Part shown: positions 1-64,000 of the stretch, piece by piece
How the letters are laid out: every line of letters begins with the position of its first letter
Position numbering within the stretch: the first letter of the stretch is position 1
Origin: Myxococcales bacterium
GTDB taxonomy: Bacteria; Myxococcota_A; Bradymonadia; REDH01
Direction: 5' to 3'
DNA: 64,000 bases
Assembly: GCA_947496715.1 (NCBI GenBank)
Contig: CANMDT010000001.1
Location: 1,203 to 65,202 of the forward strand
Program-made: the position numbers and the translations under genes
The notes under the pieces: generated by a model
Databases searched by the model: none
The model's input: only the letters and a program-made list of their open reading frames with translations
Told to the model about the DNA's origin: nothing

Positions 1-1
1 G

Positions 2-160
2 ACCGAGTCTCCTGAGGCCTTCCAGGGCGAGATCGCATGGAACTTCGCCAAGTTCCTGGTCGACAAGAATGGCTTCGTCATCAACCGCTTCGCACCCACG
101 ACGCTGCCCATGAGCGCCGAGGTGACTGCCGCCATCGAGGCTGCGCTCACCGCGCCGTAG
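2..160 (+). CDS. Glutathione peroxidase, C-terminal part (gene starts before the window)
   Basis: Frame 2 reads TESPEAFQGEIAWNFAKFLVDKNGFVINRFAP...TAP*, containing the GPx WNFxKFLVD signature; not in the ORF track. Confidence 0.85.
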   Translation, partial: TESPEAFQGEIAWNFAKFLVDKNGFVINRFAPTTLPMSAEVTAAIEAALTAP

Positions 161-767
161 CGACTTTGGCGGAGAGCCTGTCGAGCAGTTCAAGCAGAGC
201 CTCAGGGCTCTCCGCAGCAGCCATGAGACCGTCCTCGTGACCGCTCATCGCGGCCGCAAAGGAGTCCGTCTCGCAAGAGGCGATCTCGGAGAGCGATGCT
301 GCCATGGCAGGTGTGCCGTAGGTGGCCGAGGCAGGGGTCTTCGGTAGCGCGATGGCGCCAGCGCAGGCTGCCTTCCAAAGCGCAGGGTGGTGGATGTGGC
401 AGACGAAGGCTGCGTTGCAGGCCTGATAGATCGCCGCGTGGGTGAGCGACTCGGAAGAGGGCTTGCCAGCGCCCTCGGACCAGAGCTCGTTGGTGGCGGG
501 GGAGGCTACGGTGACGGTCACCCAATGGAGGGCGGCGAGTGTTGCGAGGTGGCCGGTCTGGGTGGCGCTGACGAGGAAGGCATCACCGGCAAGACGCCGG
601 CTCACATTGCCGTAGCCAAGGCCTCCGTAGCGCGCAGGGTCGCGGCCAATCCAGCCTCGGGCTCGGAGCGCGTCTCGAAGTCCTGAGAGGATCCCGATCG
701 CTTCAGCGTCAGGGAGCGGCGCGTCCCGATGGTGGAGCTGAAACTGAATGACGCCGTCGGAGGCCAC
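147..767 (-). CDS. Class II aldolase/adducin family protein
   Basis: GNVSRR, PSSESLTHAAIY, HIH and GHEDG metal-binding motifs typical of the class II aldolase head domain. Confidence 0.8.
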   Translation of the reverse strand: MASDGVIQFQLHHRDAPLPDAEAIGILSGLRDALRARGWIGRDPARYGGLGYGNVSRRLAGDAFLVSATQTGHLATLAALHWVTVTVASPATNELWSEGAGKPSSESLTHAAIYQACNAAFVCHIHHPALWKAACAGAIALPKTPASATYGTPAMAASLSEIASCETDSFAAAMSGHEDGLMAAAESPEALLELLDRLSAKVATAR

Positions 768-852
768 GCGTTGTTGCCCTGCGGTTGAAGAAGCGAGGCG
801 TTCGGTCTAGCAGCCTCCGCAGAGCAACGGAACGCAGCGCGTGGAGGCAGCA

Positions 853-1491
853 ATGAGGCAGTTTGGATTGGCGTTGATGATGATGGGACTGGTCGCTTGT
901 GGCACACCGACGCCGGCAGCAGCGCCCGCCGGCAGCGGCTCCGCAGAGGCAGTGCAGAAGGCGGTGCCTACGTTGGCCGCAGCAGCGCCCGCCGCCGCCC
1001 CCGCACCCGTTGCTCCGCCCGCCGAGGGCTCCGCGGAGCCGGCGAAGGGGCTCGGATTTGACCGCACGCCGCCCGACCAGGCGGCCGGGACGACAGCGCA
1101 CTACGGTTGGGCCTTCACGACGGCCGGACCGGCCATGCCCATCTCGACGGCCATCGAGGCCTGCGTCCCCTCGGGCAAGGTCTGCCGCATCGCCGCAAAG
1201 GTCTCCGGCGTCTGCCAGAACAAGGGCTGCTGGATGACGCTGACGGCGCCCGAGCTCAAGCAGGAGGTTCGGGTGAAGTTCAAGGACTACGCCTTCTTCA
1301 TGCCGAAGAACGCCATGGGCGGGAAGGTGGACATCGAGGGCGTGCTGACCGAGCGGGAGATGTCGCAGGACGAGGCGCAGCACTATGCCGACGATGCGGC
1401 GAAGGCGGGAGAGGCACCGCGCAAGGTGAAGGGGCCTGTGAAGGCCTATCAGATCATGGCAACCGGCGCGGACCTCTCGCTCGGCAAGTAG
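853..1491 (+). CDS. DUF4920-like lipoprotein
   Basis: GGAGG RBS before ATG 853; lipobox LVAC; VCQNKGCWM and VRVKFKDYAFFMP motifs characteristic of DUF4920. Confidence 0.75.
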   Translation: MRQFGLALMMMGLVACGTPTPAAAPAGSGSAEAVQKAVPTLAAAAPAAAPAPVAPPAEGSAEPAKGLGFDRTPPDQAAGTTAHYGWAFTTAGPAMPISTAIEACVPSGKVCRIAAKVSGVCQNKGCWMTLTAPELKQEVRVKFKDYAFFMPKNAMGGKVDIEGVLTEREMSQDEAQHYADDAAKAGEAPRKVKGPVKAYQIMATGADLSLGK

Positions 1492-2150
1492 TGGGCGTGG
1501 AGCGGAGCGCCGAAGAGCGCCGGGCCTTTATACTGGCGCAGACGCGGCTGGCGCCTGTGCCGGGGCTGAAGGGTGTGCTGCTTCGGACTGCGGACGCGGC
1601 GTTTCCGCTCTGGCATGAGGCAGCAGATTGGCTCAAGCGTGGCGAGCTCGCCCTGCCCTTCTGGGCCTTTCCCTGGGCTGGCGGCGTGGGGCTGGCACAC
1701 CATCTGCAGCTGCATCCGGAGCTCGTCTCGGGCAGACAGGTGACCGACGTGGCGAGCGGGAGCGGCCTGGTGGGCATCGTGGCGGCGAAGCTCGGCGCGG
1801 CGCAGGTGCACTGCCTCGACATCGACCCGATGGCGGCAGAGGCGGCGGCACTGAATGCTGCGGCGAACGGCGTTGAACTGGTAGCGGAGACGGCTGATGT
1901 GACGGCACTCGCGCCGCGTGGCGGCCTCATCCTTGCGGGCGACATCTGTTACGAGGGGCCGATGGCCGGAGCGATGCTGGCCTGGCTCCGGAGCTGCGTG
2001 GAGGCAGGCGCCGAGGTGATGCTGGGCGACCCAGGGCGCCACTACCTCGACGCTGCCGGCCTGGTCTGCCTGGGTCGCTACCGGCTGCCCTCGTCGCGTG
2101 AGCTGGAGGCCGGCGATGAGGCCGTCTGCTCCGTCTACCGGCTCTCCTGA
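1491..2150 (+). CDS. Class I SAM-dependent methyltransferase (nicotinamide N-methylase/protein-lysine methyltransferase-like)
   Basis: PFWAFPWAGG, DVASGSG and LAGDICYE motifs; start is GTG 1491 or 1497 overlapping the upstream stop, not 1107. Confidence 0.8.
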   Translation: MGVERSAEERRAFILAQTRLAPVPGLKGVLLRTADAAFPLWHEAADWLKRGELALPFWAFPWAGGVGLAHHLQLHPELVSGRQVTDVASGSGLVGIVAAKLGAAQVHCLDIDPMAAEAAALNAAANGVELVAETADVTALAPRGGLILAGDICYEGPMAGAMLAWLRSCVEAGAEVMLGDPGRHYLDAAGLVCLGRYRLPSSRELEAGDEAVCSVYRLS

Positions 2151-2971
2151 TCGGGGCGTGGCGCCCGCTTGCGGAAGAGCATGAGGTAGTTGAAGCCGCG
2201 GAGGAAGAAGTTGCCCTCGTCTGCGGCCTTGCGGAAGTTGCCCATCTCGAGCGTCCGGTTGTGCCGCGTAACAGCGACGACATCGATGGGGTCGAGGTAC
2301 TGCCGCGCCGCCGCGAAGAGGTCGAAGCCGAGCGGCTGAAAGGGGCGGTCTTTCTTGAAGACGTCGCAGACGTAGATGGCGAGGACGCCGTCGTTTCGGA
2401 GCACGCGGACCGCCTCGTCAATTGCGAGCTTCATGGCGCGCTGGTAGCGGCCATCGCCCTTGAGCTTTCCGATGCAGCGGGGGTCGTCGGAGTAGTCGAG
2501 GTTGTCTGCGTAGGGCGGGTCCATGAAGACGAGGTCGACAGTGGCATTCTTGAGCGGGATGCTCCGTGCGTCGGCCTGCTGGATGTCGGGGCGGGTGGGC
2601 GCGAGGTCGAAGCCAAGGCCGGTGCGGCCTGTGTCGCGGCAGACATCCAAGGTGGTACCGGAGCCGCAGAAGGGGTCGAGGACTGTAGCGCCCGGCTCGG
2701 AGAAGCGCTGAATCACATTCCAGATGACATAGGAGGGGGTTGCACCCTCGTAGGACTGGCTCCCCTGCTGCGTCTGTCCGTAGTGCTGCGACGGGTAGTC
2801 CCAGAGGGTGGTGACCTGCTTGGAGAGCGGCGGCTTTTCGGGGCGGGTGTGGCCGGCGGTGATGGCGGGGCGCGGCGGGCCAGGAGGCTGATAGCGGGGA
2901 CCGACGCCGACCGGAGCTCCATAGAAATCGGCATTGCGGGGAGCTGCGGGGCGCTTGGGACGCTGGGTCAT
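2135..2971 (-). CDS. Amino-group methyltransferase (N4/N6 DNA methylase or Trm11-like)
   Basis: LDPFCGSGTT (SAM motif I) followed by DLVFMDPPY (motif IV); ATG 2971 overlaps the yhhQ stop (ATGA); the ORF-track N-terminal 424 aa are a shadow frame. Confidence 0.75.
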   Translation of the reverse strand: MTQRPKRPAAPRNADFYGAPVGVGPRYQPPGPPRPAITAGHTRPEKPPLSKQVTTLWDYPSQHYGQTQQGSQSYEGATPSYVIWNVIQRFSEPGATVLDPFCGSGTTLDVCRDTGRTGLGFDLAPTRPDIQQADARSIPLKNATVDLVFMDPPYADNLDYSDDPRCIGKLKGDGRYQRAMKLAIDEAVRVLRNDGVLAIYVCDVFKKDRPFQPLGFDLFAAARQYLDPIDVVAVTRHNRTLEMGNFRKAADEGNFFLRGFNYLMLFRKRAPRPDQESR

Positions 2972-3702
2972 GTGTGTTGGCCTGGGGGCGTCTCGGCTGC
3001 GTCGCCCGAGAACTGGAAGGGGTTGAAGTTGGTGTTGGTGTCGAAGACATCGACGCCCTCGGCCCGCTTGAGTGCGCCGACGAGGAGATAGGTGACGGGC
3101 GTTGCGAGGACCTCGAGTGCGACCTTGAGGAAGTAGTTGTTGATGCAAACCGCGATAAGGTCCTCTACGGGCCAGACGCCCGCGGCAAAGCCTACGAGGC
3201 TCGGCAGGACGAAGAAGGCGAGCGGGTAGAAGATGACGCTGTCGACGGCCTCGCCGACAATGGTGCTTCCGACGGTGCGGGTCCAGAGATGCTTGCCGCG
3301 GGTCATCACCTTCATCTTTGCCAGAACAAAGGAGTTGCAGAACTCGCCGATGAAGTAGGCGATCATGGAGGCGATGAGGACGTAGGGGCTCTGGCCCAGG
3401 ATGGTCTCGAAGGCGGCCTGGTTTTGGAAGCCGGGCGCAGGGGTGGCGCGGACGCAGAGCTGGAAGATGGCGGCTGCCAGACCAACGCTTGCAAAGCCGA
3501 GCCAGATGACGCGGCGCGAGGCCTTGTAGCCGTAGACCTCGGTGAGCACGTCGCCGAAGATGTAGGAGACCGGGAAGACGAAGATGCCGACGCCGATGGT
3601 GTAGCCCATGAGGACGGTGGTTTTGGCGGCCACGAGGTTGGAGACGAGCAATGCCGTGATGAAGACGGCGGTGAGAAGGTCGAGGTAGCGAGTGGATTTC
3701 AT
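2968..3702 (-). CDS. yhhQ: Queuosine precursor transporter (YhhQ/Vut_1 family)
   Basis: Multi-TM protein with SNLVAAK, FPVSYIFGDVLTEVYGY and LWTRTVGSTIVGEAVDS motifs; ATG 3702 overlaps the tcdA stop. Confidence 0.85.
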   Translation of the reverse strand: MKSTRYLDLLTAVFITALLVSNLVAAKTTVLMGYTIGVGIFVFPVSYIFGDVLTEVYGYKASRRVIWLGFASVGLAAAIFQLCVRATPAPGFQNQAAFETILGQSPYVLIASMIAYFIGEFCNSFVLAKMKVMTRGKHLWTRTVGSTIVGEAVDSVIFYPLAFFVLPSLVGFAAGVWPVEDLIAVCINNYFLKVALEVLATPVTYLLVGALKRAEGVDVFDTNTNFNPFQFSGDAAETPPGQHT

Positions 3703-4526
3703 GAGGTGCATCCGTCGAAGGAGGGTTGCCTCGTAGGATGAGCGCCGGAGGCGAGAAGGTCCGCGGCGAGGGCGGCGAGGGTAAGGCCGACGGCGCCGAC
3801 GACCATGGCGGAGGTTCCGAACCCGGTTCGGCAGTCGAGTCGGGCGGGGGCGCCGGCTTCGGGCGTAGCGCAGACCTCGCCCTCCGGCGTGGGATAGAGC
3901 GCCCGCTCCTGCGAGAAGACTGCGGGGATGCCCCAGGGTTGGCGGTCAGCGACGCTCCAACCGTGGCCCGTGCGGAGGTGGCGCCGGACCTCGCGCAGGA
4001 GGGGATCGCCGGCGGTGGCGCCGAGGTCGCCGGAGGTAACAGCGGCGGGGTTCTTGCGGCCGCCTGCAGCACCCGAGACGATGAGGGGGAGCGCGCGCGC
4101 GCGGCAGAGGTGGATGAGCAGGGCCTTCTCGCGGGCGTCATCGATGGCGTCGATGACGAGGTCGGGCGAAAGCCCAAGAATCGCGTCGGCAGTGTCTGCG
4201 GCGAAGAAGTCGGCGATGACCTCAACGCTGCAGCCCGGTGCAATGGCGGCGATGCGATCGCGCATGGCGTCGACCTTTGGTCGCCCGTAATTGCCCATGA
4301 CTGCGTGGAGCTGCCGGTTGGTGTTGGTCACACAGACCTCGTCGAGGTCTACGAGAATGAGGCGGCCGACGCCCGTTCGGGCGAGCGCCTCGACTGTCCA
4401 CGAGCCAACGCCGCCGACGCCGATGACCATCACCGAAGCAGCGGCGATCCGGTCGGCCGCGGCGTTGCCGTAGAGTCGTCGGATGCCGCCGAGTCGTTCT
4501 TCGTGCTCGGGCTCGGTGTGGGTCAT
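3699..4526 (-). CDS. tcdA: tRNA threonylcarbamoyladenosine dehydratase (ThiF family)
   Basis: RLYG, GVGGVGSWTVEALARTG, DLDEVCVTNTNRQLHA, DAID, DPLL and C-terminal LDC..GFG motifs. Confidence 0.85.
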   Translation of the reverse strand: MTHTEPEHEERLGGIRRLYGNAAADRIAAASVMVIGVGGVGSWTVEALARTGVGRLILVDLDEVCVTNTNRQLHAVMGNYGRPKVDAMRDRIAAIAPGCSVEVIADFFAADTADAILGLSPDLVIDAIDDAREKALLIHLCRARALPLIVSGAAGGRKNPAAVTSGDLGATAGDPLLREVRRHLRTGHGWSVADRQPWGIPAVFSQERALYPTPEGEVCATPEAGAPARLDCRTGFGTSAMVVGAVGLTLAALAADLLASGAHPTRQPSFDGCTS

Positions 4527-4633
4527 GCGGGCTGTGTGGGTTGGCGCTAGCGTGCGCGCGCTTTATTGCATAGTTGCGCCGATGACCAGAAACGCCCTGC
4601 CAGCAGGGTGCAACCGACCGAGACGAGGGACGC

Positions 4634-6799
4634 GTGAAGAAGCATTCTTGGAACTGGAGCCTCTGCCTGCTGTTCGCGGCCTGTGGGGACGATGCGAAGT
4701 CAGGCGGCGCGGAGGCCGACACGGCCGTGGAGGACAGCGCGGTCGCAGACACAGGGGCCGATACCGACACCGAGACGGATGGCAGCGCCGCCGACACCCT
4801 TGAAGACACAGCCCCGGACGGCTCCGGGAGCGGCGCAGACACGACGCCTGTCGATACGACGCCGGCGCCAGAAGGCGACTATCGCCAGCCCTTCGATCCC
4901 AGCCTCTTTTGCGAAGCAACGCCGCCCGTCTGCTCATCGGCGACCGACCTGTCGACCTACGCGATGCTGCGCAAGGATGCGTCGCTCGACGAGCGGCTCT
5001 ACCCCGAGTTCACCGACCCGCCGCGTGATGGTGGACGGGTTCAGATTGTCGGCATCGCAGCTGCTTCGGGTCGGGTCCGGAGCGTGCTTGTGGACGAGCG
5101 CGATCTTGAGGCCGAAGTGTCGGCACAGAACGCGACGATGGAGTGGTACCACGTGTGGCCGGAGGAGGTGGTCGCCGGTCAGCCGATCTGGCTCAGCCTG
5201 CACAGCCGGTCTGCTGCCTGGGACGATCAGACCGTCCACAAGGTCACCATTGTCACGGACGAAGGCGACGCGCTGAGCGAGCGTGTGGTGATGACCACGA
5301 CCACCCTGCCCATCACCTACGTGACCACAGCAAACGAGGGGACACGGCTGCTCATCCACGTACAGAACCGGGACGAGCGGGAGGCGAGCATCCGCGCGAT
5401 CACGGTCAATGGCATCCGCTATGATGCCGCCGAGGTTTGCGGGCTAAGCGGACCGATCGCGCCGGGCGCGACGGTGCGGGCGGAGTTCAAGCTCTGCGAG
5501 CCGCTCAAGCCTGGCGACGCCTGGAGCGTGGTGCTCGACGACGGCACGGGCGTCCCGTCGGTGGGGGCCGGCCGCGTGGTTCCGGAGCAGTTTCCGATCG
5601 AGGCGTGGCCTGTGTCGGACGAATGCCCCGTGCCGACGAACGAGGCCGACACGACCGCGCTGACCCAGCACCTCGATGCAGGTTTCGACACCTTCTATCT
5701 CTACTGGAACGGCCGCTGCAACGCACCCACCGCGGAGGTGCTGAACAGCATCGCGCCGCAGCGGAGCGACTACCATGTGCTGATCGGCGACGACTATCTC
5801 TCGTCACCCGATGCCGGCACCGGTCTCATCGACACCACGCGCGCGGCCGGCTTCCTGATTGGCGATGAGGTCGACGGAGAAATCTACGACGCCGATGGCC
5901 TCTCACGGGCAAACCTCAAGGCACGGGAGGCGAGGCAGCTCTGGTCGATGCACCCGGAGCTTCCTGTCTACAACGGCGCCAAGACACATGGTCATGTGGG
6001 CACCTTCGCCGGCATCGCCGACATCCAGGGCATCGACTACTACATCGCCGCCTGCGCTCCCCACATCACCGAGGACGGGGCGCCCATCCAGCTGCTCGGC
6101 GCCTACGACTTCCTTCGTAACACGCGAGAGAACATGATGCCGCTGCCGACCTGGCAGTATGCGCAGGGGCTCCACAGCGGATGGAACCTGACGCGGGGCA
6201 CGGAGGTGTTCCATCGGCAGCCCGCGCCGCAGGAGGTCATCTTCCAGGCCTTCTCCGCGATGGCGGCGGGCGCCAAGGGGTTGATGTGGTTCCAGACCTC
6301 GCTGGAGGAGGCGGCTGCGGCGCCGCGGTCGTGGGAGGCGATCGGGGCATCGAACAGGGCCTTCCGCGCGGTGCGAAACATGCTGCGCGAGGGCGACCTG
6401 TCGCACCAGGCGACGGTGCTGTCGGGCGAGGTCTTGGCGCAGACCATCACGGCGCGGGCGGGCATCGTCCTGCCGCTGCTGAATCTCAATACCACCTCTT
6501 CGGTGACCGACGCGCTCTGCCTCCGAAACGCCCTCTTCCCCGAGGATGTGCCGCACTGGATCTTCGGCGAGACCGAGGCGAGGGTGACCGTGAAATTGGC
6601 GCCCGAGCAGCGGCTCACCGATGTCTTCGAACTCGGCCTCGACGGCCTGCTGCATGAGGCGGAGTGGTACACCGACGCTGAGGCGCGGACGGTGACCATC
6701 GAGGCAATTCCGATGTCGAATGAGGCGCCGGCCAGGCTCTTCGTGCTGGCGGGTGATCGTGAGCTCCGGCGAGAGATCGAGGCGATTCTTGCCGAGTAG
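4634..6799 (+). CDS. Large lipoprotein, possible glycoside-hydrolase-like TIM-barrel C-terminal domain
   Basis: Lipobox FAAC, acidic D/T linker; GFLIGDEVD, DIQGIDYY and AAGAKGLMWF segments resemble GH-A-like barrels. Confidence 0.55.
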   Translation: MKKHSWNWSLCLLFAACGDDAKSGGAEADTAVEDSAVADTGADTDTETDGSAADTLEDTAPDGSGSGADTTPVDTTPAPEGDYRQPFDPSLFCEATPPVCSSATDLSTYAMLRKDASLDERLYPEFTDPPRDGGRVQIVGIAAASGRVRSVLVDERDLEAEVSAQNATMEWYHVWPEEVVAGQPIWLSLHSRSAAWDDQTVHKVTIVTDEGDALSERVVMTTTTLPITYVTTANEGTRLLIHVQNRDEREASIRAITVNGIRYDAAEVCGLSGPIAPGATVRAEFKLCEPLKPGDAWSVVLDDGTGVPSVGAGRVVPEQFPIEAWPVSDECPVPTNEADTTALTQHLDAGFDTFYLYWNGRCNAPTAEVLNSIAPQRSDYHVLIGDDYLSSPDAGTGLIDTTRAAGFLIGDEVDGEIYDADGLSRANLKAREARQLWSMHPELPVYNGAKTHGHVGTFAGIADIQGIDYYIAACAPHITEDGAPIQLLGAYDFLRNTRENMMPLPTWQYAQGLHSGWNLTRGTEVFHRQPAPQEVIFQAFSAMAAGAKGLMWFQTSLEEAAAAPRSWEAIGASNRAFRAVRNMLREGDLSHQATVLSGEVLAQTITARAGIVLPLLNLNTTSSVTDALCLRNALFPEDVPHWIFGETEARVTVKLAPEQRLTDVFELGLDGLLHEAEWYTDAEARTVTIEAIPMSNEAPARLFVLAGDRELRREIEAILAE

Positions 6800-6826
6800 G
6801 CCCCCAGCGGTGGCGGGGGGCCTGTC

Positions 6827-7753
6827 ATGACTGCAGCAGTGCTCATCCTTGCCGGCCTGGTTGGGTTCGGCGCGCTTGCGGGCGCGCTTGGCGTGTTCCG
6901 TGACAGCGAGGCGGCGGCAGAGGTGCTGAACCGGTTTGCGATTACGCTCGCCTTTCCTGTCTGGATTGTGGTGCTGCTACTCAAGGAGGAGCAGACCGAC
7001 AGCGTAGCGCCGGCGCTGCTGTCGGCCACGGCGGTCTGGCTGCTCTGGCTCCCCTTCGCCTGGGCTGCCTCGCGCTTCTTCCGCGACGCAGCGCACCGGA
7101 CGGCCGCCTTCTGCGCGCTCATCTACGGCAACAGCGCCTACATCGGGATCCCCTTCTGCACGGCGCTGGCAGGGGGCGCGGGGAGCCGGCGCGCAGTGGG
7201 CATTGCGACCCTCCACCTGTTGCTCGGCATGGCGGTGATGCCGGTGCTGCTCCGGCGGGCCTCGCCACAGGCCAGCAGCCGGAGCGTGCTCGCGGAGACC
7301 CTCCGCATGCCCATCGTCTGGGCGCCCTGGATCGGCATCGCGGCCCGCTACCTGCCGGCCCCCATCAAGCTGCAGGCGGTGGCGATGCTGTCGCCGCTGG
7401 GCGCTGCTGCTTCGCCCGTGGCACTCGTCGCGATGGGCCTCTACCTCTGGCGTCACCGCGGCGCAGTCGTGGCACCCGATCGCGGCGTGGTGGGCACGAC
7501 GCTTCTCAAGACCGCAGGGGCCGGACTGCTGGCGGTCGCGGTCGTGCACTACATGCCGATGGAGCTCAGCGCGACCGACCGGGCTGTGGTGGTGGCACAG
7601 TCGACCACGCCTGTCGGCGTCGCAGTCTTCAGCCTCTGTCATGCCTATGGTGTGGCCGAGCTCTTTGCCGCTCGCGCTGTCGTGGTATCCACCCTCCTCT
7701 GGCTTGTCGGCGCGATGGCCTGGGGCCTCACTACGTGGGCACATGCCGGATAG
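6827..7753 (+). CDS. AEC (auxin efflux carrier) family transporter
   Basis: About 10 TM segments; LNRFA..LAFP, YGNSAYIGIP and LGAAASPVALVAMG motifs. Confidence 0.8.
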   Translation: MTAAVLILAGLVGFGALAGALGVFRDSEAAAEVLNRFAITLAFPVWIVVLLLKEEQTDSVAPALLSATAVWLLWLPFAWAASRFFRDAAHRTAAFCALIYGNSAYIGIPFCTALAGGAGSRRAVGIATLHLLLGMAVMPVLLRRASPQASSRSVLAETLRMPIVWAPWIGIAARYLPAPIKLQAVAMLSPLGAAASPVALVAMGLYLWRHRGAVVAPDRGVVGTTLLKTAGAGLLAVAVVHYMPMELSATDRAVVVAQSTTPVGVAVFSLCHAYGVAELFAARAVVVSTLLWLVGAMAWGLTTWAHAG

Positions 7754-9014
7754 CGGCACACAGAACGCCTCTGCCGGTGGCTCCGCGATCGCGCTGCTCC
7801 GAAGACACCCCATGGTGCAGGCCTACCTCGCAAGCCGCGTCTTCGGGCTCATGGCGATGACGCTCTTCCGGGCCACAGCCTCATGGCACGTCTACGAGCT
7901 GACGGGGAGCAAGGTCCTTCTCGGCACGCTCGGGCTCGCGCAGTTTCTGCCGGCGCTGCTGTCGACGATGGCCGGCGGTGTCATCGCCGATCGCTACGAG
8001 CGGACCCGGACGGTGCGCCGGTCGCAGTTGGTGGCGGCAAGCGCAACGCCGATTGTTGCCTGGCTCGCCTATCAAGGGACGCTGCCGCATGGGGTGCTCT
8101 TTGTGGCAGCAGGGTGGCTCGCTGCAATCGGAGGGTTGGAGCAGCCTTCGCGCGCGAGCCTGCTGCCTGGCCTGGTGTCTCGGGAAGAGCTTCCACAGAC
8201 CGTGACCATTGCCGCGACGATGCAGAGCCTCGCGATGGCCTCGGGTCCGGCGCTCGCGGGGCTGCTCCTCGTCTTCTCTCCCATCTGGTCTATCTACCTG
8301 TTGCACTCGCTGCTGCTGCTGACCTCCTACCTGCTGGTGCGACGGCTCCCGCCCGCCATGCCCAGTGGAGCAGGCGAAGAGCAGCCGCACCCTTTCCGGC
8401 AGATGTTGGATGGCGCGAAGTTCGTCTCCTCTTCGCCGGTGCTGCTCGGCTGCATGGCGCTCGATATGGTGGCGGTGGTCCTGGGCGGCGCGCAGGCGCT
8501 GCTGCCGGTCGTTGCGAAGGAGACCCTCAACGTGGGGCCCGTGGGGTTTGGCCTGCTCTCGGCGTCGATTGAGCTCGGCGCTCTCAGCATGTCGATCTAC
8601 CTCGCCTCACGCCGACCGATTGAGCGGGCCGGAAGGACGTTGCTCTGGACGGTTGCGGCCTACGGCGCAGCGACGCTTCTATTCGGGCTCTCGACCACGC
8701 TCTGGCTGTCGGTCATTGCCTACGCGCTGGTGGGCGCCGCAGACCAGGTGAGCGTGGTGCTGCGACACACCATCGTGCAGCTGTCGACCCCCGACGGGCT
8801 CCGCGGCAGGGTGAGCGCGATCAACATGCTCTTCATCCACGCCAGCAACCAGCTCGGCGCCTTTGAGTCGGGGCTGCTGGCGGCGGTTACCAGCACCCGC
8901 TTCGCCATCCTCTTCGGCGGTGGCGCCGCAGTGCTCGTCGCTGCGGGAATGGGGCGATGGAACGCGAAGTTGAGAGCCTACAGAACGGGCGACAGGCAGG
9001 AGTCGGTCGGCTGA
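7743..9014 (+). CDS. MFS transporter (EntS/MefA-like)
   Basis: WHVYELTGS, GVIADRYER and QLSTPDGLRGRV motifs; about 12 TM; start 7743 or 7813. Confidence 0.8.
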   Translation: MPDSGTQNASAGGSAIALLRRHPMVQAYLASRVFGLMAMTLFRATASWHVYELTGSKVLLGTLGLAQFLPALLSTMAGGVIADRYERTRTVRRSQLVAASATPIVAWLAYQGTLPHGVLFVAAGWLAAIGGLEQPSRASLLPGLVSREELPQTVTIAATMQSLAMASGPALAGLLLVFSPIWSIYLLHSLLLLTSYLLVRRLPPAMPSGAGEEQPHPFRQMLDGAKFVSSSPVLLGCMALDMVAVVLGGAQALLPVVAKETLNVGPVGFGLLSASIELGALSMSIYLASRRPIERAGRTLLWTVAAYGAATLLFGLSTTLWLSVIAYALVGAADQVSVVLRHTIVQLSTPDGLRGRVSAINMLFIHASNQLGAFESGLLAAVTSTRFAILFGGGAAVLVAAGMGRWNAKLRAYRTGDRQESVG

Positions 9015-9087
9015 TTGCGGCGGGATCGCAACCGCCCTACCTATGGCCGGCAGTTCGACCAACCGGTCTGCGAACGAGGAGAAAGAG

Positions 9088-10127
9088 ATGGCAGCAAGCA
9101 TTGTCGAGTCCGTTGAGACGCTCCGCTTCCCGTGGCAGACCGTCGACCCCTTTCTGTTCTGCGTCTACCATGTGGACGACTACCCGGAAGGCACCGAAGC
9201 CATGGGCCCGAAGGCGAGCCTCGACGGGCGAAACCTCGGCCAGGACTTTGGCAACAAAGATGGTTGGAACATGTACCACGGCAAGGAGATCCCAGGGTTT
9301 CCGCGCCACCCGCACCGGGGCTTCGAGACGGTGACCTTCACCCGCCGCGGCCTCATCGATCACAGCGACTCTCTTGGCGCGACGGCCCGGTTTGGCAACG
9401 GCGATGTGCAGTGGATGACTGCCGGCAAGGGGGTCGAGCATTGCGAGATGTTCCCGCTCGTGGAGCGCGAGCAGCACAACCTGACCGAGTTCTTCCAGAT
9501 CTGGCTCAACCTGCCCGCCCGCAACAAGATGGCGACACCCCACTTCGCTATCTTCTGGGCCCACCAGATCCCCGAGCAGACCTTCACCGACGAGGCCGGT
9601 CGCAAGACCCGTCTGGTCATGGCTGCGGGTGCCATCGGAGAGCAGCCCGCTCCGCCGCCGCCGCCAGCTTCGTGGGCCGCTTCGCCGCAGAACGAGGTGG
9701 CCATCTGGACCATCAATCTGGAGCCTGGTGCGCAGTGGACGCTGCCCGCCGCATCGCCTGGCCTCTCGCGGTCGCTCTACCTGTTTGAGGGGGCGGTGAC
9801 GCTCGGAGGCTCGCCGCTGTCGGGCCGCGTGCGGGCAGTCGTCCCGTCGCACCTGCCCTGCCCCCTCGAGAATGGCGATGCACCGGCGCAGCTCCTGCTG
9901 CTGCAGGGCCGCCCGATCGGCGAGCCCGTTGCCGCCCACGGCCCCTTTGTGATGAACAACTACGCGGAGCTGCAGCGGGCCTTTGACGACTACCAGCGGG
10001 GCCTCTTCGGGCGCTGGCAGTGGCCGAACAGCGGGCCGGTCCATCCGCGCGAAGCAGAGCGGTTCGCCAACCATGCCGACGGCCGCCGCGAGAGCGCCAC
10101 GGAGTCGCTCGCCGCTCGAGCACAATC

Positions 10128-10131
<4 letters not shown>
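9088..10131 (+). CDS. Pirin family protein
   Basis: GFPRHPHRGFETVT, QWMTAGKGVEHCE, QIWLNLP and GPFVMN motifs; GAGGAG RBS before ATG 9088. Confidence 0.9.
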
Positions 10132-12362
<2,231 letters not shown>

Positions 12363-12381
12363 CCTCCGCTTAGGTGCGCTC

Positions 12382-13041
12382 ATGCAAGACCGTCGCAGCT
12401 TTCTTCAACGCCTCGCCCTCTCGACGGGCGCCGTCATCCTGATGCCCGCGGTGAGCCGCTGTGGCGCGCCGCAGGCAGCCGCGCCTGCAGCTCCGGTCCG
12501 AGACCCGAACGAGCCCATCCGCACCGAGCCGGCCGGCTGGGATGCGATCGCCTACAACCGGGAGCGCGGCAACGCGGGCTTCATCCCGGCGACCTACCAG
12601 GCCGCGATCAATGCAGAGACGGGACCAAAGGAGGCGCTCGGCAAGCACCTCCCCTATCTGCCGGAGGTGGGCAGCGTGCCGGCGGGCTTCATGGCAGTGA
12701 TGTGGGGTGATCCGTCGAAGGGGTATGCCCGCCATCCCAACGCGGTGAAGAGCGAAGCCAACAACCATGTGGGCCACTGGTACAACTGGATCAAGGTCCG
12801 GAAGGCCGACGAGGCCGAGACGGAGGAGCTGCAGAGCAGCTACTCCGACTGGCCGGGAACGGCGACGGGCGACAACGGCGCCTACGCTGTCTTTGGCGAG
12901 GGCGACATCACCGCCGACGGTGGCAAGAACACCATCTACCTCGCCGCGATCCCGGCGGGGGTGAAGTCGGGAGACAGGGTCCGCGTCTGGGCTCACTGTC
13001 TGACGCACGGCGAGTATGTGGCCTTCCTCACCGTCCCGTAA
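12382..13041 (+). CDS. Tat-exported superoxide reductase/desulfoferrodoxin-like protein
   Basis: RRSFL Tat motif; KHLP, RHP, GHWYNWI and HCLTHG match the 4His/1Cys iron-site layout of SOR. Confidence 0.6.
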   Translation: MQDRRSFLQRLALSTGAVILMPAVSRCGAPQAAAPAAPVRDPNEPIRTEPAGWDAIAYNRERGNAGFIPATYQAAINAETGPKEALGKHLPYLPEVGSVPAGFMAVMWGDPSKGYARHPNAVKSEANNHVGHWYNWIKVRKADEAETEELQSSYSDWPGTATGDNGAYAVFGEGDITADGGKNTIYLAAIPAGVKSGDRVRVWAHCLTHGEYVAFLTVP

Positions 13042-13113
13042 CGGGACTGCCGCGGGCGACGCGCAGCGCGTCGTCTGGCTGTTTGCAAGTTGCGGAAAAC
13101 TCGGCGATGCCGT

Positions 13114-13143
13114 TTGACCTTGGGGGGGCGGAATGACTAATCC
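13114..13143 (+). promoter_or_regulatory. Possible sigma70-type promoter of the desaturase-uup operon
   Basis: TTGACC-N18-TAATCC upstream of GTG 13190. Confidence 0.3.
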
Positions 13144-13189
13144 CCGCGCACTCGTCAGGCAGTCCCTCACGAGCCCTCCGGAGAGAGCC

Positions 13190-14272
13190 GTGTCGACATC
13201 CAGCATCTGGTCCCGCTTCCGTCCCCGTCCCCGCAACACGCTCTTCCTCGGCATCCACATCGCGACCCCGATCGTGGCCTGGATGGCGGGCTTCAGCTGG
13301 TTCGGCCTCCTCCTCGCGCTTGTGGTCTACTATGTGCGGGTGTTCGGCATCACGGCCGGCTACCACCGCTACTTCTCACACCGCGCCTACAAGATGGGGC
13401 GCGTGACGCAGTTCCTCATGGCCTTCCTTGCGCAGACCGCCTGCCAAGGGGGCGTGCTCTGGTGGGCTGCCCACCACCGCCAGCACCACCGCTACTCCGA
13501 CCAGCCCGGCGATGTTCACAGCCCCAAGCTCGACGGCTTCTGGTACGCCCACATGGGCTGGATGCTGGTCGAAGAGACCGACACCACAGACATCGAGCGG
13601 GTGAAGGACTTTGCGAAGTTCCCGGAGATCCTCTGGCTGGAGAAGTATGCGATTGTGCCGCCGCTGCTGCTCGCCATCGCGCTCTACGCAACGTGCGGTC
13701 TCACGGGGCTTGGCTGGGGCTTCGGCGTCTCGACTGTGGCGCTCTGGCACGGCACGTTCTGCGTCAACTCGCTCGCCCATGTCATGGGCCGTCGTGTCTA
13801 CGAGACCACCGACACGTCGCGTAACAGCGCGCTGATCTCCACCTTCACCATGGGCGAGGGCTGGCACAACAACCACCACCACTACCAGCGCTCCGCGGCG
13901 CAGGGTTGGCGCTGGTATGAGTTCGACCCCACCTACTGGATCCTCAAGGTCATGCAGTTCGTGGGGCTTGCCTCCGGCGTGAGCCGTCCGCCGCGCCACG
14001 TCATCGAGAACACCATCGCCCGCGTCTCGGAGCGGGCCAAGGAGCTCCGCGAGGGGCTGGCGCAGCGGGCTGAGTCGCTTGCGGCTGCCGTGCAGTCGGC
14101 TCGTGGGTCGGCGCCCGAAGAGCGCGTTCGCCAGCTACTGCAGAGCGCCGAGGAGCTCCGCACGGAGATGCTGGCGCTGCGGGATGAGAAACTGGCCCAC
14201 ATGGCCGAGCGCGTCGATGCGCTGGTTCACGAACTGGAAGCCAGAATGTTGGGCGAAACGAGCGGAGTGTAA
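13190..14272 (+). CDS. Acyl-CoA (delta-9) fatty acid desaturase with C-terminal coiled-coil extension
   Basis: His boxes HRYFSH, HRQHH and HNNHH; start may be 13133 or GTG 13190. Confidence 0.88.
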   Translation: MSTSSIWSRFRPRPRNTLFLGIHIATPIVAWMAGFSWFGLLLALVVYYVRVFGITAGYHRYFSHRAYKMGRVTQFLMAFLAQTACQGGVLWWAAHHRQHHRYSDQPGDVHSPKLDGFWYAHMGWMLVEETDTTDIERVKDFAKFPEILWLEKYAIVPPLLLAIALYATCGLTGLGWGFGVSTVALWHGTFCVNSLAHVMGRRVYETTDTSRNSALISTFTMGEGWHNNHHHYQRSAAQGWRWYEFDPTYWILKVMQFVGLASGVSRPPRHVIENTIARVSERAKELREGLAQRAESLAAAVQSARGSAPEERVRQLLQSAEELRTEMLALRDEKLAHMAERVDALVHELEARMLGETSGV

Positions 14273-16113
14273 TGGCACTGATTCAACTCCGGGGGATTCA
14301 TCTCTCATTTGGCTCGGCACCCGTGCTGAACGATACCTCGTTTTCCATTGAGCGGGGTGAGCGGGTGGGGTTGCTGGGCCGGAATGGCGCGGGAAAGACG
14401 ACGCTACTCCGCATGATTGAGGGCGTGCTGCTGCCCGAGCAGGGCGTGGTGGAGCGGCCCGATTCACTCCGTGTTGCGCGGTTGATTCAGGAGATCCCCT
14501 CGGACGACTCGGCCTCGGTCTGGGAGCTGGTGGCGGGCGCCTTCGGAAGCGCGGGGCGCGACGCTGCAGCGATGCGGGCCGGCGGCGATGCGATCGGAGA
14601 CCCCTCAGCGGCCTGGGCCGTAGCACCCGCTGTCGAGACGGCTATCGCGCGGCTCGGCCTCGATCCCGACCAGCCCTTCGCGACACTCTCGGGCGGCCTC
14701 AAGCGGCGTGCCGCACTGGCCCGCGCGCTGGCCACCGACCCCGACATTCTGCTGCTCGACGAGCCCACGAATCACCTCGATGTCGAGGCGATCGAGCAGC
14801 TCGAGACGCTGCTCATGCGCGAATCGCAGCGCGGGCTGCTCTTTGTGACCCACGACCGGGCCTTCCTCGAGCGGATCGCCAACCGCATCGTCGAGCTCGA
14901 CCGCGGCAAGCTGACCTCCTGGGATTGCGGCTACCGCACCTATCTGGAGCGGCGTGAACGGCAGTTGGCAGAAGAGGAGGCAGTGGGCATCCGGCTCGAC
15001 AAGCGCATCTCTGAAGAGGCCGAATGGGCGAGCAAGGGTGTGGCGGCGCGCCGGACCAAGTCGGTCGGCCGTCTCCGCGCGCTCGAACAGCTCCGTGCGG
15101 TGCGGGCCTCGCAGCGCAAGCGGCCGGGCGAACTCAAGATGGCCATTCAGGAGGCGGCGAACTCAGGCAAGCTGGTCTGTGAGACCCAGGCGCTCAGCTT
15201 CGGCTACGAGGGTCGTCCTCCGCTGATCCACGAACTCACCACCTTCATCATGCGCGGCGACCGCATCGGCATCATCGGGCCGAATGGCTGCGGAAAGACC
15301 ACGCTCATCCGCTGCCTGCTAGGCGAGCTCGAGGCGACCTCGGGACAGGTCCGCACCGGTACGCGGCTCGAGGTTGTCTACTTCGATCAGACGCGCGAGT
15401 GGCTCGACCCCGACCGCTCCGTCGTCGACACCGTGGCCGACGGCAACGACCGGGTCACGGTCGACGGCCGGCCCCGCCATGTGCACGGCTACCTGCAGGA
15501 CTTCCTCTTCTCTTCGGAGCGTGCCCGTGTGCCGGTTCGACTCCTCTCCGGCGGCGAGCGGGCCCGACTGCTGCTCGCGCGCCTCTTCCTCAAGCCCTCG
15601 AATGTGCTTGTCCTCGACGAGCCGACGAACGACCTCGACACCGAGACGCTCGAGCTGCTCGAGCAGCTGCTGTCGAACTACCCGGGCACCGTGCTCGTTG
15701 TCAGCCACGACCGGGCCTTCCTCAACGAGGTGGTCACCAGCACGCTCGTCTTTGAGGGCGACGGCCGCATCGGCGACTACCCGGGCGGCTACGACGACTG
15801 GCTCCGTCAGCGTCCCGAACCGGCCACGAAACAGAGTGAGAAGAAGGCCCTCATCGCCGCAGGGAAGCTCCCGGCGCCCAAGGTGCAGATGTCCTTCAAG
15901 GAGAAGAAGGAGCTCGAAGAGCTACCCCGCCGCATCGAGGTGCTGGAGAAGGAACAGAGCACGCTGAGCGCCCTGCTCGCTGACCCCGTCTTCTATGCAA
16001 AACCAGCGAGAGAGACCCGGCCGACCATGGACCGCGTGACCGCTATCGAAGCAGAGTTGGCCAAGATATACGTGCGCTGGGAGGCGCTCGAGGCGAAGGC
16101 GAACCCAGTCTAG
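14272..16113 (+). CDS. uup: ABC-F ATPase Uup
   Basis: Two ABC domains (GRNGAGKT, GPNGCGKT; LSGG; DEPTN) and C-terminal coiled coil ending RWEALE. Confidence 0.88.
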   Translation: MALIQLRGIHLSFGSAPVLNDTSFSIERGERVGLLGRNGAGKTTLLRMIEGVLLPEQGVVERPDSLRVARLIQEIPSDDSASVWELVAGAFGSAGRDAAAMRAGGDAIGDPSAAWAVAPAVETAIARLGLDPDQPFATLSGGLKRRAALARALATDPDILLLDEPTNHLDVEAIEQLETLLMRESQRGLLFVTHDRAFLERIANRIVELDRGKLTSWDCGYRTYLERRERQLAEEEAVGIRLDKRISEEAEWASKGVAARRTKSVGRLRALEQLRAVRASQRKRPGELKMAIQEAANSGKLVCETQALSFGYEGRPPLIHELTTFIMRGDRIGIIGPNGCGKTTLIRCLLGELEATSGQVRTGTRLEVVYFDQTREWLDPDRSVVDTVADGNDRVTVDGRPRHVHGYLQDFLFSSERARVPVRLLSGGERARLLLARLFLKPSNVLVLDEPTNDLDTETLELLEQLLSNYPGTVLVVSHDRAFLNEVVTSTLVFEGDGRIGDYPGGYDDWLRQRPEPATKQSEKKALIAAGKLPAPKVQMSFKEKKELEELPRRIEVLEKEQSTLSALLADPVFYAKPARETRPTMDRVTAIEAELAKIYVRWEALEAKANPV

Positions 16114-16182
16114 CGCAGCGTCTCCGCGAACCTTCTCCCGCGGGGCTGCATCTCAGCGGATACACTCCCTGAGGACCATAAC

Positions 16183-17367
16183 ATGCGTCAGCTCTCCTTT
16201 ACGCTGCTCCTCTGCCTTGTTGGGTGCTCCGACGAGTCTGCCGACCTTCCTGCAGGCAACGACGCCGGCGGCAGCACCGATACCGCCGAAGACGCCTCCG
16301 CGACCGACAGTTCGGCCGACGCGACGGATGGGTCAGGCGCAACGGACACCAGCGGCAGCGGCTCAGGAGAGCCCGCGCAGGGCATCATCTCCACGGAGAG
16401 TTTCCCGCTGCCCGAGAGCCTGCCCGGCGGCATCTTCATTCAGCCCCGACTTGTCTGTAGCCCGCCGGTGGCTGGCGACGCCCCCGCGGAGGGCGACTCG
16501 GTCTGTACCTACACCGCCATCTCGGCCTGCACCGAGCCCGGCCGCGACTTCGCCGACTACGGCCGCTGCGACATCGTTCGGACCCAGCGCCCCTACTCGG
16601 CGCAGCCTCCCGTTATCCGGAGTGACGCCGCCGACCCGCGGCTCGACGACCCTGCCTTCCTGTCGGAACTCGACTGGGTGACCTCGCAGGTCAAGGCCTG
16701 CGCCTGCGTCTGTTGCCATAGCTCGGAGCTGGCGCCCGAAGGCCCCTCCGACTGGCACCTCGAGGCCTCGGCCATCTGGACCGACTCGGTCTCTGACGAT
16801 GGCGTCGCGCTGCTCGCCGGGCTCGTCGATTCGTCTGCCTTCGGCGCCTATCCGCCCGAGCAGAACTTTGGCTTCGAGCGTGTTCGTACTGCGCTGCCGA
16901 GCACCGAGCCGGACCGGATGAAGACCTTCTTCCTGGAGGAGTATCTGCGGCGCGGCCACGTGGAGTCTGAGGCTGCGGCCATTGCACCCTTCGGCGGGCC
17001 GCTCGTCACCCAGGCCACCTACGAGCCCCGCGCCTGTGCCGGCAGCATCGGCGTAAAGGCCGATGGTACCATCCGCTTCACCGGCTCGGCCCGCTACCTC
17101 TACCTGCTCGAGATCGGCTCGGCGAACCCCGGCGTGCCGCCCAACCTCGACACCCCCGCCGGCACCATCTGGCGCGTCGATGTGCCCGAGACGGCTCCTG
17201 CGCTTCGCGGCGCGGTCACCTACGGCTTCGTCCCGGTCGGCGCTGCGCAGCGGGTCCCCGCCAGCGGTGCGCCTCGTGCGCTCACGGTGGGAGAGCAGGT
17301 CTACCTCTACACGCTCGCCGACGTGGGCCTGCCGCTGACGCGCTGCATCGCGACCGTCGCCCCCTGA
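16183..17367 (+). CDS. Cys-rich lipoprotein with possible CxxCH heme site
   Basis: Lipobox LVGC, acidic linker, CACVCCH motif. Confidence 0.65.
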   Translation: MRQLSFTLLLCLVGCSDESADLPAGNDAGGSTDTAEDASATDSSADATDGSGATDTSGSGSGEPAQGIISTESFPLPESLPGGIFIQPRLVCSPPVAGDAPAEGDSVCTYTAISACTEPGRDFADYGRCDIVRTQRPYSAQPPVIRSDAADPRLDDPAFLSELDWVTSQVKACACVCCHSSELAPEGPSDWHLEASAIWTDSVSDDGVALLAGLVDSSAFGAYPPEQNFGFERVRTALPSTEPDRMKTFFLEEYLRRGHVESEAAAIAPFGGPLVTQATYEPRACAGSIGVKADGTIRFTGSARYLYLLEIGSANPGVPPNLDTPAGTIWRVDVPETAPALRGAVTYGFVPVGAAQRVPASGAPRALTVGEQVYLYTLADVGLPLTRCIATVAP

Positions 17368-17425
17368 GCTACTGCAAGGCCCCCTAGGCTCTGCTACTGC
17401 GTCTGCTTCCACCAGCGGAGGCCCC

Positions 17426-18655
17426 ATGCGCAGCCAGACTCTCACGCTCATCCTCATCGCCTTCACAGCAGGCTGCAGAGACGAGAGCGTCGGAACTGCC
17501 GACGCAGATACTTCGCTAGGCGCGGGAAGCGAAGACACAGGCACCAGCGCAGACACTGTCAGCAACGACAGCGGTGCAGACACGGGCAGCGAAGCCGATG
17601 GCTCCGGCGAAGGCTCTGCGCAGCCTCTCCTGCCCTCGCTGCGCCTCCGCGGCCCGCACACCTTTGCCACCACCGCAGACGAGCTCGTGGACGAGACGCG
17701 GCCCTTCCCTGCCGGCTCCGGCGAGACAGCGGAGCCCCGCCGCCTGCCGGTCACCATCTGGCACCCCACCGATGCGGCTGCTCCCGGCCCGGTCATCATC
17801 TGGGCGCACGGTCTTGGCAGCACTCGTTCGGACAACCGCAAGACCGCAGAGATCCTGGCCTCGCGCGGCTACATCGTGGCGGCCGCCGACTTCCCCAAGA
17901 CCAACCGTCTCGCGCAGCCGCCCGATGTCGCCGATGTGGTGAACCAGCCCGGCGACCTCAAACTCCTCGCCGACCGGGTGCTCGAACTCGGCGCCACCGC
18001 CGGTTCGCCGCTCGAGGGCCGCGTTGACCCGGAGAAGATGGCCTATGTTGGGCTCTCTCTCGGCGCGATGACGGTCATGCTCGCTGCCTGGCAGACGGAG
18101 TTCTACGACCCCCGCATCGACGCCGTGGTCGCCCTCGCGCCACCCTCCTGTTACATGCCGCGCCCGCTCTTCGAGACGCCCGCCGTCCCGGCACTCATCA
18201 TGCTTGGAACGGGCGACGCCATCGTTGACTACGCCTCCAGCGTCGCCTCGTTCGCAGAGATTCCGGCGCCGTCGCTCGTTGTGTCTCTCGAGCGGGGAAG
18301 CCACACCGCCTTTGCCGATGTGGTGAGCGACTTCTTCAACAATGTGCCCCACCCCGACGTCATCGGCTGCTCGAGCGTGGTCTCGGACATCGATGTGAGC
18401 ACCCTCGGCACGCTCGCTGAGTCACTCGGTGGCGCCTCCGCAGAGGTGGTCAACGCCGAATGTATCGCGCCCTGCTCGACGAATCAGACGGAGACACCTG
18501 CGATGCGGAGTGGCCGCCAGGCTGAACTTACGATCGCCTCGGTGGTCGGCTTCCTCGACGGCGTCTTTGTGCCGGGCGCGGCCTCCCTTGCCACGCTCGG
18601 AGCCGCGCTCGAATCCGAGCCCGACATCACGGTTGTGAGTCACCTCAACCCGTAG
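17426..18655 (+). CDS. Alpha/beta hydrolase lipoprotein (dienelactone hydrolase/PAF-acetylhydrolase-like)
   Basis: Lipobox TAGC; WAHGLG, LASRGYIV, GLSLG nucleophile, GTGD and GSH. Confidence 0.8.
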   Translation: MRSQTLTLILIAFTAGCRDESVGTADADTSLGAGSEDTGTSADTVSNDSGADTGSEADGSGEGSAQPLLPSLRLRGPHTFATTADELVDETRPFPAGSGETAEPRRLPVTIWHPTDAAAPGPVIIWAHGLGSTRSDNRKTAEILASRGYIVAAADFPKTNRLAQPPDVADVVNQPGDLKLLADRVLELGATAGSPLEGRVDPEKMAYVGLSLGAMTVMLAAWQTEFYDPRIDAVVALAPPSCYMPRPLFETPAVPALIMLGTGDAIVDYASSVASFAEIPAPSLVVSLERGSHTAFADVVSDFFNNVPHPDVIGCSSVVSDIDVSTLGTLAESLGGASAEVVNAECIAPCSTNQTETPAMRSGRQAELTIASVVGFLDGVFVPGAASLATLGAALESEPDITVVSHLNP

Positions 18656-18688
18656 CCCCGCGCTTGGGTGCGGCGGCGATGGCCAGGC

Positions 18689-18913
18689 TTAGGGAGCGAC
18701 GATGCGGCCTGCTGTGTCGCCGTTGCCGCCGGGCGTGTGGCAGGAGTTGCAGTCGCCGTTACTGGTTTCGGTCTCCATCGCATAGGTCTGCCCGTTTAGG
18801 GTGACCCGTGCTGTGTAGGGCATGACGACGCGGGAGCTGAGCGTGCTGAGGTAGAAATTGCCGGCGCTGTTCGAGGTGAGGCGTGTCAGCGGAGCCGTTG
18901 ATGTCGGCGCTCC
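18689..18913 (-). pseudogene. Remnant of a c-type cytochrome (CxxCH) protein, C-terminal part only
   Basis: Reads ...TSNSAGNFYLS...MPYTARVTLNGQTYAMETETSNGDCNSCHTPGGNGDTAGRIVAP*; in-frame TGA at 18914-18916 immediately upstream. Confidence 0.6.
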
Positions 18914-19148
18914 TCAGTCACAATCGGGACCGCTCGAACCACTTGCGGTGTCAGTGCCAGAGCTGGCGGTGAGCTGCATCGGCCTAATGCCGCGTCCCGA
19001 TTTCGGAAGACAGTGCCGTTGCTGCGGTGCGGGGTTGCACATCCCTTCGAGGCTACCGACGCTGCGTCACGTCGAGCGAGGTGCTGCGATGGGACTTAGT
19101 TGACCCGCTCGCCGCGCGGAGGCTACTTTGTGCATCAGGAGGTAGCTG

Positions 19149-21884
19149 ATGAGGGAGACCACCCCGGACAGGCTCGGCACCGGCGGGCAGCCCGCGGAGG
19201 GCGGCGAAGCGACGGTGGACGCGCGCCTCGGGACGGTGCTTGATACCTATCGGCTCGACGCCCTCATCGGCGAGGGGAGCGCGACACGGGTCTACCTCGG
19301 CACCGATCGGCGCGGTGCGCAGGTGGCCGTGAAGGTGCTCGACAGCAGGCACGCACGCGACCCGCGGATGCGCTGGCGCTTCTTCCGCGAAGCCTCCATC
19401 TCCGAGCAGATCTCCCATCCTGCATCGCTCAAGTATCTGCGCAAAGATGTGACCCGTGAGGGCGACCCGTTTGTGGTGGTCGAGCTGATTCGCGGCGCGC
19501 ATGGCGCGGCCGTCATCGCCGACGGTAGCGCTGGGCTGTCGGCCGTAACCGTGGCCTATCTGGGCCACATGGTGGCAGACTTCCTCGCCGCCTCGCACGC
19601 GCGTCGCATCCTCCATCGAGGCGTTACGCCCAAGTGCATCGTCATCACAGATACCGGCCGCCTCCGGGTGGCTGGGTTCGCCGGCGCCTTCGTTGCGGAC
19701 GAACAGGCGGAGCAGAACTCCCCCGACCTTATCACGGCGCCCAGCGCCTGGCGGGCGCCCGAATTGGTCGGGCTCTGCGCCACGCCAGGCGACCCACGGA
19801 GCGATGTCTTCGGCCTGTCGGCGACCCTCTACTCGCTGCTCACGGGCCATCCCCCGAAGGTCTGGGCAGAGCAGAGTTGGCAGCTGTCGATCGAGGCCGA
19901 GCGGCTCGAGTTGGCGGCGGGCCCGGCGCTTGCGCGGATCCTGCTGCAGGGGCTGTCGGAGACGCCGCTTGGTCGGCAGACGAGCTGTGCGATCCTACGC
20001 GACCAGCTGGCTGACTTTCTGGCAGCGGAGGGCGCGCCGGTGGTCACGGGCGAGCCCCATCCGGCGGAGGCCGCGCTGGCGGAGATCGGGGCGAGGTTTG
20101 CGGCGGCAGAGCGCGACATCCAATCCATCGACGCCAAGTCTTGGGAGACCGCGTCGAACCTGCGCGACCTGTTCCGGATGGTGGAGCACACGCTCTACTC
20201 GATGCACCGGCACGGTTGGGAACATGCAGAGACCGAGAGCCGCGTCGCGGGGCTGCTGAAGTCTCTCCACGCCATTGTGGGTGAAGACGTGGACGGCGTG
20301 CATTGGCAGGTGCGACCCTACTCCTTTGAGTTCAACGGTGACTCCGTCTGGGAGCCTGCACCGCCCCACGACGCGGTGCCCTACAACCTCTTCGACGCTG
20401 GCTTTCGCGAGCTCAGCCTACTTCCGGGCTTCGACGAAGAGGAGCTCCGAAGCTGGCTGACCTGGCTCTACATCAATCCGTCGGTCGAACTCGCAGACGA
20501 GGATGATCTCGCCACCGCCTTCTGGAACCTCGAGTTGCCGCACGCGCGTGCGAAACTGGTCAGCGCCGTCATCCTGCAGGACCTCAAGGAGTTCGAGGTG
20601 CTCGACCGCGAGCTGTCGGAGATGCAGACAGAGGCGCTCGCCACGCTCCGCGAGAGCATCCAGACCCGGATGCGCAAGCTCGGCGCGAAGCAGGAGCAGG
20701 CCGCCCCAACGCGGCGGCTGGGCGCGACAGACTTCGACATCAGCAGTCGGCCGGCGGCGGTGGCCATCCCCGAAGAGATGCTCGCGCTACTCCGCGACGA
20801 ACTCTTCGACTCCGAGGCAGAGCTCGGCGATGCGCTCGAGCACCATCTGGGCCGCACGCTGCTCGCGGTGATCATCGATGCGGGGCGTCACAACGACGAG
20901 GCGAGCATCATCGGCCACCTCGACAACCTGCTCGAAGACTGGGCGCGCCAGAAGAGTTGGCGGCGCATTCTCCGCCTTCACAGCTCCCTGCTTCGGCACG
21001 ACCCCGATGGCCAGACCGCGGCACCGCTGCTCGCTCGGTTCCTCGAACCGGCCATCTTGGCTGCAGTGCTGCGCGGCGTGAGTTCCGACCCAGATCCGGA
21101 GATTCATGTCCCCATCCGGCTCATGCTCGAGTCGCTGCACACGCTGCTGGAGCAGGCAGATGACGGCTGCTTCGACGAGGTCCTCGAGGCCGTCAAACGG
21201 TGCGGGCTGCCCGACGCGCTCGACATGCTGCTCCACCATATCTCACGCTTCTCGGACGGGCGAGAGACGGCCATCGCCGCCATCCTCCCCGACGTCTTTC
21301 CCGCGCTGGGCGTCGGCCTTATCCGTGTGCTCGCGATGCATCCCACGCGTGCCTCCCTCAACGCTCTGCTGGCTGCCTACGCGAACGGCGCGCCGCATGT
21401 GCGGCTCGAGGCGATGGATGTGCGGGCGCGACTGCTTCCGCAGGAGGTGACCGAGGAGCTCCGGCCGCTGCTCGATGATCGCGACCCGCGGGTGCGGGCG
21501 CGTGCCCACGAGATCGCCCGCAAGGCCAAGCTCTTCGGCCTCGCGTCGACGGTCATGGAGAAGCTGAACGGTCTCTCCTTCCACGACATGCCGCTCGTCG
21601 ATCGTCATGCGCTGGTCACCACGCTCTTCACAATCGCGCCGGAGCAGGCAGAGGCCTTCTGCATAGAACTCGCCGCGTCGCACGGCTTCTTGGAGAACCA
21701 GTCGCTCGATGTGAGCCGCAAACTCGCCGTCGACCTGCTCGCCGAGCACGCCCGCACGACCCAGGCAATCGAGGCCATCAAGGATGCCGCAAAGGGGCGC
21801 TGGTGGAACGCGCCCGAGCTGCAGGCCGCTGCGAAAGAGGCGGTGATCAAACTGACCGCGCGGCTCGGACCGGGGAGGGGCTGA
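19149..21884 (+). CDS. Ser/Thr kinase-like (pseudokinase) domain fused to HEAT-repeat region
   Basis: IGEGS..VY and VAVKVL present but HRD is HRG and DFG is GFA; C-terminal HEAT-like repeats (LLDDRDPRVRARA). Confidence 0.7.
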   Translation: MRETTPDRLGTGGQPAEGGEATVDARLGTVLDTYRLDALIGEGSATRVYLGTDRRGAQVAVKVLDSRHARDPRMRWRFFREASISEQISHPASLKYLRKDVTREGDPFVVVELIRGAHGAAVIADGSAGLSAVTVAYLGHMVADFLAASHARRILHRGVTPKCIVITDTGRLRVAGFAGAFVADEQAEQNSPDLITAPSAWRAPELVGLCATPGDPRSDVFGLSATLYSLLTGHPPKVWAEQSWQLSIEAERLELAAGPALARILLQGLSETPLGRQTSCAILRDQLADFLAAEGAPVVTGEPHPAEAALAEIGARFAAAERDIQSIDAKSWETASNLRDLFRMVEHTLYSMHRHGWEHAETESRVAGLLKSLHAIVGEDVDGVHWQVRPYSFEFNGDSVWEPAPPHDAVPYNLFDAGFRELSLLPGFDEEELRSWLTWLYINPSVELADEDDLATAFWNLELPHARAKLVSAVILQDLKEFEVLDRELSEMQTEALATLRESIQTRMRKLGAKQEQAAPTRRLGATDFDISSRPAAVAIPEEMLALLRDELFDSEAELGDALEHHLGRTLLAVIIDAGRHNDEASIIGHLDNLLEDWARQKSWRRILRLHSSLLRHDPDGQTAAPLLARFLEPAILAAVLRGVSSDPDPEIHVPIRLMLESLHTLLEQADDGCFDEVLEAVKRCGLPDALDMLLHHISRFSDGRETAIAAILPDVFPALGVGLIRVLAMHPTRASLNALLAAYANGAPHVRLEAMDVRARLLPQEVTEELRPLLDDRDPRVRARAHEIARKAKLFGLASTVMEKLNGLSFHDMPLVDRHALVTTLFTIAPEQAEAFCIELAASHGFLENQSLDVSRKLAVDLLAEHARTTQAIEAIKDAAKGRWWNAPELQAAAKEAVIKLTARLGPGRG

Positions 21885-24457
21885 TGGAGGCAGGAAGACT
21901 CGACCCCGTCAGTATCCAGCGGACGCTCAAGCAGATCTACAGGCTCTTCCGCGTCGGCACCTTTCACCAGATCAACAACGATGCGATCCGCGCCGTCATC
22001 GACGAGACACGGGCGATTCTTGAGGAGATCCGACGCGAAGATGTGAAGGAGATCACGCTGCTCTTCGACGGCGAGACCGTGTTGGTGAACAGCCAGATGC
22101 TCCGTGCGAGCCGCGAGGTCTACGAGACCTCCCGCGAGTTCGGAACCTTCCTCGAGGGTCGCGGGGTCAACCTTCTCTCGCTCTCTACCTCGGCCGACAG
22201 CCAAGACCTCCAGGAGCTGGTCGCCTTCTTCCTCGACCCCAGCCAGAAGCCGTCGGTCGAGGGCGAGGTGAAGTTGAGCGAGCGAGTCACGCTGCGGCGG
22301 GTTGAGCCGGGCATGCTGATTGGCTTCGAGGACGAGGGTCTGCACCCTGTGGAGCGGGTGTTGCTGGTCTACGCGCTCACGGTGCTCGTGCTGCGGCGGC
22401 TGCACGAATCGGTGATGGCGCAGGAGTACTCGCTCGCCGGCTACTTCAAGCGGCTCGCTCGCCAGATCGCGCAGATCAACTACGCGGAGCGGCCGGTGGT
22501 GCTGGACGTCATCCTCGCGGCCCATCTGAGCACAGACGACGCGAAGCGAACGGCCAACGCTGCCATCATCGCAGCGGCGATGGTCCGGCAAACGGGCGTA
22601 TCGGAGGCCACAACGGCGCGGGTGGTCATGACGACATTCATGTCGGGCGTCGGCACGGCGCGGCAGCGCAGCCATTACTTCGACGGCAGCGACCCGCTCA
22701 GTGCACTGCTGCATCCCATCTCGGAGAGCGACCGCCAACATGAGCCCGACGGCGCGGCTGCCGCCGTCATAAGGCTCGGCACGCTGCGCGGCGAGGCTGC
22801 GCTTCGCTCCATTGTGGTGCGCGACGCGCGTGCCCGTCTCCTGGGAGAGGCCGACGGCGCCTGGCAGAGACTCTTCGAGTCGCGGGTCGTGGCGACCGCG
22901 CGCCGTTTCATCGATACCCTGACGGGCACGGCCATCGGACAACGCTCTCCGGGGCTGGTCCTCGAAGCGTTGCGGGCTCAGGCTGGCGACGCGCTCGATC
23001 ACCTCTGCCTCGACCTGCTCACCAACGGCATCCGCATCTACCCCGCCGGAACGAGCGTTGAGCTCTCCTCCGGCTGGCTGGCGCTGGTGCTCGAGGCGCC
23101 CTCCAAGCCCTCCGAATTCGACCGCCCGAAGGTGCTGCTCTGCCACGGCCCGGATGGTGCGGCGGCCGACCCACGCGAGGTCAACCTTGTGGAACGGGAG
23201 CATGCCGCGCTTGGCCATGTGAAGCGTATCGCGGAGGTGCCGACGCCTGTTTTGGAGCGACTACGCGCAGAGCGAATCGGAACGCGCTGGCTCGGCAACG
23301 AGCGTAACGCCTCGGTCGCCGTCTGGCGCCAGCAGATGGCTGAGCAGCGTGCCTCGGCCGAGAACTTTAGAGCGGCGCTTGCGCAGGAGACAGACGCGGA
23401 GGCCGTCCAGCGCGATCAGGCCCGGCGCGCAGATGCCGAAGTCTTCGCGACAACCGCGGTCGAAGGGCGCCGCAAGTTCGGCCTGCTGACCAACATCAAC
23501 AAGGGTGCAGCCCACCTTTCGGTGCGGGGTACGACGGCCTTCTTGAAGATCAGCGGCCCGCTCGATCCGCGGCTTACCCCGACCTCGGCAGAGCCAGTCG
23601 TTTCTGCAGGAGGTTTGCGGAGCACGGGCGCCTTCGCGACGTTGTCTACGGGCTCGCACGAGGCCGTGGGTAGCCAAGGTAACAGCGAGAGGGAGTCGGC
23701 ACGTTTCGCAGCAGTTCGAGGTTCGGGGAGCCATCCGCTGGTGCGCCGCAATGACGAGGGGAGTGGCGCCTACGGGTCGGTGGAGTCACGACAGACCGGC
23801 AGCTTCACCGCCGCGCCCTCCATGCCATCCGACCCGCTCGCGGCCGGTGCGAACTATGGAAGCCGCCAGACTGGCTCCTTCGTCGCAGCCGCGCATCGCT
23901 CGGGTTCCCACACGGCTGCGATCCCCGCCGCAGAGACGCTTCCGATGACGACAGCGCTGAGCGCCGATGAAGGATTGCCGGTGGCGGAACAGCATCCCGA
24001 GGCGCAGCCAGAGGTCGCGCCAAGTGAGCCACTCACCGCCGCCGATGTCATCAGACGGCGCCTCAGGCAAACCGCGCAGCTGCCGGCGGCAGCCTCCGTC
24101 ACCGGCCGCGAAGCGACTTCCGAATCGGCGGGCAGCGATCGGCCGCGAACCGCCGCTATTCCGCCTGGGCTCGACCCTGAGTCTGTGCTGCGCGTGGAGA
24201 CAGACCAACTCGCGCCCCCGCCCGCGCCTACCCCCACCCGCTCCACCGCAGCCCTACTCCGGAAGTATGCGCGGCGCATCGATGCCCAGCCTGCGGCGAC
24301 CGACGCGACGCCCGTGGTGACCGACGCGGCGCCCGTGGTGACCGACGCGACGCCCGTGGTGACCGACGCGACGCCCGTGGTGACCGATGCGACGCCGGCG
24401 GCGGCAACCGACCTCGACGCGCTCCTGGCCGCCTATCTCGGCGATAAGAAGCCCTAA
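21884..24457 (+). CDS. Degenerate HD-GYP-like protein with long disordered C-terminus
   Basis: ATG 21884 overlaps the upstream TGA; IYPAGTSVELSSGWLALV..RPKV resembles the HD-GYP C-terminal tail; no HD or GYP motif. Confidence 0.55.
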   Translation: MEAGRLDPVSIQRTLKQIYRLFRVGTFHQINNDAIRAVIDETRAILEEIRREDVKEITLLFDGETVLVNSQMLRASREVYETSREFGTFLEGRGVNLLSLSTSADSQDLQELVAFFLDPSQKPSVEGEVKLSERVTLRRVEPGMLIGFEDEGLHPVERVLLVYALTVLVLRRLHESVMAQEYSLAGYFKRLARQIAQINYAERPVVLDVILAAHLSTDDAKRTANAAIIAAAMVRQTGVSEATTARVVMTTFMSGVGTARQRSHYFDGSDPLSALLHPISESDRQHEPDGAAAAVIRLGTLRGEAALRSIVVRDARARLLGEADGAWQRLFESRVVATARRFIDTLTGTAIGQRSPGLVLEALRAQAGDALDHLCLDLLTNGIRIYPAGTSVELSSGWLALVLEAPSKPSEFDRPKVLLCHGPDGAAADPREVNLVEREHAALGHVKRIAEVPTPVLERLRAERIGTRWLGNERNASVAVWRQQMAEQRASAENFRAALAQETDAEAVQRDQARRADAEVFATTAVEGRRKFGLLTNINKGAAHLSVRGTTAFLKISGPLDPRLTPTSAEPVVSAGGLRSTGAFATLSTGSHEAVGSQGNSERESARFAAVRGSGSHPLVRRNDEGSGAYGSVESRQTGSFTAAPSMPSDPLAAGANYGSRQTGSFVAAAHRSGSHTAAIPAAETLPMTTALSADEGLPVAEQHPEAQPEVAPSEPLTAADVIRRRLRQTAQLPAAASVTGREATSESAGSDRPRTAAIPPGLDPESVLRVETDQLAPPPAPTPTRSTAALLRKYARRIDAQPAATDATPVVTDAAPVVTDATPVVTDATPVVTDATPAAATDLDALLAAYLGDKKP
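24299..24397 (+). repeat. 21-bp coding tandem repeat (TDATPVV, about 4.7 copies)
   Basis: accgacgcgacgcccgtggtg repeated with single substitutions. Confidence 0.9.
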
Positions 24458-24514
24458 GGTCCGCACCCTCCGACCGCCGGCCGCATCTGATGAGCCGAGC
24501 AACGGAGCATCGCC

Positions 24515-25894
24515 ATGACCGCGACCAAAAAAGCCTTCCTCTTCCGAAGAGACCTTCGCCTCTACGACAACATCGGCCTAACTGCGGCGCTCGAGCAAGG
24601 TGAGGTGCTGCCAATCTTCTGTCTCGACCCGCGACAGGGGCCCGGCCACCGCTACTTCTCGACCTTCGGTTTCGGCTTCATGGCCGACGCACTGCGCGAC
24701 CTCGATAGCCAGCTCCGCACCCTCGGCTCGGCGCTCGAAATCCTCCCGATGCGCAGCGATGAGCTACCCGCCTGGCTCGAGAAGCGAGGCATCGGATCGC
24801 TGGTCTGGAACCGAGACTACACGCCGTTCAGCGTGGAGCGAGACGGCGCACTCGAGGCTGCCTGCCACGCGCGCGGCATCGAGACAGCTTCGTTCGACGA
24901 CTCGGTGCTGTATGAGCCGGGTTCCGTCAGGCAGCCCGGCGGCGACGGCTACAAGGTCTTCACGCCCTTCTACAAGCGGGCCATCACGCTGCCTGTCCCA
25001 CGGCCACAGCCGCTTCCCGAGACGGCACGCTTTATCCCTGCCTCCGATGCGACCGCGGGGTGGGACCGGCTCACGGCAATCGAGGCAGCTTCCGGCCCCA
25101 AGCCGCGCCTCCGCGGCGGGCGCAAGACGGCCGAACTGCACCTGAGCCGAATCGAATCGCTCGTCGATTACGATGCGCTGCGGAACCTACCCGGCGTGGA
25201 GGGCACCACGGAGCTCTCGCCCCACCTCAAGTTCGGAACCGTCTCGCCGCGCGAGGTCTGCTGGCGCAGCCGTGACGCGCACGGACAGGGCCACGGCATC
25301 GAGCGCGAGCTCCACTGGCGCGAGTTCTTCCTCCACCTCTGCCACCAGTTCCCGCAGGTCTATGGCCGCCCCTTCCGCCAGGAGTTCGAGGCCGTGGCCT
25401 GGCAGAACGACCCCAACGACTGGGCGCGCTGGGTGGCTGGCACGACGGGCTACCCCATCGTTGACGCCGGCATGCGTGAGCTCGCGCAGACGGGTTCGAT
25501 GCACAACCGGGTGCGCATGATCGTGGCCAGCTTCCTCGTCAAAGACCTGCTCATCGACTGGCGCGAGGGCGAGGCCTACTTCGCTCAAAAGCTGACCGAC
25601 TACGACCCAGCCGTGAACAACGGCTCCTGGCAGTGGGCGGCATCCACGGGCGCAGATGCGGCGCCCTACTTCCGCATCTTCAACCCGTGGCTGCAGCAGG
25701 TGAAGTTCGACACTGAGGCTTCCTACATCAAGCGCTGGGTGCCGGAGCTCGCATCCCTTCCAGCGGCGGACATCCACGCTCTCCTCGACACGCCCCCCCT
25801 CCGGCCCGAAGGCTATCCCGCTCCGATGGTGGACCACCGGATGGCAGCCGAAAGGGCGAAGGCGGCCTTCGGTGTGGCAGCCCGCCGCGAGTAG
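24515..25894 (+). CDS. phrB: Deoxyribodipyrimidine photolyase (class I CPD photolyase)
   Basis: FRRDLRLYDN, YKVFTPFY, LSPHLKFG, TGYPIVDAGMREL, MHNRVRMIVASFL, NNGSWQW and YFRIFNP. Confidence 0.93.
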   Translation: MTATKKAFLFRRDLRLYDNIGLTAALEQGEVLPIFCLDPRQGPGHRYFSTFGFGFMADALRDLDSQLRTLGSALEILPMRSDELPAWLEKRGIGSLVWNRDYTPFSVERDGALEAACHARGIETASFDDSVLYEPGSVRQPGGDGYKVFTPFYKRAITLPVPRPQPLPETARFIPASDATAGWDRLTAIEAASGPKPRLRGGRKTAELHLSRIESLVDYDALRNLPGVEGTTELSPHLKFGTVSPREVCWRSRDAHGQGHGIERELHWREFFLHLCHQFPQVYGRPFRQEFEAVAWQNDPNDWARWVAGTTGYPIVDAGMRELAQTGSMHNRVRMIVASFLVKDLLIDWREGEAYFAQKLTDYDPAVNNGSWQWAASTGADAAPYFRIFNPWLQQVKFDTEASYIKRWVPELASLPAADIHALLDTPPLRPEGYPAPMVDHRMAAERAKAAFGVAARRE

Positions 25895-25963
25895 CGCGAG
25901 GCTTGGCATCGGCCCGCCCTACGGTTAGCAGATCGGCATCAATCTACCCGCTCGGTGAAGCCC

Positions 25964-28900
25964 ATGACAACTCTCCGCTCCCTCCGTATCGCGCTCGCGC
26001 TTCCGCTCGCGCTTGCTGCCTGCAGCGATGATCCTGCGCGCTCCGGCGGAGGTACCGATACCTCCAGCAACACGCAGACCGACACCGCCATTATCGACAG
26101 CGGTGCCGATTCCACCGTCGACAGCAGCTCCGGAGATACGTCGAGCGAAGACACCGAACTCCAAGACACCGCGCCCGATGGCTCCGGTGACACCTCCATC
26201 GAAGACACCGCGCCCGACGGCTCCGGCGACACCGACACGGGAGACACCTCGCCACCGTCGACGGCCATCGTCATCAGCGAGCTGATGAAGGACCCCTGCG
26301 CCGTCTCCGACGGCGTCGGCGAGTGGTTCGAGGTCACCAACATCTCCGCCGCCCCCTACGATCTCCGCGGCGTGGTCATCTCGGACGACGGCAGCGACAG
26401 CCATACCATCACCGGCGCCGATCCCATCCTCGTGACGCCAGGCGCAACCTTCTTGCTCGCTGCCAGCGGTGATACCGCCGTCAACGGAGGCCTCACGCCA
26501 GGCTACGTCTACAGCGGCCTGCTGCTGGCCAACGGCGACGACGCGATCGTCCTCACGGCAGCCGACGGCTCGCTGCTCGACGCCGTGCGCTACACCCGAA
26601 CCGGCTTCCCCAACACAGCCTGCGCCTCACTCTCCCTCGCCGACGCCAGCGCCGGCAGCATCGCCAACGATGATGGCGCCGGCTGGTGCGACGGCTCAGC
26701 CCTCTACAACCTCCGCGACGCAGGCACGCCAGGCGCCACAAACAGCGCCTGCCCTGCGCCGCCCACGGTCGACCGCTGCCGCCTTGTTGCGCCAACCTTC
26801 CTCGAAGCGCGCCCCGGCGATGAACTCACCGCTGTCGCCTCGCTCATCGCTCCAGGACTCACCGACCGCTCCACCGCCACCGACACCAATGCGCGACTCC
26901 GGTTTGAGGTAGGCTTCGGGACGAGCGATACAACGCCGGACGCCGCTTGGATCTGGTCGCCCATCGCAGCCGACACGACCTGGGCCGAGTCCACCGAAGC
27001 AGCCCTCGACCAGTATGCCGGCACCTTCGCGGCGCCCACGACCGGAAGCTACGATGTCGCCGCCCGTGTCTCGCTCGACAACGGTCTCACCTGGACACTC
27101 TGTGACCTCGCGGTCGACGGCTCAGACGGTTCGCTCGACGGCTACCAGCCGAGCAACGCCGGCAAGCTGACAGTGCTCGGCATCTGCGACCCCAACCCCT
27201 GTATCACCCCCCCTGCGACCATCTGCAACCTCGCCGGCTCGGGCATCATCTCCTACGGCGCGGGCAGCTGCACCGAGGTCGCCGGCCGCGGCGTCTGCGA
27301 CTATCCCGCCACCCCCACGGCCTGCGCGCCGGGCCAGGTCTGCATCGACGCCATCTGTACCCAACCGCCCAGCGCGCCAACCGAGGCCGGTCAGGTGATC
27401 GTCTCCGAGTTCATGCCCCAGTCCATCGGCGGCACAGACAACGGCGAGTGGGTCGAACTCCACAACACCACCACCACCGCCTTCAACATCCGGAACTGCA
27501 TCCTCGGCGAAGGCACGACCGATGCCCACACCATCGCACGCGAACTGATCGTCCCTGCCGGCGGCTACCGCGTGCTCGCCCGGAGCGCCGACCCCGTCGC
27601 CAACCACGGCCTCACGCCAGACTACATCTATTCCGGCTTCAGCCTCCGAAACACCGCAGACAGCATCATCCTCACCTGCGCCGGCACCGAGATCGATCGC
27701 CGCGACTACACCGCCGCCGATGTACAGCTCGGCGTGTCGCGGCAGCTCGACAGCGACCACCTCGATGGCGCCGCCAACGATGTCGCTTTGAACTGGTGCG
27801 AGAGCCGCGCCACCTATGGCACCGCGGGCAAGTTCGGAACGCCCGGCAGCGCAAACCGGAGCTGCAGCCCGGACCCTGTTGCCGTGAACTGGTGCCGGCT
27901 CCAGGCGCCTGCATCGGCCGTCGTCACGGAGGGAACCTCCAGCAGCTGGTCGGGCCGCCTCTACATCGCCGGCCTCACCACGCTGACCACCGGCGTCGAC
28001 CCCTACGGCTCGCTTCGCGCGGAGGTCGGATTCGGCCCCGCCGACATCGACCCGACCAGCACGCCGACCGCCTGGAGCTGGGCCACCGCCCTCCCCAGCC
28101 CCGGCTATAACGCCACCACCGCCGGCGAGCCCAACAACGATGAGTATGTCGGGACGCTCGTCGCGCCGACGCCGCAGTCGAGCCGCGTCGCCTTCCGCTT
28201 CTCCGGCAATGGTGGCACCAGCTGGACCTACTGCGACCGCAACATCGGCGCCGGTGCCGATGGCGCAGAGAACGGCTTCGCGCTCGCAGACGCCGGCACG
28301 CTGCTGAGCCTCTCCTCCGCAATCTGCGAACCCAACCCCTGCACCCTCCCGCTGCCTGACTACTGCGCAGACGGCTTCACCGCCGCCGCCTATCTGCCGA
28401 CCGGCGTATGCGCGCCGCTCGCAGACGGAACGCCGGAGTGCACCTTTGAGACCACGCTCACCAACTGTCTCACCGCCGAGCAGCGCTGCAGCGGCGGGCA
28501 ATGCGTAGACGCCGCGCCCGCTCCGTCGACGGCCGGCGCCCTCGTCTTCACAGAGGTCATGGCCGCCTCCCAGGCGGGCACTGGCGACCGCGGCGAATGG
28601 TTCGAGATCTCCAACACCACCGCGGAGCCACTCGACCTCTCGCGCTGCACCATCACGGATGACGGCTCCGACATCCACGACATCGCCGGCCCCCTCGTCA
28701 TCCCCGCCGGCGGCACCCTGCTGCTGGCCCGCTCCTCCAACACGGTCGAGAACCACGGCATCACCCCCGACTACACCTACGCCGGCATCACCCTCGGCAA
28801 CACCGCCGACGCGCTGAATCTCACCTGTGACGGGCTGCTCATCGACCGCATCGCCTGGACAGCCGGCTTCAGCATCGCGGGAACTGCACGGCAGCTCGAC

Positions 28901-31762
28901 CGCGACCTCATCAACGCCGATGCGAACGACCTGCTCGACAACTGGTGCGCCGCCCGCGCCACCTACGGCACCGACGGCAAGTTCGGCTCCCCGGGCGAGC
29001 CCAACGCCAGCTGCGCGCCTGTGACCTACAGCATCGACTGGTGCCGGCTGCAGTACCCAACCGCCGCGCAGGTCACCGAGGGCAACGAGGTCACCGTCTA
29101 TGGCCGCCTTTACATCGCCGGCCTCACCACGCTCACCATCGCCATCGACCCCGCAGCAGAGGTCTCGGGGCAGGTCGGCTACGGCCCGCGAGGCAGCAAC
29201 CCCGGCGACCCCGGCTGGTCCTGGTTCGACGCCACACCCAACGCCACCTGGGACAGCCTCTCCTTCTCCGAAACGGCGAACGACGAGTACCAGGCACAGC
29301 TCGCCGCGCCTGCCTTCGGAGCAACCAACAGCTACGATTTCGCCTTCCGCTTCTCAGGCGATTCCCGCGCAACCTGGACCTACTGCGACCGCAACGCAGG
29401 CGCAGGCTCCGACGGCGCGCAAGACGGCTATCAGGCAGCCAATGCGGGCCAGCTTTCGGTACTCTCTGCCGATATCTGCATCCCCAACCCCTGCGCGGCG
29501 CCACCGGCCAACAGCTGCATCAACAGCACCACCCTGCTCACCCAGCTCCCCGCACTCTGCTCGAACAACGGCGCCGGCGGCTTCACCTGCGACTACCCGA
29601 CCAGCATCACCAGCTGCGCCGCGGACGAGGCCTGTGCAGACGGTGCCTGCGTCACCACCATCTTCGCACCCGCAGCACGCGGAGACCTCTACTTTACCGA
29701 AATCATGGCCGCCTCTGGGAGCACGGCTGGCGCCGACGCCGGCGAGTGGTTCGAAATGCGCAACGCCACCGCAGCACCCCTTAACCTCGAAGGCTGCGAG
29801 CTCAGCGATGCCGCCGCCACCACCCACATCATCGCCTCGACGCTGGTCGTCGGGGCGGGCCAGACCGCGCTCTTCGCACGCAACGCAGCAGAGGTTGCTC
29901 TGCTCGGCGCAACCGCGAACTACGAGTACCGCGGCATCGCCCTCAACAACACGGGCGAGTCGCTCTATCTGCGCTGCGGAGGCCTCCTTATCGACGAGGT
30001 GACCATCACGACGGCGCAGACGGTCCCCGGCACCGCCATCCAGCTCTCCCCTGCCGGCATTGGCGCCGATGCGAACGACACGGCGAGCAACTGGTGCCTC
30101 GCCAGCACGCCCATCCCGAGCTCCACACTGCTCGCCACACCCGGCACAGGCAATGCCCTCTGCGGCAACGAGCCGCTCACCATCGGCTGGTGCCGCCTGC
30201 AGTGGCCGCTCGACCCGACGGTTGCCGCCGGCACCTCCTTCACCACCTATGGCCGCCTCTACATCGCCGGCCTCACAGACCGCGACAACGGCAACAATCC
30301 GGACGCCCGTATCACCGCACAAGCGGGATTCGGAGACCCCGGAACGCTGCCCGACACCGCCTCCTGGAGCTGGACCGGCGCGACCCCCGAGCTCACCTAC
30401 CCCGGCGCGAACGCCGAGGCTGCCAATGACGAGTACAGCACCTCGCTCAGCATCCCCGCAGACCGCGCCTCGAACGCCGACTTCGGCTTCCGCTTCTCGG
30501 GCGATGGAGGCACCACCTGGACCTACTGCGATCGCAACGCCGGACCCGACGCAGACGGCGCGGAGGGCGGCTTCCAGCCCGCCAACGCAGGTCACGCTTC
30601 CGTCACGGGCGCCTGCGCTCCCAACCCCTGCCTGAGCGTCCCCGCCGACGGCTGCGCAGACGGCACCACCGTGCGCAACTACAGCCCGACCGGAACCTGC
30701 TCCATCCTCTCGGGGAGCGCGAGCTGCGACTACACCTACCTCGACACCGCCTGTGGCTCAGGCCTTGTCTGCCTCGCCGGCGCCTGTTCCGCACCGCCCC
30801 CGCCCATCGCTGCGGGCGAGATTGTCTTCACCGAACTGCTCGCGCGCGGCTCCCAGATCGCCGACAACGCAGCGGACGACCTCGACGAGTTCATTGAACT
30901 CTACAACACGACCAGCCGCTCGATCGACCTCGCCGGCTGCACGCTGGATGCCACCGGTTCTGCGTCGGGTCTCACCCGCTTCACGCTCCCCGCAGGCACC
31001 GTTCTGCCGGCCGCAAGCTATCGCGCCCTCTTCCGCGCAAGCGCCACCGCCACGCGGCCTCCGGGTAGCCTCTCGGTCGTGGGGCTCTCGCTGCCCGATG
31101 ATGTCACCACGCTCTCGCTCACCTGCGCCGCCACGGTCATCGATGGCGCCACCATCTCGGCATCGCTCGTCTGGGCAGGCGTCGCAGCGCAGCTCGACCC
31201 CACCCGGCTCAACCTCGCCGCCTCCGACAGCGCCGCAGACTGGTGCGCCGCCTCCACCGGACTCGGCTCTCAGCTCCTCGGCACGCCAGGCACAGTAGGT
31301 GGCCCCTGCCCCACCGGCACCATCACAGGCGGCCAGTGGTGCAGGCTCCAATATCCGACAGACATCGATACCACGGCGGGCACCTCCGTCGCACTCTACG
31401 GCCGTATCTACCTTGACGGCATCTCCACCCGCTCCGACGCGGTGAATCCGGACCCGCGCCTCCGCCTGCGCTGGGGCTTCGGCCCCGCAGGATCAGACCC
31501 GGCCGCCGGTGGCTGGACCTGGAAAGCCGCCGTCCCGAACGCCTTCTGGAACGCTGCCACCGCAGGCGAACCCAACAACGATGAGTACTGGGTCGAGAGC
31601 TCCATGCCCGCCGCCTCCGGCTCGCCCTACGCCCACGCCTTCAGCATGAGCCGCGATTCCGGCGCCACCTGGATCTACTGCGACCGCAATGCCGGTGGTG
31701 GCTCCGATGGATACGCCGACGGCTACCAGACCGCGAACGCCGGTTCGCTCCTCGTGCGATGA
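25964..31762 (+). CDS. Giant surface lipoprotein with five lamin-tail-domain (LTD) modules
   Basis: Lipobox LAAC; five (I/F)(S/T)E(L/F/V/I)...E(W/F)xE LTD-like units, each followed by a CRL(Q/V)xP domain, with Cys-rich CxPNPC spacers between modules. Confidence 0.8.
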   Translation: MTTLRSLRIALALPLALAACSDDPARSGGGTDTSSNTQTDTAIIDSGADSTVDSSSGDTSSEDTELQDTAPDGSGDTSIEDTAPDGSGDTDTGDTSPPSTAIVISELMKDPCAVSDGVGEWFEVTNISAAPYDLRGVVISDDGSDSHTITGADPILVTPGATFLLAASGDTAVNGGLTPGYVYSGLLLANGDDAIVLTAADGSLLDAVRYTRTGFPNTACASLSLADASAGSIANDDGAGWCDGSALYNLRDAGTPGATNSACPAPPTVDRCRLVAPTFLEARPGDELTAVASLIAPGLTDRSTATDTNARLRFEVGFGTSDTTPDAAWIWSPIAADTTWAESTEAALDQYAGTFAAPTTGSYDVAARVSLDNGLTWTLCDLAVDGSDGSLDGYQPSNAGKLTVLGICDPNPCITPPATICNLAGSGIISYGAGSCTEVAGRGVCDYPATPTACAPGQVCIDAICTQPPSAPTEAGQVIVSEFMPQSIGGTDNGEWVELHNTTTTAFNIRNCILGEGTTDAHTIARELIVPAGGYRVLARSADPVANHGLTPDYIYSGFSLRNTADSIILTCAGTEIDRRDYTAADVQLGVSRQLDSDHLDGAANDVALNWCESRATYGTAGKFGTPGSANRSCSPDPVAVNWCRLQAPASAVVTEGTSSSWSGRLYIAGLTTLTTGVDPYGSLRAEVGFGPADIDPTSTPTAWSWATALPSPGYNATTAGEPNNDEYVGTLVAPTPQSSRVAFRFSGNGGTSWTYCDRNIGAGADGAENGFALADAGTLLSLSSAICEPNPCTLPLPDYCADGFTAAAYLPTGVCAPLADGTPECTFETTLTNCLTAEQRCSGGQCVDAAPAPSTAGALVFTEVMAASQAGTGDRGEWFEISNTTAEPLDLSRCTITDDGSDIHDIAGPLVIPAGGTLLLARSSNTVENHGITPDYTYAGITLGNTADALNLTCDGLLIDRIAWTAGFSIAGTARQLDRDLINADANDLLDNWCAARATYGTDGKFGSPGEPNASCAPVTYSIDWCRLQYPTAAQVTEGNEVTVYGRLYIAGLTTLTIAIDPAAEVSGQVGYGPRGSNPGDPGWSWFDATPNATWDSLSFSETANDEYQAQLAAPAFGATNSYDFAFRFSGDSRATWTYCDRNAGAGSDGAQDGYQAANAGQLSVLSADICIPNPCAAPPANSCINSTTLLTQLPALCSNNGAGGFTCDYPTSITSCAADEACADGACVTTIFAPAARGDLYFTEIMAASGSTAGADAGEWFEMRNATAAPLNLEGCELSDAAATTHIIASTLVVGAGQTALFARNAAEVALLGATANYEYRGIALNNTGESLYLRCGGLLIDEVTITTAQTVPGTAIQLSPAGIGADANDTASNWCLASTPIPSSTLLATPGTGNALCGNEPLTIGWCRLQWPLDPTVAAGTSFTTYGRLYIAGLTDRDNGNNPDARITAQAGFGDPGTLPDTASWSWTGATPELTYPGANAEAANDEYSTSLSIPADRASNADFGFRFSGDGGTTWTYCDRNAGPDADGAEGGFQPANAGHASVTGACAPNPCLSVPADGCADGTTVRNYSPTGTCSILSGSASCDYTYLDTACGSGLVCLAGACSAPPPPIAAGEIVFTELLARGSQIADNAADDLDEFIELYNTTSRSIDLAGCTLDATGSASGLTRFTLPAGTVLPAASYRALFRASATATRPPGSLSVVGLSLPDDVTTLSLTCAATVIDGATISASLVWAGVAAQLDPTRLNLAASDSAADWCAASTGLGSQLLGTPGTVGGPCPTGTITGGQWCRLQYPTDIDTTAGTSVALYGRIYLDGISTRSDAVNPDPRLRLRWGFGPAGSDPAAGGWTWKAAVPNAFWNAATAGEPNNDEYWVESSMPAASGSPYAHAFSMSRDSGATWIYCDRNAGGGSDGYADGYQTANAGSLLVR

Positions 31763-32003
31763 GCCAACAGGCAGCCGACGACGCTGCACTTGTCACACGC
31801 GGGTGACGCAAGCGGGAGGCAGCCCTAGAACACTCCGGGCTGCGACAGTCGGCGCGCAGACGGCGACAGAGACCGCGCCTATCTCGCCCGGCTCCGTTCC
31901 AGCGGGAGACCCTGCGATCGTGACAATTCGGAGACATCCGACGCCTCTGCTGCTACCTTCAGCGCTCCGGTAACTCCCTCCCTTGTACCCAGCAGCGGCA
32001 CCC

Positions 32004-33524
32004 ATGCGCAGGCTCCTTCAGCACCCCCTCCTCCTCGCGGCCATGCTCAGCCTCTGCCTGGCTGGCTGCAGCAGCGACAAGAACGCCGCGGTCGGTAGCG
32101 ATACCGCCACCGACGGCTCCGCTGCGGCGGATAGCGGCTCCGGCGAAGGGAGCGGCTCCGGCGACACCGGCAGCAGCGGCAGCGCAGACGACACCACCGC
32201 AGACGCAGAGACCACGGCCCCCCTCTACGAGCGGCAATACCCGCTCACAGAGACCTTCCCCGCCCCCGCGGGCAAGGTCTGGCGCCGCTCCATCGTCCAC
32301 CTCCACTCCACCCACTCGCACGACGCCTGCGACGGCAACCCGCGGGTCGACGGCCAGTACAACTTTGCCTGCCTCGCCAGCCTGCGCGCAGCGCTCTGCA
32401 AGACCCGCATCGACGTCGCCAACCTCACCGACCACCCCGACCTCTTCGCCGAGACCCCCTGGCCCGATACGCTCCTCTTCGACCCCGCCACCGACGAGCT
32501 CGTGACCGACGCCGACGGACGCCGCTACAACCAGATGCGCTGCCCGGACGGCTTCGTCGTCACCATCACCGCCGGCATGGAGTCGGCACTCATGCCCATC
32601 CAGTTCCGCGGCCCCCTCTCCGAGGATGCGGAGCAGAACAAGACGCTGCTCAGCGGCAGCGACGGCGTCGCCATGACGCGCTTCCGCGACGCAGGCGCCC
32701 TCGCCTGGGTTGCCCACACCGAGTCCAAGACACTCGAAGAGCTCGATGACCTCAACGTCGGCGGTCTCGAGATCTACAACCTCCACGCCAACATCGACCC
32801 AAAAATCCGACCGCTCCTCGGCCTCGATCCCTTCGGCTTTGCAGGCTCCGTCTTCCCCTTCATCGGCGGCGGAACCCGCGCCAATGCCGACTTCGCCCTG
32901 CTCGGCTTTCTTGCCCCCAACCAGAACGCGCTCGACAAGTGGGCAACCGTCAACATGACCCGACTTGTCGTCGGTACAGGCGGCACCGACGCGCACGAGA
33001 ACACGCTCCCGCAGATTGCCACCGACGGTGAGCGCATGGACAGCTACCGCCGCATGATCGGCTGGTTTGCGAACTACGTTCTGGCGGAGGACGACTCCTT
33101 CGCCGCCTACCGCACCGCGCTCGCCACAGGCCGCAGCTTCGTAGGATTCGACACGCTCGGCAGCCCAGCCGGCTTTGATGCAGCCGCCTTCGACGCCGCA
33201 GGCAGCCGCTACGAGATGGGCTCCTCCTTCCTCCCGACGGAGGGCGCATACATCCAGGCAACGGTGCCGCAGATCAGCACGCCGGAAGGTGGCGACGCAG
33301 CAATCCGCACCCTCCTCTTCCGCTCGACAGGAACCACCTGGGAACAGGTCGGCGAGGCCGGCGTCGGCGAGGTCCGGTTCCCCATCAGCGAGCCCGGTAT
33401 CTACCGTGTCGAGGTCCGCATGACCCCCACGCACCTCCTCCCCTTCCTCGAGCGGCTCGGACGCCTCGCGAGCAACGAACTGCCCTGGATCTATGGCAAC
33501 CCGTTCCGGCTCGTCGCGCCCTAG
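32004..33524 (+). CDS. PHP-like (CehA/McbA-type) metallohydrolase lipoprotein
   Basis: Lipobox LAGC; HLHSTHSHD, LTDH, AH, EIYN, GGTDAH and C-terminal WIYGNP. Confidence 0.7.
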   Translation: MRRLLQHPLLLAAMLSLCLAGCSSDKNAAVGSDTATDGSAAADSGSGEGSGSGDTGSSGSADDTTADAETTAPLYERQYPLTETFPAPAGKVWRRSIVHLHSTHSHDACDGNPRVDGQYNFACLASLRAALCKTRIDVANLTDHPDLFAETPWPDTLLFDPATDELVTDADGRRYNQMRCPDGFVVTITAGMESALMPIQFRGPLSEDAEQNKTLLSGSDGVAMTRFRDAGALAWVAHTESKTLEELDDLNVGGLEIYNLHANIDPKIRPLLGLDPFGFAGSVFPFIGGGTRANADFALLGFLAPNQNALDKWATVNMTRLVVGTGGTDAHENTLPQIATDGERMDSYRRMIGWFANYVLAEDDSFAAYRTALATGRSFVGFDTLGSPAGFDAAAFDAAGSRYEMGSSFLPTEGAYIQATVPQISTPEGGDAAIRTLLFRSTGTTWEQVGEAGVGEVRFPISEPGIYRVEVRMTPTHLLPFLERLGRLASNELPWIYGNPFRLVAP

Positions 33525-33527
33525 CCC

Positions 33528-34598
33528 CTACGCGTCTTTGATGAACTCCACGATCTGACGCAGCTCGGGCTCCGCGCGCATCGCTGCATCTATGAGTCGT
33601 GGGTCGAAGGCGGAGCCGGCCTCCAGGCGGAGTTGCGACATTGCCTCCCCCCACGCCAGACGAGCGCGGTAACTCCGCGGCGCCGTCATCGCGTCCAGCG
33701 CATCGGCGATCGCTGCCACGCGGCCCTCCAGCGGAATCGCCTCTCCCTGCAATCCGTGCGGATAGCCCCCACCATCCCATCGCTCGTGGTGAGACCGCGC
33801 CATGCGCACCGCCGAGTCATCGGCGAGCGCACCGCCACGCGCGAGCAGCCTGGCCCCCGCCTCGCAGTGACCGCGCATCCGCGAGACCTCCTCCGCGGTC
33901 CAGACCCCAGCCTCCAACCGGAGCGCACCGACCATCTCGATCATCCCGATGTCGTGCCACGGTGAAGCTCTGCGAATCCCCTCAACCTCCGTCGGTGTGC
34001 AGCCTGCCGACGCAGCGATGGTGACAGCATACCGTGCGAACCGATCGCCATGCATCGAGCCGCTCTCCACGCCGCCCTCTATGCCACTGGCCACCGAGAG
34101 GGCATGCGCCTCGTAGACCGTCCGCTGCGACTCCATCGCGCTGGCCAGCAGCTCCTCCTTGTTGCGCGACGCAAACCACTGGCCCGTACCGGTCGCGCCG
34201 CCGCTCCGAAGCGCCGACCGCAGCCCGCGCATCTCCGACGACTTCCGCATCGCGATCTCCACCGTGCAGATGAGCAGAGAGGGCTCGAACGGTTTGATGA
34301 CCAAGCCGTGGATACCGCCGCGGACAAGCTGTTCCAGCACCTCCAGCTCGCTCTCCGCGGTCATCATCACTACGGGCGGCGCATCGAGATCGTCCCGCAG
34401 CGCAGCCACCAGCACATCGCCGTCTTGCCCCTTCATGCGCAGGTCGCTCACCACAACATCCAGCAGGCTCGATCCGATGAAGGCCAGCGCGCTCGCCACA
34501 TCGTTGCGAACCGTCACCGCGTGACCTCGACGCCGCAACAGCAGCGCCACAAGATCTGCAACCAGCGTGTCATTATCGACGACCAGTATTCTACCCAC
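33528..34598 (-). CDS. Response regulator with HD-GYP cyclic-dinucleotide phosphodiesterase domain (RpfG-like)
   Basis: REC (ILVVDND, SDLRM, KPF) plus HDIG, HHERWDGGGYP, IPLEGR and ADALDAMT..RSY; AAGGGAG RBS before GTG 34598. Confidence 0.85.
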   Translation of the reverse strand: MGRILVVDNDTLVADLVALLLRRRGHAVTVRNDVASALAFIGSSLLDVVVSDLRMKGQDGDVLVAALRDDLDAPPVVMMTAESELEVLEQLVRGGIHGLVIKPFEPSLLICTVEIAMRKSSEMRGLRSALRSGGATGTGQWFASRNKEELLASAMESQRTVYEAHALSVASGIEGGVESGSMHGDRFARYAVTIAASAGCTPTEVEGIRRASPWHDIGMIEMVGALRLEAGVWTAEEVSRMRGHCEAGARLLARGGALADDSAVRMARSHHERWDGGGYPHGLQGEAIPLEGRVAAIADALDAMTAPRSYRARLAWGEAMSQLRLEAGSAFDPRLIDAAMRAEPELRQIVEFIKDA

Positions 34599-34745
34599 GA
34601 CTGCCGCTCCCTTGCTTGCTCGACTGCCTCTCTCGCCTGACGACTCTACCACCAGTTTTCCGATCGGCAAAACGCGGAACGCGCTCGTTGACACCCGAGC
34701 TTTTTTGTCGCAAGTCGGGATCGTTACGATCTTGGGAGCCTCTTC

Positions 34746-35966
34746 ATGCTCGACACCACCTCACTCCACGCATCGATGCGGGATCTCGGTCTCGAACCGG
34801 TGATCTGCCGCCGCGTGCTGATCGTGGACGACGAACCGGCACTCGTCGAGACCCTCGAAGGGCTCCTCGAGGACCACTTCGACGTCATCACCGCCTCCGG
34901 CGGGCGAGACGCACTCCGCCAGCTCGAGGCCGGCGATATCGTCGACGTGATCGTCACAGACCAGCGCATGCCCGGCATGCTCGGTGTCGACTTCCTCGAA
35001 GAGGCCTCTAAGCGGCTCCCCGACACCATCCGCATGGTCGTCACCGCCTACGCCGACGTCGAGCCCATCATCGACGCCATCAACCGCGGAGCCGCCTACC
35101 GCTTTCTCTCCAAGCCCTACAACGCCGATGAGCTCCGCGCCGCCATCTCAGAGGGCATGCAGCTCAAAGCGGCGCGCACCTCGCTCGGCCACCTCATGGC
35201 CGCCCTCGAGACCCGCCGCAACGACATCGAAACCGCGCTCGATGAGCTCCGCGCCGCCCAAGACCAGCTCGTCGCCGCAGAGCGGCTCACCACCTTGGGC
35301 AAGATGACCGCCGGCATCGCGCACGACATCCGCAACCAGCTCGCGGGCATGCGTGTCATGCTCTCGCTGCTGCAAGGCTCCGGCGCAGAGTCTTTCCTCC
35401 ACGAACCCACCAAGCGAGCCGTCGCCTCGCTCGACCACCTCTCCAGACTCGTCAACGAGGCACAGGAATTCGCCAGGGCCGACAGTGGCGCGCTGCAGCG
35501 CCTCCGCGTCGACCCACGCGAACTCATCGCAGACACGCTCGTCCTCTGGCGCGCCGAAAACACCGCCGCCACGGAGCTGGAGGTCGAACTCGACGACAGC
35601 CTTACCTGGCTCACCGTCGATCCACTGCGCGTCACCCAGGGCCTCCTCGTCCTGCTCCGCAACGCAGCGCGCGCCAATCGCGACGATGCCACCGTCGCCC
35701 TCCGTGTTGCCCGCAGCGGGGCCGCGCGTCACGGCGTCCTCTTCTCCGTCATCGACCGCGGCGACGGTATGGACGCAGATACCCTGGCACGCGCCTCCGA
35801 GCCCTTCTTCTCAGCCTTCGACCCGCCATCGCTCGGGCTCGGACTCGAGGTCGCACGACTCGTCGCCACCTCGCATGCCGGCAGCCTCGAAATCACCTCA
35901 TCGCCAGGCCTCGGTACCACCGCCTCGCTCCTGCTCGCCGATGCCGACGGAGGCACACATGGCTAG
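34746..35966 (+). CDS. REC-histidine kinase hybrid (PhcR-like architecture)
   Basis: LIVDDE, TDQRMPG, KP; H-box GIAHDIRNQL; DRGDGMD, PFFS and LGLGL. Confidence 0.85.
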   Translation: MLDTTSLHASMRDLGLEPVICRRVLIVDDEPALVETLEGLLEDHFDVITASGGRDALRQLEAGDIVDVIVTDQRMPGMLGVDFLEEASKRLPDTIRMVVTAYADVEPIIDAINRGAAYRFLSKPYNADELRAAISEGMQLKAARTSLGHLMAALETRRNDIETALDELRAAQDQLVAAERLTTLGKMTAGIAHDIRNQLAGMRVMLSLLQGSGAESFLHEPTKRAVASLDHLSRLVNEAQEFARADSGALQRLRVDPRELIADTLVLWRAENTAATELEVELDDSLTWLTVDPLRVTQGLLVLLRNAARANRDDATVALRVARSGAARHGVLFSVIDRGDGMDADTLARASEPFFSAFDPPSLGLGLEVARLVATSHAGSLEITSSPGLGTTASLLLADADGGTHG

Positions 35967-37134
35967 CAGCTTCGCGTCGCAGTCCGGCCTGCTCGACCGC
36001 TTCCGCGCACCGCTCCGCGTCTGGGTATCACGCGCCCTCTCCGCCCACCTCCCCTCCCTTTCTGCAGCGCTGGGCGACGATGCCGAGGTACACGCGCTGG
36101 TCGATGGCGCGCTGCCGCCCAGCATGGGTCCCGCCGTCCTCCTCGCCGCACCCTCCGACCTCGCCCCCTCCAACGAGCCGGTCCTGCGCGAGCTCGTTCA
36201 GGCCGCCGAGCCCGGACGCCTCGTGCTCTACGGCGGCGAGCAAGACAGAGCCGTCCTCCTCACCGCCATCAACCACTGGCGCGTCTTCCGGCTCATCCCC
36301 TCCATCACAGGGCTCCCGGCCGTCGTCGACGCCATCCAGAAGGCCCACGAGACCACCGAAATGGAGCTCGCGCTCGATTTCGGCATCCGCGACCTCGCCC
36401 AGCAGAACGAACACCTCGGACGCACCCTCGAGCGCCTGCAGCGCACCCGCGGGCAGCTCCTCCACGCAGAGCGGCTCACCACCCTCGGCCGGCTCACCAC
36501 CGGCCTCGGCCAGGCCCTCGACTCCCACCGCGTCGCCACCGACGATCTCTCTGCTGCCAGCAAGCGCATCACGCTCGACGCCGAACTCCTCGATGTCGTC
36601 GAGCGAACCCTCGAAGGCGGTCGCGCACTCGATTCGCTCCTCAGCGATCTCCTCTACTTCGCCGAAAACCGCGAGCGCCCCCTCCACCTCGCACACCACG
36701 ACGCAGACGCCATCGCCGCTGCCGCGCTCAGGCTTGCCGAGGTCGACCCCGTCTCGCGCAAGCGAAACATCTCCATCTCGCTCCGTTCCGGCAGCTTCGT
36801 CTGCGTTGACCGATACGCCATCTACCAGGTCCTCATCAACCTCCTCCGCAACGCCATGCAGGCGACCGAGGACGGCGGCACCATCGAACTCAACGCTCGC
36901 CTCATCGACGGCGAAGTTGTCTTCGAGGTTATCGACAACGGCACTGGTATGTCGCCCGACACCCAGGCCCGCCTCTTCGAACCCTTCTTCACCACCAAAG
37001 GCCGTGACGGACTGGGGCTCGGACTCCGCGTCTCGCGCCTCACAGTCGAGCGCCACGGCGGACGCATGGAGTGCCAGTCCACCCCCGGAACTGGCTCCAC
37101 CTTCCGCCTCTTCCTGCCCATCAGCGCCCACTGA
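35959..37134 (+). CDS. Histidine-kinase-like protein lacking the phospho-His, with degenerate REC N-terminus
   Basis: AERLTTLGRLTTGLGQAL (H-box His replaced by Gln); intact NLLRNA, DNGTGM, PFFTTK and GLGLGL; ATG 35959 overlaps the upstream gene. Confidence 0.75.
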   Translation: MASSFASQSGLLDRFRAPLRVWVSRALSAHLPSLSAALGDDAEVHALVDGALPPSMGPAVLLAAPSDLAPSNEPVLRELVQAAEPGRLVLYGGEQDRAVLLTAINHWRVFRLIPSITGLPAVVDAIQKAHETTEMELALDFGIRDLAQQNEHLGRTLERLQRTRGQLLHAERLTTLGRLTTGLGQALDSHRVATDDLSAASKRITLDAELLDVVERTLEGGRALDSLLSDLLYFAENRERPLHLAHHDADAIAAAALRLAEVDPVSRKRNISISLRSGSFVCVDRYAIYQVLINLLRNAMQATEDGGTIELNARLIDGEVVFEVIDNGTGMSPDTQARLFEPFFTTKGRDGLGLGLRVSRLTVERHGGRMECQSTPGTGSTFRLFLPISAH

Positions 37135-37221
37135 CCAGCGGCCCGCGCCGAACGGTCAAAACTTGGGTTCCTCTGTCCGCATCGCCTAGTCTGCTGACTC
37201 TCACACGCAAGGGGTCTGCAG

Positions 37222-38694
37222 ATGTCCAAGAAGAAGCAATACGACGACCTCTACGGTGGCGTTGGCCGAGCGATGAACTTTCGCGCCAAGCGCGTCCTCG
37301 CCCGAGAGGTAGCCGATCTGGACGGCTTCGACCTCACCGTCGACGGCAAGCCCGCACAGGTCCACGACCTCGCCATGAGCGGTCTCTCCTTTCACACGCC
37401 GCCCGCCGACTCCTCGGCCGTCGGAGATGCCGTCGAACTCCGCGTCTGCTTCGCCGAACAGGTCATCTTCGAGGGCGCTGCACGCGTCGCACGCATCGAA
37501 GACCTCGGCCGCAGCCGGCGCATCGCCGTTCAGCTCCTCACAGGCTTCCTCGACCTGCCGGCCATCCGCCGGGCCGACGAAGATCGCACCCTCCAACTGC
37601 GGCTCGGCACCGGCGCAGACAAGGTCCGAGACAAGGTCCCTGCCGACTTCCGCGAGGTCAACGAGCACGCCGCTTTTTTCCTTGCCCACCACCGCCGCCT
37701 CCTCGACGAGACCGAAAACCGCTACCGCGAGCAGGGTGCCAACGGTCGCGAACTCATCGACAGGCTCGTCCAGCAGGCCTCCGATGCCATGCGACCCGAG
37801 TGGCTCGCCATCTCGAGCCGCGCCGGCGAGATCGCCCGCCCCTACCTTGAAGACACTGAGACCCGCGCCGCGATGAAGGCCTATGTAGAGACCCTCATCA
37901 CTTCGCAGCTCCTCGATGTTCCCATCGTCTCTCGCGCCTATACCAAGCCCCTCGGCTACGCTGGCGACTACCAGGTAATGAACCTCATCTTCCGCAACGC
38001 CTACGAAGGCCGCACGGTCTTCTCACGCGTGATCAACAAGCTCTTCGTCGAGGAGTCCATCGCCGAAGGCGCCCGCGCGAGGCTCGAACTTCTCAAGAAA
38101 ATCTATGCCGACGAGCTCGACCGGCGAACCGCCCTCGGAGCCACCGAGCCCTTCCGGATCATGAGCCTCGGCTGCGGCCCCGCCAAAGAGGTCTCCGACT
38201 TCGCCGACGGCCCCGATGCCTGGCCAACCCCCATCCACTGGACCCTCCTCGACCAGGACGAGCAGGTGCTCTCGCTCGCCTACAGCGAGTCCTTCAAGCG
38301 ACTCACCGCACGCCGTGATGGAAGCTCCGTCCGCTGCCTCTACATGTCCTTCCAGCAGCTCATCGCAGACCCCGAAGGCTCGTTCACCGAAGAGTCCCAC
38401 GACCTCGTCTACGCCTCCGGGCTCTACGACTACCTCCGCCAAAACCGGGCGAGGGAGCTCACCCGTGCCCTCTACGACAAGACCTCTCCTGGCGGTCTCT
38501 GCATCATCGCCAATGGAGCCGCCCCCTCCAAGTCGCTCTGGCCCACAGAGTTCATCCTCGACTGGACACTCATCTACCGCACCGAGGCAGAGATGCGCGA
38601 CATCGCCGCAGCACTCCCCGCTGATGCAGAGGTCGAGTTCACTGCGGAGCGCGAAGGCGCCTTCTCCTTCCTCATCGCCCGCAAGCCTGGCTAG
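37222..38694 (+). CDS. PhcB-like SAM-dependent methyltransferase with PilZ-like N-terminal domain (putative signal synthase)
   Basis: KPLGYAGDY motif, SLGCGPAKE, LLDQDE and YASGLYDYL; N-terminal RVLAR and DLAMSG resemble PilZ motifs. Confidence 0.7.
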   Translation: MSKKKQYDDLYGGVGRAMNFRAKRVLAREVADLDGFDLTVDGKPAQVHDLAMSGLSFHTPPADSSAVGDAVELRVCFAEQVIFEGAARVARIEDLGRSRRIAVQLLTGFLDLPAIRRADEDRTLQLRLGTGADKVRDKVPADFREVNEHAAFFLAHHRRLLDETENRYREQGANGRELIDRLVQQASDAMRPEWLAISSRAGEIARPYLEDTETRAAMKAYVETLITSQLLDVPIVSRAYTKPLGYAGDYQVMNLIFRNAYEGRTVFSRVINKLFVEESIAEGARARLELLKKIYADELDRRTALGATEPFRIMSLGCGPAKEVSDFADGPDAWPTPIHWTLLDQDEQVLSLAYSESFKRLTARRDGSSVRCLYMSFQQLIADPEGSFTEESHDLVYASGLYDYLRQNRARELTRALYDKTSPGGLCIIANGAAPSKSLWPTEFILDWTLIYRTEAEMRDIAAALPADAEVEFTAEREGAFSFLIARKPG

Positions 38695-38697
38695 CCC

Positions 38698-41388
38698 ATG
38701 CCGCAAGCCACCGCCTCCTACCTCGTCGTCCCTGCCCTCGCGGACGCACCCCTCAGTCTCACCGACGAGGAGCAGGAGGAGTTTCGGCGTCAATCACGGG
38801 GCATCACCAAGGCTGCACTCCAGACCGAGGCCTGGCTCGCCTTCTTCCTCATTCCCTGCTTTGGCATCCTCGATTGGGTCGTGCTGCCCGACTACTTCGG
38901 CACCTTCATGCTGCTCAGGCTCGCAGCAAGCCTCGTCTCACTCGCCACCGCCATCGCATGCCGGTCGCAGAGCGACTTCGTGCTCCGACACATCGAAACC
39001 ATCTCCATCGCCTTCCACGTGAGCATCACCTCCGCCATCGCCACCATGTGCTGGTTCGATGGCGGACTCGACTCGCCCTATTACGCTGGAATGGTCCTCG
39101 TCTACCTCGGCTTCGGCCACTTCCAGCTCATGCCGCTGGCCAAGGCCGTTCTTGTCCCGGTCCTCAGCTACATCATCTACATTGCACCCGCACTCTCGGG
39201 AACGACCCACATCGCTTCGCCCGCCTCGGCCATCAACAACCAGTTCTTCCTCGTCTCCTTCGGCTTCGTAACCGTCGTCTCCTGCAACCAGAAACTCCGA
39301 CTCCAGATGCGGCAGTTCCTGACCAACCGCAGCCTCGACCTCGCACGCACCGAGGCCGAGCGCGCCAACGAGAAGCTCAAGCAGCTCGACAGGATGAAGT
39401 CCCAGTTCTTCGCCAACATCACCCACGAGCTACGTACCCCGCTCACCATGATCCTCGCACCCGTCGAGTCAGCGAACGACGGCGCGCGCGGCGTTGTCCC
39501 CGCCCACCTCGCACCCACGCTCAAGGATGTCTGGCGCAACGGACTCAAGCTCCTCAAACTCATCAACGACCTCCTCGACTTCTCCAAACTCGAAGAGGGC
39601 TTCGCACGCCTCCGCATCGACGAAACAGACCTCCCCGTCTTCGTCCGACAGATCACCGGCTACGCAGCAGACATGGCCGCCAGAAAGGAGATCACCCTCT
39701 CCTTCAACATCGCAGCGGACCCCGGCACGATGCACCTCGACCATGAGAAGCTCGAGCGAATCGTCGTCAACCTCGTAGACAACGCCCTCAAGTTCACCCC
39801 CATCGCGGGCTCCGTCGAAGTCACCATCGACTGCTCTCCCACCCACGCCTTTGTCCGCGTCAAAGACAACGGCATCGGCATCGCACCCGAAGCACTCGAC
39901 CGCGTCTTCGAGCGCTTCACACAGGCGGACGGCTCCATCCATCGCCAGTTCGGTGGCACGGGAATCGGACTCGCCTTCGCCCGTGAACTCGCCCGCCTCC
40001 ACGGCGGAGACATCTCCGTTACGAGCGAACCTGGCCACGGCTCCGTCTTCACACTCAGCCTCCGGCGCGGGCGTGACCACTACGACCCCAATCTCATGGA
40101 CCGGCGCAAAAATGCCGCCCCTGCCGGAGCAGCCATCCGCGGCGACGACGCCGGACCCGCAGAGTGGGCACGCCACCTCACCGAGCGTTTCGACTACAAG
40201 TTCCAAGGCATCGACGAGGCCACCGAACGCCGTGCCGTCCCCCGCTCCGACGACGAAGGAAAAACCAGCAAGGTCCTCATCGTCGAAGACAACCCCGACA
40301 TCCTGCGACTCCTTAACCTCGAACTCTCCGTCGAGCACTCCGTCTACGTCGCCAAGGATGGGCGCCAGGGCATCGAACTCGCACTTCGCGAACAGCCTGA
40401 TGTCATCCTCACAGACTTCATGATGCCCGAGGTTGACGGACTCACCCTCATCCGAACCCTGCGCGCCGAGAGCCGCACCGCAGACATCCCCATCATCATG
40501 CTCACCGCCAAAGGCGATGTAGAAGACCGCCTCGCAGCCGCAGAGGCCGGCGCAGACCTCTACCTCTCAAAGCCCTTCAGCACCCGTGAAGTCCGCGCCG
40601 CCGTCAACGCCCAGCTCAAGCGCCGCGGACGCCAGGTCGGCAACATCATCCGCGCACAGGTTCAGAGCCTCGAGCTCATCTCGGCCAGCCTCGCGCACGA
40701 GATCCACAACCCGCTCGCCTACATCAAAAACGCCAACACCATCGTCACCGAAAACATCGAAAAACTGCTGCGCATCATCGCAGATCCGGCCCTCTCCGAC
40801 GAAGAGAAAACCAAGCGTATCGAAGCAATCCGAAACAGGCTCGGCCGCTCCACCACCATCGCCGATCAGGGCGTCGAACGCATCTCCCAGATCGTCGACC
40901 TCGTCCGCCGCTACGCACGCGCCGGCTACAGCCCCGACCCCATCTCCTTCTCCATCGACGACTCCCTCCAAGACGTCCTCAGGCTCATCCACAGGCCGCA
41001 CGACAGCGTCCTACTCCACGCCGAGCTCGAAGCCGGCGATGCACTCATCCGCGTCCGACCCGAAGAGCTCCATCTCGTCTGCCGCAACCTCATCCAGAAC
41101 GCCGTCGAAGCCATCGGCGAACGGGGCGACGTCTGGATTGTCGCCAAACGCGAAAATGACGACATCACCATTGCCATCCGCGACAACGGACCCGGCATCA
41201 ACCGCGAGCACATGGCCCGCATCTTCACCCCCTTCTTCTCCACCAAGGAGACGGGCAAGGGCATGGGAATCGGCCTCTCCATCGCCTTCCAGATCGTCAA
41301 CAATGCCGGCGGCTCCATCGAGGTCGCCAGCACCCTCGGAGAGGGAGCCACCTTCACCGTACGCATCCCGCTGATCCGTCACGCCTAG
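38698..41388 (+). CDS. Membrane sensor hybrid kinase: about 6 TM-HisKA-HATPase-REC-HisKA-HATPase
   Basis: Hydrophobic N-terminus; HELRTPL, GGTGIGL; REC VEDN..TDFMMP..KPF; second H-box AHEIHNPL and GMGIGL. Confidence 0.88.
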   Translation: MPQATASYLVVPALADAPLSLTDEEQEEFRRQSRGITKAALQTEAWLAFFLIPCFGILDWVVLPDYFGTFMLLRLAASLVSLATAIACRSQSDFVLRHIETISIAFHVSITSAIATMCWFDGGLDSPYYAGMVLVYLGFGHFQLMPLAKAVLVPVLSYIIYIAPALSGTTHIASPASAINNQFFLVSFGFVTVVSCNQKLRLQMRQFLTNRSLDLARTEAERANEKLKQLDRMKSQFFANITHELRTPLTMILAPVESANDGARGVVPAHLAPTLKDVWRNGLKLLKLINDLLDFSKLEEGFARLRIDETDLPVFVRQITGYAADMAARKEITLSFNIAADPGTMHLDHEKLERIVVNLVDNALKFTPIAGSVEVTIDCSPTHAFVRVKDNGIGIAPEALDRVFERFTQADGSIHRQFGGTGIGLAFARELARLHGGDISVTSEPGHGSVFTLSLRRGRDHYDPNLMDRRKNAAPAGAAIRGDDAGPAEWARHLTERFDYKFQGIDEATERRAVPRSDDEGKTSKVLIVEDNPDILRLLNLELSVEHSVYVAKDGRQGIELALREQPDVILTDFMMPEVDGLTLIRTLRAESRTADIPIIMLTAKGDVEDRLAAAEAGADLYLSKPFSTREVRAAVNAQLKRRGRQVGNIIRAQVQSLELISASLAHEIHNPLAYIKNANTIVTENIEKLLRIIADPALSDEEKTKRIEAIRNRLGRSTTIADQGVERISQIVDLVRRYARAGYSPDPISFSIDDSLQDVLRLIHRPHDSVLLHAELEAGDALIRVRPEELHLVCRNLIQNAVEAIGERGDVWIVAKRENDDITIAIRDNGPGINREHMARIFTPFFSTKETGKGMGIGLSIAFQIVNNAGGSIEVASTLGEGATFTVRIPLIRHA

Positions 41389-41450
41389 TTCGCTCTTGGC
41401 CTCACCGCGCCGAGTCTGGTAGCCCGCATGCGCTTCATCCTGAGGATTTC

Positions 41451-43967
41451 ATGCGCAATCTCACCATCCATAAGTTCGGCGGCACAAGCGTAGGCTCGGC
41501 AGAGCGACTCACCGCCGCCGCCGCCATCATCGCCGCCTCGCAGACCCCTGCGCTTGTCGTCACCTCTGCCATGAGCGGAACCACCGACGCCCTCCTGCGC
41601 GCCATCTTCGCCGCCGCCGACGGACGCGCAAATGAAGCCCGCGCCGAGGTGGGAAGCGTCACGCTCCGACACCTCGAAACGCTCACCGCCCTCAACGACG
41701 CCAGCGGTCAAACGGGCACCCGCATCGGCCTCCTCTGCGACGAACTCACCCACCTCATCGAGGCCATCGTCGCCCTTGGTGAAGCGAGCCCCCGCTCCAA
41801 GGACCGCATCGTTTCCGTCGGCGAAAAGCTCGCCGCCGAGCTCCTCACACACGCGCTCCAAAGCGCCGGCCGACAGGCCCTCCCCCTCAGCGCAGACACC
41901 TTCCTCGAAACCGACGCCCGCTTCACCCAGGCGAGCCCCATCCCCCACATCACCGCAGGCCGCATCCGCCGCGCCCTCACGCCCCACCTCGACGCAGGGC
42001 TCACCCCCGTCGTGACCGGCTTCATCGGCTGCTCCGCTGAGGGACACACCACCACGCTCGGACGCGGCGGCAGCGACTTCTCTGCCACCCTCATCGGTGC
42101 CGCGCTCGGAGCCGCCGACATCATCATCTGGACCGATGTCCCCGGCGTCTTCACCGCCAACCCCCGCATCGTCCCCGAAGCCCTCGCCATCCCCCAGCTC
42201 CACCACCGCGAGGCCGCCGAACTCTCCTTCTACGGCGCAAAAGTCCTCCACCAGCGCACCATCCAGCCCGTCAGCGGAACCGACGCCCGCGTCTGGATCA
42301 AGAGCTCCTTCGAGCCCCACCTCGAGGGCACCCTTGTCGACCGCAACCAGCTCATCGGCTCACACCCCGTAAAGGCCATCAGCGCCGTGCCCGGTCAGGC
42401 CATCGTCAACGTCGAGGGCCGCGGCATGGCCGGCGTCCCCGGCATCGCCGCACGCATCTTCGGCGCCCTCGCCCGCCACGAAATCAGCGTTACTCTCATC
42501 TGCCAGTCGAGCTCCGAAGCCTCCATCTGCTTCGCCATCCCAAGCGCTGAAGTCGCCTCCGCCGAGGCTGCGCTCAAGCAGGAGTTCCGCCTCGAACTCG
42601 CCGAAGGCTCTATCGACGACATCACCATCCTCCCCGACTGCGGCATCCTCGCCGTCGTCGGACTCGGCATGGCCCACACGACGGGCGTCGCGGCACGCGT
42701 CATGACCGCGCTCGCCAAGCAGGGCGTCAGCCTCATCGCCATCGCCCAGGCCTCCTCGGAGCTCAACATCTCCGTCGTCATCCGCGAGTCCGAAATCCCC
42801 GCCGCCACCCGCGCCCTCCACCGGGCCTTCGAACTCCACCGCCTCGACACCGGCAAAGACGCCGGCGGCCACCTCGACATCATCCTCTTCGGCGTCGGAA
42901 AAATCGCCCGCGCCCTCGTCGAGAACCTCGACCGCCACGCCCCCACCATCCGCGCTCGCTACGGCCTCATCCCCCGCCTCGTCGCCGTCGGCGACCGCTC
43001 CGGCTACCTCCTGCAGCCCTCCGGTCTCGACGCAACCAGCATCGCCGACCTCCTCCGCATCAAGGCAGCGGGCGGCCCCATCACCGACCTCGCCGGCGCC
43101 ACCGCCTCCACCGACCCACGCGACCTCCTCCGCGCGGCGCTCCGCTACCGCCTCTCCCACCCCACCCTCGTCGACCTCTCCGACGCCGCGGTCGCCGCCG
43201 ACCTCTACGACCTCGCCTTCGCCGAGGGCTGCGACGTCGTCACCGCCAACAAGAAGCCACTGGCCACACCGCCTGAGCGCTACAACGCCATGCGCCAGCT
43301 CCAGCAGACGGGTGCCCGCATCCTCCGCGCAGAGGCCACCGTCGGCGCAGGCCTCCCTGTCATCGACACCCTCGAGATGCTCATCGCCACCGGCGACCGC
43401 ATCCACCGCGTCGACGGCTCCCTCTCCGGAACCCTCGCCTTCCTCATGGAGCGCCTCGAGTCCGGCCAGCCCTTCTCCGAGGCCGTCCGCGACGCCGAGG
43501 CCGGCGGCTACACCGAACCCGACCCGGTCGCCGACCTCACAGGCGACGACGTGGTCCGCAAGGCCATCATCATCTCCCGCATCGGCGGCCTCTCACCGGG
43601 CCACATCGAGATCGAGCAGGAGGGCTGGGTCGACGGCTCCCTCGCAGGCCTCCCCCTCCCCCTCCTCCTCGAACGCCTCAAGGAGTTCGACGCCCCCATC
43701 GCTGCCCGCCTCGCGGCCGCACGCGAACGCGGCGAAGTCATCCGCTTCGTCGCCAGCGTCGAGCCCGGCCGCATCCGCGTCGGCCCGCAGTCGCTCCCCC
43801 TCGACGCCCCGCTCGCCCGCCTCGCCCGCACCGACAACATGATCGTCATCTCCTCCGAGCGCTACGACCAGCGCCCGCTCGTCGTCACCGGTCCCGGCGC
43901 CGGCGTCCAGGTCACCGCCATGGGCGTCCTCAGCGACATCCTCCGCATCATCGCCGAGCGAGGCTGA
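41451..43967 (+). CDS. thrA: Bifunctional aspartokinase/homoserine dehydrogenase
   Basis: HKFGGTSVG, TTLGRGGSD, two ACT domains, VTANKK, EATVGAGLP, GYTEPDP and GPGAG. Confidence 0.92.
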   Translation: MRNLTIHKFGGTSVGSAERLTAAAAIIAASQTPALVVTSAMSGTTDALLRAIFAAADGRANEARAEVGSVTLRHLETLTALNDASGQTGTRIGLLCDELTHLIEAIVALGEASPRSKDRIVSVGEKLAAELLTHALQSAGRQALPLSADTFLETDARFTQASPIPHITAGRIRRALTPHLDAGLTPVVTGFIGCSAEGHTTTLGRGGSDFSATLIGAALGAADIIIWTDVPGVFTANPRIVPEALAIPQLHHREAAELSFYGAKVLHQRTIQPVSGTDARVWIKSSFEPHLEGTLVDRNQLIGSHPVKAISAVPGQAIVNVEGRGMAGVPGIAARIFGALARHEISVTLICQSSSEASICFAIPSAEVASAEAALKQEFRLELAEGSIDDITILPDCGILAVVGLGMAHTTGVAARVMTALAKQGVSLIAIAQASSELNISVVIRESEIPAATRALHRAFELHRLDTGKDAGGHLDIILFGVGKIARALVENLDRHAPTIRARYGLIPRLVAVGDRSGYLLQPSGLDATSIADLLRIKAAGGPITDLAGATASTDPRDLLRAALRYRLSHPTLVDLSDAAVAADLYDLAFAEGCDVVTANKKPLATPPERYNAMRQLQQTGARILRAEATVGAGLPVIDTLEMLIATGDRIHRVDGSLSGTLAFLMERLESGQPFSEAVRDAEAGGYTEPDPVADLTGDDVVRKAIIISRIGGLSPGHIEIEQEGWVDGSLAGLPLPLLLERLKEFDAPIAARLAAARERGEVIRFVASVEPGRIRVGPQSLPLDAPLARLARTDNMIVISSERYDQRPLVVTGPGAGVQVTAMGVLSDILRIIAERG

Positions 43968-43969
43968 CC

Positions 43970-44914
43970 ATGCGCGCCGCCGCCCGCACCTGCTTCGCAC
44001 CCGCGACCGTCTCCAACCTCGGCCCCGGCTTCGACCTCCTCGGCCTCGCCATCGAGGGCATCGGCGATACCGTCACCGCCCGCCTCACCGCAGACCCCGG
44101 CGTCACCGTCGAGCGCATCTTCGGCGACAACGGACGCCTCTCGCTCCTGCCCGCCGAAAACACCGCCGCCATCGCGGCCACCAGCACCCTCCGGCTCGCA
44201 CACCGCACCGAAGGCATCGCCCTCACCATCCACAAGGGCATGCCCCTCGGCTCCGGCCTCGGCTCCTCCGCAGCCAGCGCCGCGGCCGCCGCACTCGCGG
44301 TCAACCTGCTGCTCGGCTCCCCCCTCAAGCGCTCCGAACTCGTCGCAGCCGTCCTCGACGCAGAAGAGGCCGTCTCCGGTCGCCACGCCGACAACGCCGC
44401 CCCCGCCCTCCTCGGCGGCCTCGTCCTCGTCCGCTCCCTCGACCCCATCGACATCCTCCGACTCCCCATCCCCCCAGACCTCTTCGTCGCCGTCGTGACC
44501 CCGGACTGCGAGGTCTCCACCCGCGCCGCGCGCGAGCTCCTGCCCAAGCAGATCCCCCTCCGCGCCCGCACCGAGAACGCAGCCAACATCGCCTCCTTCG
44601 TCGCCGCCTGTTACACCCGCGACCTCGGCCTCCTCGCGGCCTCCATCGTCGACCCTGTCGTCACCACGCCGCGACTCGGCCTCATCCCCGGTGGCGCAGC
44701 CGCCCTCGACGCAGCGCAGGCCGCAGGCGCCCTCGCCAGCTCCATCAGCGGCTCAGGCCCCTCCCTCTTCGCCCTCTGCCACACCCGCGCCACCGCGCAG
44801 CGCGCCGCCGCCGCCATGGTCGCCGCCTTCGCTGCTCACAACCTCGCAGCAAAGCCCGTCATCTCTCCCGCCGACGGCCGCGGCGCGCGCGAAGTGCAGG
44901 ACCCGCTCGCATGA
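43970..44914 (+). CDS. thrB: Homoserine kinase
   Basis: PATVSNLGPGFD, PLGSGLGSSAAS, HADN and SISGSGPS. Confidence 0.93.
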   Translation: MRAAARTCFAPATVSNLGPGFDLLGLAIEGIGDTVTARLTADPGVTVERIFGDNGRLSLLPAENTAAIAATSTLRLAHRTEGIALTIHKGMPLGSGLGSSAASAAAAALAVNLLLGSPLKRSELVAAVLDAEEAVSGRHADNAAPALLGGLVLVRSLDPIDILRLPIPPDLFVAVVTPDCEVSTRAARELLPKQIPLRARTENAANIASFVAACYTRDLGLLAASIVDPVVTTPRLGLIPGGAAALDAAQAAGALASSISGSGPSLFALCHTRATAQRAAAAMVAAFAAHNLAAKPVISPADGRGAREVQDPLA

Positions 44915-46248
44915 ACCAGCCCATCCCCGACGCCCCCTGGCTCCTCCGCTGTGTCGGCTGCGCTGCCACCTACCCCGCCCTCGAGGTCCGCTTCTTCTGT
45001 GGCTGCGGCTCCCTCCTCGAGGTCGAGCACACCCACACCCGCGAACTCCTCGACGAGGCCCTCGCGCCCCACCGCCACGCCCCCAACCGGCAGCCCACCT
45101 CGGTCACAGACCTGTTCGATCTGCGCCGCGCCTCCAACGCTGCGATCGACCGCTCCGGCGTCTGGCGCTTCCGCGAACTCCTCCTCCCCCTCGCCGCCGA
45201 ACACATCGTCACCAAGCCTGAGGGCAACACCAACCTCTACTGCGACGCCCGCCTCTCTGCCTACACTGGCGTCCACAACCTGGTCGTCAAACACGAGGGC
45301 GAAAACCCCACCGGCTCCTTCAAAGACCGCGGCATGACCGCCGGCATCTCCGTCGCCAAGCGGCTCGGCATGAAGGCCGTCGCCTGCGCCTCCACCGGCA
45401 ACACCTCCGCCGCCATGGCCTCCTACGCCGCCCAGGCCGGCATGCGCGCCTTCGTCTTCATCCCCGCCGGCAAAATCGCCTTCGGAAAGCTGGCCCAAGC
45501 CCTCGCCTACGGCGCAACCACCCTCCAGATCGACGGCGACTTCGACGCCGCCATGGAGCTCGTCCAGCAGGTCTGCACCAGCGAGGGTATCTACCTCCTC
45601 AACTCCGCCAACCCCTTCCGCATCGAGGGCCAGAAGGCCATCGGCTTCGAGCTCCTCCAAGACCTCGGCTGGACCGTCCCCGACTGGGTCATCCTCCCCG
45701 GCGGAAACCTCGGCAACGCCAGCGCACTCTTCAAGGGCCTCTCCCAACTCAAGGCGCTCGGCCTCATCAGCCGGCTGCCCCGCATCGCGGTCATCCAGGC
45801 CGAAGGCGCCAGCCCCCTCGCCCGCTCCTTCCTCAACAAGACCCCCTACGCGCCCCAACCCAACGCCAATACCATCGCCACCGCCATCCGCATCGGCGCA
45901 CCCGTCTCCATCCAGAAGTGCCAGCGCGCCATCGCAGAGACCGACGGCTGGGCCGACCTCGTCACCGACGCAGAAATCCTCGACGCCAAGGCCGTCCTCG
46001 ACGCCTCCGGCATCGGCGCAGAACCTGCCTCCTGCGCCTCCATCGCCGGACTCCGCAAGCTCGTCGCAAAGGGCATCATCAAGCCCGGAGAGTCGGTCGC
46101 TGCCATCCTCACAGGACACCTCCTCAAAGACCCCGACGCAGTCGTCGACTACCACGCTGCAGAACCCTCCCCAGACCGCCCCAGAGCCAACCGCCCCATC
46201 CGCGTCCAAGGCTCCCTCGACGAGGTCATCGCACTCCTCCGCAAATAG
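44911..46248 (+). CDS. thrC: Threonine synthase
   Basis: EGENPTGSFKDRG, CASTGNT and PGGNLGN; follows thrB with ATGA overlap. Confidence 0.92.
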   Translation: MNQPIPDAPWLLRCVGCAATYPALEVRFFCGCGSLLEVEHTHTRELLDEALAPHRHAPNRQPTSVTDLFDLRRASNAAIDRSGVWRFRELLLPLAAEHIVTKPEGNTNLYCDARLSAYTGVHNLVVKHEGENPTGSFKDRGMTAGISVAKRLGMKAVACASTGNTSAAMASYAAQAGMRAFVFIPAGKIAFGKLAQALAYGATTLQIDGDFDAAMELVQQVCTSEGIYLLNSANPFRIEGQKAIGFELLQDLGWTVPDWVILPGGNLGNASALFKGLSQLKALGLISRLPRIAVIQAEGASPLARSFLNKTPYAPQPNANTIATAIRIGAPVSIQKCQRAIAETDGWADLVTDAEILDAKAVLDASGIGAEPASCASIAGLRKLVAKGIIKPGESVAAILTGHLLKDPDAVVDYHAAEPSPDRPRANRPIRVQGSLDEVIALLRK

Positions 46249-46339
46249 CCCCCGTCGCCGCTCACCCGCTTGCGTCTCGCCCAAAATCCGTTAGGCAAGA
46301 GACCCTCAAATCGTACCGCCTTTCAACCGCAGGCAGACC

Positions 46340-46504
46340 ATGTCCGAGCAAGAATCCTCCGAGCGAAAGCCGGTCCTCAACGACTCCGCGCTCCTCTTCG
46401 CAGCCGTCTGGTTCGGACTCCCCACCGTCCTCCTCCTCGTCGGCGAATACTTCGGCGTCCCGGGCATGGTCAATCACTGGGTCAATCAGCTCATCGGCGG
46501 CTGA
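46340..46504 (+). CDS. Small (54 aa) predicted membrane protein upstream of ffh
   Basis: MSEQESSERKPVLNDSALLFAAVWFGLPTVLLLVGEYFGVPGMVNHWVNQLIGG*; one TM segment; below the ORF-track cutoff. Confidence 0.55.
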   Translation: MSEQESSERKPVLNDSALLFAAVWFGLPTVLLLVGEYFGVPGMVNHWVNQLIGG

Positions 46505-46561
46505 GTCGCGTCGCTCGCCACCTCCGCGAGCCGCCACACGATTTGAGTTAAGGCAACGCAA

Positions 46562-48256
46562 ATGGCCATGTTCGATGCCGTTCGAAAGGGTTTCAAGAAC
46601 GCCGTCCATGTCTTCGAAGGAAAGCGAGAGCTGACCGAAGAGAACATCGAAGAGGCCCTCAAGGCCATTCGCCTCTCCCTCTTTGAAGCCGATGTGAACT
46701 TCCAGGTCGTCAAGCGATTCCTCGCTGCCGTCAAAGAGAAGGCCCTCGGCGAGATCGTTCAGATCCGCATCAAGGACGGCGGCAAGACCCTCCGCGCCTC
46801 GCCCGGCGACGTCTTCATCAAGATCTGCCACGATGAACTCGAGGCCCTCATGGGCCCCGTCGACACCGGCCTCACCTTTGTCCAAGGCCGCCTCGGACCC
46901 ACCGTCATCATGATGGTCGGACTCCAAGGCGCCGGCAAAACCACCACCGCCGGCAAGCTCGCCCGCTTCGTCGAACGCCACCACCAGAAGAAGCCCCTCC
47001 TCGTCGCCGCAGACGTCTACCGTCCCGCCGCCATCGAGCAGCTTCAGGTCCTCGGCAAACGCCTCAACATCCCCGTCTATGCCGAGCCAGGTGGCAACCC
47101 GCCCGACATCGCCGAGCGCGCAGTCGCCCAAGCCAAGGCCGACGGCAACGACGTCGTCATCATCGACACCGCGGGCCGACTTGCCGTCGACGACCTCCTC
47201 ATGTCCGAGCTCGAAGAGATCGTTGCACGCGTCAAGCCGCACAACATCCTCCTCGTCGTCGACGCCATGATCGGCCAGGACGCGGTCAACACCGCCAAGG
47301 AGTTCAACGACCGCATCGAACTCGACGGCTTCATCATGACCAAGCTCGATGGCGACGCACGCGGTGGCGCGGCGCTCTCCATCAAAGAGGTCACCAAAAA
47401 GCCCATCAAGTTCATCGGCCTCGGCGAGGGCATGGAGACCCTCCAGGAGTTCCAGCCCGCAGGCTTCGCCGACCGCATCCTCGGCATGGGCGACATCCGT
47501 TCGCTCGTCAGCCGCATCGAGAATGTCGTCACCGAAGACGAGATGAAGTCTCGCGAGTCCGACGCCGCACGCATGATGTCCGGCCAGTTCGACCTCAACG
47601 ACTTCCTCTCCCAGATCCGCATGATCAAGAAGATGGGCTCCCTCGGCGAGATCGTCGAGATGATGCCCTTCGCCAGCGCGCTCCCCGAAGGCTTCTCCGT
47701 CGACGACAACGAGCTCGTCCGCATCGAAGCGCTCATCCAGTCCATGACCCCCGACGAGCGCCGCAACCCCACCCTCGTAGGCAACCAGGTCACCCGCCAG
47801 CGACGCATCGCCAAGGGCTCCGGCCGCAAGCTCGAAGAGGTCACCGACCTCGTCCAGCGCTTCAACATGATGAAGCAGGTCATGGGCGCCCTCTCTGGAA
47901 ATACCGGCGGCTTCCTCAGCCAGATCCCCGGCTTCAAGCAGCTCAGCGCTCTCAAGAACCTCAAGAACCTCGACATGGGCAGCCTCCTCGGCGGCATGGG
48001 CGGAAAGGGCCCCGGCGGCTTCCCCGGCATGGGCGGCTTCCCCGGCATGGGCGGCGGCGGAATGCCAAACATGGCCAGCCTCGAACAGATGTTCGCTGGC
48101 ATGCAGCAGCCCCAGCAGCCCAAACTCCCCAAGGGCTTCAACATGCCCGGCGTCCGTGCCGTCTCCGAGGCCGAGGCCAACCGCGGAAACGCCGAGTTCG
48201 AGCGCGAAAAGCGCCGCAAGCTCGCCGCCAAACTCGCCAAAAAGAAGAACCGCTAG
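46562..48256 (+). CDS. ffh: Signal recognition particle protein Ffh
   Basis: GLQGAGKTT, DVYRPAA, DTAGR, TKLDGDARGG and M-domain with RRIAKGSG. Confidence 0.95.
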   Translation: MAMFDAVRKGFKNAVHVFEGKRELTEENIEEALKAIRLSLFEADVNFQVVKRFLAAVKEKALGEIVQIRIKDGGKTLRASPGDVFIKICHDELEALMGPVDTGLTFVQGRLGPTVIMMVGLQGAGKTTTAGKLARFVERHHQKKPLLVAADVYRPAAIEQLQVLGKRLNIPVYAEPGGNPPDIAERAVAQAKADGNDVVIIDTAGRLAVDDLLMSELEEIVARVKPHNILLVVDAMIGQDAVNTAKEFNDRIELDGFIMTKLDGDARGGAALSIKEVTKKPIKFIGLGEGMETLQEFQPAGFADRILGMGDIRSLVSRIENVVTEDEMKSRESDAARMMSGQFDLNDFLSQIRMIKKMGSLGEIVEMMPFASALPEGFSVDDNELVRIEALIQSMTPDERRNPTLVGNQVTRQRRIAKGSGRKLEEVTDLVQRFNMMKQVMGALSGNTGGFLSQIPGFKQLSALKNLKNLDMGSLLGGMGGKGPGGFPGMGGFPGMGGGGMPNMASLEQMFAGMQQPQQPKLPKGFNMPGVRAVSEAEANRGNAEFEREKRRKLAAKLAKKKNR

Positions 48257-49015
48257 ATGGAGCCCCACGCGCCGGCCGCAAACGCCTGGCCCGTGCACTG
48301 CACCGTTCACCCCGGCCGCAGCGCTGCCGCCTTCTGCACCGTCTGCAAGCACTCCTTCGCAGGCCTCTTCCTCGCGGTCCGGCCCGACGGCCGCGCCATC
48401 TGCCACACTTGCGCCCGCGAGCAGGGGGGCATGCTCTACGCAGACGCCACCCGCACCAACCACGACCCCCTCGCCTCGCGAGGCATGATCTCGGTGCTGG
48501 GAGCCCTCCTCCTACGACCCTCCGACGCGCTCGTCTCCCGCTTCTCCGGCGCCGGCGCCCCCGCGCTCGGCATGAGCTTTGTCGCCTCCCTCATCGGATA
48601 CGCCTCCTGGGTCTTCTGGATTCTCCTTCTCGTCCGGGAGCAGATCCTCACCCTCGCGCAGCAGCGACTCGGCACTGCGATCGAAGAAGACCTCCTCGTC
48701 ACAGGGCTCTGGCTCAGCGTCCCCATCCTCGCATTCATCCGCACCGCGGTTGCGCCGATCCTCGTCCATATCGGCGCCCGCCTCGCAGGCGCCCCCGAGG
48801 ACTCCCTCCGCGCCAACGTCCGCGCTACCGCCCTCTCCTCCGTCTCGCTCCTGCTCGTCGCCATCCCGGCCCTCGGCGCCTTCCTCGCGCTCATCGTCGG
48901 TGTCCGCGCGATGCTCCACTTCCTGCGCGCCAAGTATGACTTCTCCTACCCGCGCGCGATCCTCGCCCTGCTCCCCTTCCTGCTGCTCTACCTGCTCATC
49001 GGCCCGCTCGGCTGA
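48257..49015 (+). CDS. B-box-like zinc finger plus Yip1-like membrane protein
   Basis: CTVHP..AAAFCTVC...CHTC N-terminus followed by about 5 TM segments. Confidence 0.55.
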   Translation: MEPHAPAANAWPVHCTVHPGRSAAAFCTVCKHSFAGLFLAVRPDGRAICHTCAREQGGMLYADATRTNHDPLASRGMISVLGALLLRPSDALVSRFSGAGAPALGMSFVASLIGYASWVFWILLLVREQILTLAQQRLGTAIEEDLLVTGLWLSVPILAFIRTAVAPILVHIGARLAGAPEDSLRANVRATALSSVSLLLVAIPALGAFLALIVGVRAMLHFLRAKYDFSYPRAILALLPFLLLYLLIGPLG

Positions 49016-49022
49016 CGAGAGG

Positions 49023-50237
49023 TTAGCGCACCCGGAAGAGTACCGCTGAGAGATACCGGCACTCCGGCATCGCAGCCACGTAGGGGTGATCGCCGGCATG
49101 GCCGCGCACGCCAACCACATCCACCCGACGCCCAAGCCGCACAGCCGCATCGCCGGCCGAGTTCAGGATGGAACCCTCGCCCAGCACCGAACTGCAGGAG
49201 CTGACAAGCACCAGCCCGTCGGGCGCTGCCACGCGGAAGGCCTCCACACAGAGCGAGGTCTGCTTCCCCTCGCCTGCCTCTGCGGAGTTCCGATCGGGCG
49301 CCAGCTTCGGCGGGTCGAGCGAGATCAGATCAAACCGATCGCCCTTGTCGAATGCGCGCCGCAGCCGGTTCTCCACCTTGTCGCTCACCCACTCTGTCCG
49401 CTCCGACAGGCCGTTCTCCGCCGCGTTCCGGCGCGCCGCAGCGACAGCACCCTCGGAGCTATCCACACCGAGCACAGACAAGGCCCCTGCGCGGGCCGCA
49501 GCGAGCCCGAACCCCCCCGAGAAGCAGAAGGCATCGAACACTCGAGCACCCTTCGCCAACTCGGCAAACCAGGCCCGGTTCTCCCGCTGATCGCAGTAGT
49601 GGCCCGTCTTCTGCTGGCTCCGCGGCGACCAGATGTAGCGAAGCCCGAGCTCGTGCACCCAGAGCTCCTCCGGCGCCTCACCAAAGGCCGCCTCGTCCAC
49701 CGCCGCATAGCCCTCGCGCTCCGCAAAGGTCGCATCGTTCCGGTGCCAGAGCCATGCCAGCCCGGCCTCCTTTCGGAGCGCCTCCACGATGCAACCCAGG
49801 TAGGGCGTCAGCACCGCGCTCGACAGATGCATGAGCGCCCCGTCGCCGTAGCGATCCACCGACAACCCCGGCAGCCCATCGCCGTCAGCATTCACCAGCC
49901 GGTAGCTATCCGTCGCAGCCGACGGCAGCCCGAGCCTCCGCCGCAGCGCAACGGCCGATGCCACCCGCTCCTGCCAGAAGGCATCGGGCAGCGTCGCTTC
50001 CTCAAAGGGCCACACGGGCCCGATCCCCAGGAGCCGAATCCGCAGCGCCGATCGCGGACTCCAGAGACCAAAGTCGAGCACCTGGTCCCGCGAGTCGCGG
50101 AGCTCGACCACGCTGCCGGCCGCCAGCCCCTCGAGCTGATGCGCGAGCGCGCCGGAGAAGACCCAACGGTGGCCTGCCCAGAAGGGGCGAGCCTTGCGAT
50201 CTGCCAGAACGGCAACGGGACCCGAGAACTGTGCCAT
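49023..50237 (-). CDS. rlmI: 23S rRNA m5C1962 methyltransferase RlmI-like
   Basis: GHRWVFSG PUA region, RLVNADGDGLPGL, QKTGHYCDQRENR, FCFSGGF, LDPP and YL. Confidence 0.8.
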   Translation of the reverse strand: MAQFSGPVAVLADRKARPFWAGHRWVFSGALAHQLEGLAAGSVVELRDSRDQVLDFGLWSPRSALRIRLLGIGPVWPFEEATLPDAFWQERVASAVALRRRLGLPSAATDSYRLVNADGDGLPGLSVDRYGDGALMHLSSAVLTPYLGCIVEALRKEAGLAWLWHRNDATFAEREGYAAVDEAAFGEAPEELWVHELGLRYIWSPRSQQKTGHYCDQRENRAWFAELAKGARVFDAFCFSGGFGLAAARAGALSVLGVDSSEGAVAAARRNAAENGLSERTEWVSDKVENRLRRAFDKGDRFDLISLDPPKLAPDRNSAEAGEGKQTSLCVEAFRVAAPDGLVLVSSCSSVLGEGSILNSAGDAAVRLGRRVDVVGVRGHAGDHPYVAAMPECRYLSAVLFRVR

Positions 50238-50253
50238 GCGTGAGGCTCCAACG

Positions 50254-50284
50254 AAAAAGGCGGCCCCCGAAAGAGGTCCGCCTT
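50254..50284 (-). terminator. Rho-independent terminator of rplM-rpsI
   Basis: Minus strand AAGGCGGACCTC-TTTC-GGGGGCCGCCTT hairpin followed by a U tract, 40 nt after the rpsI stop. Confidence 0.75.
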
Positions 50285-50324
50285 GACGATCCAGACCTCC
50301 AGAAGAGGTCGATGGAAGAGGTGA

Positions 50325-50720
50325 TTAGCGCTTCGAGTACTGGAAGCGACGACGAGCAGCCATGCGACCGTACTTCTTACGCTCCTTGCCACGGGAGTCG
50401 CGGGTGAGGCAACCGGTCGGCTTGAGGGTGGCGCGAAGCTCAGCGTCGAACTCGAGGAGAGCGCGCGAGATGCCGTGACGGATGGCGCCGGCCTGACCCG
50501 ACTTTCCACCGCCAACAACCTTGGCGAAAACATCGAACTTGCCGAGCATGTCGACGAACTCGAGGGGCTGCTTGAGCAGCATCACAGAGGTCGGACGACG
50601 GAAGTAGTCGTCAACGGACTCACGGTTGACAACGATCACGCCCGTGCCGGGCTTGAGGGTGACGCGAGCGGATGCGGTCTTGCGGCGGCCAACGGCGCGC
50701 CATGAAGTCGAAGCTGCCAT
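50325..50720 (-). CDS. rpsI: 30S ribosomal protein S9
   Basis: [24 protein letters not shown] and C-terminal QYSKR. Confidence 0.97.
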
Positions 50721-50746
50721 CAAGGGCTCCAGGTCAGATTGCTCTA

Positions 50747-51187
50747 TTAAGCGTTGGTAGAAAGTTGGAACGGCGTCGGGTTCTGCGCCTGATGCGGATG
50801 ATCAGGGCCAGCATAGACCTTGAGCTTGCCAAGCACCTGACGACCCAGCGGGTTCTTCGGGAGCATGCCCTGAACCGCGTTCTGGAAGATCCGCTCAGGG
50901 TGCTTGATAAGAAGATCGCGTGCAGCAACCTCACGAAGACCGCCCGGGTACTGCGTGTGGTGACGGTACAGCTTGTCCTTCCACTTCGCGCCGGTCAGAA
51001 CCACCTTGTCGGCGTTGATCGCCACGACAAAATCGCCCGTGTCTGCGTTCGGCGTGAAAGACGGCTTCGTCTTGCCACGCAGAATCATCGCAACCTGCGC
51101 CGCTGCGCGACCAACCGTCGCTCCGGCCAGATCAACCAGAATCCACTGGCGATCCGCTTCCTCTCGAGTGATGTACAGAGTTCTCAT
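50747..51187 (-). CDS. rplM: 50S ribosomal protein L13
   Basis: LRGKTKP, DTGDFV, HTQYPGG, GMLPKN and LKVYAG. Confidence 0.97.
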
Positions 51188-51262
51188 CGTGCGCCCATAC
51201 CTTCGATGGTCAGTCCCGCACCGAACGACTTCAAGACCGAAGTTCGGGGTGTGGGGGGAGGC

Positions 51263-51292
51263 GAACTAGGCGATTTGACCGCTCGATGTCAA
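51263..51292 (-). promoter_or_regulatory. sigma70-type promoter of rplM-rpsI
   Basis: Minus strand TTGACA-N18-TAGTTC about 75 nt upstream of rplM. Confidence 0.55.
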
Positions 51293-51305
51293 GTCCCCAA
51301 CGCCC

Positions 51306-52088
51306 TCAACCACGGTACTTTCGGAGGTAGGCTGCTGCCTGAGCACCCCACTCCGATCCGCCGTCCTCAGACACAAGGCGCTCCAACTCCGATACCGCAG
51401 CTGCCCCATCCCCCAGCAACAGGTAGCTCCGAGCCAACAAGTATCGGCCCTCCGAACGCAACCCCGACGTCGGGTATCGCGTCAACATCTCCGAAAGCCG
51501 ACGCGCCGCTGCCAGCGCATTCGATCGATCCAGGTAGAACTTCCCAACGTACAACTCGTGCGCCGCCAAACGATCCGTCACAACGCCCAGCATCCGATCC
51601 GCCTCGGGAAGAAGCGTCGAATCGGGACGCCCCTTCACAAACCGCGTCAGCGCACCATAGGCCTCCTTCGCCGACACAAGCTCACGCTCATGCGCCGGTG
51701 GCATCACAAACCACTCGCCCGGCATCTGCTGGTAGGCGCATCGCGCTGCCGCAAGCTCTGCCTCCTCTGCCTTGGCATGGGTCGGACGCTTCTGCGCAAA
51801 CCGCCGGTAGGCGTCGGCCGCCATCAGATAGCTCCCCTCCTCAAAATACAGATCTCCCAGCCGGTACTCAGCGAGCGCTCCATACGGAGACATCGCGAAC
51901 TGCTCCGAGATCTCCGTCAGCAGGTTCCGCGCCCCCTCATACTCGCCACGCTCCAGCGCACGCTCCGCGCGCTCATAGGCAGCCTGGGCCTCCTCTCCGT
52001 AGTTCGCCGGCTTCACCGGCGCCCCTCCGCAGCCCACCATCAACATGCTCACCGCTAGAACGACGACCGACATCCAACGCATTCGCAT
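51306..52088 (-). CDS. bamD: Outer membrane protein assembly factor BamD
   Basis: Lipobox MVGC, TPR helices, RLAAHELYVGKFYL and YP motifs. Confidence 0.85.
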   Translation of the reverse strand: MRMRWMSVVVLAVSMLMVGCGGAPVKPANYGEEAQAAYERAERALERGEYEGARNLLTEISEQFAMSPYGALAEYRLGDLYFEEGSYLMAADAYRRFAQKRPTHAKAEEAELAAARCAYQQMPGEWFVMPPAHERELVSAKEAYGALTRFVKGRPDSTLLPEADRMLGVVTDRLAAHELYVGKFYLDRSNALAAARRLSEMLTRYPTSGLRSEGRYLLARSYLLLGDGAAAVSELERLVSEDGGSEWGAQAAAYLRKYRG

Positions 52089-52099
52089 CGCAACTTGCC

Positions 52100-52315
52100 T
52101 TACGGGTCCGACTGCAACAGCAGCTGCCTGCCGTTCCTCTCGACCAACGAGGCCACCATACTCCGCATCACATCAATGTCGAACGGCTTGTCGAGGTAGC
52201 CATTCGTTGCCTCCAGTCAGCCGCAGGACTACCCTCGGAACAACTCCCAAAGCAGCTCGCGATCGCTCGCCGAATCGTCGGCCACCAGTATCTTCGGAAG
52301 GCTCGTGTCGCCCAT
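52100..52315 (-). pseudogene. Decayed single-domain response regulator
   Basis: One frame reads MGDTSLPKILVADDSASDRELLWELFRG*SCG*LEATNGYLDKPFDIDVMRSMV...*: two stops and loss of the central REC segment. Confidence 0.65.
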
Positions 52316-53047
52316 GTTGAACACCTCGCATCTCGCGCCGTTTCTGCTCCTCACGACACGACGTCTCCACGTTTCGCTCGCCCTCCTCCTCGCCCTCACA
52401 GCCTGCGAACCCGACGAGCCCGACCCCTGCACCATCGACGCCTTCGGCTGTGTCTCCAACTTCGAGACCCTGCCTACGGATCAGAGCTGCACCACCATCG
52501 AGCCCCTCTCCGTGGAGGTCGGCTGGGGCGACTCCAGCTTCCACACCTTCGCGGACGGCACACCCGAGGTCCACAACGGCATTCAGGGCGGCCAGCACAT
52601 CTTCGCCTCCTTCCGCGCCTCCGGCGCAGAGCTAGACGACGTCCCCATGGTCGAACTCCGCCTCTTCAGCTTCGGCCCCGTCGACCCGCAGGCCTGCACC
52701 GACGAGGTCCTCTCACGCCGCCAGTGGGACCCAGCCTCCCTCCCGGCCGACGCCCTCACCGGCGACTTCGACCCCTCGGCCGCCGGCTCGCCCATCATCC
52801 TCGGCTACACGCCACTCAACCTCGAGGGGCTCCCCGCCTTCGGACCCAGCCGCTGCCTCACCATCGGCTCCGAGCGCCAACTCCTCGTCGACGCCACCTC
52901 CGAGCAGGCCGCCAGTGGCAGCCTGGAGACAAACTCCATCCTCCTCCAGCTCCCCTTCTCGAGCAGCCCCGACGTCCTCGTCGTGGCTACCCTGCGCGAC
53001 CCCTGCGGAGAGACCGCGCAGGCCGCCCTCCCGGTCATCCTGCCGCG

Positions 53048-53051
<4 letters not shown>
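52314..53051 (+). CDS. Hypothetical lipoprotein
   Basis: Lipobox LTAC followed by EPDE; GIQGGQHI motif; coding-like codon usage. Confidence 0.6.
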
Positions 53052-56554
<3,503 letters not shown>

Positions 56555-56776
56555 ACGGCGGCCCCTTAGGTTGCGAGCCCATGCTGTAGGCCCGGCCCCC
56601 CGCCGTCAACCGCAACCGTCGCTCTCGTTGTGCAGCCTGGCGCCCTCCCCACGCGCATCTTGTCTCCCGTTTGGAAACCTACTACGACCCCGATCTTGAA
56701 AGGTTCCGCTGCGGGTGGAATTGCGCTCGAACTCAACAACGCTGAGACTGTCTCGGCAATTTGGAGGAATGTCCCG

Positions 56777-57973
56777 ATGAAGAAGCTCTCTCTGTTGATG
56801 GCACTTGGACTTGGACTTGGCGTGGTTGGCTGTGGTGACGACACCGCAGAGTCCGCGACGACGGACACGGGCACCGCCGACACCGCCACCGACACGGGCT
56901 CGGGCTCGACAGACACCGGCACCGCCGACACCGCCACCGAGGACACCGCCACCGAGGACACCGCCACCGAGGACACCACGCCCGTCCCCACCGACGAGCA
57001 GTTCTCCGGCCCCTTCTCCTACGTCTGGCGCATTCAGATTCCGCAGTCGGGTACCGACGCGGAGTGCTGCTTTGACTTCACCGCCGACGGCGTGACCGAC
57101 AACGGCCTCGGCACCCTGATTGGCGCCCTCGGCGCCATCTCGACCGACATTGACATCCAGGCGACGCTCGACGGCGCCGTGGCCGATGGCAGCATCGCCC
57201 TCCTCCTCGAGTACGCTGGCCTAGCCGAGATCACCAAGACGGGCCCGACCCAGCTCTGGTTCTACCTCGCAACCAACGACATCGACGGCGACGGCTCGGG
57301 CGACCAGGACTGGGCTACCGCCCTCAAGGCCGGCGAAGGCATCTTCCAGGTGCAGCCCACCTCGCTTGACGCCGACGGCAGCCCGCTCATCAAGTTTGAG
57401 TCGGCAAGGATCAGCAGCGACGTGCTCAGCGCCGGCCCCGGCGACTTCCCCCTCACCATCCCGATTCCGGGCCTCCTCACGCTTGATGTCACCATCAAGC
57501 AGGCCCAGATCGAAGCCGACGTTCGCCCCGAGGCTTCGGGCATCTTCACCAACGATGCCGACATCGACTCCGATGGCGACGGCACCCCCGAAGTCTGGGG
57601 CGGCGGCAAGCTTGGCGGCGTCATCCCCGTCGACCAGGTCATCGGCATCCTCAACGACCTCGCCAACGACTGCGCCTGCGCTGGCATCGCGCCCGACGCC
57701 GCCGTCATCATCGCCGGTGAGGGCACCGACCAGTACGACGTCGCTTGCGACCCCAACATCACCATCAACGACGGCGCTTGCACCGACGCCGATGGCGTGA
57801 TCTGCGGCAACCTCTCGACCGTCTGCGGCTTCGCTCCCGCCCTGCCCACGCTCGGCCTCATCGACGTCGACACCAACGGCAACACGATCCCCGACGCCAT
57901 CTCCGTCGGTCTCCGCCTCTCGATGTCGGGCGCGACCCTTGAGAATCCGCCCGTCGCTCCTGCTGCCCCCTAA
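56777..57973 (+). CDS. Acidic lipoprotein with DxDxDG calcium-binding-like motifs
   Basis: GGAGG RBS, lipobox VVGC, D/T linker; DIDGDG, DIDSDGDG and DTNGNTIPD. Confidence 0.7.
   Translation: MKKLSLLMALGLGLGVVGCGDDTAESATTDTGTADTATDTGSGSTDTGTADTATEDTATEDTATEDTTPVPTDEQFSGPFSYVWRIQIPQSGTDAECCFDFTADGVTDNGLGTLIGALGAISTDIDIQATLDGAVADGSIALLLEYAGLAEITKTGPTQLWFYLATNDIDGDGSGDQDWATALKAGEGIFQVQPTSLDADGSPLIKFESARISSDVLSAGPGDFPLTIPIPGLLTLDVTIKQAQIEADVRPEASGIFTNDADIDSDGDGTPEVWGGGKLGGVIPVDQVIGILNDLANDCACAGIAPDAAVIIAGEGTDQYDVACDPNITINDGACTDADGVICGNLSTVCGFAPALPTLGLIDVDTNGNTIPDAISVGLRLSMSGATLENPPVAPAAP
56927..56977 (+). repeat. 15-bp coding tandem repeat (DTATE x3)
   Basis: gacaccgccaccgag repeated three times in the lipoprotein linker. 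Confidence 0.85.
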
Positions 57974-57980
57974 CGGGTGA

Positions 57981-58002
57981 CTGTCACGCTTCGGCGTGAC
58001 AG
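57981..58002 (+). terminator. Stem-loop after the lipoprotein gene (terminator or mRNA-stabilising hairpin)
   Basis: Perfect 9-bp stem CTGTCACGC-TTCG-GCGTGACAG, 7 nt after the stop; no U tract. Confidence 0.5.
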
Positions 58003-58116
58003 AAGCTGCGGCGAGGGAGACCTCGCCGTTTGGCGTTTTTGGCCCCTGCATCTCTCGCGGATTCCGCGTCAAGGGTGTAGATACTTCATACTTCCAACCC
58101 TGACCCGGTGCGGCTC

Positions 58117-60651
58117 ATGAAGACGAATGCCCTCCTCGCCCTGACCCTCTCGCTCCTCTCCGCCTGCGCACCATTCTCGGATCCGGATGCCATCGACCTG
58201 CCAGACGCTGTAGCAGGGTCTGGCGCAGGCCCCGGCGGAACCGACACAGGCACCGACGCCGGCGGAACCCTGCCGAACGGCACACCTGTCGGACCCGACG
58301 GACGCCCCGTTGTCGGCGCCCTCCTCGGAGACAGCTGCATCGCCAGCGCCGAGTGCCGCTCCAACCTCTCCTGCATCGGTAACGTCTGCCTGCCCACGGC
58401 CAGCCGCCAGCTCGGCGAGAGCTGCATCATCAGCGGAGAGTGCGCAGACGGCCTCGTCTGCGGCACCACCAGCCAGTGTTTCGAGGCCGGGCCCGGCGTC
58501 GACGGCTCACCCTGCACACAGGCCCAAGACTGCGGCGAAGGCCTGCGCTGCTCCTACCGAGGCCTTGGCGGCTTCTGTGAGACGCCAGGAACCCTCGACA
58601 TCGGCGAGGCCTGCGCCACCTCCTCGGACTGCGCCGCTCCCCTGCTCTGCGGCGTGGAGGGGCTCTGTCTGCTGCCCGCCTCCGGCTTCCCCTTCCTGCC
58701 CGACACCGAGTGCGCCAACCCCGCCGACGAGACGGGACCCTTCCGCATCTTCTTCGAGGTCCCGAAGGCCGGCGAGCCGCTCGCCGACTTCTTCCGCCTC
58801 CCCTTCCCCAACGACATCCGCCGCACCGAGACGGGCATGAACCTCGATGGCTTCCCCGACCCCGGCGTCCGCTTCCTCGGCGGCGATGTGCTCGGCAGCT
58901 ACCTTCGCACCCTGCGCGGCAGCAACGAGGGCTTCTCGACCAACCCCACCATCTACTTCCGCTTCTCGAAGGCCCCCAAATTCGACACGATCCAGGGTGG
59001 CACAGGCGGCTCGCTCCGCATCGTCAACATCACACCCACCTCGCCCAGCTTCGGTCGCGGCGCCTCGATCGGCTGGAATGTCACCAACGGCCGGAGCAAG
59101 TTCATCTGCCACAACTATGTGGCCATCCACCCCTCCTTCCGCTCGCCGCTTGAGCCCAACACCACCTACGCCGTCTACCTGACCGACGCTGTGATCACTG
59201 ACGATAACGACCGGCTCGTACAGGACGCAGACTTCGCCGCGGTCATCGGTTCGTCAGCCCCCACGGAGCCTGAACTCCTCGACGGTTGGAACAAGTATGC
59301 TCCGCTCCGAGCCTTCCTTGCCGCGGAGGGCACCGCCACTTCGAGCATCATGGGCGCCGTGGTCTTCACCACCATGGACCCGATCGCGCCGGCGCGCGCG
59401 CTCCGTCCCGCGGTGCGGGAGCTGCCCACGCCGGCGCTCGCCAACCTCCCACCCTGTTCGGCCGACGCCGGCGCCTCCGATGACGACCGCTGCTCCGCCG
59501 GTAGCGGCGACTTCACCGAACTGCATGCCACCGTCGCGGCCCCCATCTTCCAGGCCGGTACCCGCCCCTACTTCGAAGAGGCGCAGGGCGGCGACGTCGA
59601 GATCGCCGCCGGGAAAGCCATCGTTCAGGGCAGCGAGCAGCTTCGGCTGAGCCTCACCATCCCCTCGGGCGAAATGCCCGCCGATGGCTGGCCCGTTGTC
59701 CTCTACGCGCACGGCACCGGCGGAAGCTTCCGCAGCGGCATCGACGACGGCACCGCCGGTCGCATGAGCTCGATCATCGTCGATGGTCAGCCCGTGAAGG
59801 CCGCACTCATCGGCTACGACGGCGTGCAGCATGGGCCGCGGCGCGGGCCCTCCGAGCGCGACCCTGCAACCCTCTTCTTCAACTTTGCCAACCCCAAGGC
59901 GGCCCGCGGCAATACCCTCCAGGGGGCAGCGGATCTCCACCTGCTTACCTACCTCGCCGAGAACATCGCGGTCGACGCAGCCGCCTCGCCCACAGGCCAG
60001 GCCATCGCCTTCAATCCGGCAAAGATCTTCCTCTTCGGCCACTCGCAGGGCGCCTCCGTCGCCTCGCTCTTCGCCGCGCTTGAGCCCAATGTGAAGTCGG
60101 CCATCTTCTCGGGCCTCGGCGGATCGCTCATCCTCTCGCTCCTCAACAAGACACAGCCCGTCGACATCGCCCGCGGCGTCCGGATCGCGCTGTCGGGGTC
60201 GCTCACCAACTTCAGCAGCGTGAACGAACTCAACCCTGTCCTCTCCATCCTGCAGTGGTACACAGACCCCGTCGACCCAGTGAACTTCGCGCCCCTTCTC
60301 TATCGCCGGATCCCGGAAGGACGGAACCCGCTCCAAGTGCTCCAGACGCTCGGCCAAGGCGACAGCTTCACGCCCGAGCCCTGCATGAAGGCCTTCGCCG
60401 AAGCCGCAGGACTCCCTGCGGGGACGCCCGCCGGCTACACCCTCGCCGACTTCACAGACACCAGGGCCTTCCCTGTCTCGCGCAACAAGCAGTCGAGCCT
60501 CAGCGTGCCGGTCACAGCCCTCATGATCCCCTACCTCGCAGATGGCTTCGACGGCCACTTCGTTGCGCAGCGCAATGCCTCCGCGCAGCGTCAGTGCCAA
60601 GAGTTCATCGGGACCAGCATCACCGCCGGCACACCGACCGTCACGCAGTAG
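58117..60651 (+). CDS. Lipoprotein with Cys-rich repeats and alpha/beta hydrolase (lipase-like) domain
   Basis: Lipobox LSAC; four G(D/E/S)xC....C...L.C repeats; PFPND, YAHGTGG, GHSQG and DGH. Confidence 0.75.
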   Translation: MKTNALLALTLSLLSACAPFSDPDAIDLPDAVAGSGAGPGGTDTGTDAGGTLPNGTPVGPDGRPVVGALLGDSCIASAECRSNLSCIGNVCLPTASRQLGESCIISGECADGLVCGTTSQCFEAGPGVDGSPCTQAQDCGEGLRCSYRGLGGFCETPGTLDIGEACATSSDCAAPLLCGVEGLCLLPASGFPFLPDTECANPADETGPFRIFFEVPKAGEPLADFFRLPFPNDIRRTETGMNLDGFPDPGVRFLGGDVLGSYLRTLRGSNEGFSTNPTIYFRFSKAPKFDTIQGGTGGSLRIVNITPTSPSFGRGASIGWNVTNGRSKFICHNYVAIHPSFRSPLEPNTTYAVYLTDAVITDDNDRLVQDADFAAVIGSSAPTEPELLDGWNKYAPLRAFLAAEGTATSSIMGAVVFTTMDPIAPARALRPAVRELPTPALANLPPCSADAGASDDDRCSAGSGDFTELHATVAAPIFQAGTRPYFEEAQGGDVEIAAGKAIVQGSEQLRLSLTIPSGEMPADGWPVVLYAHGTGGSFRSGIDDGTAGRMSSIIVDGQPVKAALIGYDGVQHGPRRGPSERDPATLFFNFANPKAARGNTLQGAADLHLLTYLAENIAVDAAASPTGQAIAFNPAKIFLFGHSQGASVASLFAALEPNVKSAIFSGLGGSLILSLLNKTQPVDIARGVRIALSGSLTNFSSVNELNPVLSILQWYTDPVDPVNFAPLLYRRIPEGRNPLQVLQTLGQGDSFTPEPCMKAFAEAAGLPAGTPAGYTLADFTDTRAFPVSRNKQSSLSVPVTALMIPYLADGFDGHFVAQRNASAQRQCQEFIGTSITAGTPTVTQ

Positions 60652-61816
60652 TCGCAGCGCTCGTCCGCCCGAAGTAGCGGCCCCGCAGCAGCCAGACGCC
60701 CAAGGCGCACACATCGGCCACCGCTGCCAGCCAGAAGGCCCAGGAAGAGTCCTCTGCGCCCACCAGGCGGCCGCCGATGAGCCCTGCCGCGAGCCCGCCA
60801 CAGCCGAGAACCACAGAGGCAAAGACGCTCTGCAACAGCGGACGAGGCGTATGCTCCGCGTAGTGGTCGAGCTCGCGCAACAGCCCTGCATACCAGAGCC
60901 CGAAGCCGGCAAAGTGGAGGATCTGCAGGAGCACCAGCCACCAGGCCGACACAGCCATCGCCGTCGCGATCCAGCGCACGATGCTCAGCAGGAGTGACCA
61001 GGCGACCACGCCGCTGGCACCGCGGCGGGCAAACAGGCGCGGGGCAAGTGCGAGCGCGGCTACCTCGCCCACGATCGCAACACCAACTGCGTAGCCCGGG
61101 ACAGCCGACGAGAAGCCGTGGTCAATGCAGAAGATGGCCAGGAAGAGGTTGTAGCTCATCACCGCCACCCAGTGGCACCAGCCTGAAAGCAGAAAGAGCC
61201 ACCAGTCCGCGCCCCGCGGGAGCCGCCCGCCGACCGACGAGGCAGCCTCGGCCAGCGGCGTCTCACTGACCCGAAACACGAAGATTGCGGCGAGCATGTA
61301 GAGCACCGGCGTGTAGTCCACCGCAATCTCGCCTGCCGCGCCCCCCTCCATGCCCGAGACGGCCCACCCGAAGAGCGCCACCGCAACTCCGTAGCCCAGG
61401 CTCCCCCACAGGCGGAACGAACCGAAGCGCACCGAGCCGTAGCGACCGACGATCGTCGTATCGAGCATCGGCACCGTGCCGGCCTCCGGGAAGGCCTGGA
61501 GCCACATCAGCAGGCAGACCGCAACAAGCCCCGTCGAAAGATTCATCAACAGCGACAGCAGCGCGCCAAGCCAGAGGGTTACCCGCAGGATGCCGGTCGG
61601 CCGCCCATACTTCACCGCAAGATAGCCGAGGGCCGGCTGCATCAGCACGCTGATGACCGAACGACCACTGAAGACCAGCCCAATCTCCGCCGGCGACATC
61701 CCGATGGACCGAAAGTAGAGCGGCCAATAGGTGACGATGAGACCGATTGCACCGAGGTAGAGGAAGTAGGTGGCGCGAATCGCCGTCGTTTCCTTCACTG
61801 CTGGCGTCCCGTGCAT
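60641..61816 (-). CDS. MFS transporter (HcaT/PPP-like)
   Basis: YWPLYFRSIG, FGSFRLWGSLGY and LQILH motifs; about 12 TM. Confidence 0.8.
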   Translation of the reverse strand: MHGTPAVKETTAIRATYFLYLGAIGLIVTYWPLYFRSIGMSPAEIGLVFSGRSVISVLMQPALGYLAVKYGRPTGILRVTLWLGALLSLLMNLSTGLVAVCLLMWLQAFPEAGTVPMLDTTIVGRYGSVRFGSFRLWGSLGYGVAVALFGWAVSGMEGGAAGEIAVDYTPVLYMLAAIFVFRVSETPLAEAASSVGGRLPRGADWWLFLLSGWCHWVAVMSYNLFLAIFCIDHGFSSAVPGYAVGVAIVGEVAALALAPRLFARRGASGVVAWSLLLSIVRWIATAMAVSAWWLVLLQILHFAGFGLWYAGLLRELDHYAEHTPRPLLQSVFASVVLGCGGLAAGLIGGRLVGAEDSSWAFWLAAVADVCALGVWLLRGRYFGRTSAATTA

Positions 61817-61922
61817 CTGCGCGCAGCCGAGCCCGCGCAGCGCTCCCCTACCGCATCGCAGGCGGTCTTGCTACGCTGCAAAGCCGCGATTCGCGCCACT
61901 CCTCCTGTGCCCCGGCCTCGGC

Positions 61923-63644
61923 TTGTCAGACGCGCTCCAGCCTCCCTCCCGCAGCATCACCTACCTGACCACCGCGAAGACGGCGGCCCGCAAGATCGAT
62001 GCGCTCCTCAACCTGTCCCGCCCCATGAAGGCCGTGCAGGCGCTCGACGCCCGCGAGTTCCACGCGCTCATCCAGACGGCCGGACTCGACCAGTCGATCG
62101 AGCTCATCGAACTGGCCTCCGGAGAGCAGATCCAGGCGCTCATCGACTTCGACGGATGGAACCGCGATCGGCTCGAGCACAAGCGGTTCGCAGACTGGAT
62201 GATGATCCTGCTGGGCTGCCCCGACGAGTCCCTCCATCGCTGGTTCGCCAAGCTCGACCTCGAACCCATCATCGTCTGGATGCGGGAGCACGCGCAGGTC
62301 TTTCTCTGGGAAGAGGACCGCGATCTCCTCGACTGCGTCGACGCCCCCGTGCTGACCTCGCCCGACGGAACCTATGCCATCATGGTGCCCGACGACGGAG
62401 AGCCGGCCGACATCGTCCGCATGCTCCTCGACCGCGCCTATGCCTACGACCTCGACTACGGCCGCCGCCTGCTCGAAGCCGCCCGCTGGGAGCTCAGCGC
62501 CCAGATGGAGGAGGAGGGCTACCGCTTCCGCAACGCCCGGCTCGAAGACCTCGGCTTCGTCGGCCTCGACGATGCCGCTGCTGTCTACGCCCGCATCGAC
62601 CTACCTGCCTGGGCCGCAGCACAGCGGCGCAAGCTCGACGCCGGCGGAGAGCTCGTCCCCACACCCGTCGGAGACATCACCGCCCTCGATCTCGAGACAC
62701 GCTGGTATGAGGTGGGACCGGCCGGCACGCAGGCCAGCGTCACACGCAGCGCCCTCGAGCTGGTTCGCAAGCAGAGCGGAGCACTCCCCGATGCCGCCGC
62801 GCGCGGCCTCGTCGCCCAGTATGGCGCGCTTCTGCAGCGGGTCTCCGTCGCCGATGGCGGGTCACCCAACCATATCTCCCATCTCAGAAAGGCAGCCGAG
62901 CAGGCCGACGCCCGCATCGAACTCGGCCTCGCCTTCCTCACCGGCGAAGACCCCGAGAAGGCGGCACGGGCGCTGCTGACCGTGCCCGTACGCGACCTGC
63001 ACCGCGCCGGCCACGCCATCCCCACACGCCTCGCCTACCAGGCCCGAACCATGCTCGATCGCGGCAACATGTCGCTCACCGACGAGCCCATGTCGCTGCT
63101 CAGCGCACAGGAGGTGGACCTCTTCGAGGGGCTCCTCTCCGACCGTCCGCTCCGCTCAGTGCAGGAGGCTGCACCCTTCCGCACCATGCGTGAGGTAGAG
63201 GCCGCATCGCTGGTGCTTGCCGACCTCGCCTTCTTCGAACTCTGGTTCATGGGCCGGCTTCGCTGGACGCGGGCTGAGCTCATCGAACTGCTCTTCAACA
63301 TCGAGAAGAACCGCACCCCTGTGGAGCTCCTCGGCTTCCGCAGCCTGCTCGCAACGGTCCTCGTCGCCGAGAGCATCGAAGTCGGCGCCGGCCTGCGCCC
63401 CGTCACACCGGCCGAGGCAACGGCCTGGCTCGACAGCCTCGTCGCGAGCGGCAAGCCCGACGAGAGCGTCGCCAATCAGGCGGTGGCGGTGCTATCGCGC
63501 CGCATGCCGGAGGAGTCCAAGATGGAGGCCGTGGTGGAGCGGATCGCGCTCCGGGTCGCCACCTTCGTGACCGAGCAGATCCTCTCGACGACCGACAACA
63601 CCAACCTCGGTGTGCTGCTTCAGGGGTTTGTGCTCAGGAGTTGA
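61923..63644 (+). CDS. DUF6178-like protein (start uncertain)
   Basis: LASGEQIQALIDFDGW..D and EEEGYRFRNARLEDLGF segments recall the DUF6178 family; TTG 61923 chosen to avoid overlap with the MFS gene. Confidence 0.55.
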   Translation: MSDALQPPSRSITYLTTAKTAARKIDALLNLSRPMKAVQALDAREFHALIQTAGLDQSIELIELASGEQIQALIDFDGWNRDRLEHKRFADWMMILLGCPDESLHRWFAKLDLEPIIVWMREHAQVFLWEEDRDLLDCVDAPVLTSPDGTYAIMVPDDGEPADIVRMLLDRAYAYDLDYGRRLLEAARWELSAQMEEEGYRFRNARLEDLGFVGLDDAAAVYARIDLPAWAAAQRRKLDAGGELVPTPVGDITALDLETRWYEVGPAGTQASVTRSALELVRKQSGALPDAAARGLVAQYGALLQRVSVADGGSPNHISHLRKAAEQADARIELGLAFLTGEDPEKAARALLTVPVRDLHRAGHAIPTRLAYQARTMLDRGNMSLTDEPMSLLSAQEVDLFEGLLSDRPLRSVQEAAPFRTMREVEAASLVLADLAFFELWFMGRLRWTRAELIELLFNIEKNRTPVELLGFRSLLATVLVAESIEVGAGLRPVTPAEATAWLDSLVASGKPDESVANQAVAVLSRRMPEESKMEAVVERIALRVATFVTEQILSTTDNTNLGVLLQGFVLRS

Positions 63645-63664
63645 GCGGGCCCCGGAAGCGGCGC

Positions 63665-64000
63665 TTAGTTGGCGCCGTTGCAGGCCTTGTCGAAGTCTTC
63701 GGGGCGGCCCGAGAAGATGCTCGGATCGCTACAGACCAGGCGGCAGTCGGTGTAGAGGTCTTGGCCAAGGTTGCAACGGTTGCCTGCAAAGGCAGACGAG
63801 TCCGAAACGCCATCGAGGTTCGAACAGTTGGGCACGCCCGACTGAGCCGTGTTGGCCTCCGGCGGATAGACGATGCCACATCCACGGCAGAGTGAAATGG
63901 GGAAGTTGAAGGAGTTCGACTCCACCTCGTTGCCCGAGATGGTCACGCCGAAGAACTTCACCTGCACGCCGATTTCGATGGCATCGCCCGACGCGAAGGC
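63665..64000 (-). CDS. C-terminal part of a Cys-containing secreted/lipoprotein (gene starts beyond the window)
   Basis: Open frame to the window edge; G.T..G..VES..F.FPI.LC.GC...GQD pattern seen in myxobacterial lipoproteins. Confidence 0.5.
   Translation of the reverse strand, partial: AFASGDAIEIGVQVKFFGVTISGNEVESNSFNFPISLCRGCGIVYPPEANTAQSGVPNCSNLDGVSDSSAFAGNRCNLGQDLYTDCRLVCSDPSIFSGRPEDFDKACNGAN

Follow-up and report, generated by a model that had tools for sequence, protein, structure and literature searches.

The core of the locus, 37222-41388, is judged by sequence a phc-type synthase-receptor module, a known kind of system in a novel variant, with a PhcB-like methyltransferase gene directly before the gene of a PhcS-type sensor kinase. 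It probably forms a circuit that senses a self-made signal, so far unstudied and common in the host phylum. As a whole, the locus is best explained, with somewhat better than even confidence, as a phc-type synthase-receptor pair whose enzyme is tuned by c-di-GMP. The window, the whole 64,000-nucleotide stretch analysed here, comes from an uncultured freshwater bacterium, and five genes were confirmed in it at 33528-41388 (Table 1), four of them tightly packed and co-oriented and one, the REC-HD-GYP gene, divergent, as the earlier note had described. A mechanically called open reading frame at 36080-37189 was rejected as the His-less kinase gene: it is Ser/Pro/Ala-rich and off-frame, overlaps the second co-oriented gene, 35959-37134, which is the correct one, and is an artefact of the high G+C content.

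Table 1. Genes of the locus and domains of the enzyme and the sensor kinase, in window positions.
Feature	Position	Strand	Basis and remarks
REC + HD-GYP response regulator, 388 aa	33528..34694	-	Divergent; putative GTG start; Pfam
REC-HisKA-HATPase protein, 406 aa	34746..35966	+	PhcR-like architecture; intact H-box GIAHDIRNQL; Pfam
His-less kinase paralogue, 391 aa	35959..37134	+	Pfam HATPase and sequence
PilZ-fused PhcB-like class I SAM methyltransferase, presumed signal synthase, 490 aa	37222..38694	+	
PilZ domain, about residues 16-110	37267..37551	+	Pfam (sub-threshold), predicted fold, relatives
Helical domain, residues 112-304, with invariant KPLGYAGDY and R287	37555..38133	+	Model secondary structure, invariant columns
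Rossmann-fold SAM-binding domain, residues 311-487	38152..38682	+	LGCGPAKE, D344, GLYDY (D403), R453; model and conserved columns
Hybrid sensor kinase, 896 aa	38698..41388	+	Pfam, sequence, BLASTP to PhcS and PhcR
Membrane sensor domain, about residues 20-205, about six hydrophobic segments	38755..39312	+	hhalign, hydropathy

The 490-aa protein is a remote homologue of PhcB over nearly its full length, hhalign and BLASTP being in agreement. In a comparison of its family with Burkholderiales PhcB, hhalign aligned residues 71-468 over 381 columns (probability 100%, E 1.2e-40), and BLASTP gave 25% identity over 404 aa to a Ralstonia pickettii operon protein (E 3e-35) and 32% over 266 aa to a Paraburkholderia phcBSRQ-type protein (E 1e-36); the stand-ins for PhcB are this R. 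pickettii protein and homologues from Paraburkholderia and Cupriavidus rather than the characterised R. solanacearum protein. The KPxGYxGD motif, which had been named as PhcB-like, is present as KPLGYAGDY (residues 242-250, 37945-37971) and is invariant in 13/13 Burkholderiales PhcB sequences. Furthermore, at all 33 columns conserved to at least 90% in 111 relatives, the window residue also prevails in the 13 PhcB sequences, with agreement in 13/13 at 31 columns and in 92% and 77% at the remaining two. PhcB, which we take to be KEGG K19620, is also the JGI name on 28 of the 120 relatives listed.

Pfam and NCBIfam gave no methyltransferase match in the 490-aa protein itself, and the assignment is based on Pfam matches of its relatives (Methyltransf_25 in 12/22), the profile comparison and the predicted fold. 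The AlphaFold2 model (mean pLDDT 93.4) consists of a barrel, a helical domain and a Rossmann fold, and its best solved Foldseek matches over the full length are small-molecule SAM methyltransferases (3ocj, SgvM, SibL and ChlM). PDB 3ocj, an uncharacterised Bordetella parapertussis protein, is the best solved match to the helical and Rossmann parts (E 6.7e-11, 347 columns), although it is only 17% identical, lacks a PilZ domain and has no known function; a search for a solved PhcB structure, the reference for any pocket comparison, found none. The PhcB identity proposed in the earlier note stands as homology but not as orthology. In a midpoint-rooted FastTree phylogeny of 124 sequences chosen by similarity to the query, the window protein falls in a separate clade of 23-29 sequences (support 0.999/0.947) in which PilZ motifs are present in 86-91% of members, and the PhcB clade (support 1.0) is placed among sequences without these motifs. 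Given this separation and the 25-32% identity, the same substrate is not to be assumed.

A second pattern that had been read as PhcB-like, the N-terminal Y..L.G..GR...FR..R, proved absent from the Burkholderiales PhcB consensus and is, according to the predicted fold, the ligand loop of a PilZ domain. This flexible Arg-rich loop contains R16, R21, R24 and R28, with RxxxR formed by R24-V-L-A-R28 (37291-37305), and D49-L-A-M-S-G54 (37366-37383) gives DxAxxG, with Ala in place of the canonical Ser of (D/N)xSxxG. The model of residues 1-128 (pLDDT 86.1) shows a six-strand barrel and a following helix, with residues 1-20 modelled as a disordered loop, the state seen in apo PilZ domains. Nearly all of the best 35 Foldseek matches listed for this segment are PilZ proteins, many of them c-di-GMP-bound (including VCA0042, MotI, YcgR, BcsA, Alg44, PlzA, MapZ and MrkH; E from 6.5e-4, TM 0.44-0.57). 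The Pfam PilZ profile (PF07238) scores below its gathering cut-off of 22.5 bits, with 17.4 bits for the whole protein and 20 bits for the domain alone (E 9.1e-4), and matches 14/22 close relatives at E <= 0.01. Across 31 N-termini from the phylum, R21, R24 and G54 are invariant (31/31 each), position 49 is Asp in 28 and Asn in the other three, and S51 is found in 27; the invariance of R21, R24, G54 and D/N49 argues for a ligand. The fusion itself recurs: among the best 150 of 580 library representatives in an N-terminal profile search, 87 are at least 440 aa long, and in every one of these 87 the PhcB-like C-terminal part is present. Ten GGDEF matches were counted in the genome.

The hybrid kinase gene starts 3 nt past the methyltransferase stop codon, a gap that we confirmed. 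Its product, with a hydrophobic N-terminal stretch of 200 residues, is ordered as a PhcS-type membrane sensor, HisKA-HATPase, REC and a second DHp-HATPase, and is by its sequence a fusion of PhcS-like and PhcR-like parts. The PhcS likeness suggested for its transmembrane part is borne out by hhalign of 37 kinases from the phylum against 13 PhcS N-termini (probability 99.7%, E 2.3e-25, 204 columns), against a reversed-column control of 0.6% (E 0.088), and both groups have the signature LD(W/Y)-V-P, R and G-S-YYAG in common. The separate REC-kinase has the PhcR architecture and matches R. pickettii PhcR in BLASTP (25.5% over 380 aa, E 1.4e-21). The start codon of the His-less kinase gene overlaps the stop of the REC-kinase gene (ATGGCTAG), and the two products are paralogous (BLASTP 28% over 291 aa, E 6e-24). 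The missing histidine was verified: Gln occupies the phospho-acceptor site of the DHp (HAERLTTLGRLTTGLGQALDSHR), with an intact HATPase (Pfam 9.8e-26) and a degenerate, receiver-like N-terminus, and the equivalent kinase gene of another locus of the same family likewise lacks the His. The divergent regulator (Pfam Response_reg 2.7e-18, HD_5 7.4e-25, HD 2.6e-11) has readable HHERWDGGGYP and HDIG motifs and a receiver Asp in the context VVVSDLRM, and is a probable c-di-GMP phosphodiesterase. An HD-GYP gene of similar type lies near the module in only 3/40 related loci, so a c-di-GMP loop through HD-GYP is local at best.

Homologues of the enzyme occur in 89/401 sampled genomes of the phylum. The proposed synteny of methyltransferase and sensor extends across the phylum: of 40 loci retrieved, 32 have the hybrid kinase directly beside the enzyme gene and 5 have it elsewhere in the locus; in the other 3 it was not found, and two of these stop within 500 nt. 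The two-kinase form of the sensor is present in 32/40 loci and a separate REC-kinase gene in 27/40; in the locus of the nearest other genus (64% enzyme identity), no REC-kinase genes were found upstream. In Burkholderiales, phcS adjoins phcB in 79/80 loci. As had been noticed before, a PhcA-type LysR gene is lacking, with LysR_substrate absent from the window's contig; the genome (93% complete) has three such matches, all on other contigs. Ralstonia phcA presumably does not adjoin the phc operon either, which makes the absence from the contig weak evidence. In three studies, four freshwater RNA libraries yielded contigs that cover parts of all five genes, DNA carry-over being possible; several are identical to the window, and strand and operon structure are not readable from them.

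Together, these features suggest how the module may work. With SAM as the donor and the catalytic scaffold of PhcB, the enzyme would methylate a small carboxylate that is probably lipid-like. In Ralstonia, PhcB makes methyl 3-hydroxymyristate/palmitate; it is the 3-OH MAME synthase according to the accessible text of the Ralstonia literature (PMC11960443). The kinase encoded immediately downstream would detect the methylated product through its PhcS-type six-helix membrane domain, autophosphorylate on His243 and transfer the phosphate to Asp572 in its own receiver; phosphorylation there may control the fused second, PhcR-like kinase module. Likely downstream partners are the free REC-kinase together with its His-less paralogue, and the divergently encoded REC-HD-GYP protein, in a pathway that would operate without a PhcA-type LysR regulator. 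Since the PilZ domain, unlike Burkholderiales PhcB, has a largely intact c-di-GMP signature, signal synthesis is probably tuned by intracellular c-di-GMP. A bolder version, which we consider doubtful, has c-di-GMP directly gating the synthesis of a diffusible methyl ester and, in this lineage, the receptor cascade ending at the divergent REC-HD-GYP protein, closing a mutual loop, with the PilZ form ancestral and ligand binding lost in Ralstonia-type PhcB.

The strongest competitor, which we rate a little short of even, keeps a plain phc-type module and takes the PilZ-like barrel as merely structural or regulatory, with c-di-GMP binding lost as it apparently was in Burkholderiales PhcB. The barrel is the one part of residues 1-70 that aligns with PhcB (probability 80%, E 1.4e-5); PhcB has N-x-Q-x-x-S at the position of the PilZ motif and lacks the Arg loop, and none of the 13 Burkholderiales PhcB sequences matches Pfam PilZ. 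The window domain itself reads DxAxxG and stays below the Pfam threshold, and R28 is kept in only 14/31 phylum sequences. The invariant loop and motif residues and the apo-like disorder of residues 1-20 speak for a functional ligand site instead. An unlikely reading is that the methylated metabolite stays in the producer cell or its membrane and is read there by the PhcS-type domain, as an internal circuit of metabolic or envelope state rather than of cell density. A sensor nearly all membrane-embedded, with very short loops, would fit a lipid-phase ligand, the PilZ domain couples the enzyme to internal state, and no export gene was found in the locus. However, fatty-acid methyl esters pass membranes without a transporter, and the only relatives studied to date secrete their product, which then acts from cell to cell, as far as the available portions of the papers describe (PMC11960443, PMC6989110).

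That the enzyme instead modifies a protein, for example the kinases encoded next to it, as part of a CheR-like adaptation system, and makes no small molecule is improbable. It is always found beside kinases, weak Pfam CheR matches occur in 3/22 relatives and 3/13 PhcB sequences, and the PilZ protein MapZ controls CheR1, with PDB 5xly and 5y4r among the fold matches. On the other hand, the best full-length fold matches are the small-molecule enzymes and not CheR, and the entire set of conserved residues is common to PhcB, a synthase of 3-OH MAME in the papers, as far as their accessible sections go. Chance placement of unrelated two-component genes beside a methyltransferase is hardly credible: the high-G+C genomes of the phylum are indeed kinase-rich, with many kinase matches per locus, but the adjacency holds over 27-64% enzyme identity, which refutes chance neighbours, and the 3-nt gap and the same pairing in Burkholderiales point the same way.

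The phc-type pair has its closest known counterpart in the PhcB-PhcS-PhcR(-PhcQ) operon of Ralstonia, Cupriavidus and Paraburkholderia, with a homologous enzyme, a homologous membrane sensor domain, the synthase gene directly before the sensor gene and a REC-kinase of PhcR architecture. It differs in sequence, clade and phylum, in PilZ ligand motifs that are largely kept in the window family and lost in PhcB, in a sensor that continues into a receiver and a further kinase module, in the extra His-less kinase and in the lack of a PhcA-type gene on the contig; beyond receiver similarity, no PhcQ-type protein was identified in the locus. Control of a SAM-dependent methyltransferase by a c-di-GMP-loaded PilZ protein is found in MapZ-CheR1 of Pseudomonas aeruginosa (described in the accessible text of bioRxiv 10.1101/814665), although MapZ acts in trans on a chemotaxis protein methyltransferase, whereas here the PilZ domain lies in cis, on the same polypeptide as a PhcB-type enzyme. 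BcsA and Alg44, both fold matches of the window PilZ, similarly join PilZ to a biosynthetic machine with a released output, but they make polysaccharides, and their PilZ is C-terminal or stand-alone and at the Pfam threshold. In Vibrio CqsA-CqsS, an autoinducer synthase gene lies beside that of a multi-helix membrane hybrid kinase sensing a lipid-like signal; unlike the window pair, it uses PLP-dependent acyl transfer chemistry and an unrelated sensor family.

Our literature search, with supplements and subscription journals outside its coverage, found no paper describing a PilZ-PhcB fusion, nor was one found in the accessible part of a PilZ census preprint. The available text of the literature treats phc quorum sensing as a trait of Ralstonia and close relatives (PMC11960443, PMC6989110); here, the same synthase-sensor pair is found in a different phylum, its sensor fused to a PhcR-like partner and its synthase to a PilZ domain. 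Should the enzyme's product be a signal that is released, the module would represent an unrecognised cell-to-cell language in many uncultured soil and freshwater bacteria, and if the PilZ domain binds c-di-GMP, it would link the main bacterial lifestyle messenger directly to autoinducer production.

The earlier note had placed four co-oriented genes and a divergent REC-HD-GYP gene at 33528-41388, and all five hold on inspection (see table). The G+C content of the window is ~67%, so that long spurious ORFs are common in it. One such ORF, 36080-37189, lies in another frame from the kinase gene at 35959-37134 and is Ser/Pro-rich, and was rejected as an off-frame artefact. That kinase was rightly called His-less, since its H-box reads GLGQALD and the phospho-acceptor His is missing, while its ATPase domain is intact. 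The hybrid kinase has a hydrophobic N-terminal stretch of 200 residues followed by HisKA-HATPase, a receiver and a second DHp-HATPase. A promoter scan returned no sigma-70-like sites, and of 6 terminator-like sites (3.7 expected) none was convincing. A threonine-pathway run begins 62 nt downstream of the hybrid kinase gene; it is housekeeping and lies outside the module in other loci.

Features of the five-gene locus and of other parts of the window
Feature	Position	Strand	Basis and details
1935-aa ORF, five Lamin Tail Domain repeats	25955-31762	+	Pfam LTD, 2.4e-65
Receiver + HD-GYP	33528-34694	-	Pfam; HHERWDGGGYP and HDIG motifs intact
REC-HisKA-HATPase	34746-35966	+	Pfam, sequence
His-less kinase	35959-37134	+	Frame of long ORF 35353-37134; ATG overlaps stop of preceding gene
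PhcB-like methyltransferase (window enzyme), 490 aa	37222-38694	+	KPLGYAGDY at residues 242-250
Hybrid kinase, 896 aa	38698-41388	+	3 nt past the enzyme gene; Pfam, sequence, hydropathy
thrA-thrB-thrC-like run	41451-46248	+	Fused aspartokinase-homoserine dehydrogenase with two ACT domains, GHMP-type kinase, PALP enzyme (Pfam)
SRP54/Ffh gene	46562-48256	+	Pfam

For the window enzyme alone, Pfam gives nothing beyond a sub-threshold PilZ match, NCBIfam no family and a search of PDB chain sequences only noise (E 0.76). In a large protein search, 8000 candidates were scored and 155 proved to be relatives, ~25 of them full-length at 34-62% identity, with a long tail at 22-35%. Two of the full-length ones bear the names "PilZ domain-containing protein [Myxococcota bacterium]" and "class I SAM-dependent methyltransferase", and 28 of the 120 relatives listed bear JGI's PhcB name. 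None of 143 records from a plasmid search covers 80% of the enzyme, so full-length relatives are absent there, but the same search yielded a phcBSRQ-type locus of Paraburkholderia graminis, in which a methyltransferase gene is followed after 2 nt by that of a kinase and two receiver proteins are encoded as well. Used as query against species genomes, this methyltransferase retrieved 328 relatives; the top 80 belong to Paraburkholderia, Cupriavidus, Janthinobacterium, Pseudoduganella, a few related Burkholderiales and Ralstonia pickettii. In R. pickettii, four ORFs match phcB, phcS, phcR and phcQ in the expected length and order, and homologous phc proteins are reported for Ralstonia, Cupriavidus and Paraburkholderia in the available part of PMC6989110. 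Our PhcB references are the R. pickettii operon protein and its Burkholderiales homologues, in place of the R. solanacearum protein itself.

Against these references, the similarity to PhcB claimed for the enzyme is borne out by alignment, at 32% identity to the Paraburkholderia protein (266 aa, E 1e-36) and 25% to the R. pickettii protein (404 aa, E 3e-35). A profile of 22 close relatives aligns with one of 13 Burkholderiales PhcB over 381 columns (residues 71-468; probability 100%, E 1.2e-40). At all 33 columns that are at least 90% conserved among 111 relatives, Burkholderiales PhcB keeps the window residue, at 31 columns in 13/13 sequences and at the other two in 92% and 77%; these columns include K242-P-L-G-Y-A-G-D-Y250, R287, GCGPA-E323, D344, G400-L-x-D-Y404, G425, W448 and R453. 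In the AlphaFold2 model, which is of high confidence (pLDDT 93.4, pTM 0.87), residues 36-105 form a barrel, 112-304 a helical domain and 311-487 a Rossmann domain. Its best solved fold matches are 3ocj, a Bordetella protein that is uncharacterised, and SAM methyltransferases acting on small molecules. In a FastTree phylogeny of 124 sequences, the window enzyme falls in a well-supported clade separate from the PhcB clade; it is a homologue of PhcB, not an orthologue. A short, PilZ-less form is found on a mobile element, the plasmid of Pseudanabaena sp. PCC 7367 (L003, 6983-9213), where a 280-aa methyltransferase (33.6% identity, E 1e-42) aligns with only the C-terminal 57% of the window enzyme and is arranged tail-to-tail with genes for a HAMP sensor kinase and a response regulator, adjoined by a Tn3 transposase.

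The N-terminal pattern Y..L.G..GR...FR..R had been taken as PhcB-like, an assignment that fails: it is absent from the Burkholderiales consensus, which starts MYSQTQIDPVVSFRNSQGE, and represents the loop at the N terminus of a PilZ domain. Pfam matches PilZ in 14/22 close relatives versus 0/13 Burkholderiales PhcB. Of the first 35 ranks listed for a separate model of residues 1-128 (pLDDT 86.1), most are PilZ proteins (E from 6.5e-4, TM 0.44-0.57), many of them solved with c-di-GMP (VCA0042, MotI, YcgR, BcsA, Alg44, PlzA, MapZ, MrkH); residues 1-20 are disordered in this model and in the full-length one. The 31 N-termini compared across the phylum all share R21, R24 and G54; at position 49, 28 have Asp and 3 have Asn, and at position 51, 27 have Ser, whereas only 14 have Arg at position 28. 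In the window copy R24-x-x-x-R28 is present, and D-L-A-M-S-G carries Ala at the canonical Ser. The genome has 10 GGDEF matches, indicating that the host makes c-di-GMP. Control of the enzyme by c-di-GMP is plausible for this copy, although we regard this putative control as an even call.

The barrel of Burkholderiales PhcB aligns with that of the window type (probability 80%, E 1.4e-5; reversed control 0.1%), but has N-x-Q-x-x-S where the window enzyme has D-L-A-M-S-G. According to the available part of PMC6989110, an R22C change in R. solanacearum PhcB lowers signal synthesis, and in our alignment Arg22 maps to the first strand of the PilZ-like barrel (R. pickettii locus L135, 6001-10884), which argues that the barrel matters for activity even without ligand motifs. 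A profile search with the N-terminal domain against 1.84 billion proteins found 580 representatives, 276 of them at E ≤1e-10; among the best 150, all 87 proteins of at least 440 aa have a PhcB-like C-terminal part, and the 63 shorter ones are probably fragments.

phc signalling is described for Ralstonia and relatives in what is available of PMC6989110, PMC11960443 and PMC10576176. Our literature search, with supplements and subscription journals outside its scope, returned nothing relevant on a PilZ-PhcB fusion, PhcB in myxobacteria or a PilZ-SAM methyltransferase fusion, and a PilZ-PhcB-like fusion is not among the many PilZ fusions listed in the accessible portion of a PilZ census preprint. 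PMC10576176 was dismissed as a PilZ-PhcB link, "pilZ" in its available text being a pilus gene.

Pfam has no match to the first 234 aa of the hybrid kinase, even at E 10, and gives the Paraburkholderia PhcS-like protein only a weak MASE8 match (E 0.0044). BLASTP aligns these two proteins from residue 58, within the membrane domain. The proposed PhcS-like membrane sensor is supported by hhalign, in which the N-terminal domains of 37 phylum kinases and of 13 PhcS align over 204 columns (probability 99.7%, E 2.3e-25), versus 0.6% (E 0.088) for reversed PhcS columns. Residues 526-895, the C-terminal half, give an end-to-end alignment with R. pickettii PhcR (25%, E 9e-19). With PhcS matched at the N terminus and PhcR at the C terminus, the 896-aa protein is built as a PhcS fused to a PhcR-like protein. 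The free REC-kinase likewise aligns end to end with R. pickettii PhcR (25.5%, 380 aa, E 1.4e-21). This kinase is the second PhcR-like protein of the locus, one that stands free of the sensor, and the His-less kinase is a copy of it.

A homologue of the window enzyme (E ≤1e-10) is present in 89/401 sampled genomes of the phylum, or 72/339 of good quality, and in 58/254 genera. Synteny was compared over up to 8 kb on each side in 40 of the 42 best genome matches, leaving out G279 (contig <3 kb) and G234. The linkage between enzyme and hybrid kinase is conserved: the two adjoin on the same strand in 32/40 loci, with the kinase upstream in three, the kinase lies elsewhere in the locus in 5/40, and it was not found in 3/40, where two contigs end within 500 nt. 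The hybrid has the two-kinase form in 32/40 loci, and a separate REC-kinase gene occurs in 27/40. In L034-L036 (G377, G282, G227) the order is reversed, with the hybrid kinase directly upstream of the enzyme and the REC-kinase directly downstream. The whole five-gene order, missing His included, is seen again in one further genus of the window's family (L037), and the upstream genes are absent from the nearest other genus (L033). In Burkholderiales, the PhcS gene adjoins phcB in 79/80 loci. As the earlier note had stated for the window, there is no PhcA-type LysR gene; a LysR gene is absent from the whole window contig.

Contigs from four freshwater RNA libraries (three studies) cover parts of all five genes; uncovered bins carry no information and the depths are unfit for ranking genes. 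Several contigs are identical to the window, with identical pieces in three libraries other than X1. In X1, contigs spanning the REC-kinase, His-less kinase and hybrid kinase are ~96% identical to it at 34974-36297 and 39199-40925, and represent a second strain or sister species carrying the same genes. Since the RNA libraries may contain DNA and the contigs lack strand and transcript boundaries, this coverage only weakly suggests activity of the locus in nature.

Elsewhere in the window, the ORF with Lamin Tail Domain repeats probably encodes a giant surface or secreted protein. A 733-aa minus-strand ORF overlapping the SRP54/Ffh gene has no family and is probably spurious. Between 24000 and 64000, the GC skew stays negative throughout (-0.05 to -0.32 per 2-kb window) and long ORFs lie mostly on the + strand.

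The enzyme, 25-32% identical to PhcB, keeps all the conserved PhcB residues and the sensor is membrane-embedded and of the PhcS family; the product is thus likely to be the methyl ester of some lipid-like acid. It is attractive to suppose a loop that runs through the HD-GYP regulator; with a REC-HD-GYP gene in 3/40 loci, such a loop would at best be local to the family of the window. Together, homology and linkage point to a synthase-receptor circuit of the phc kind, a reading that, taken as a whole, we consider somewhat favoured.
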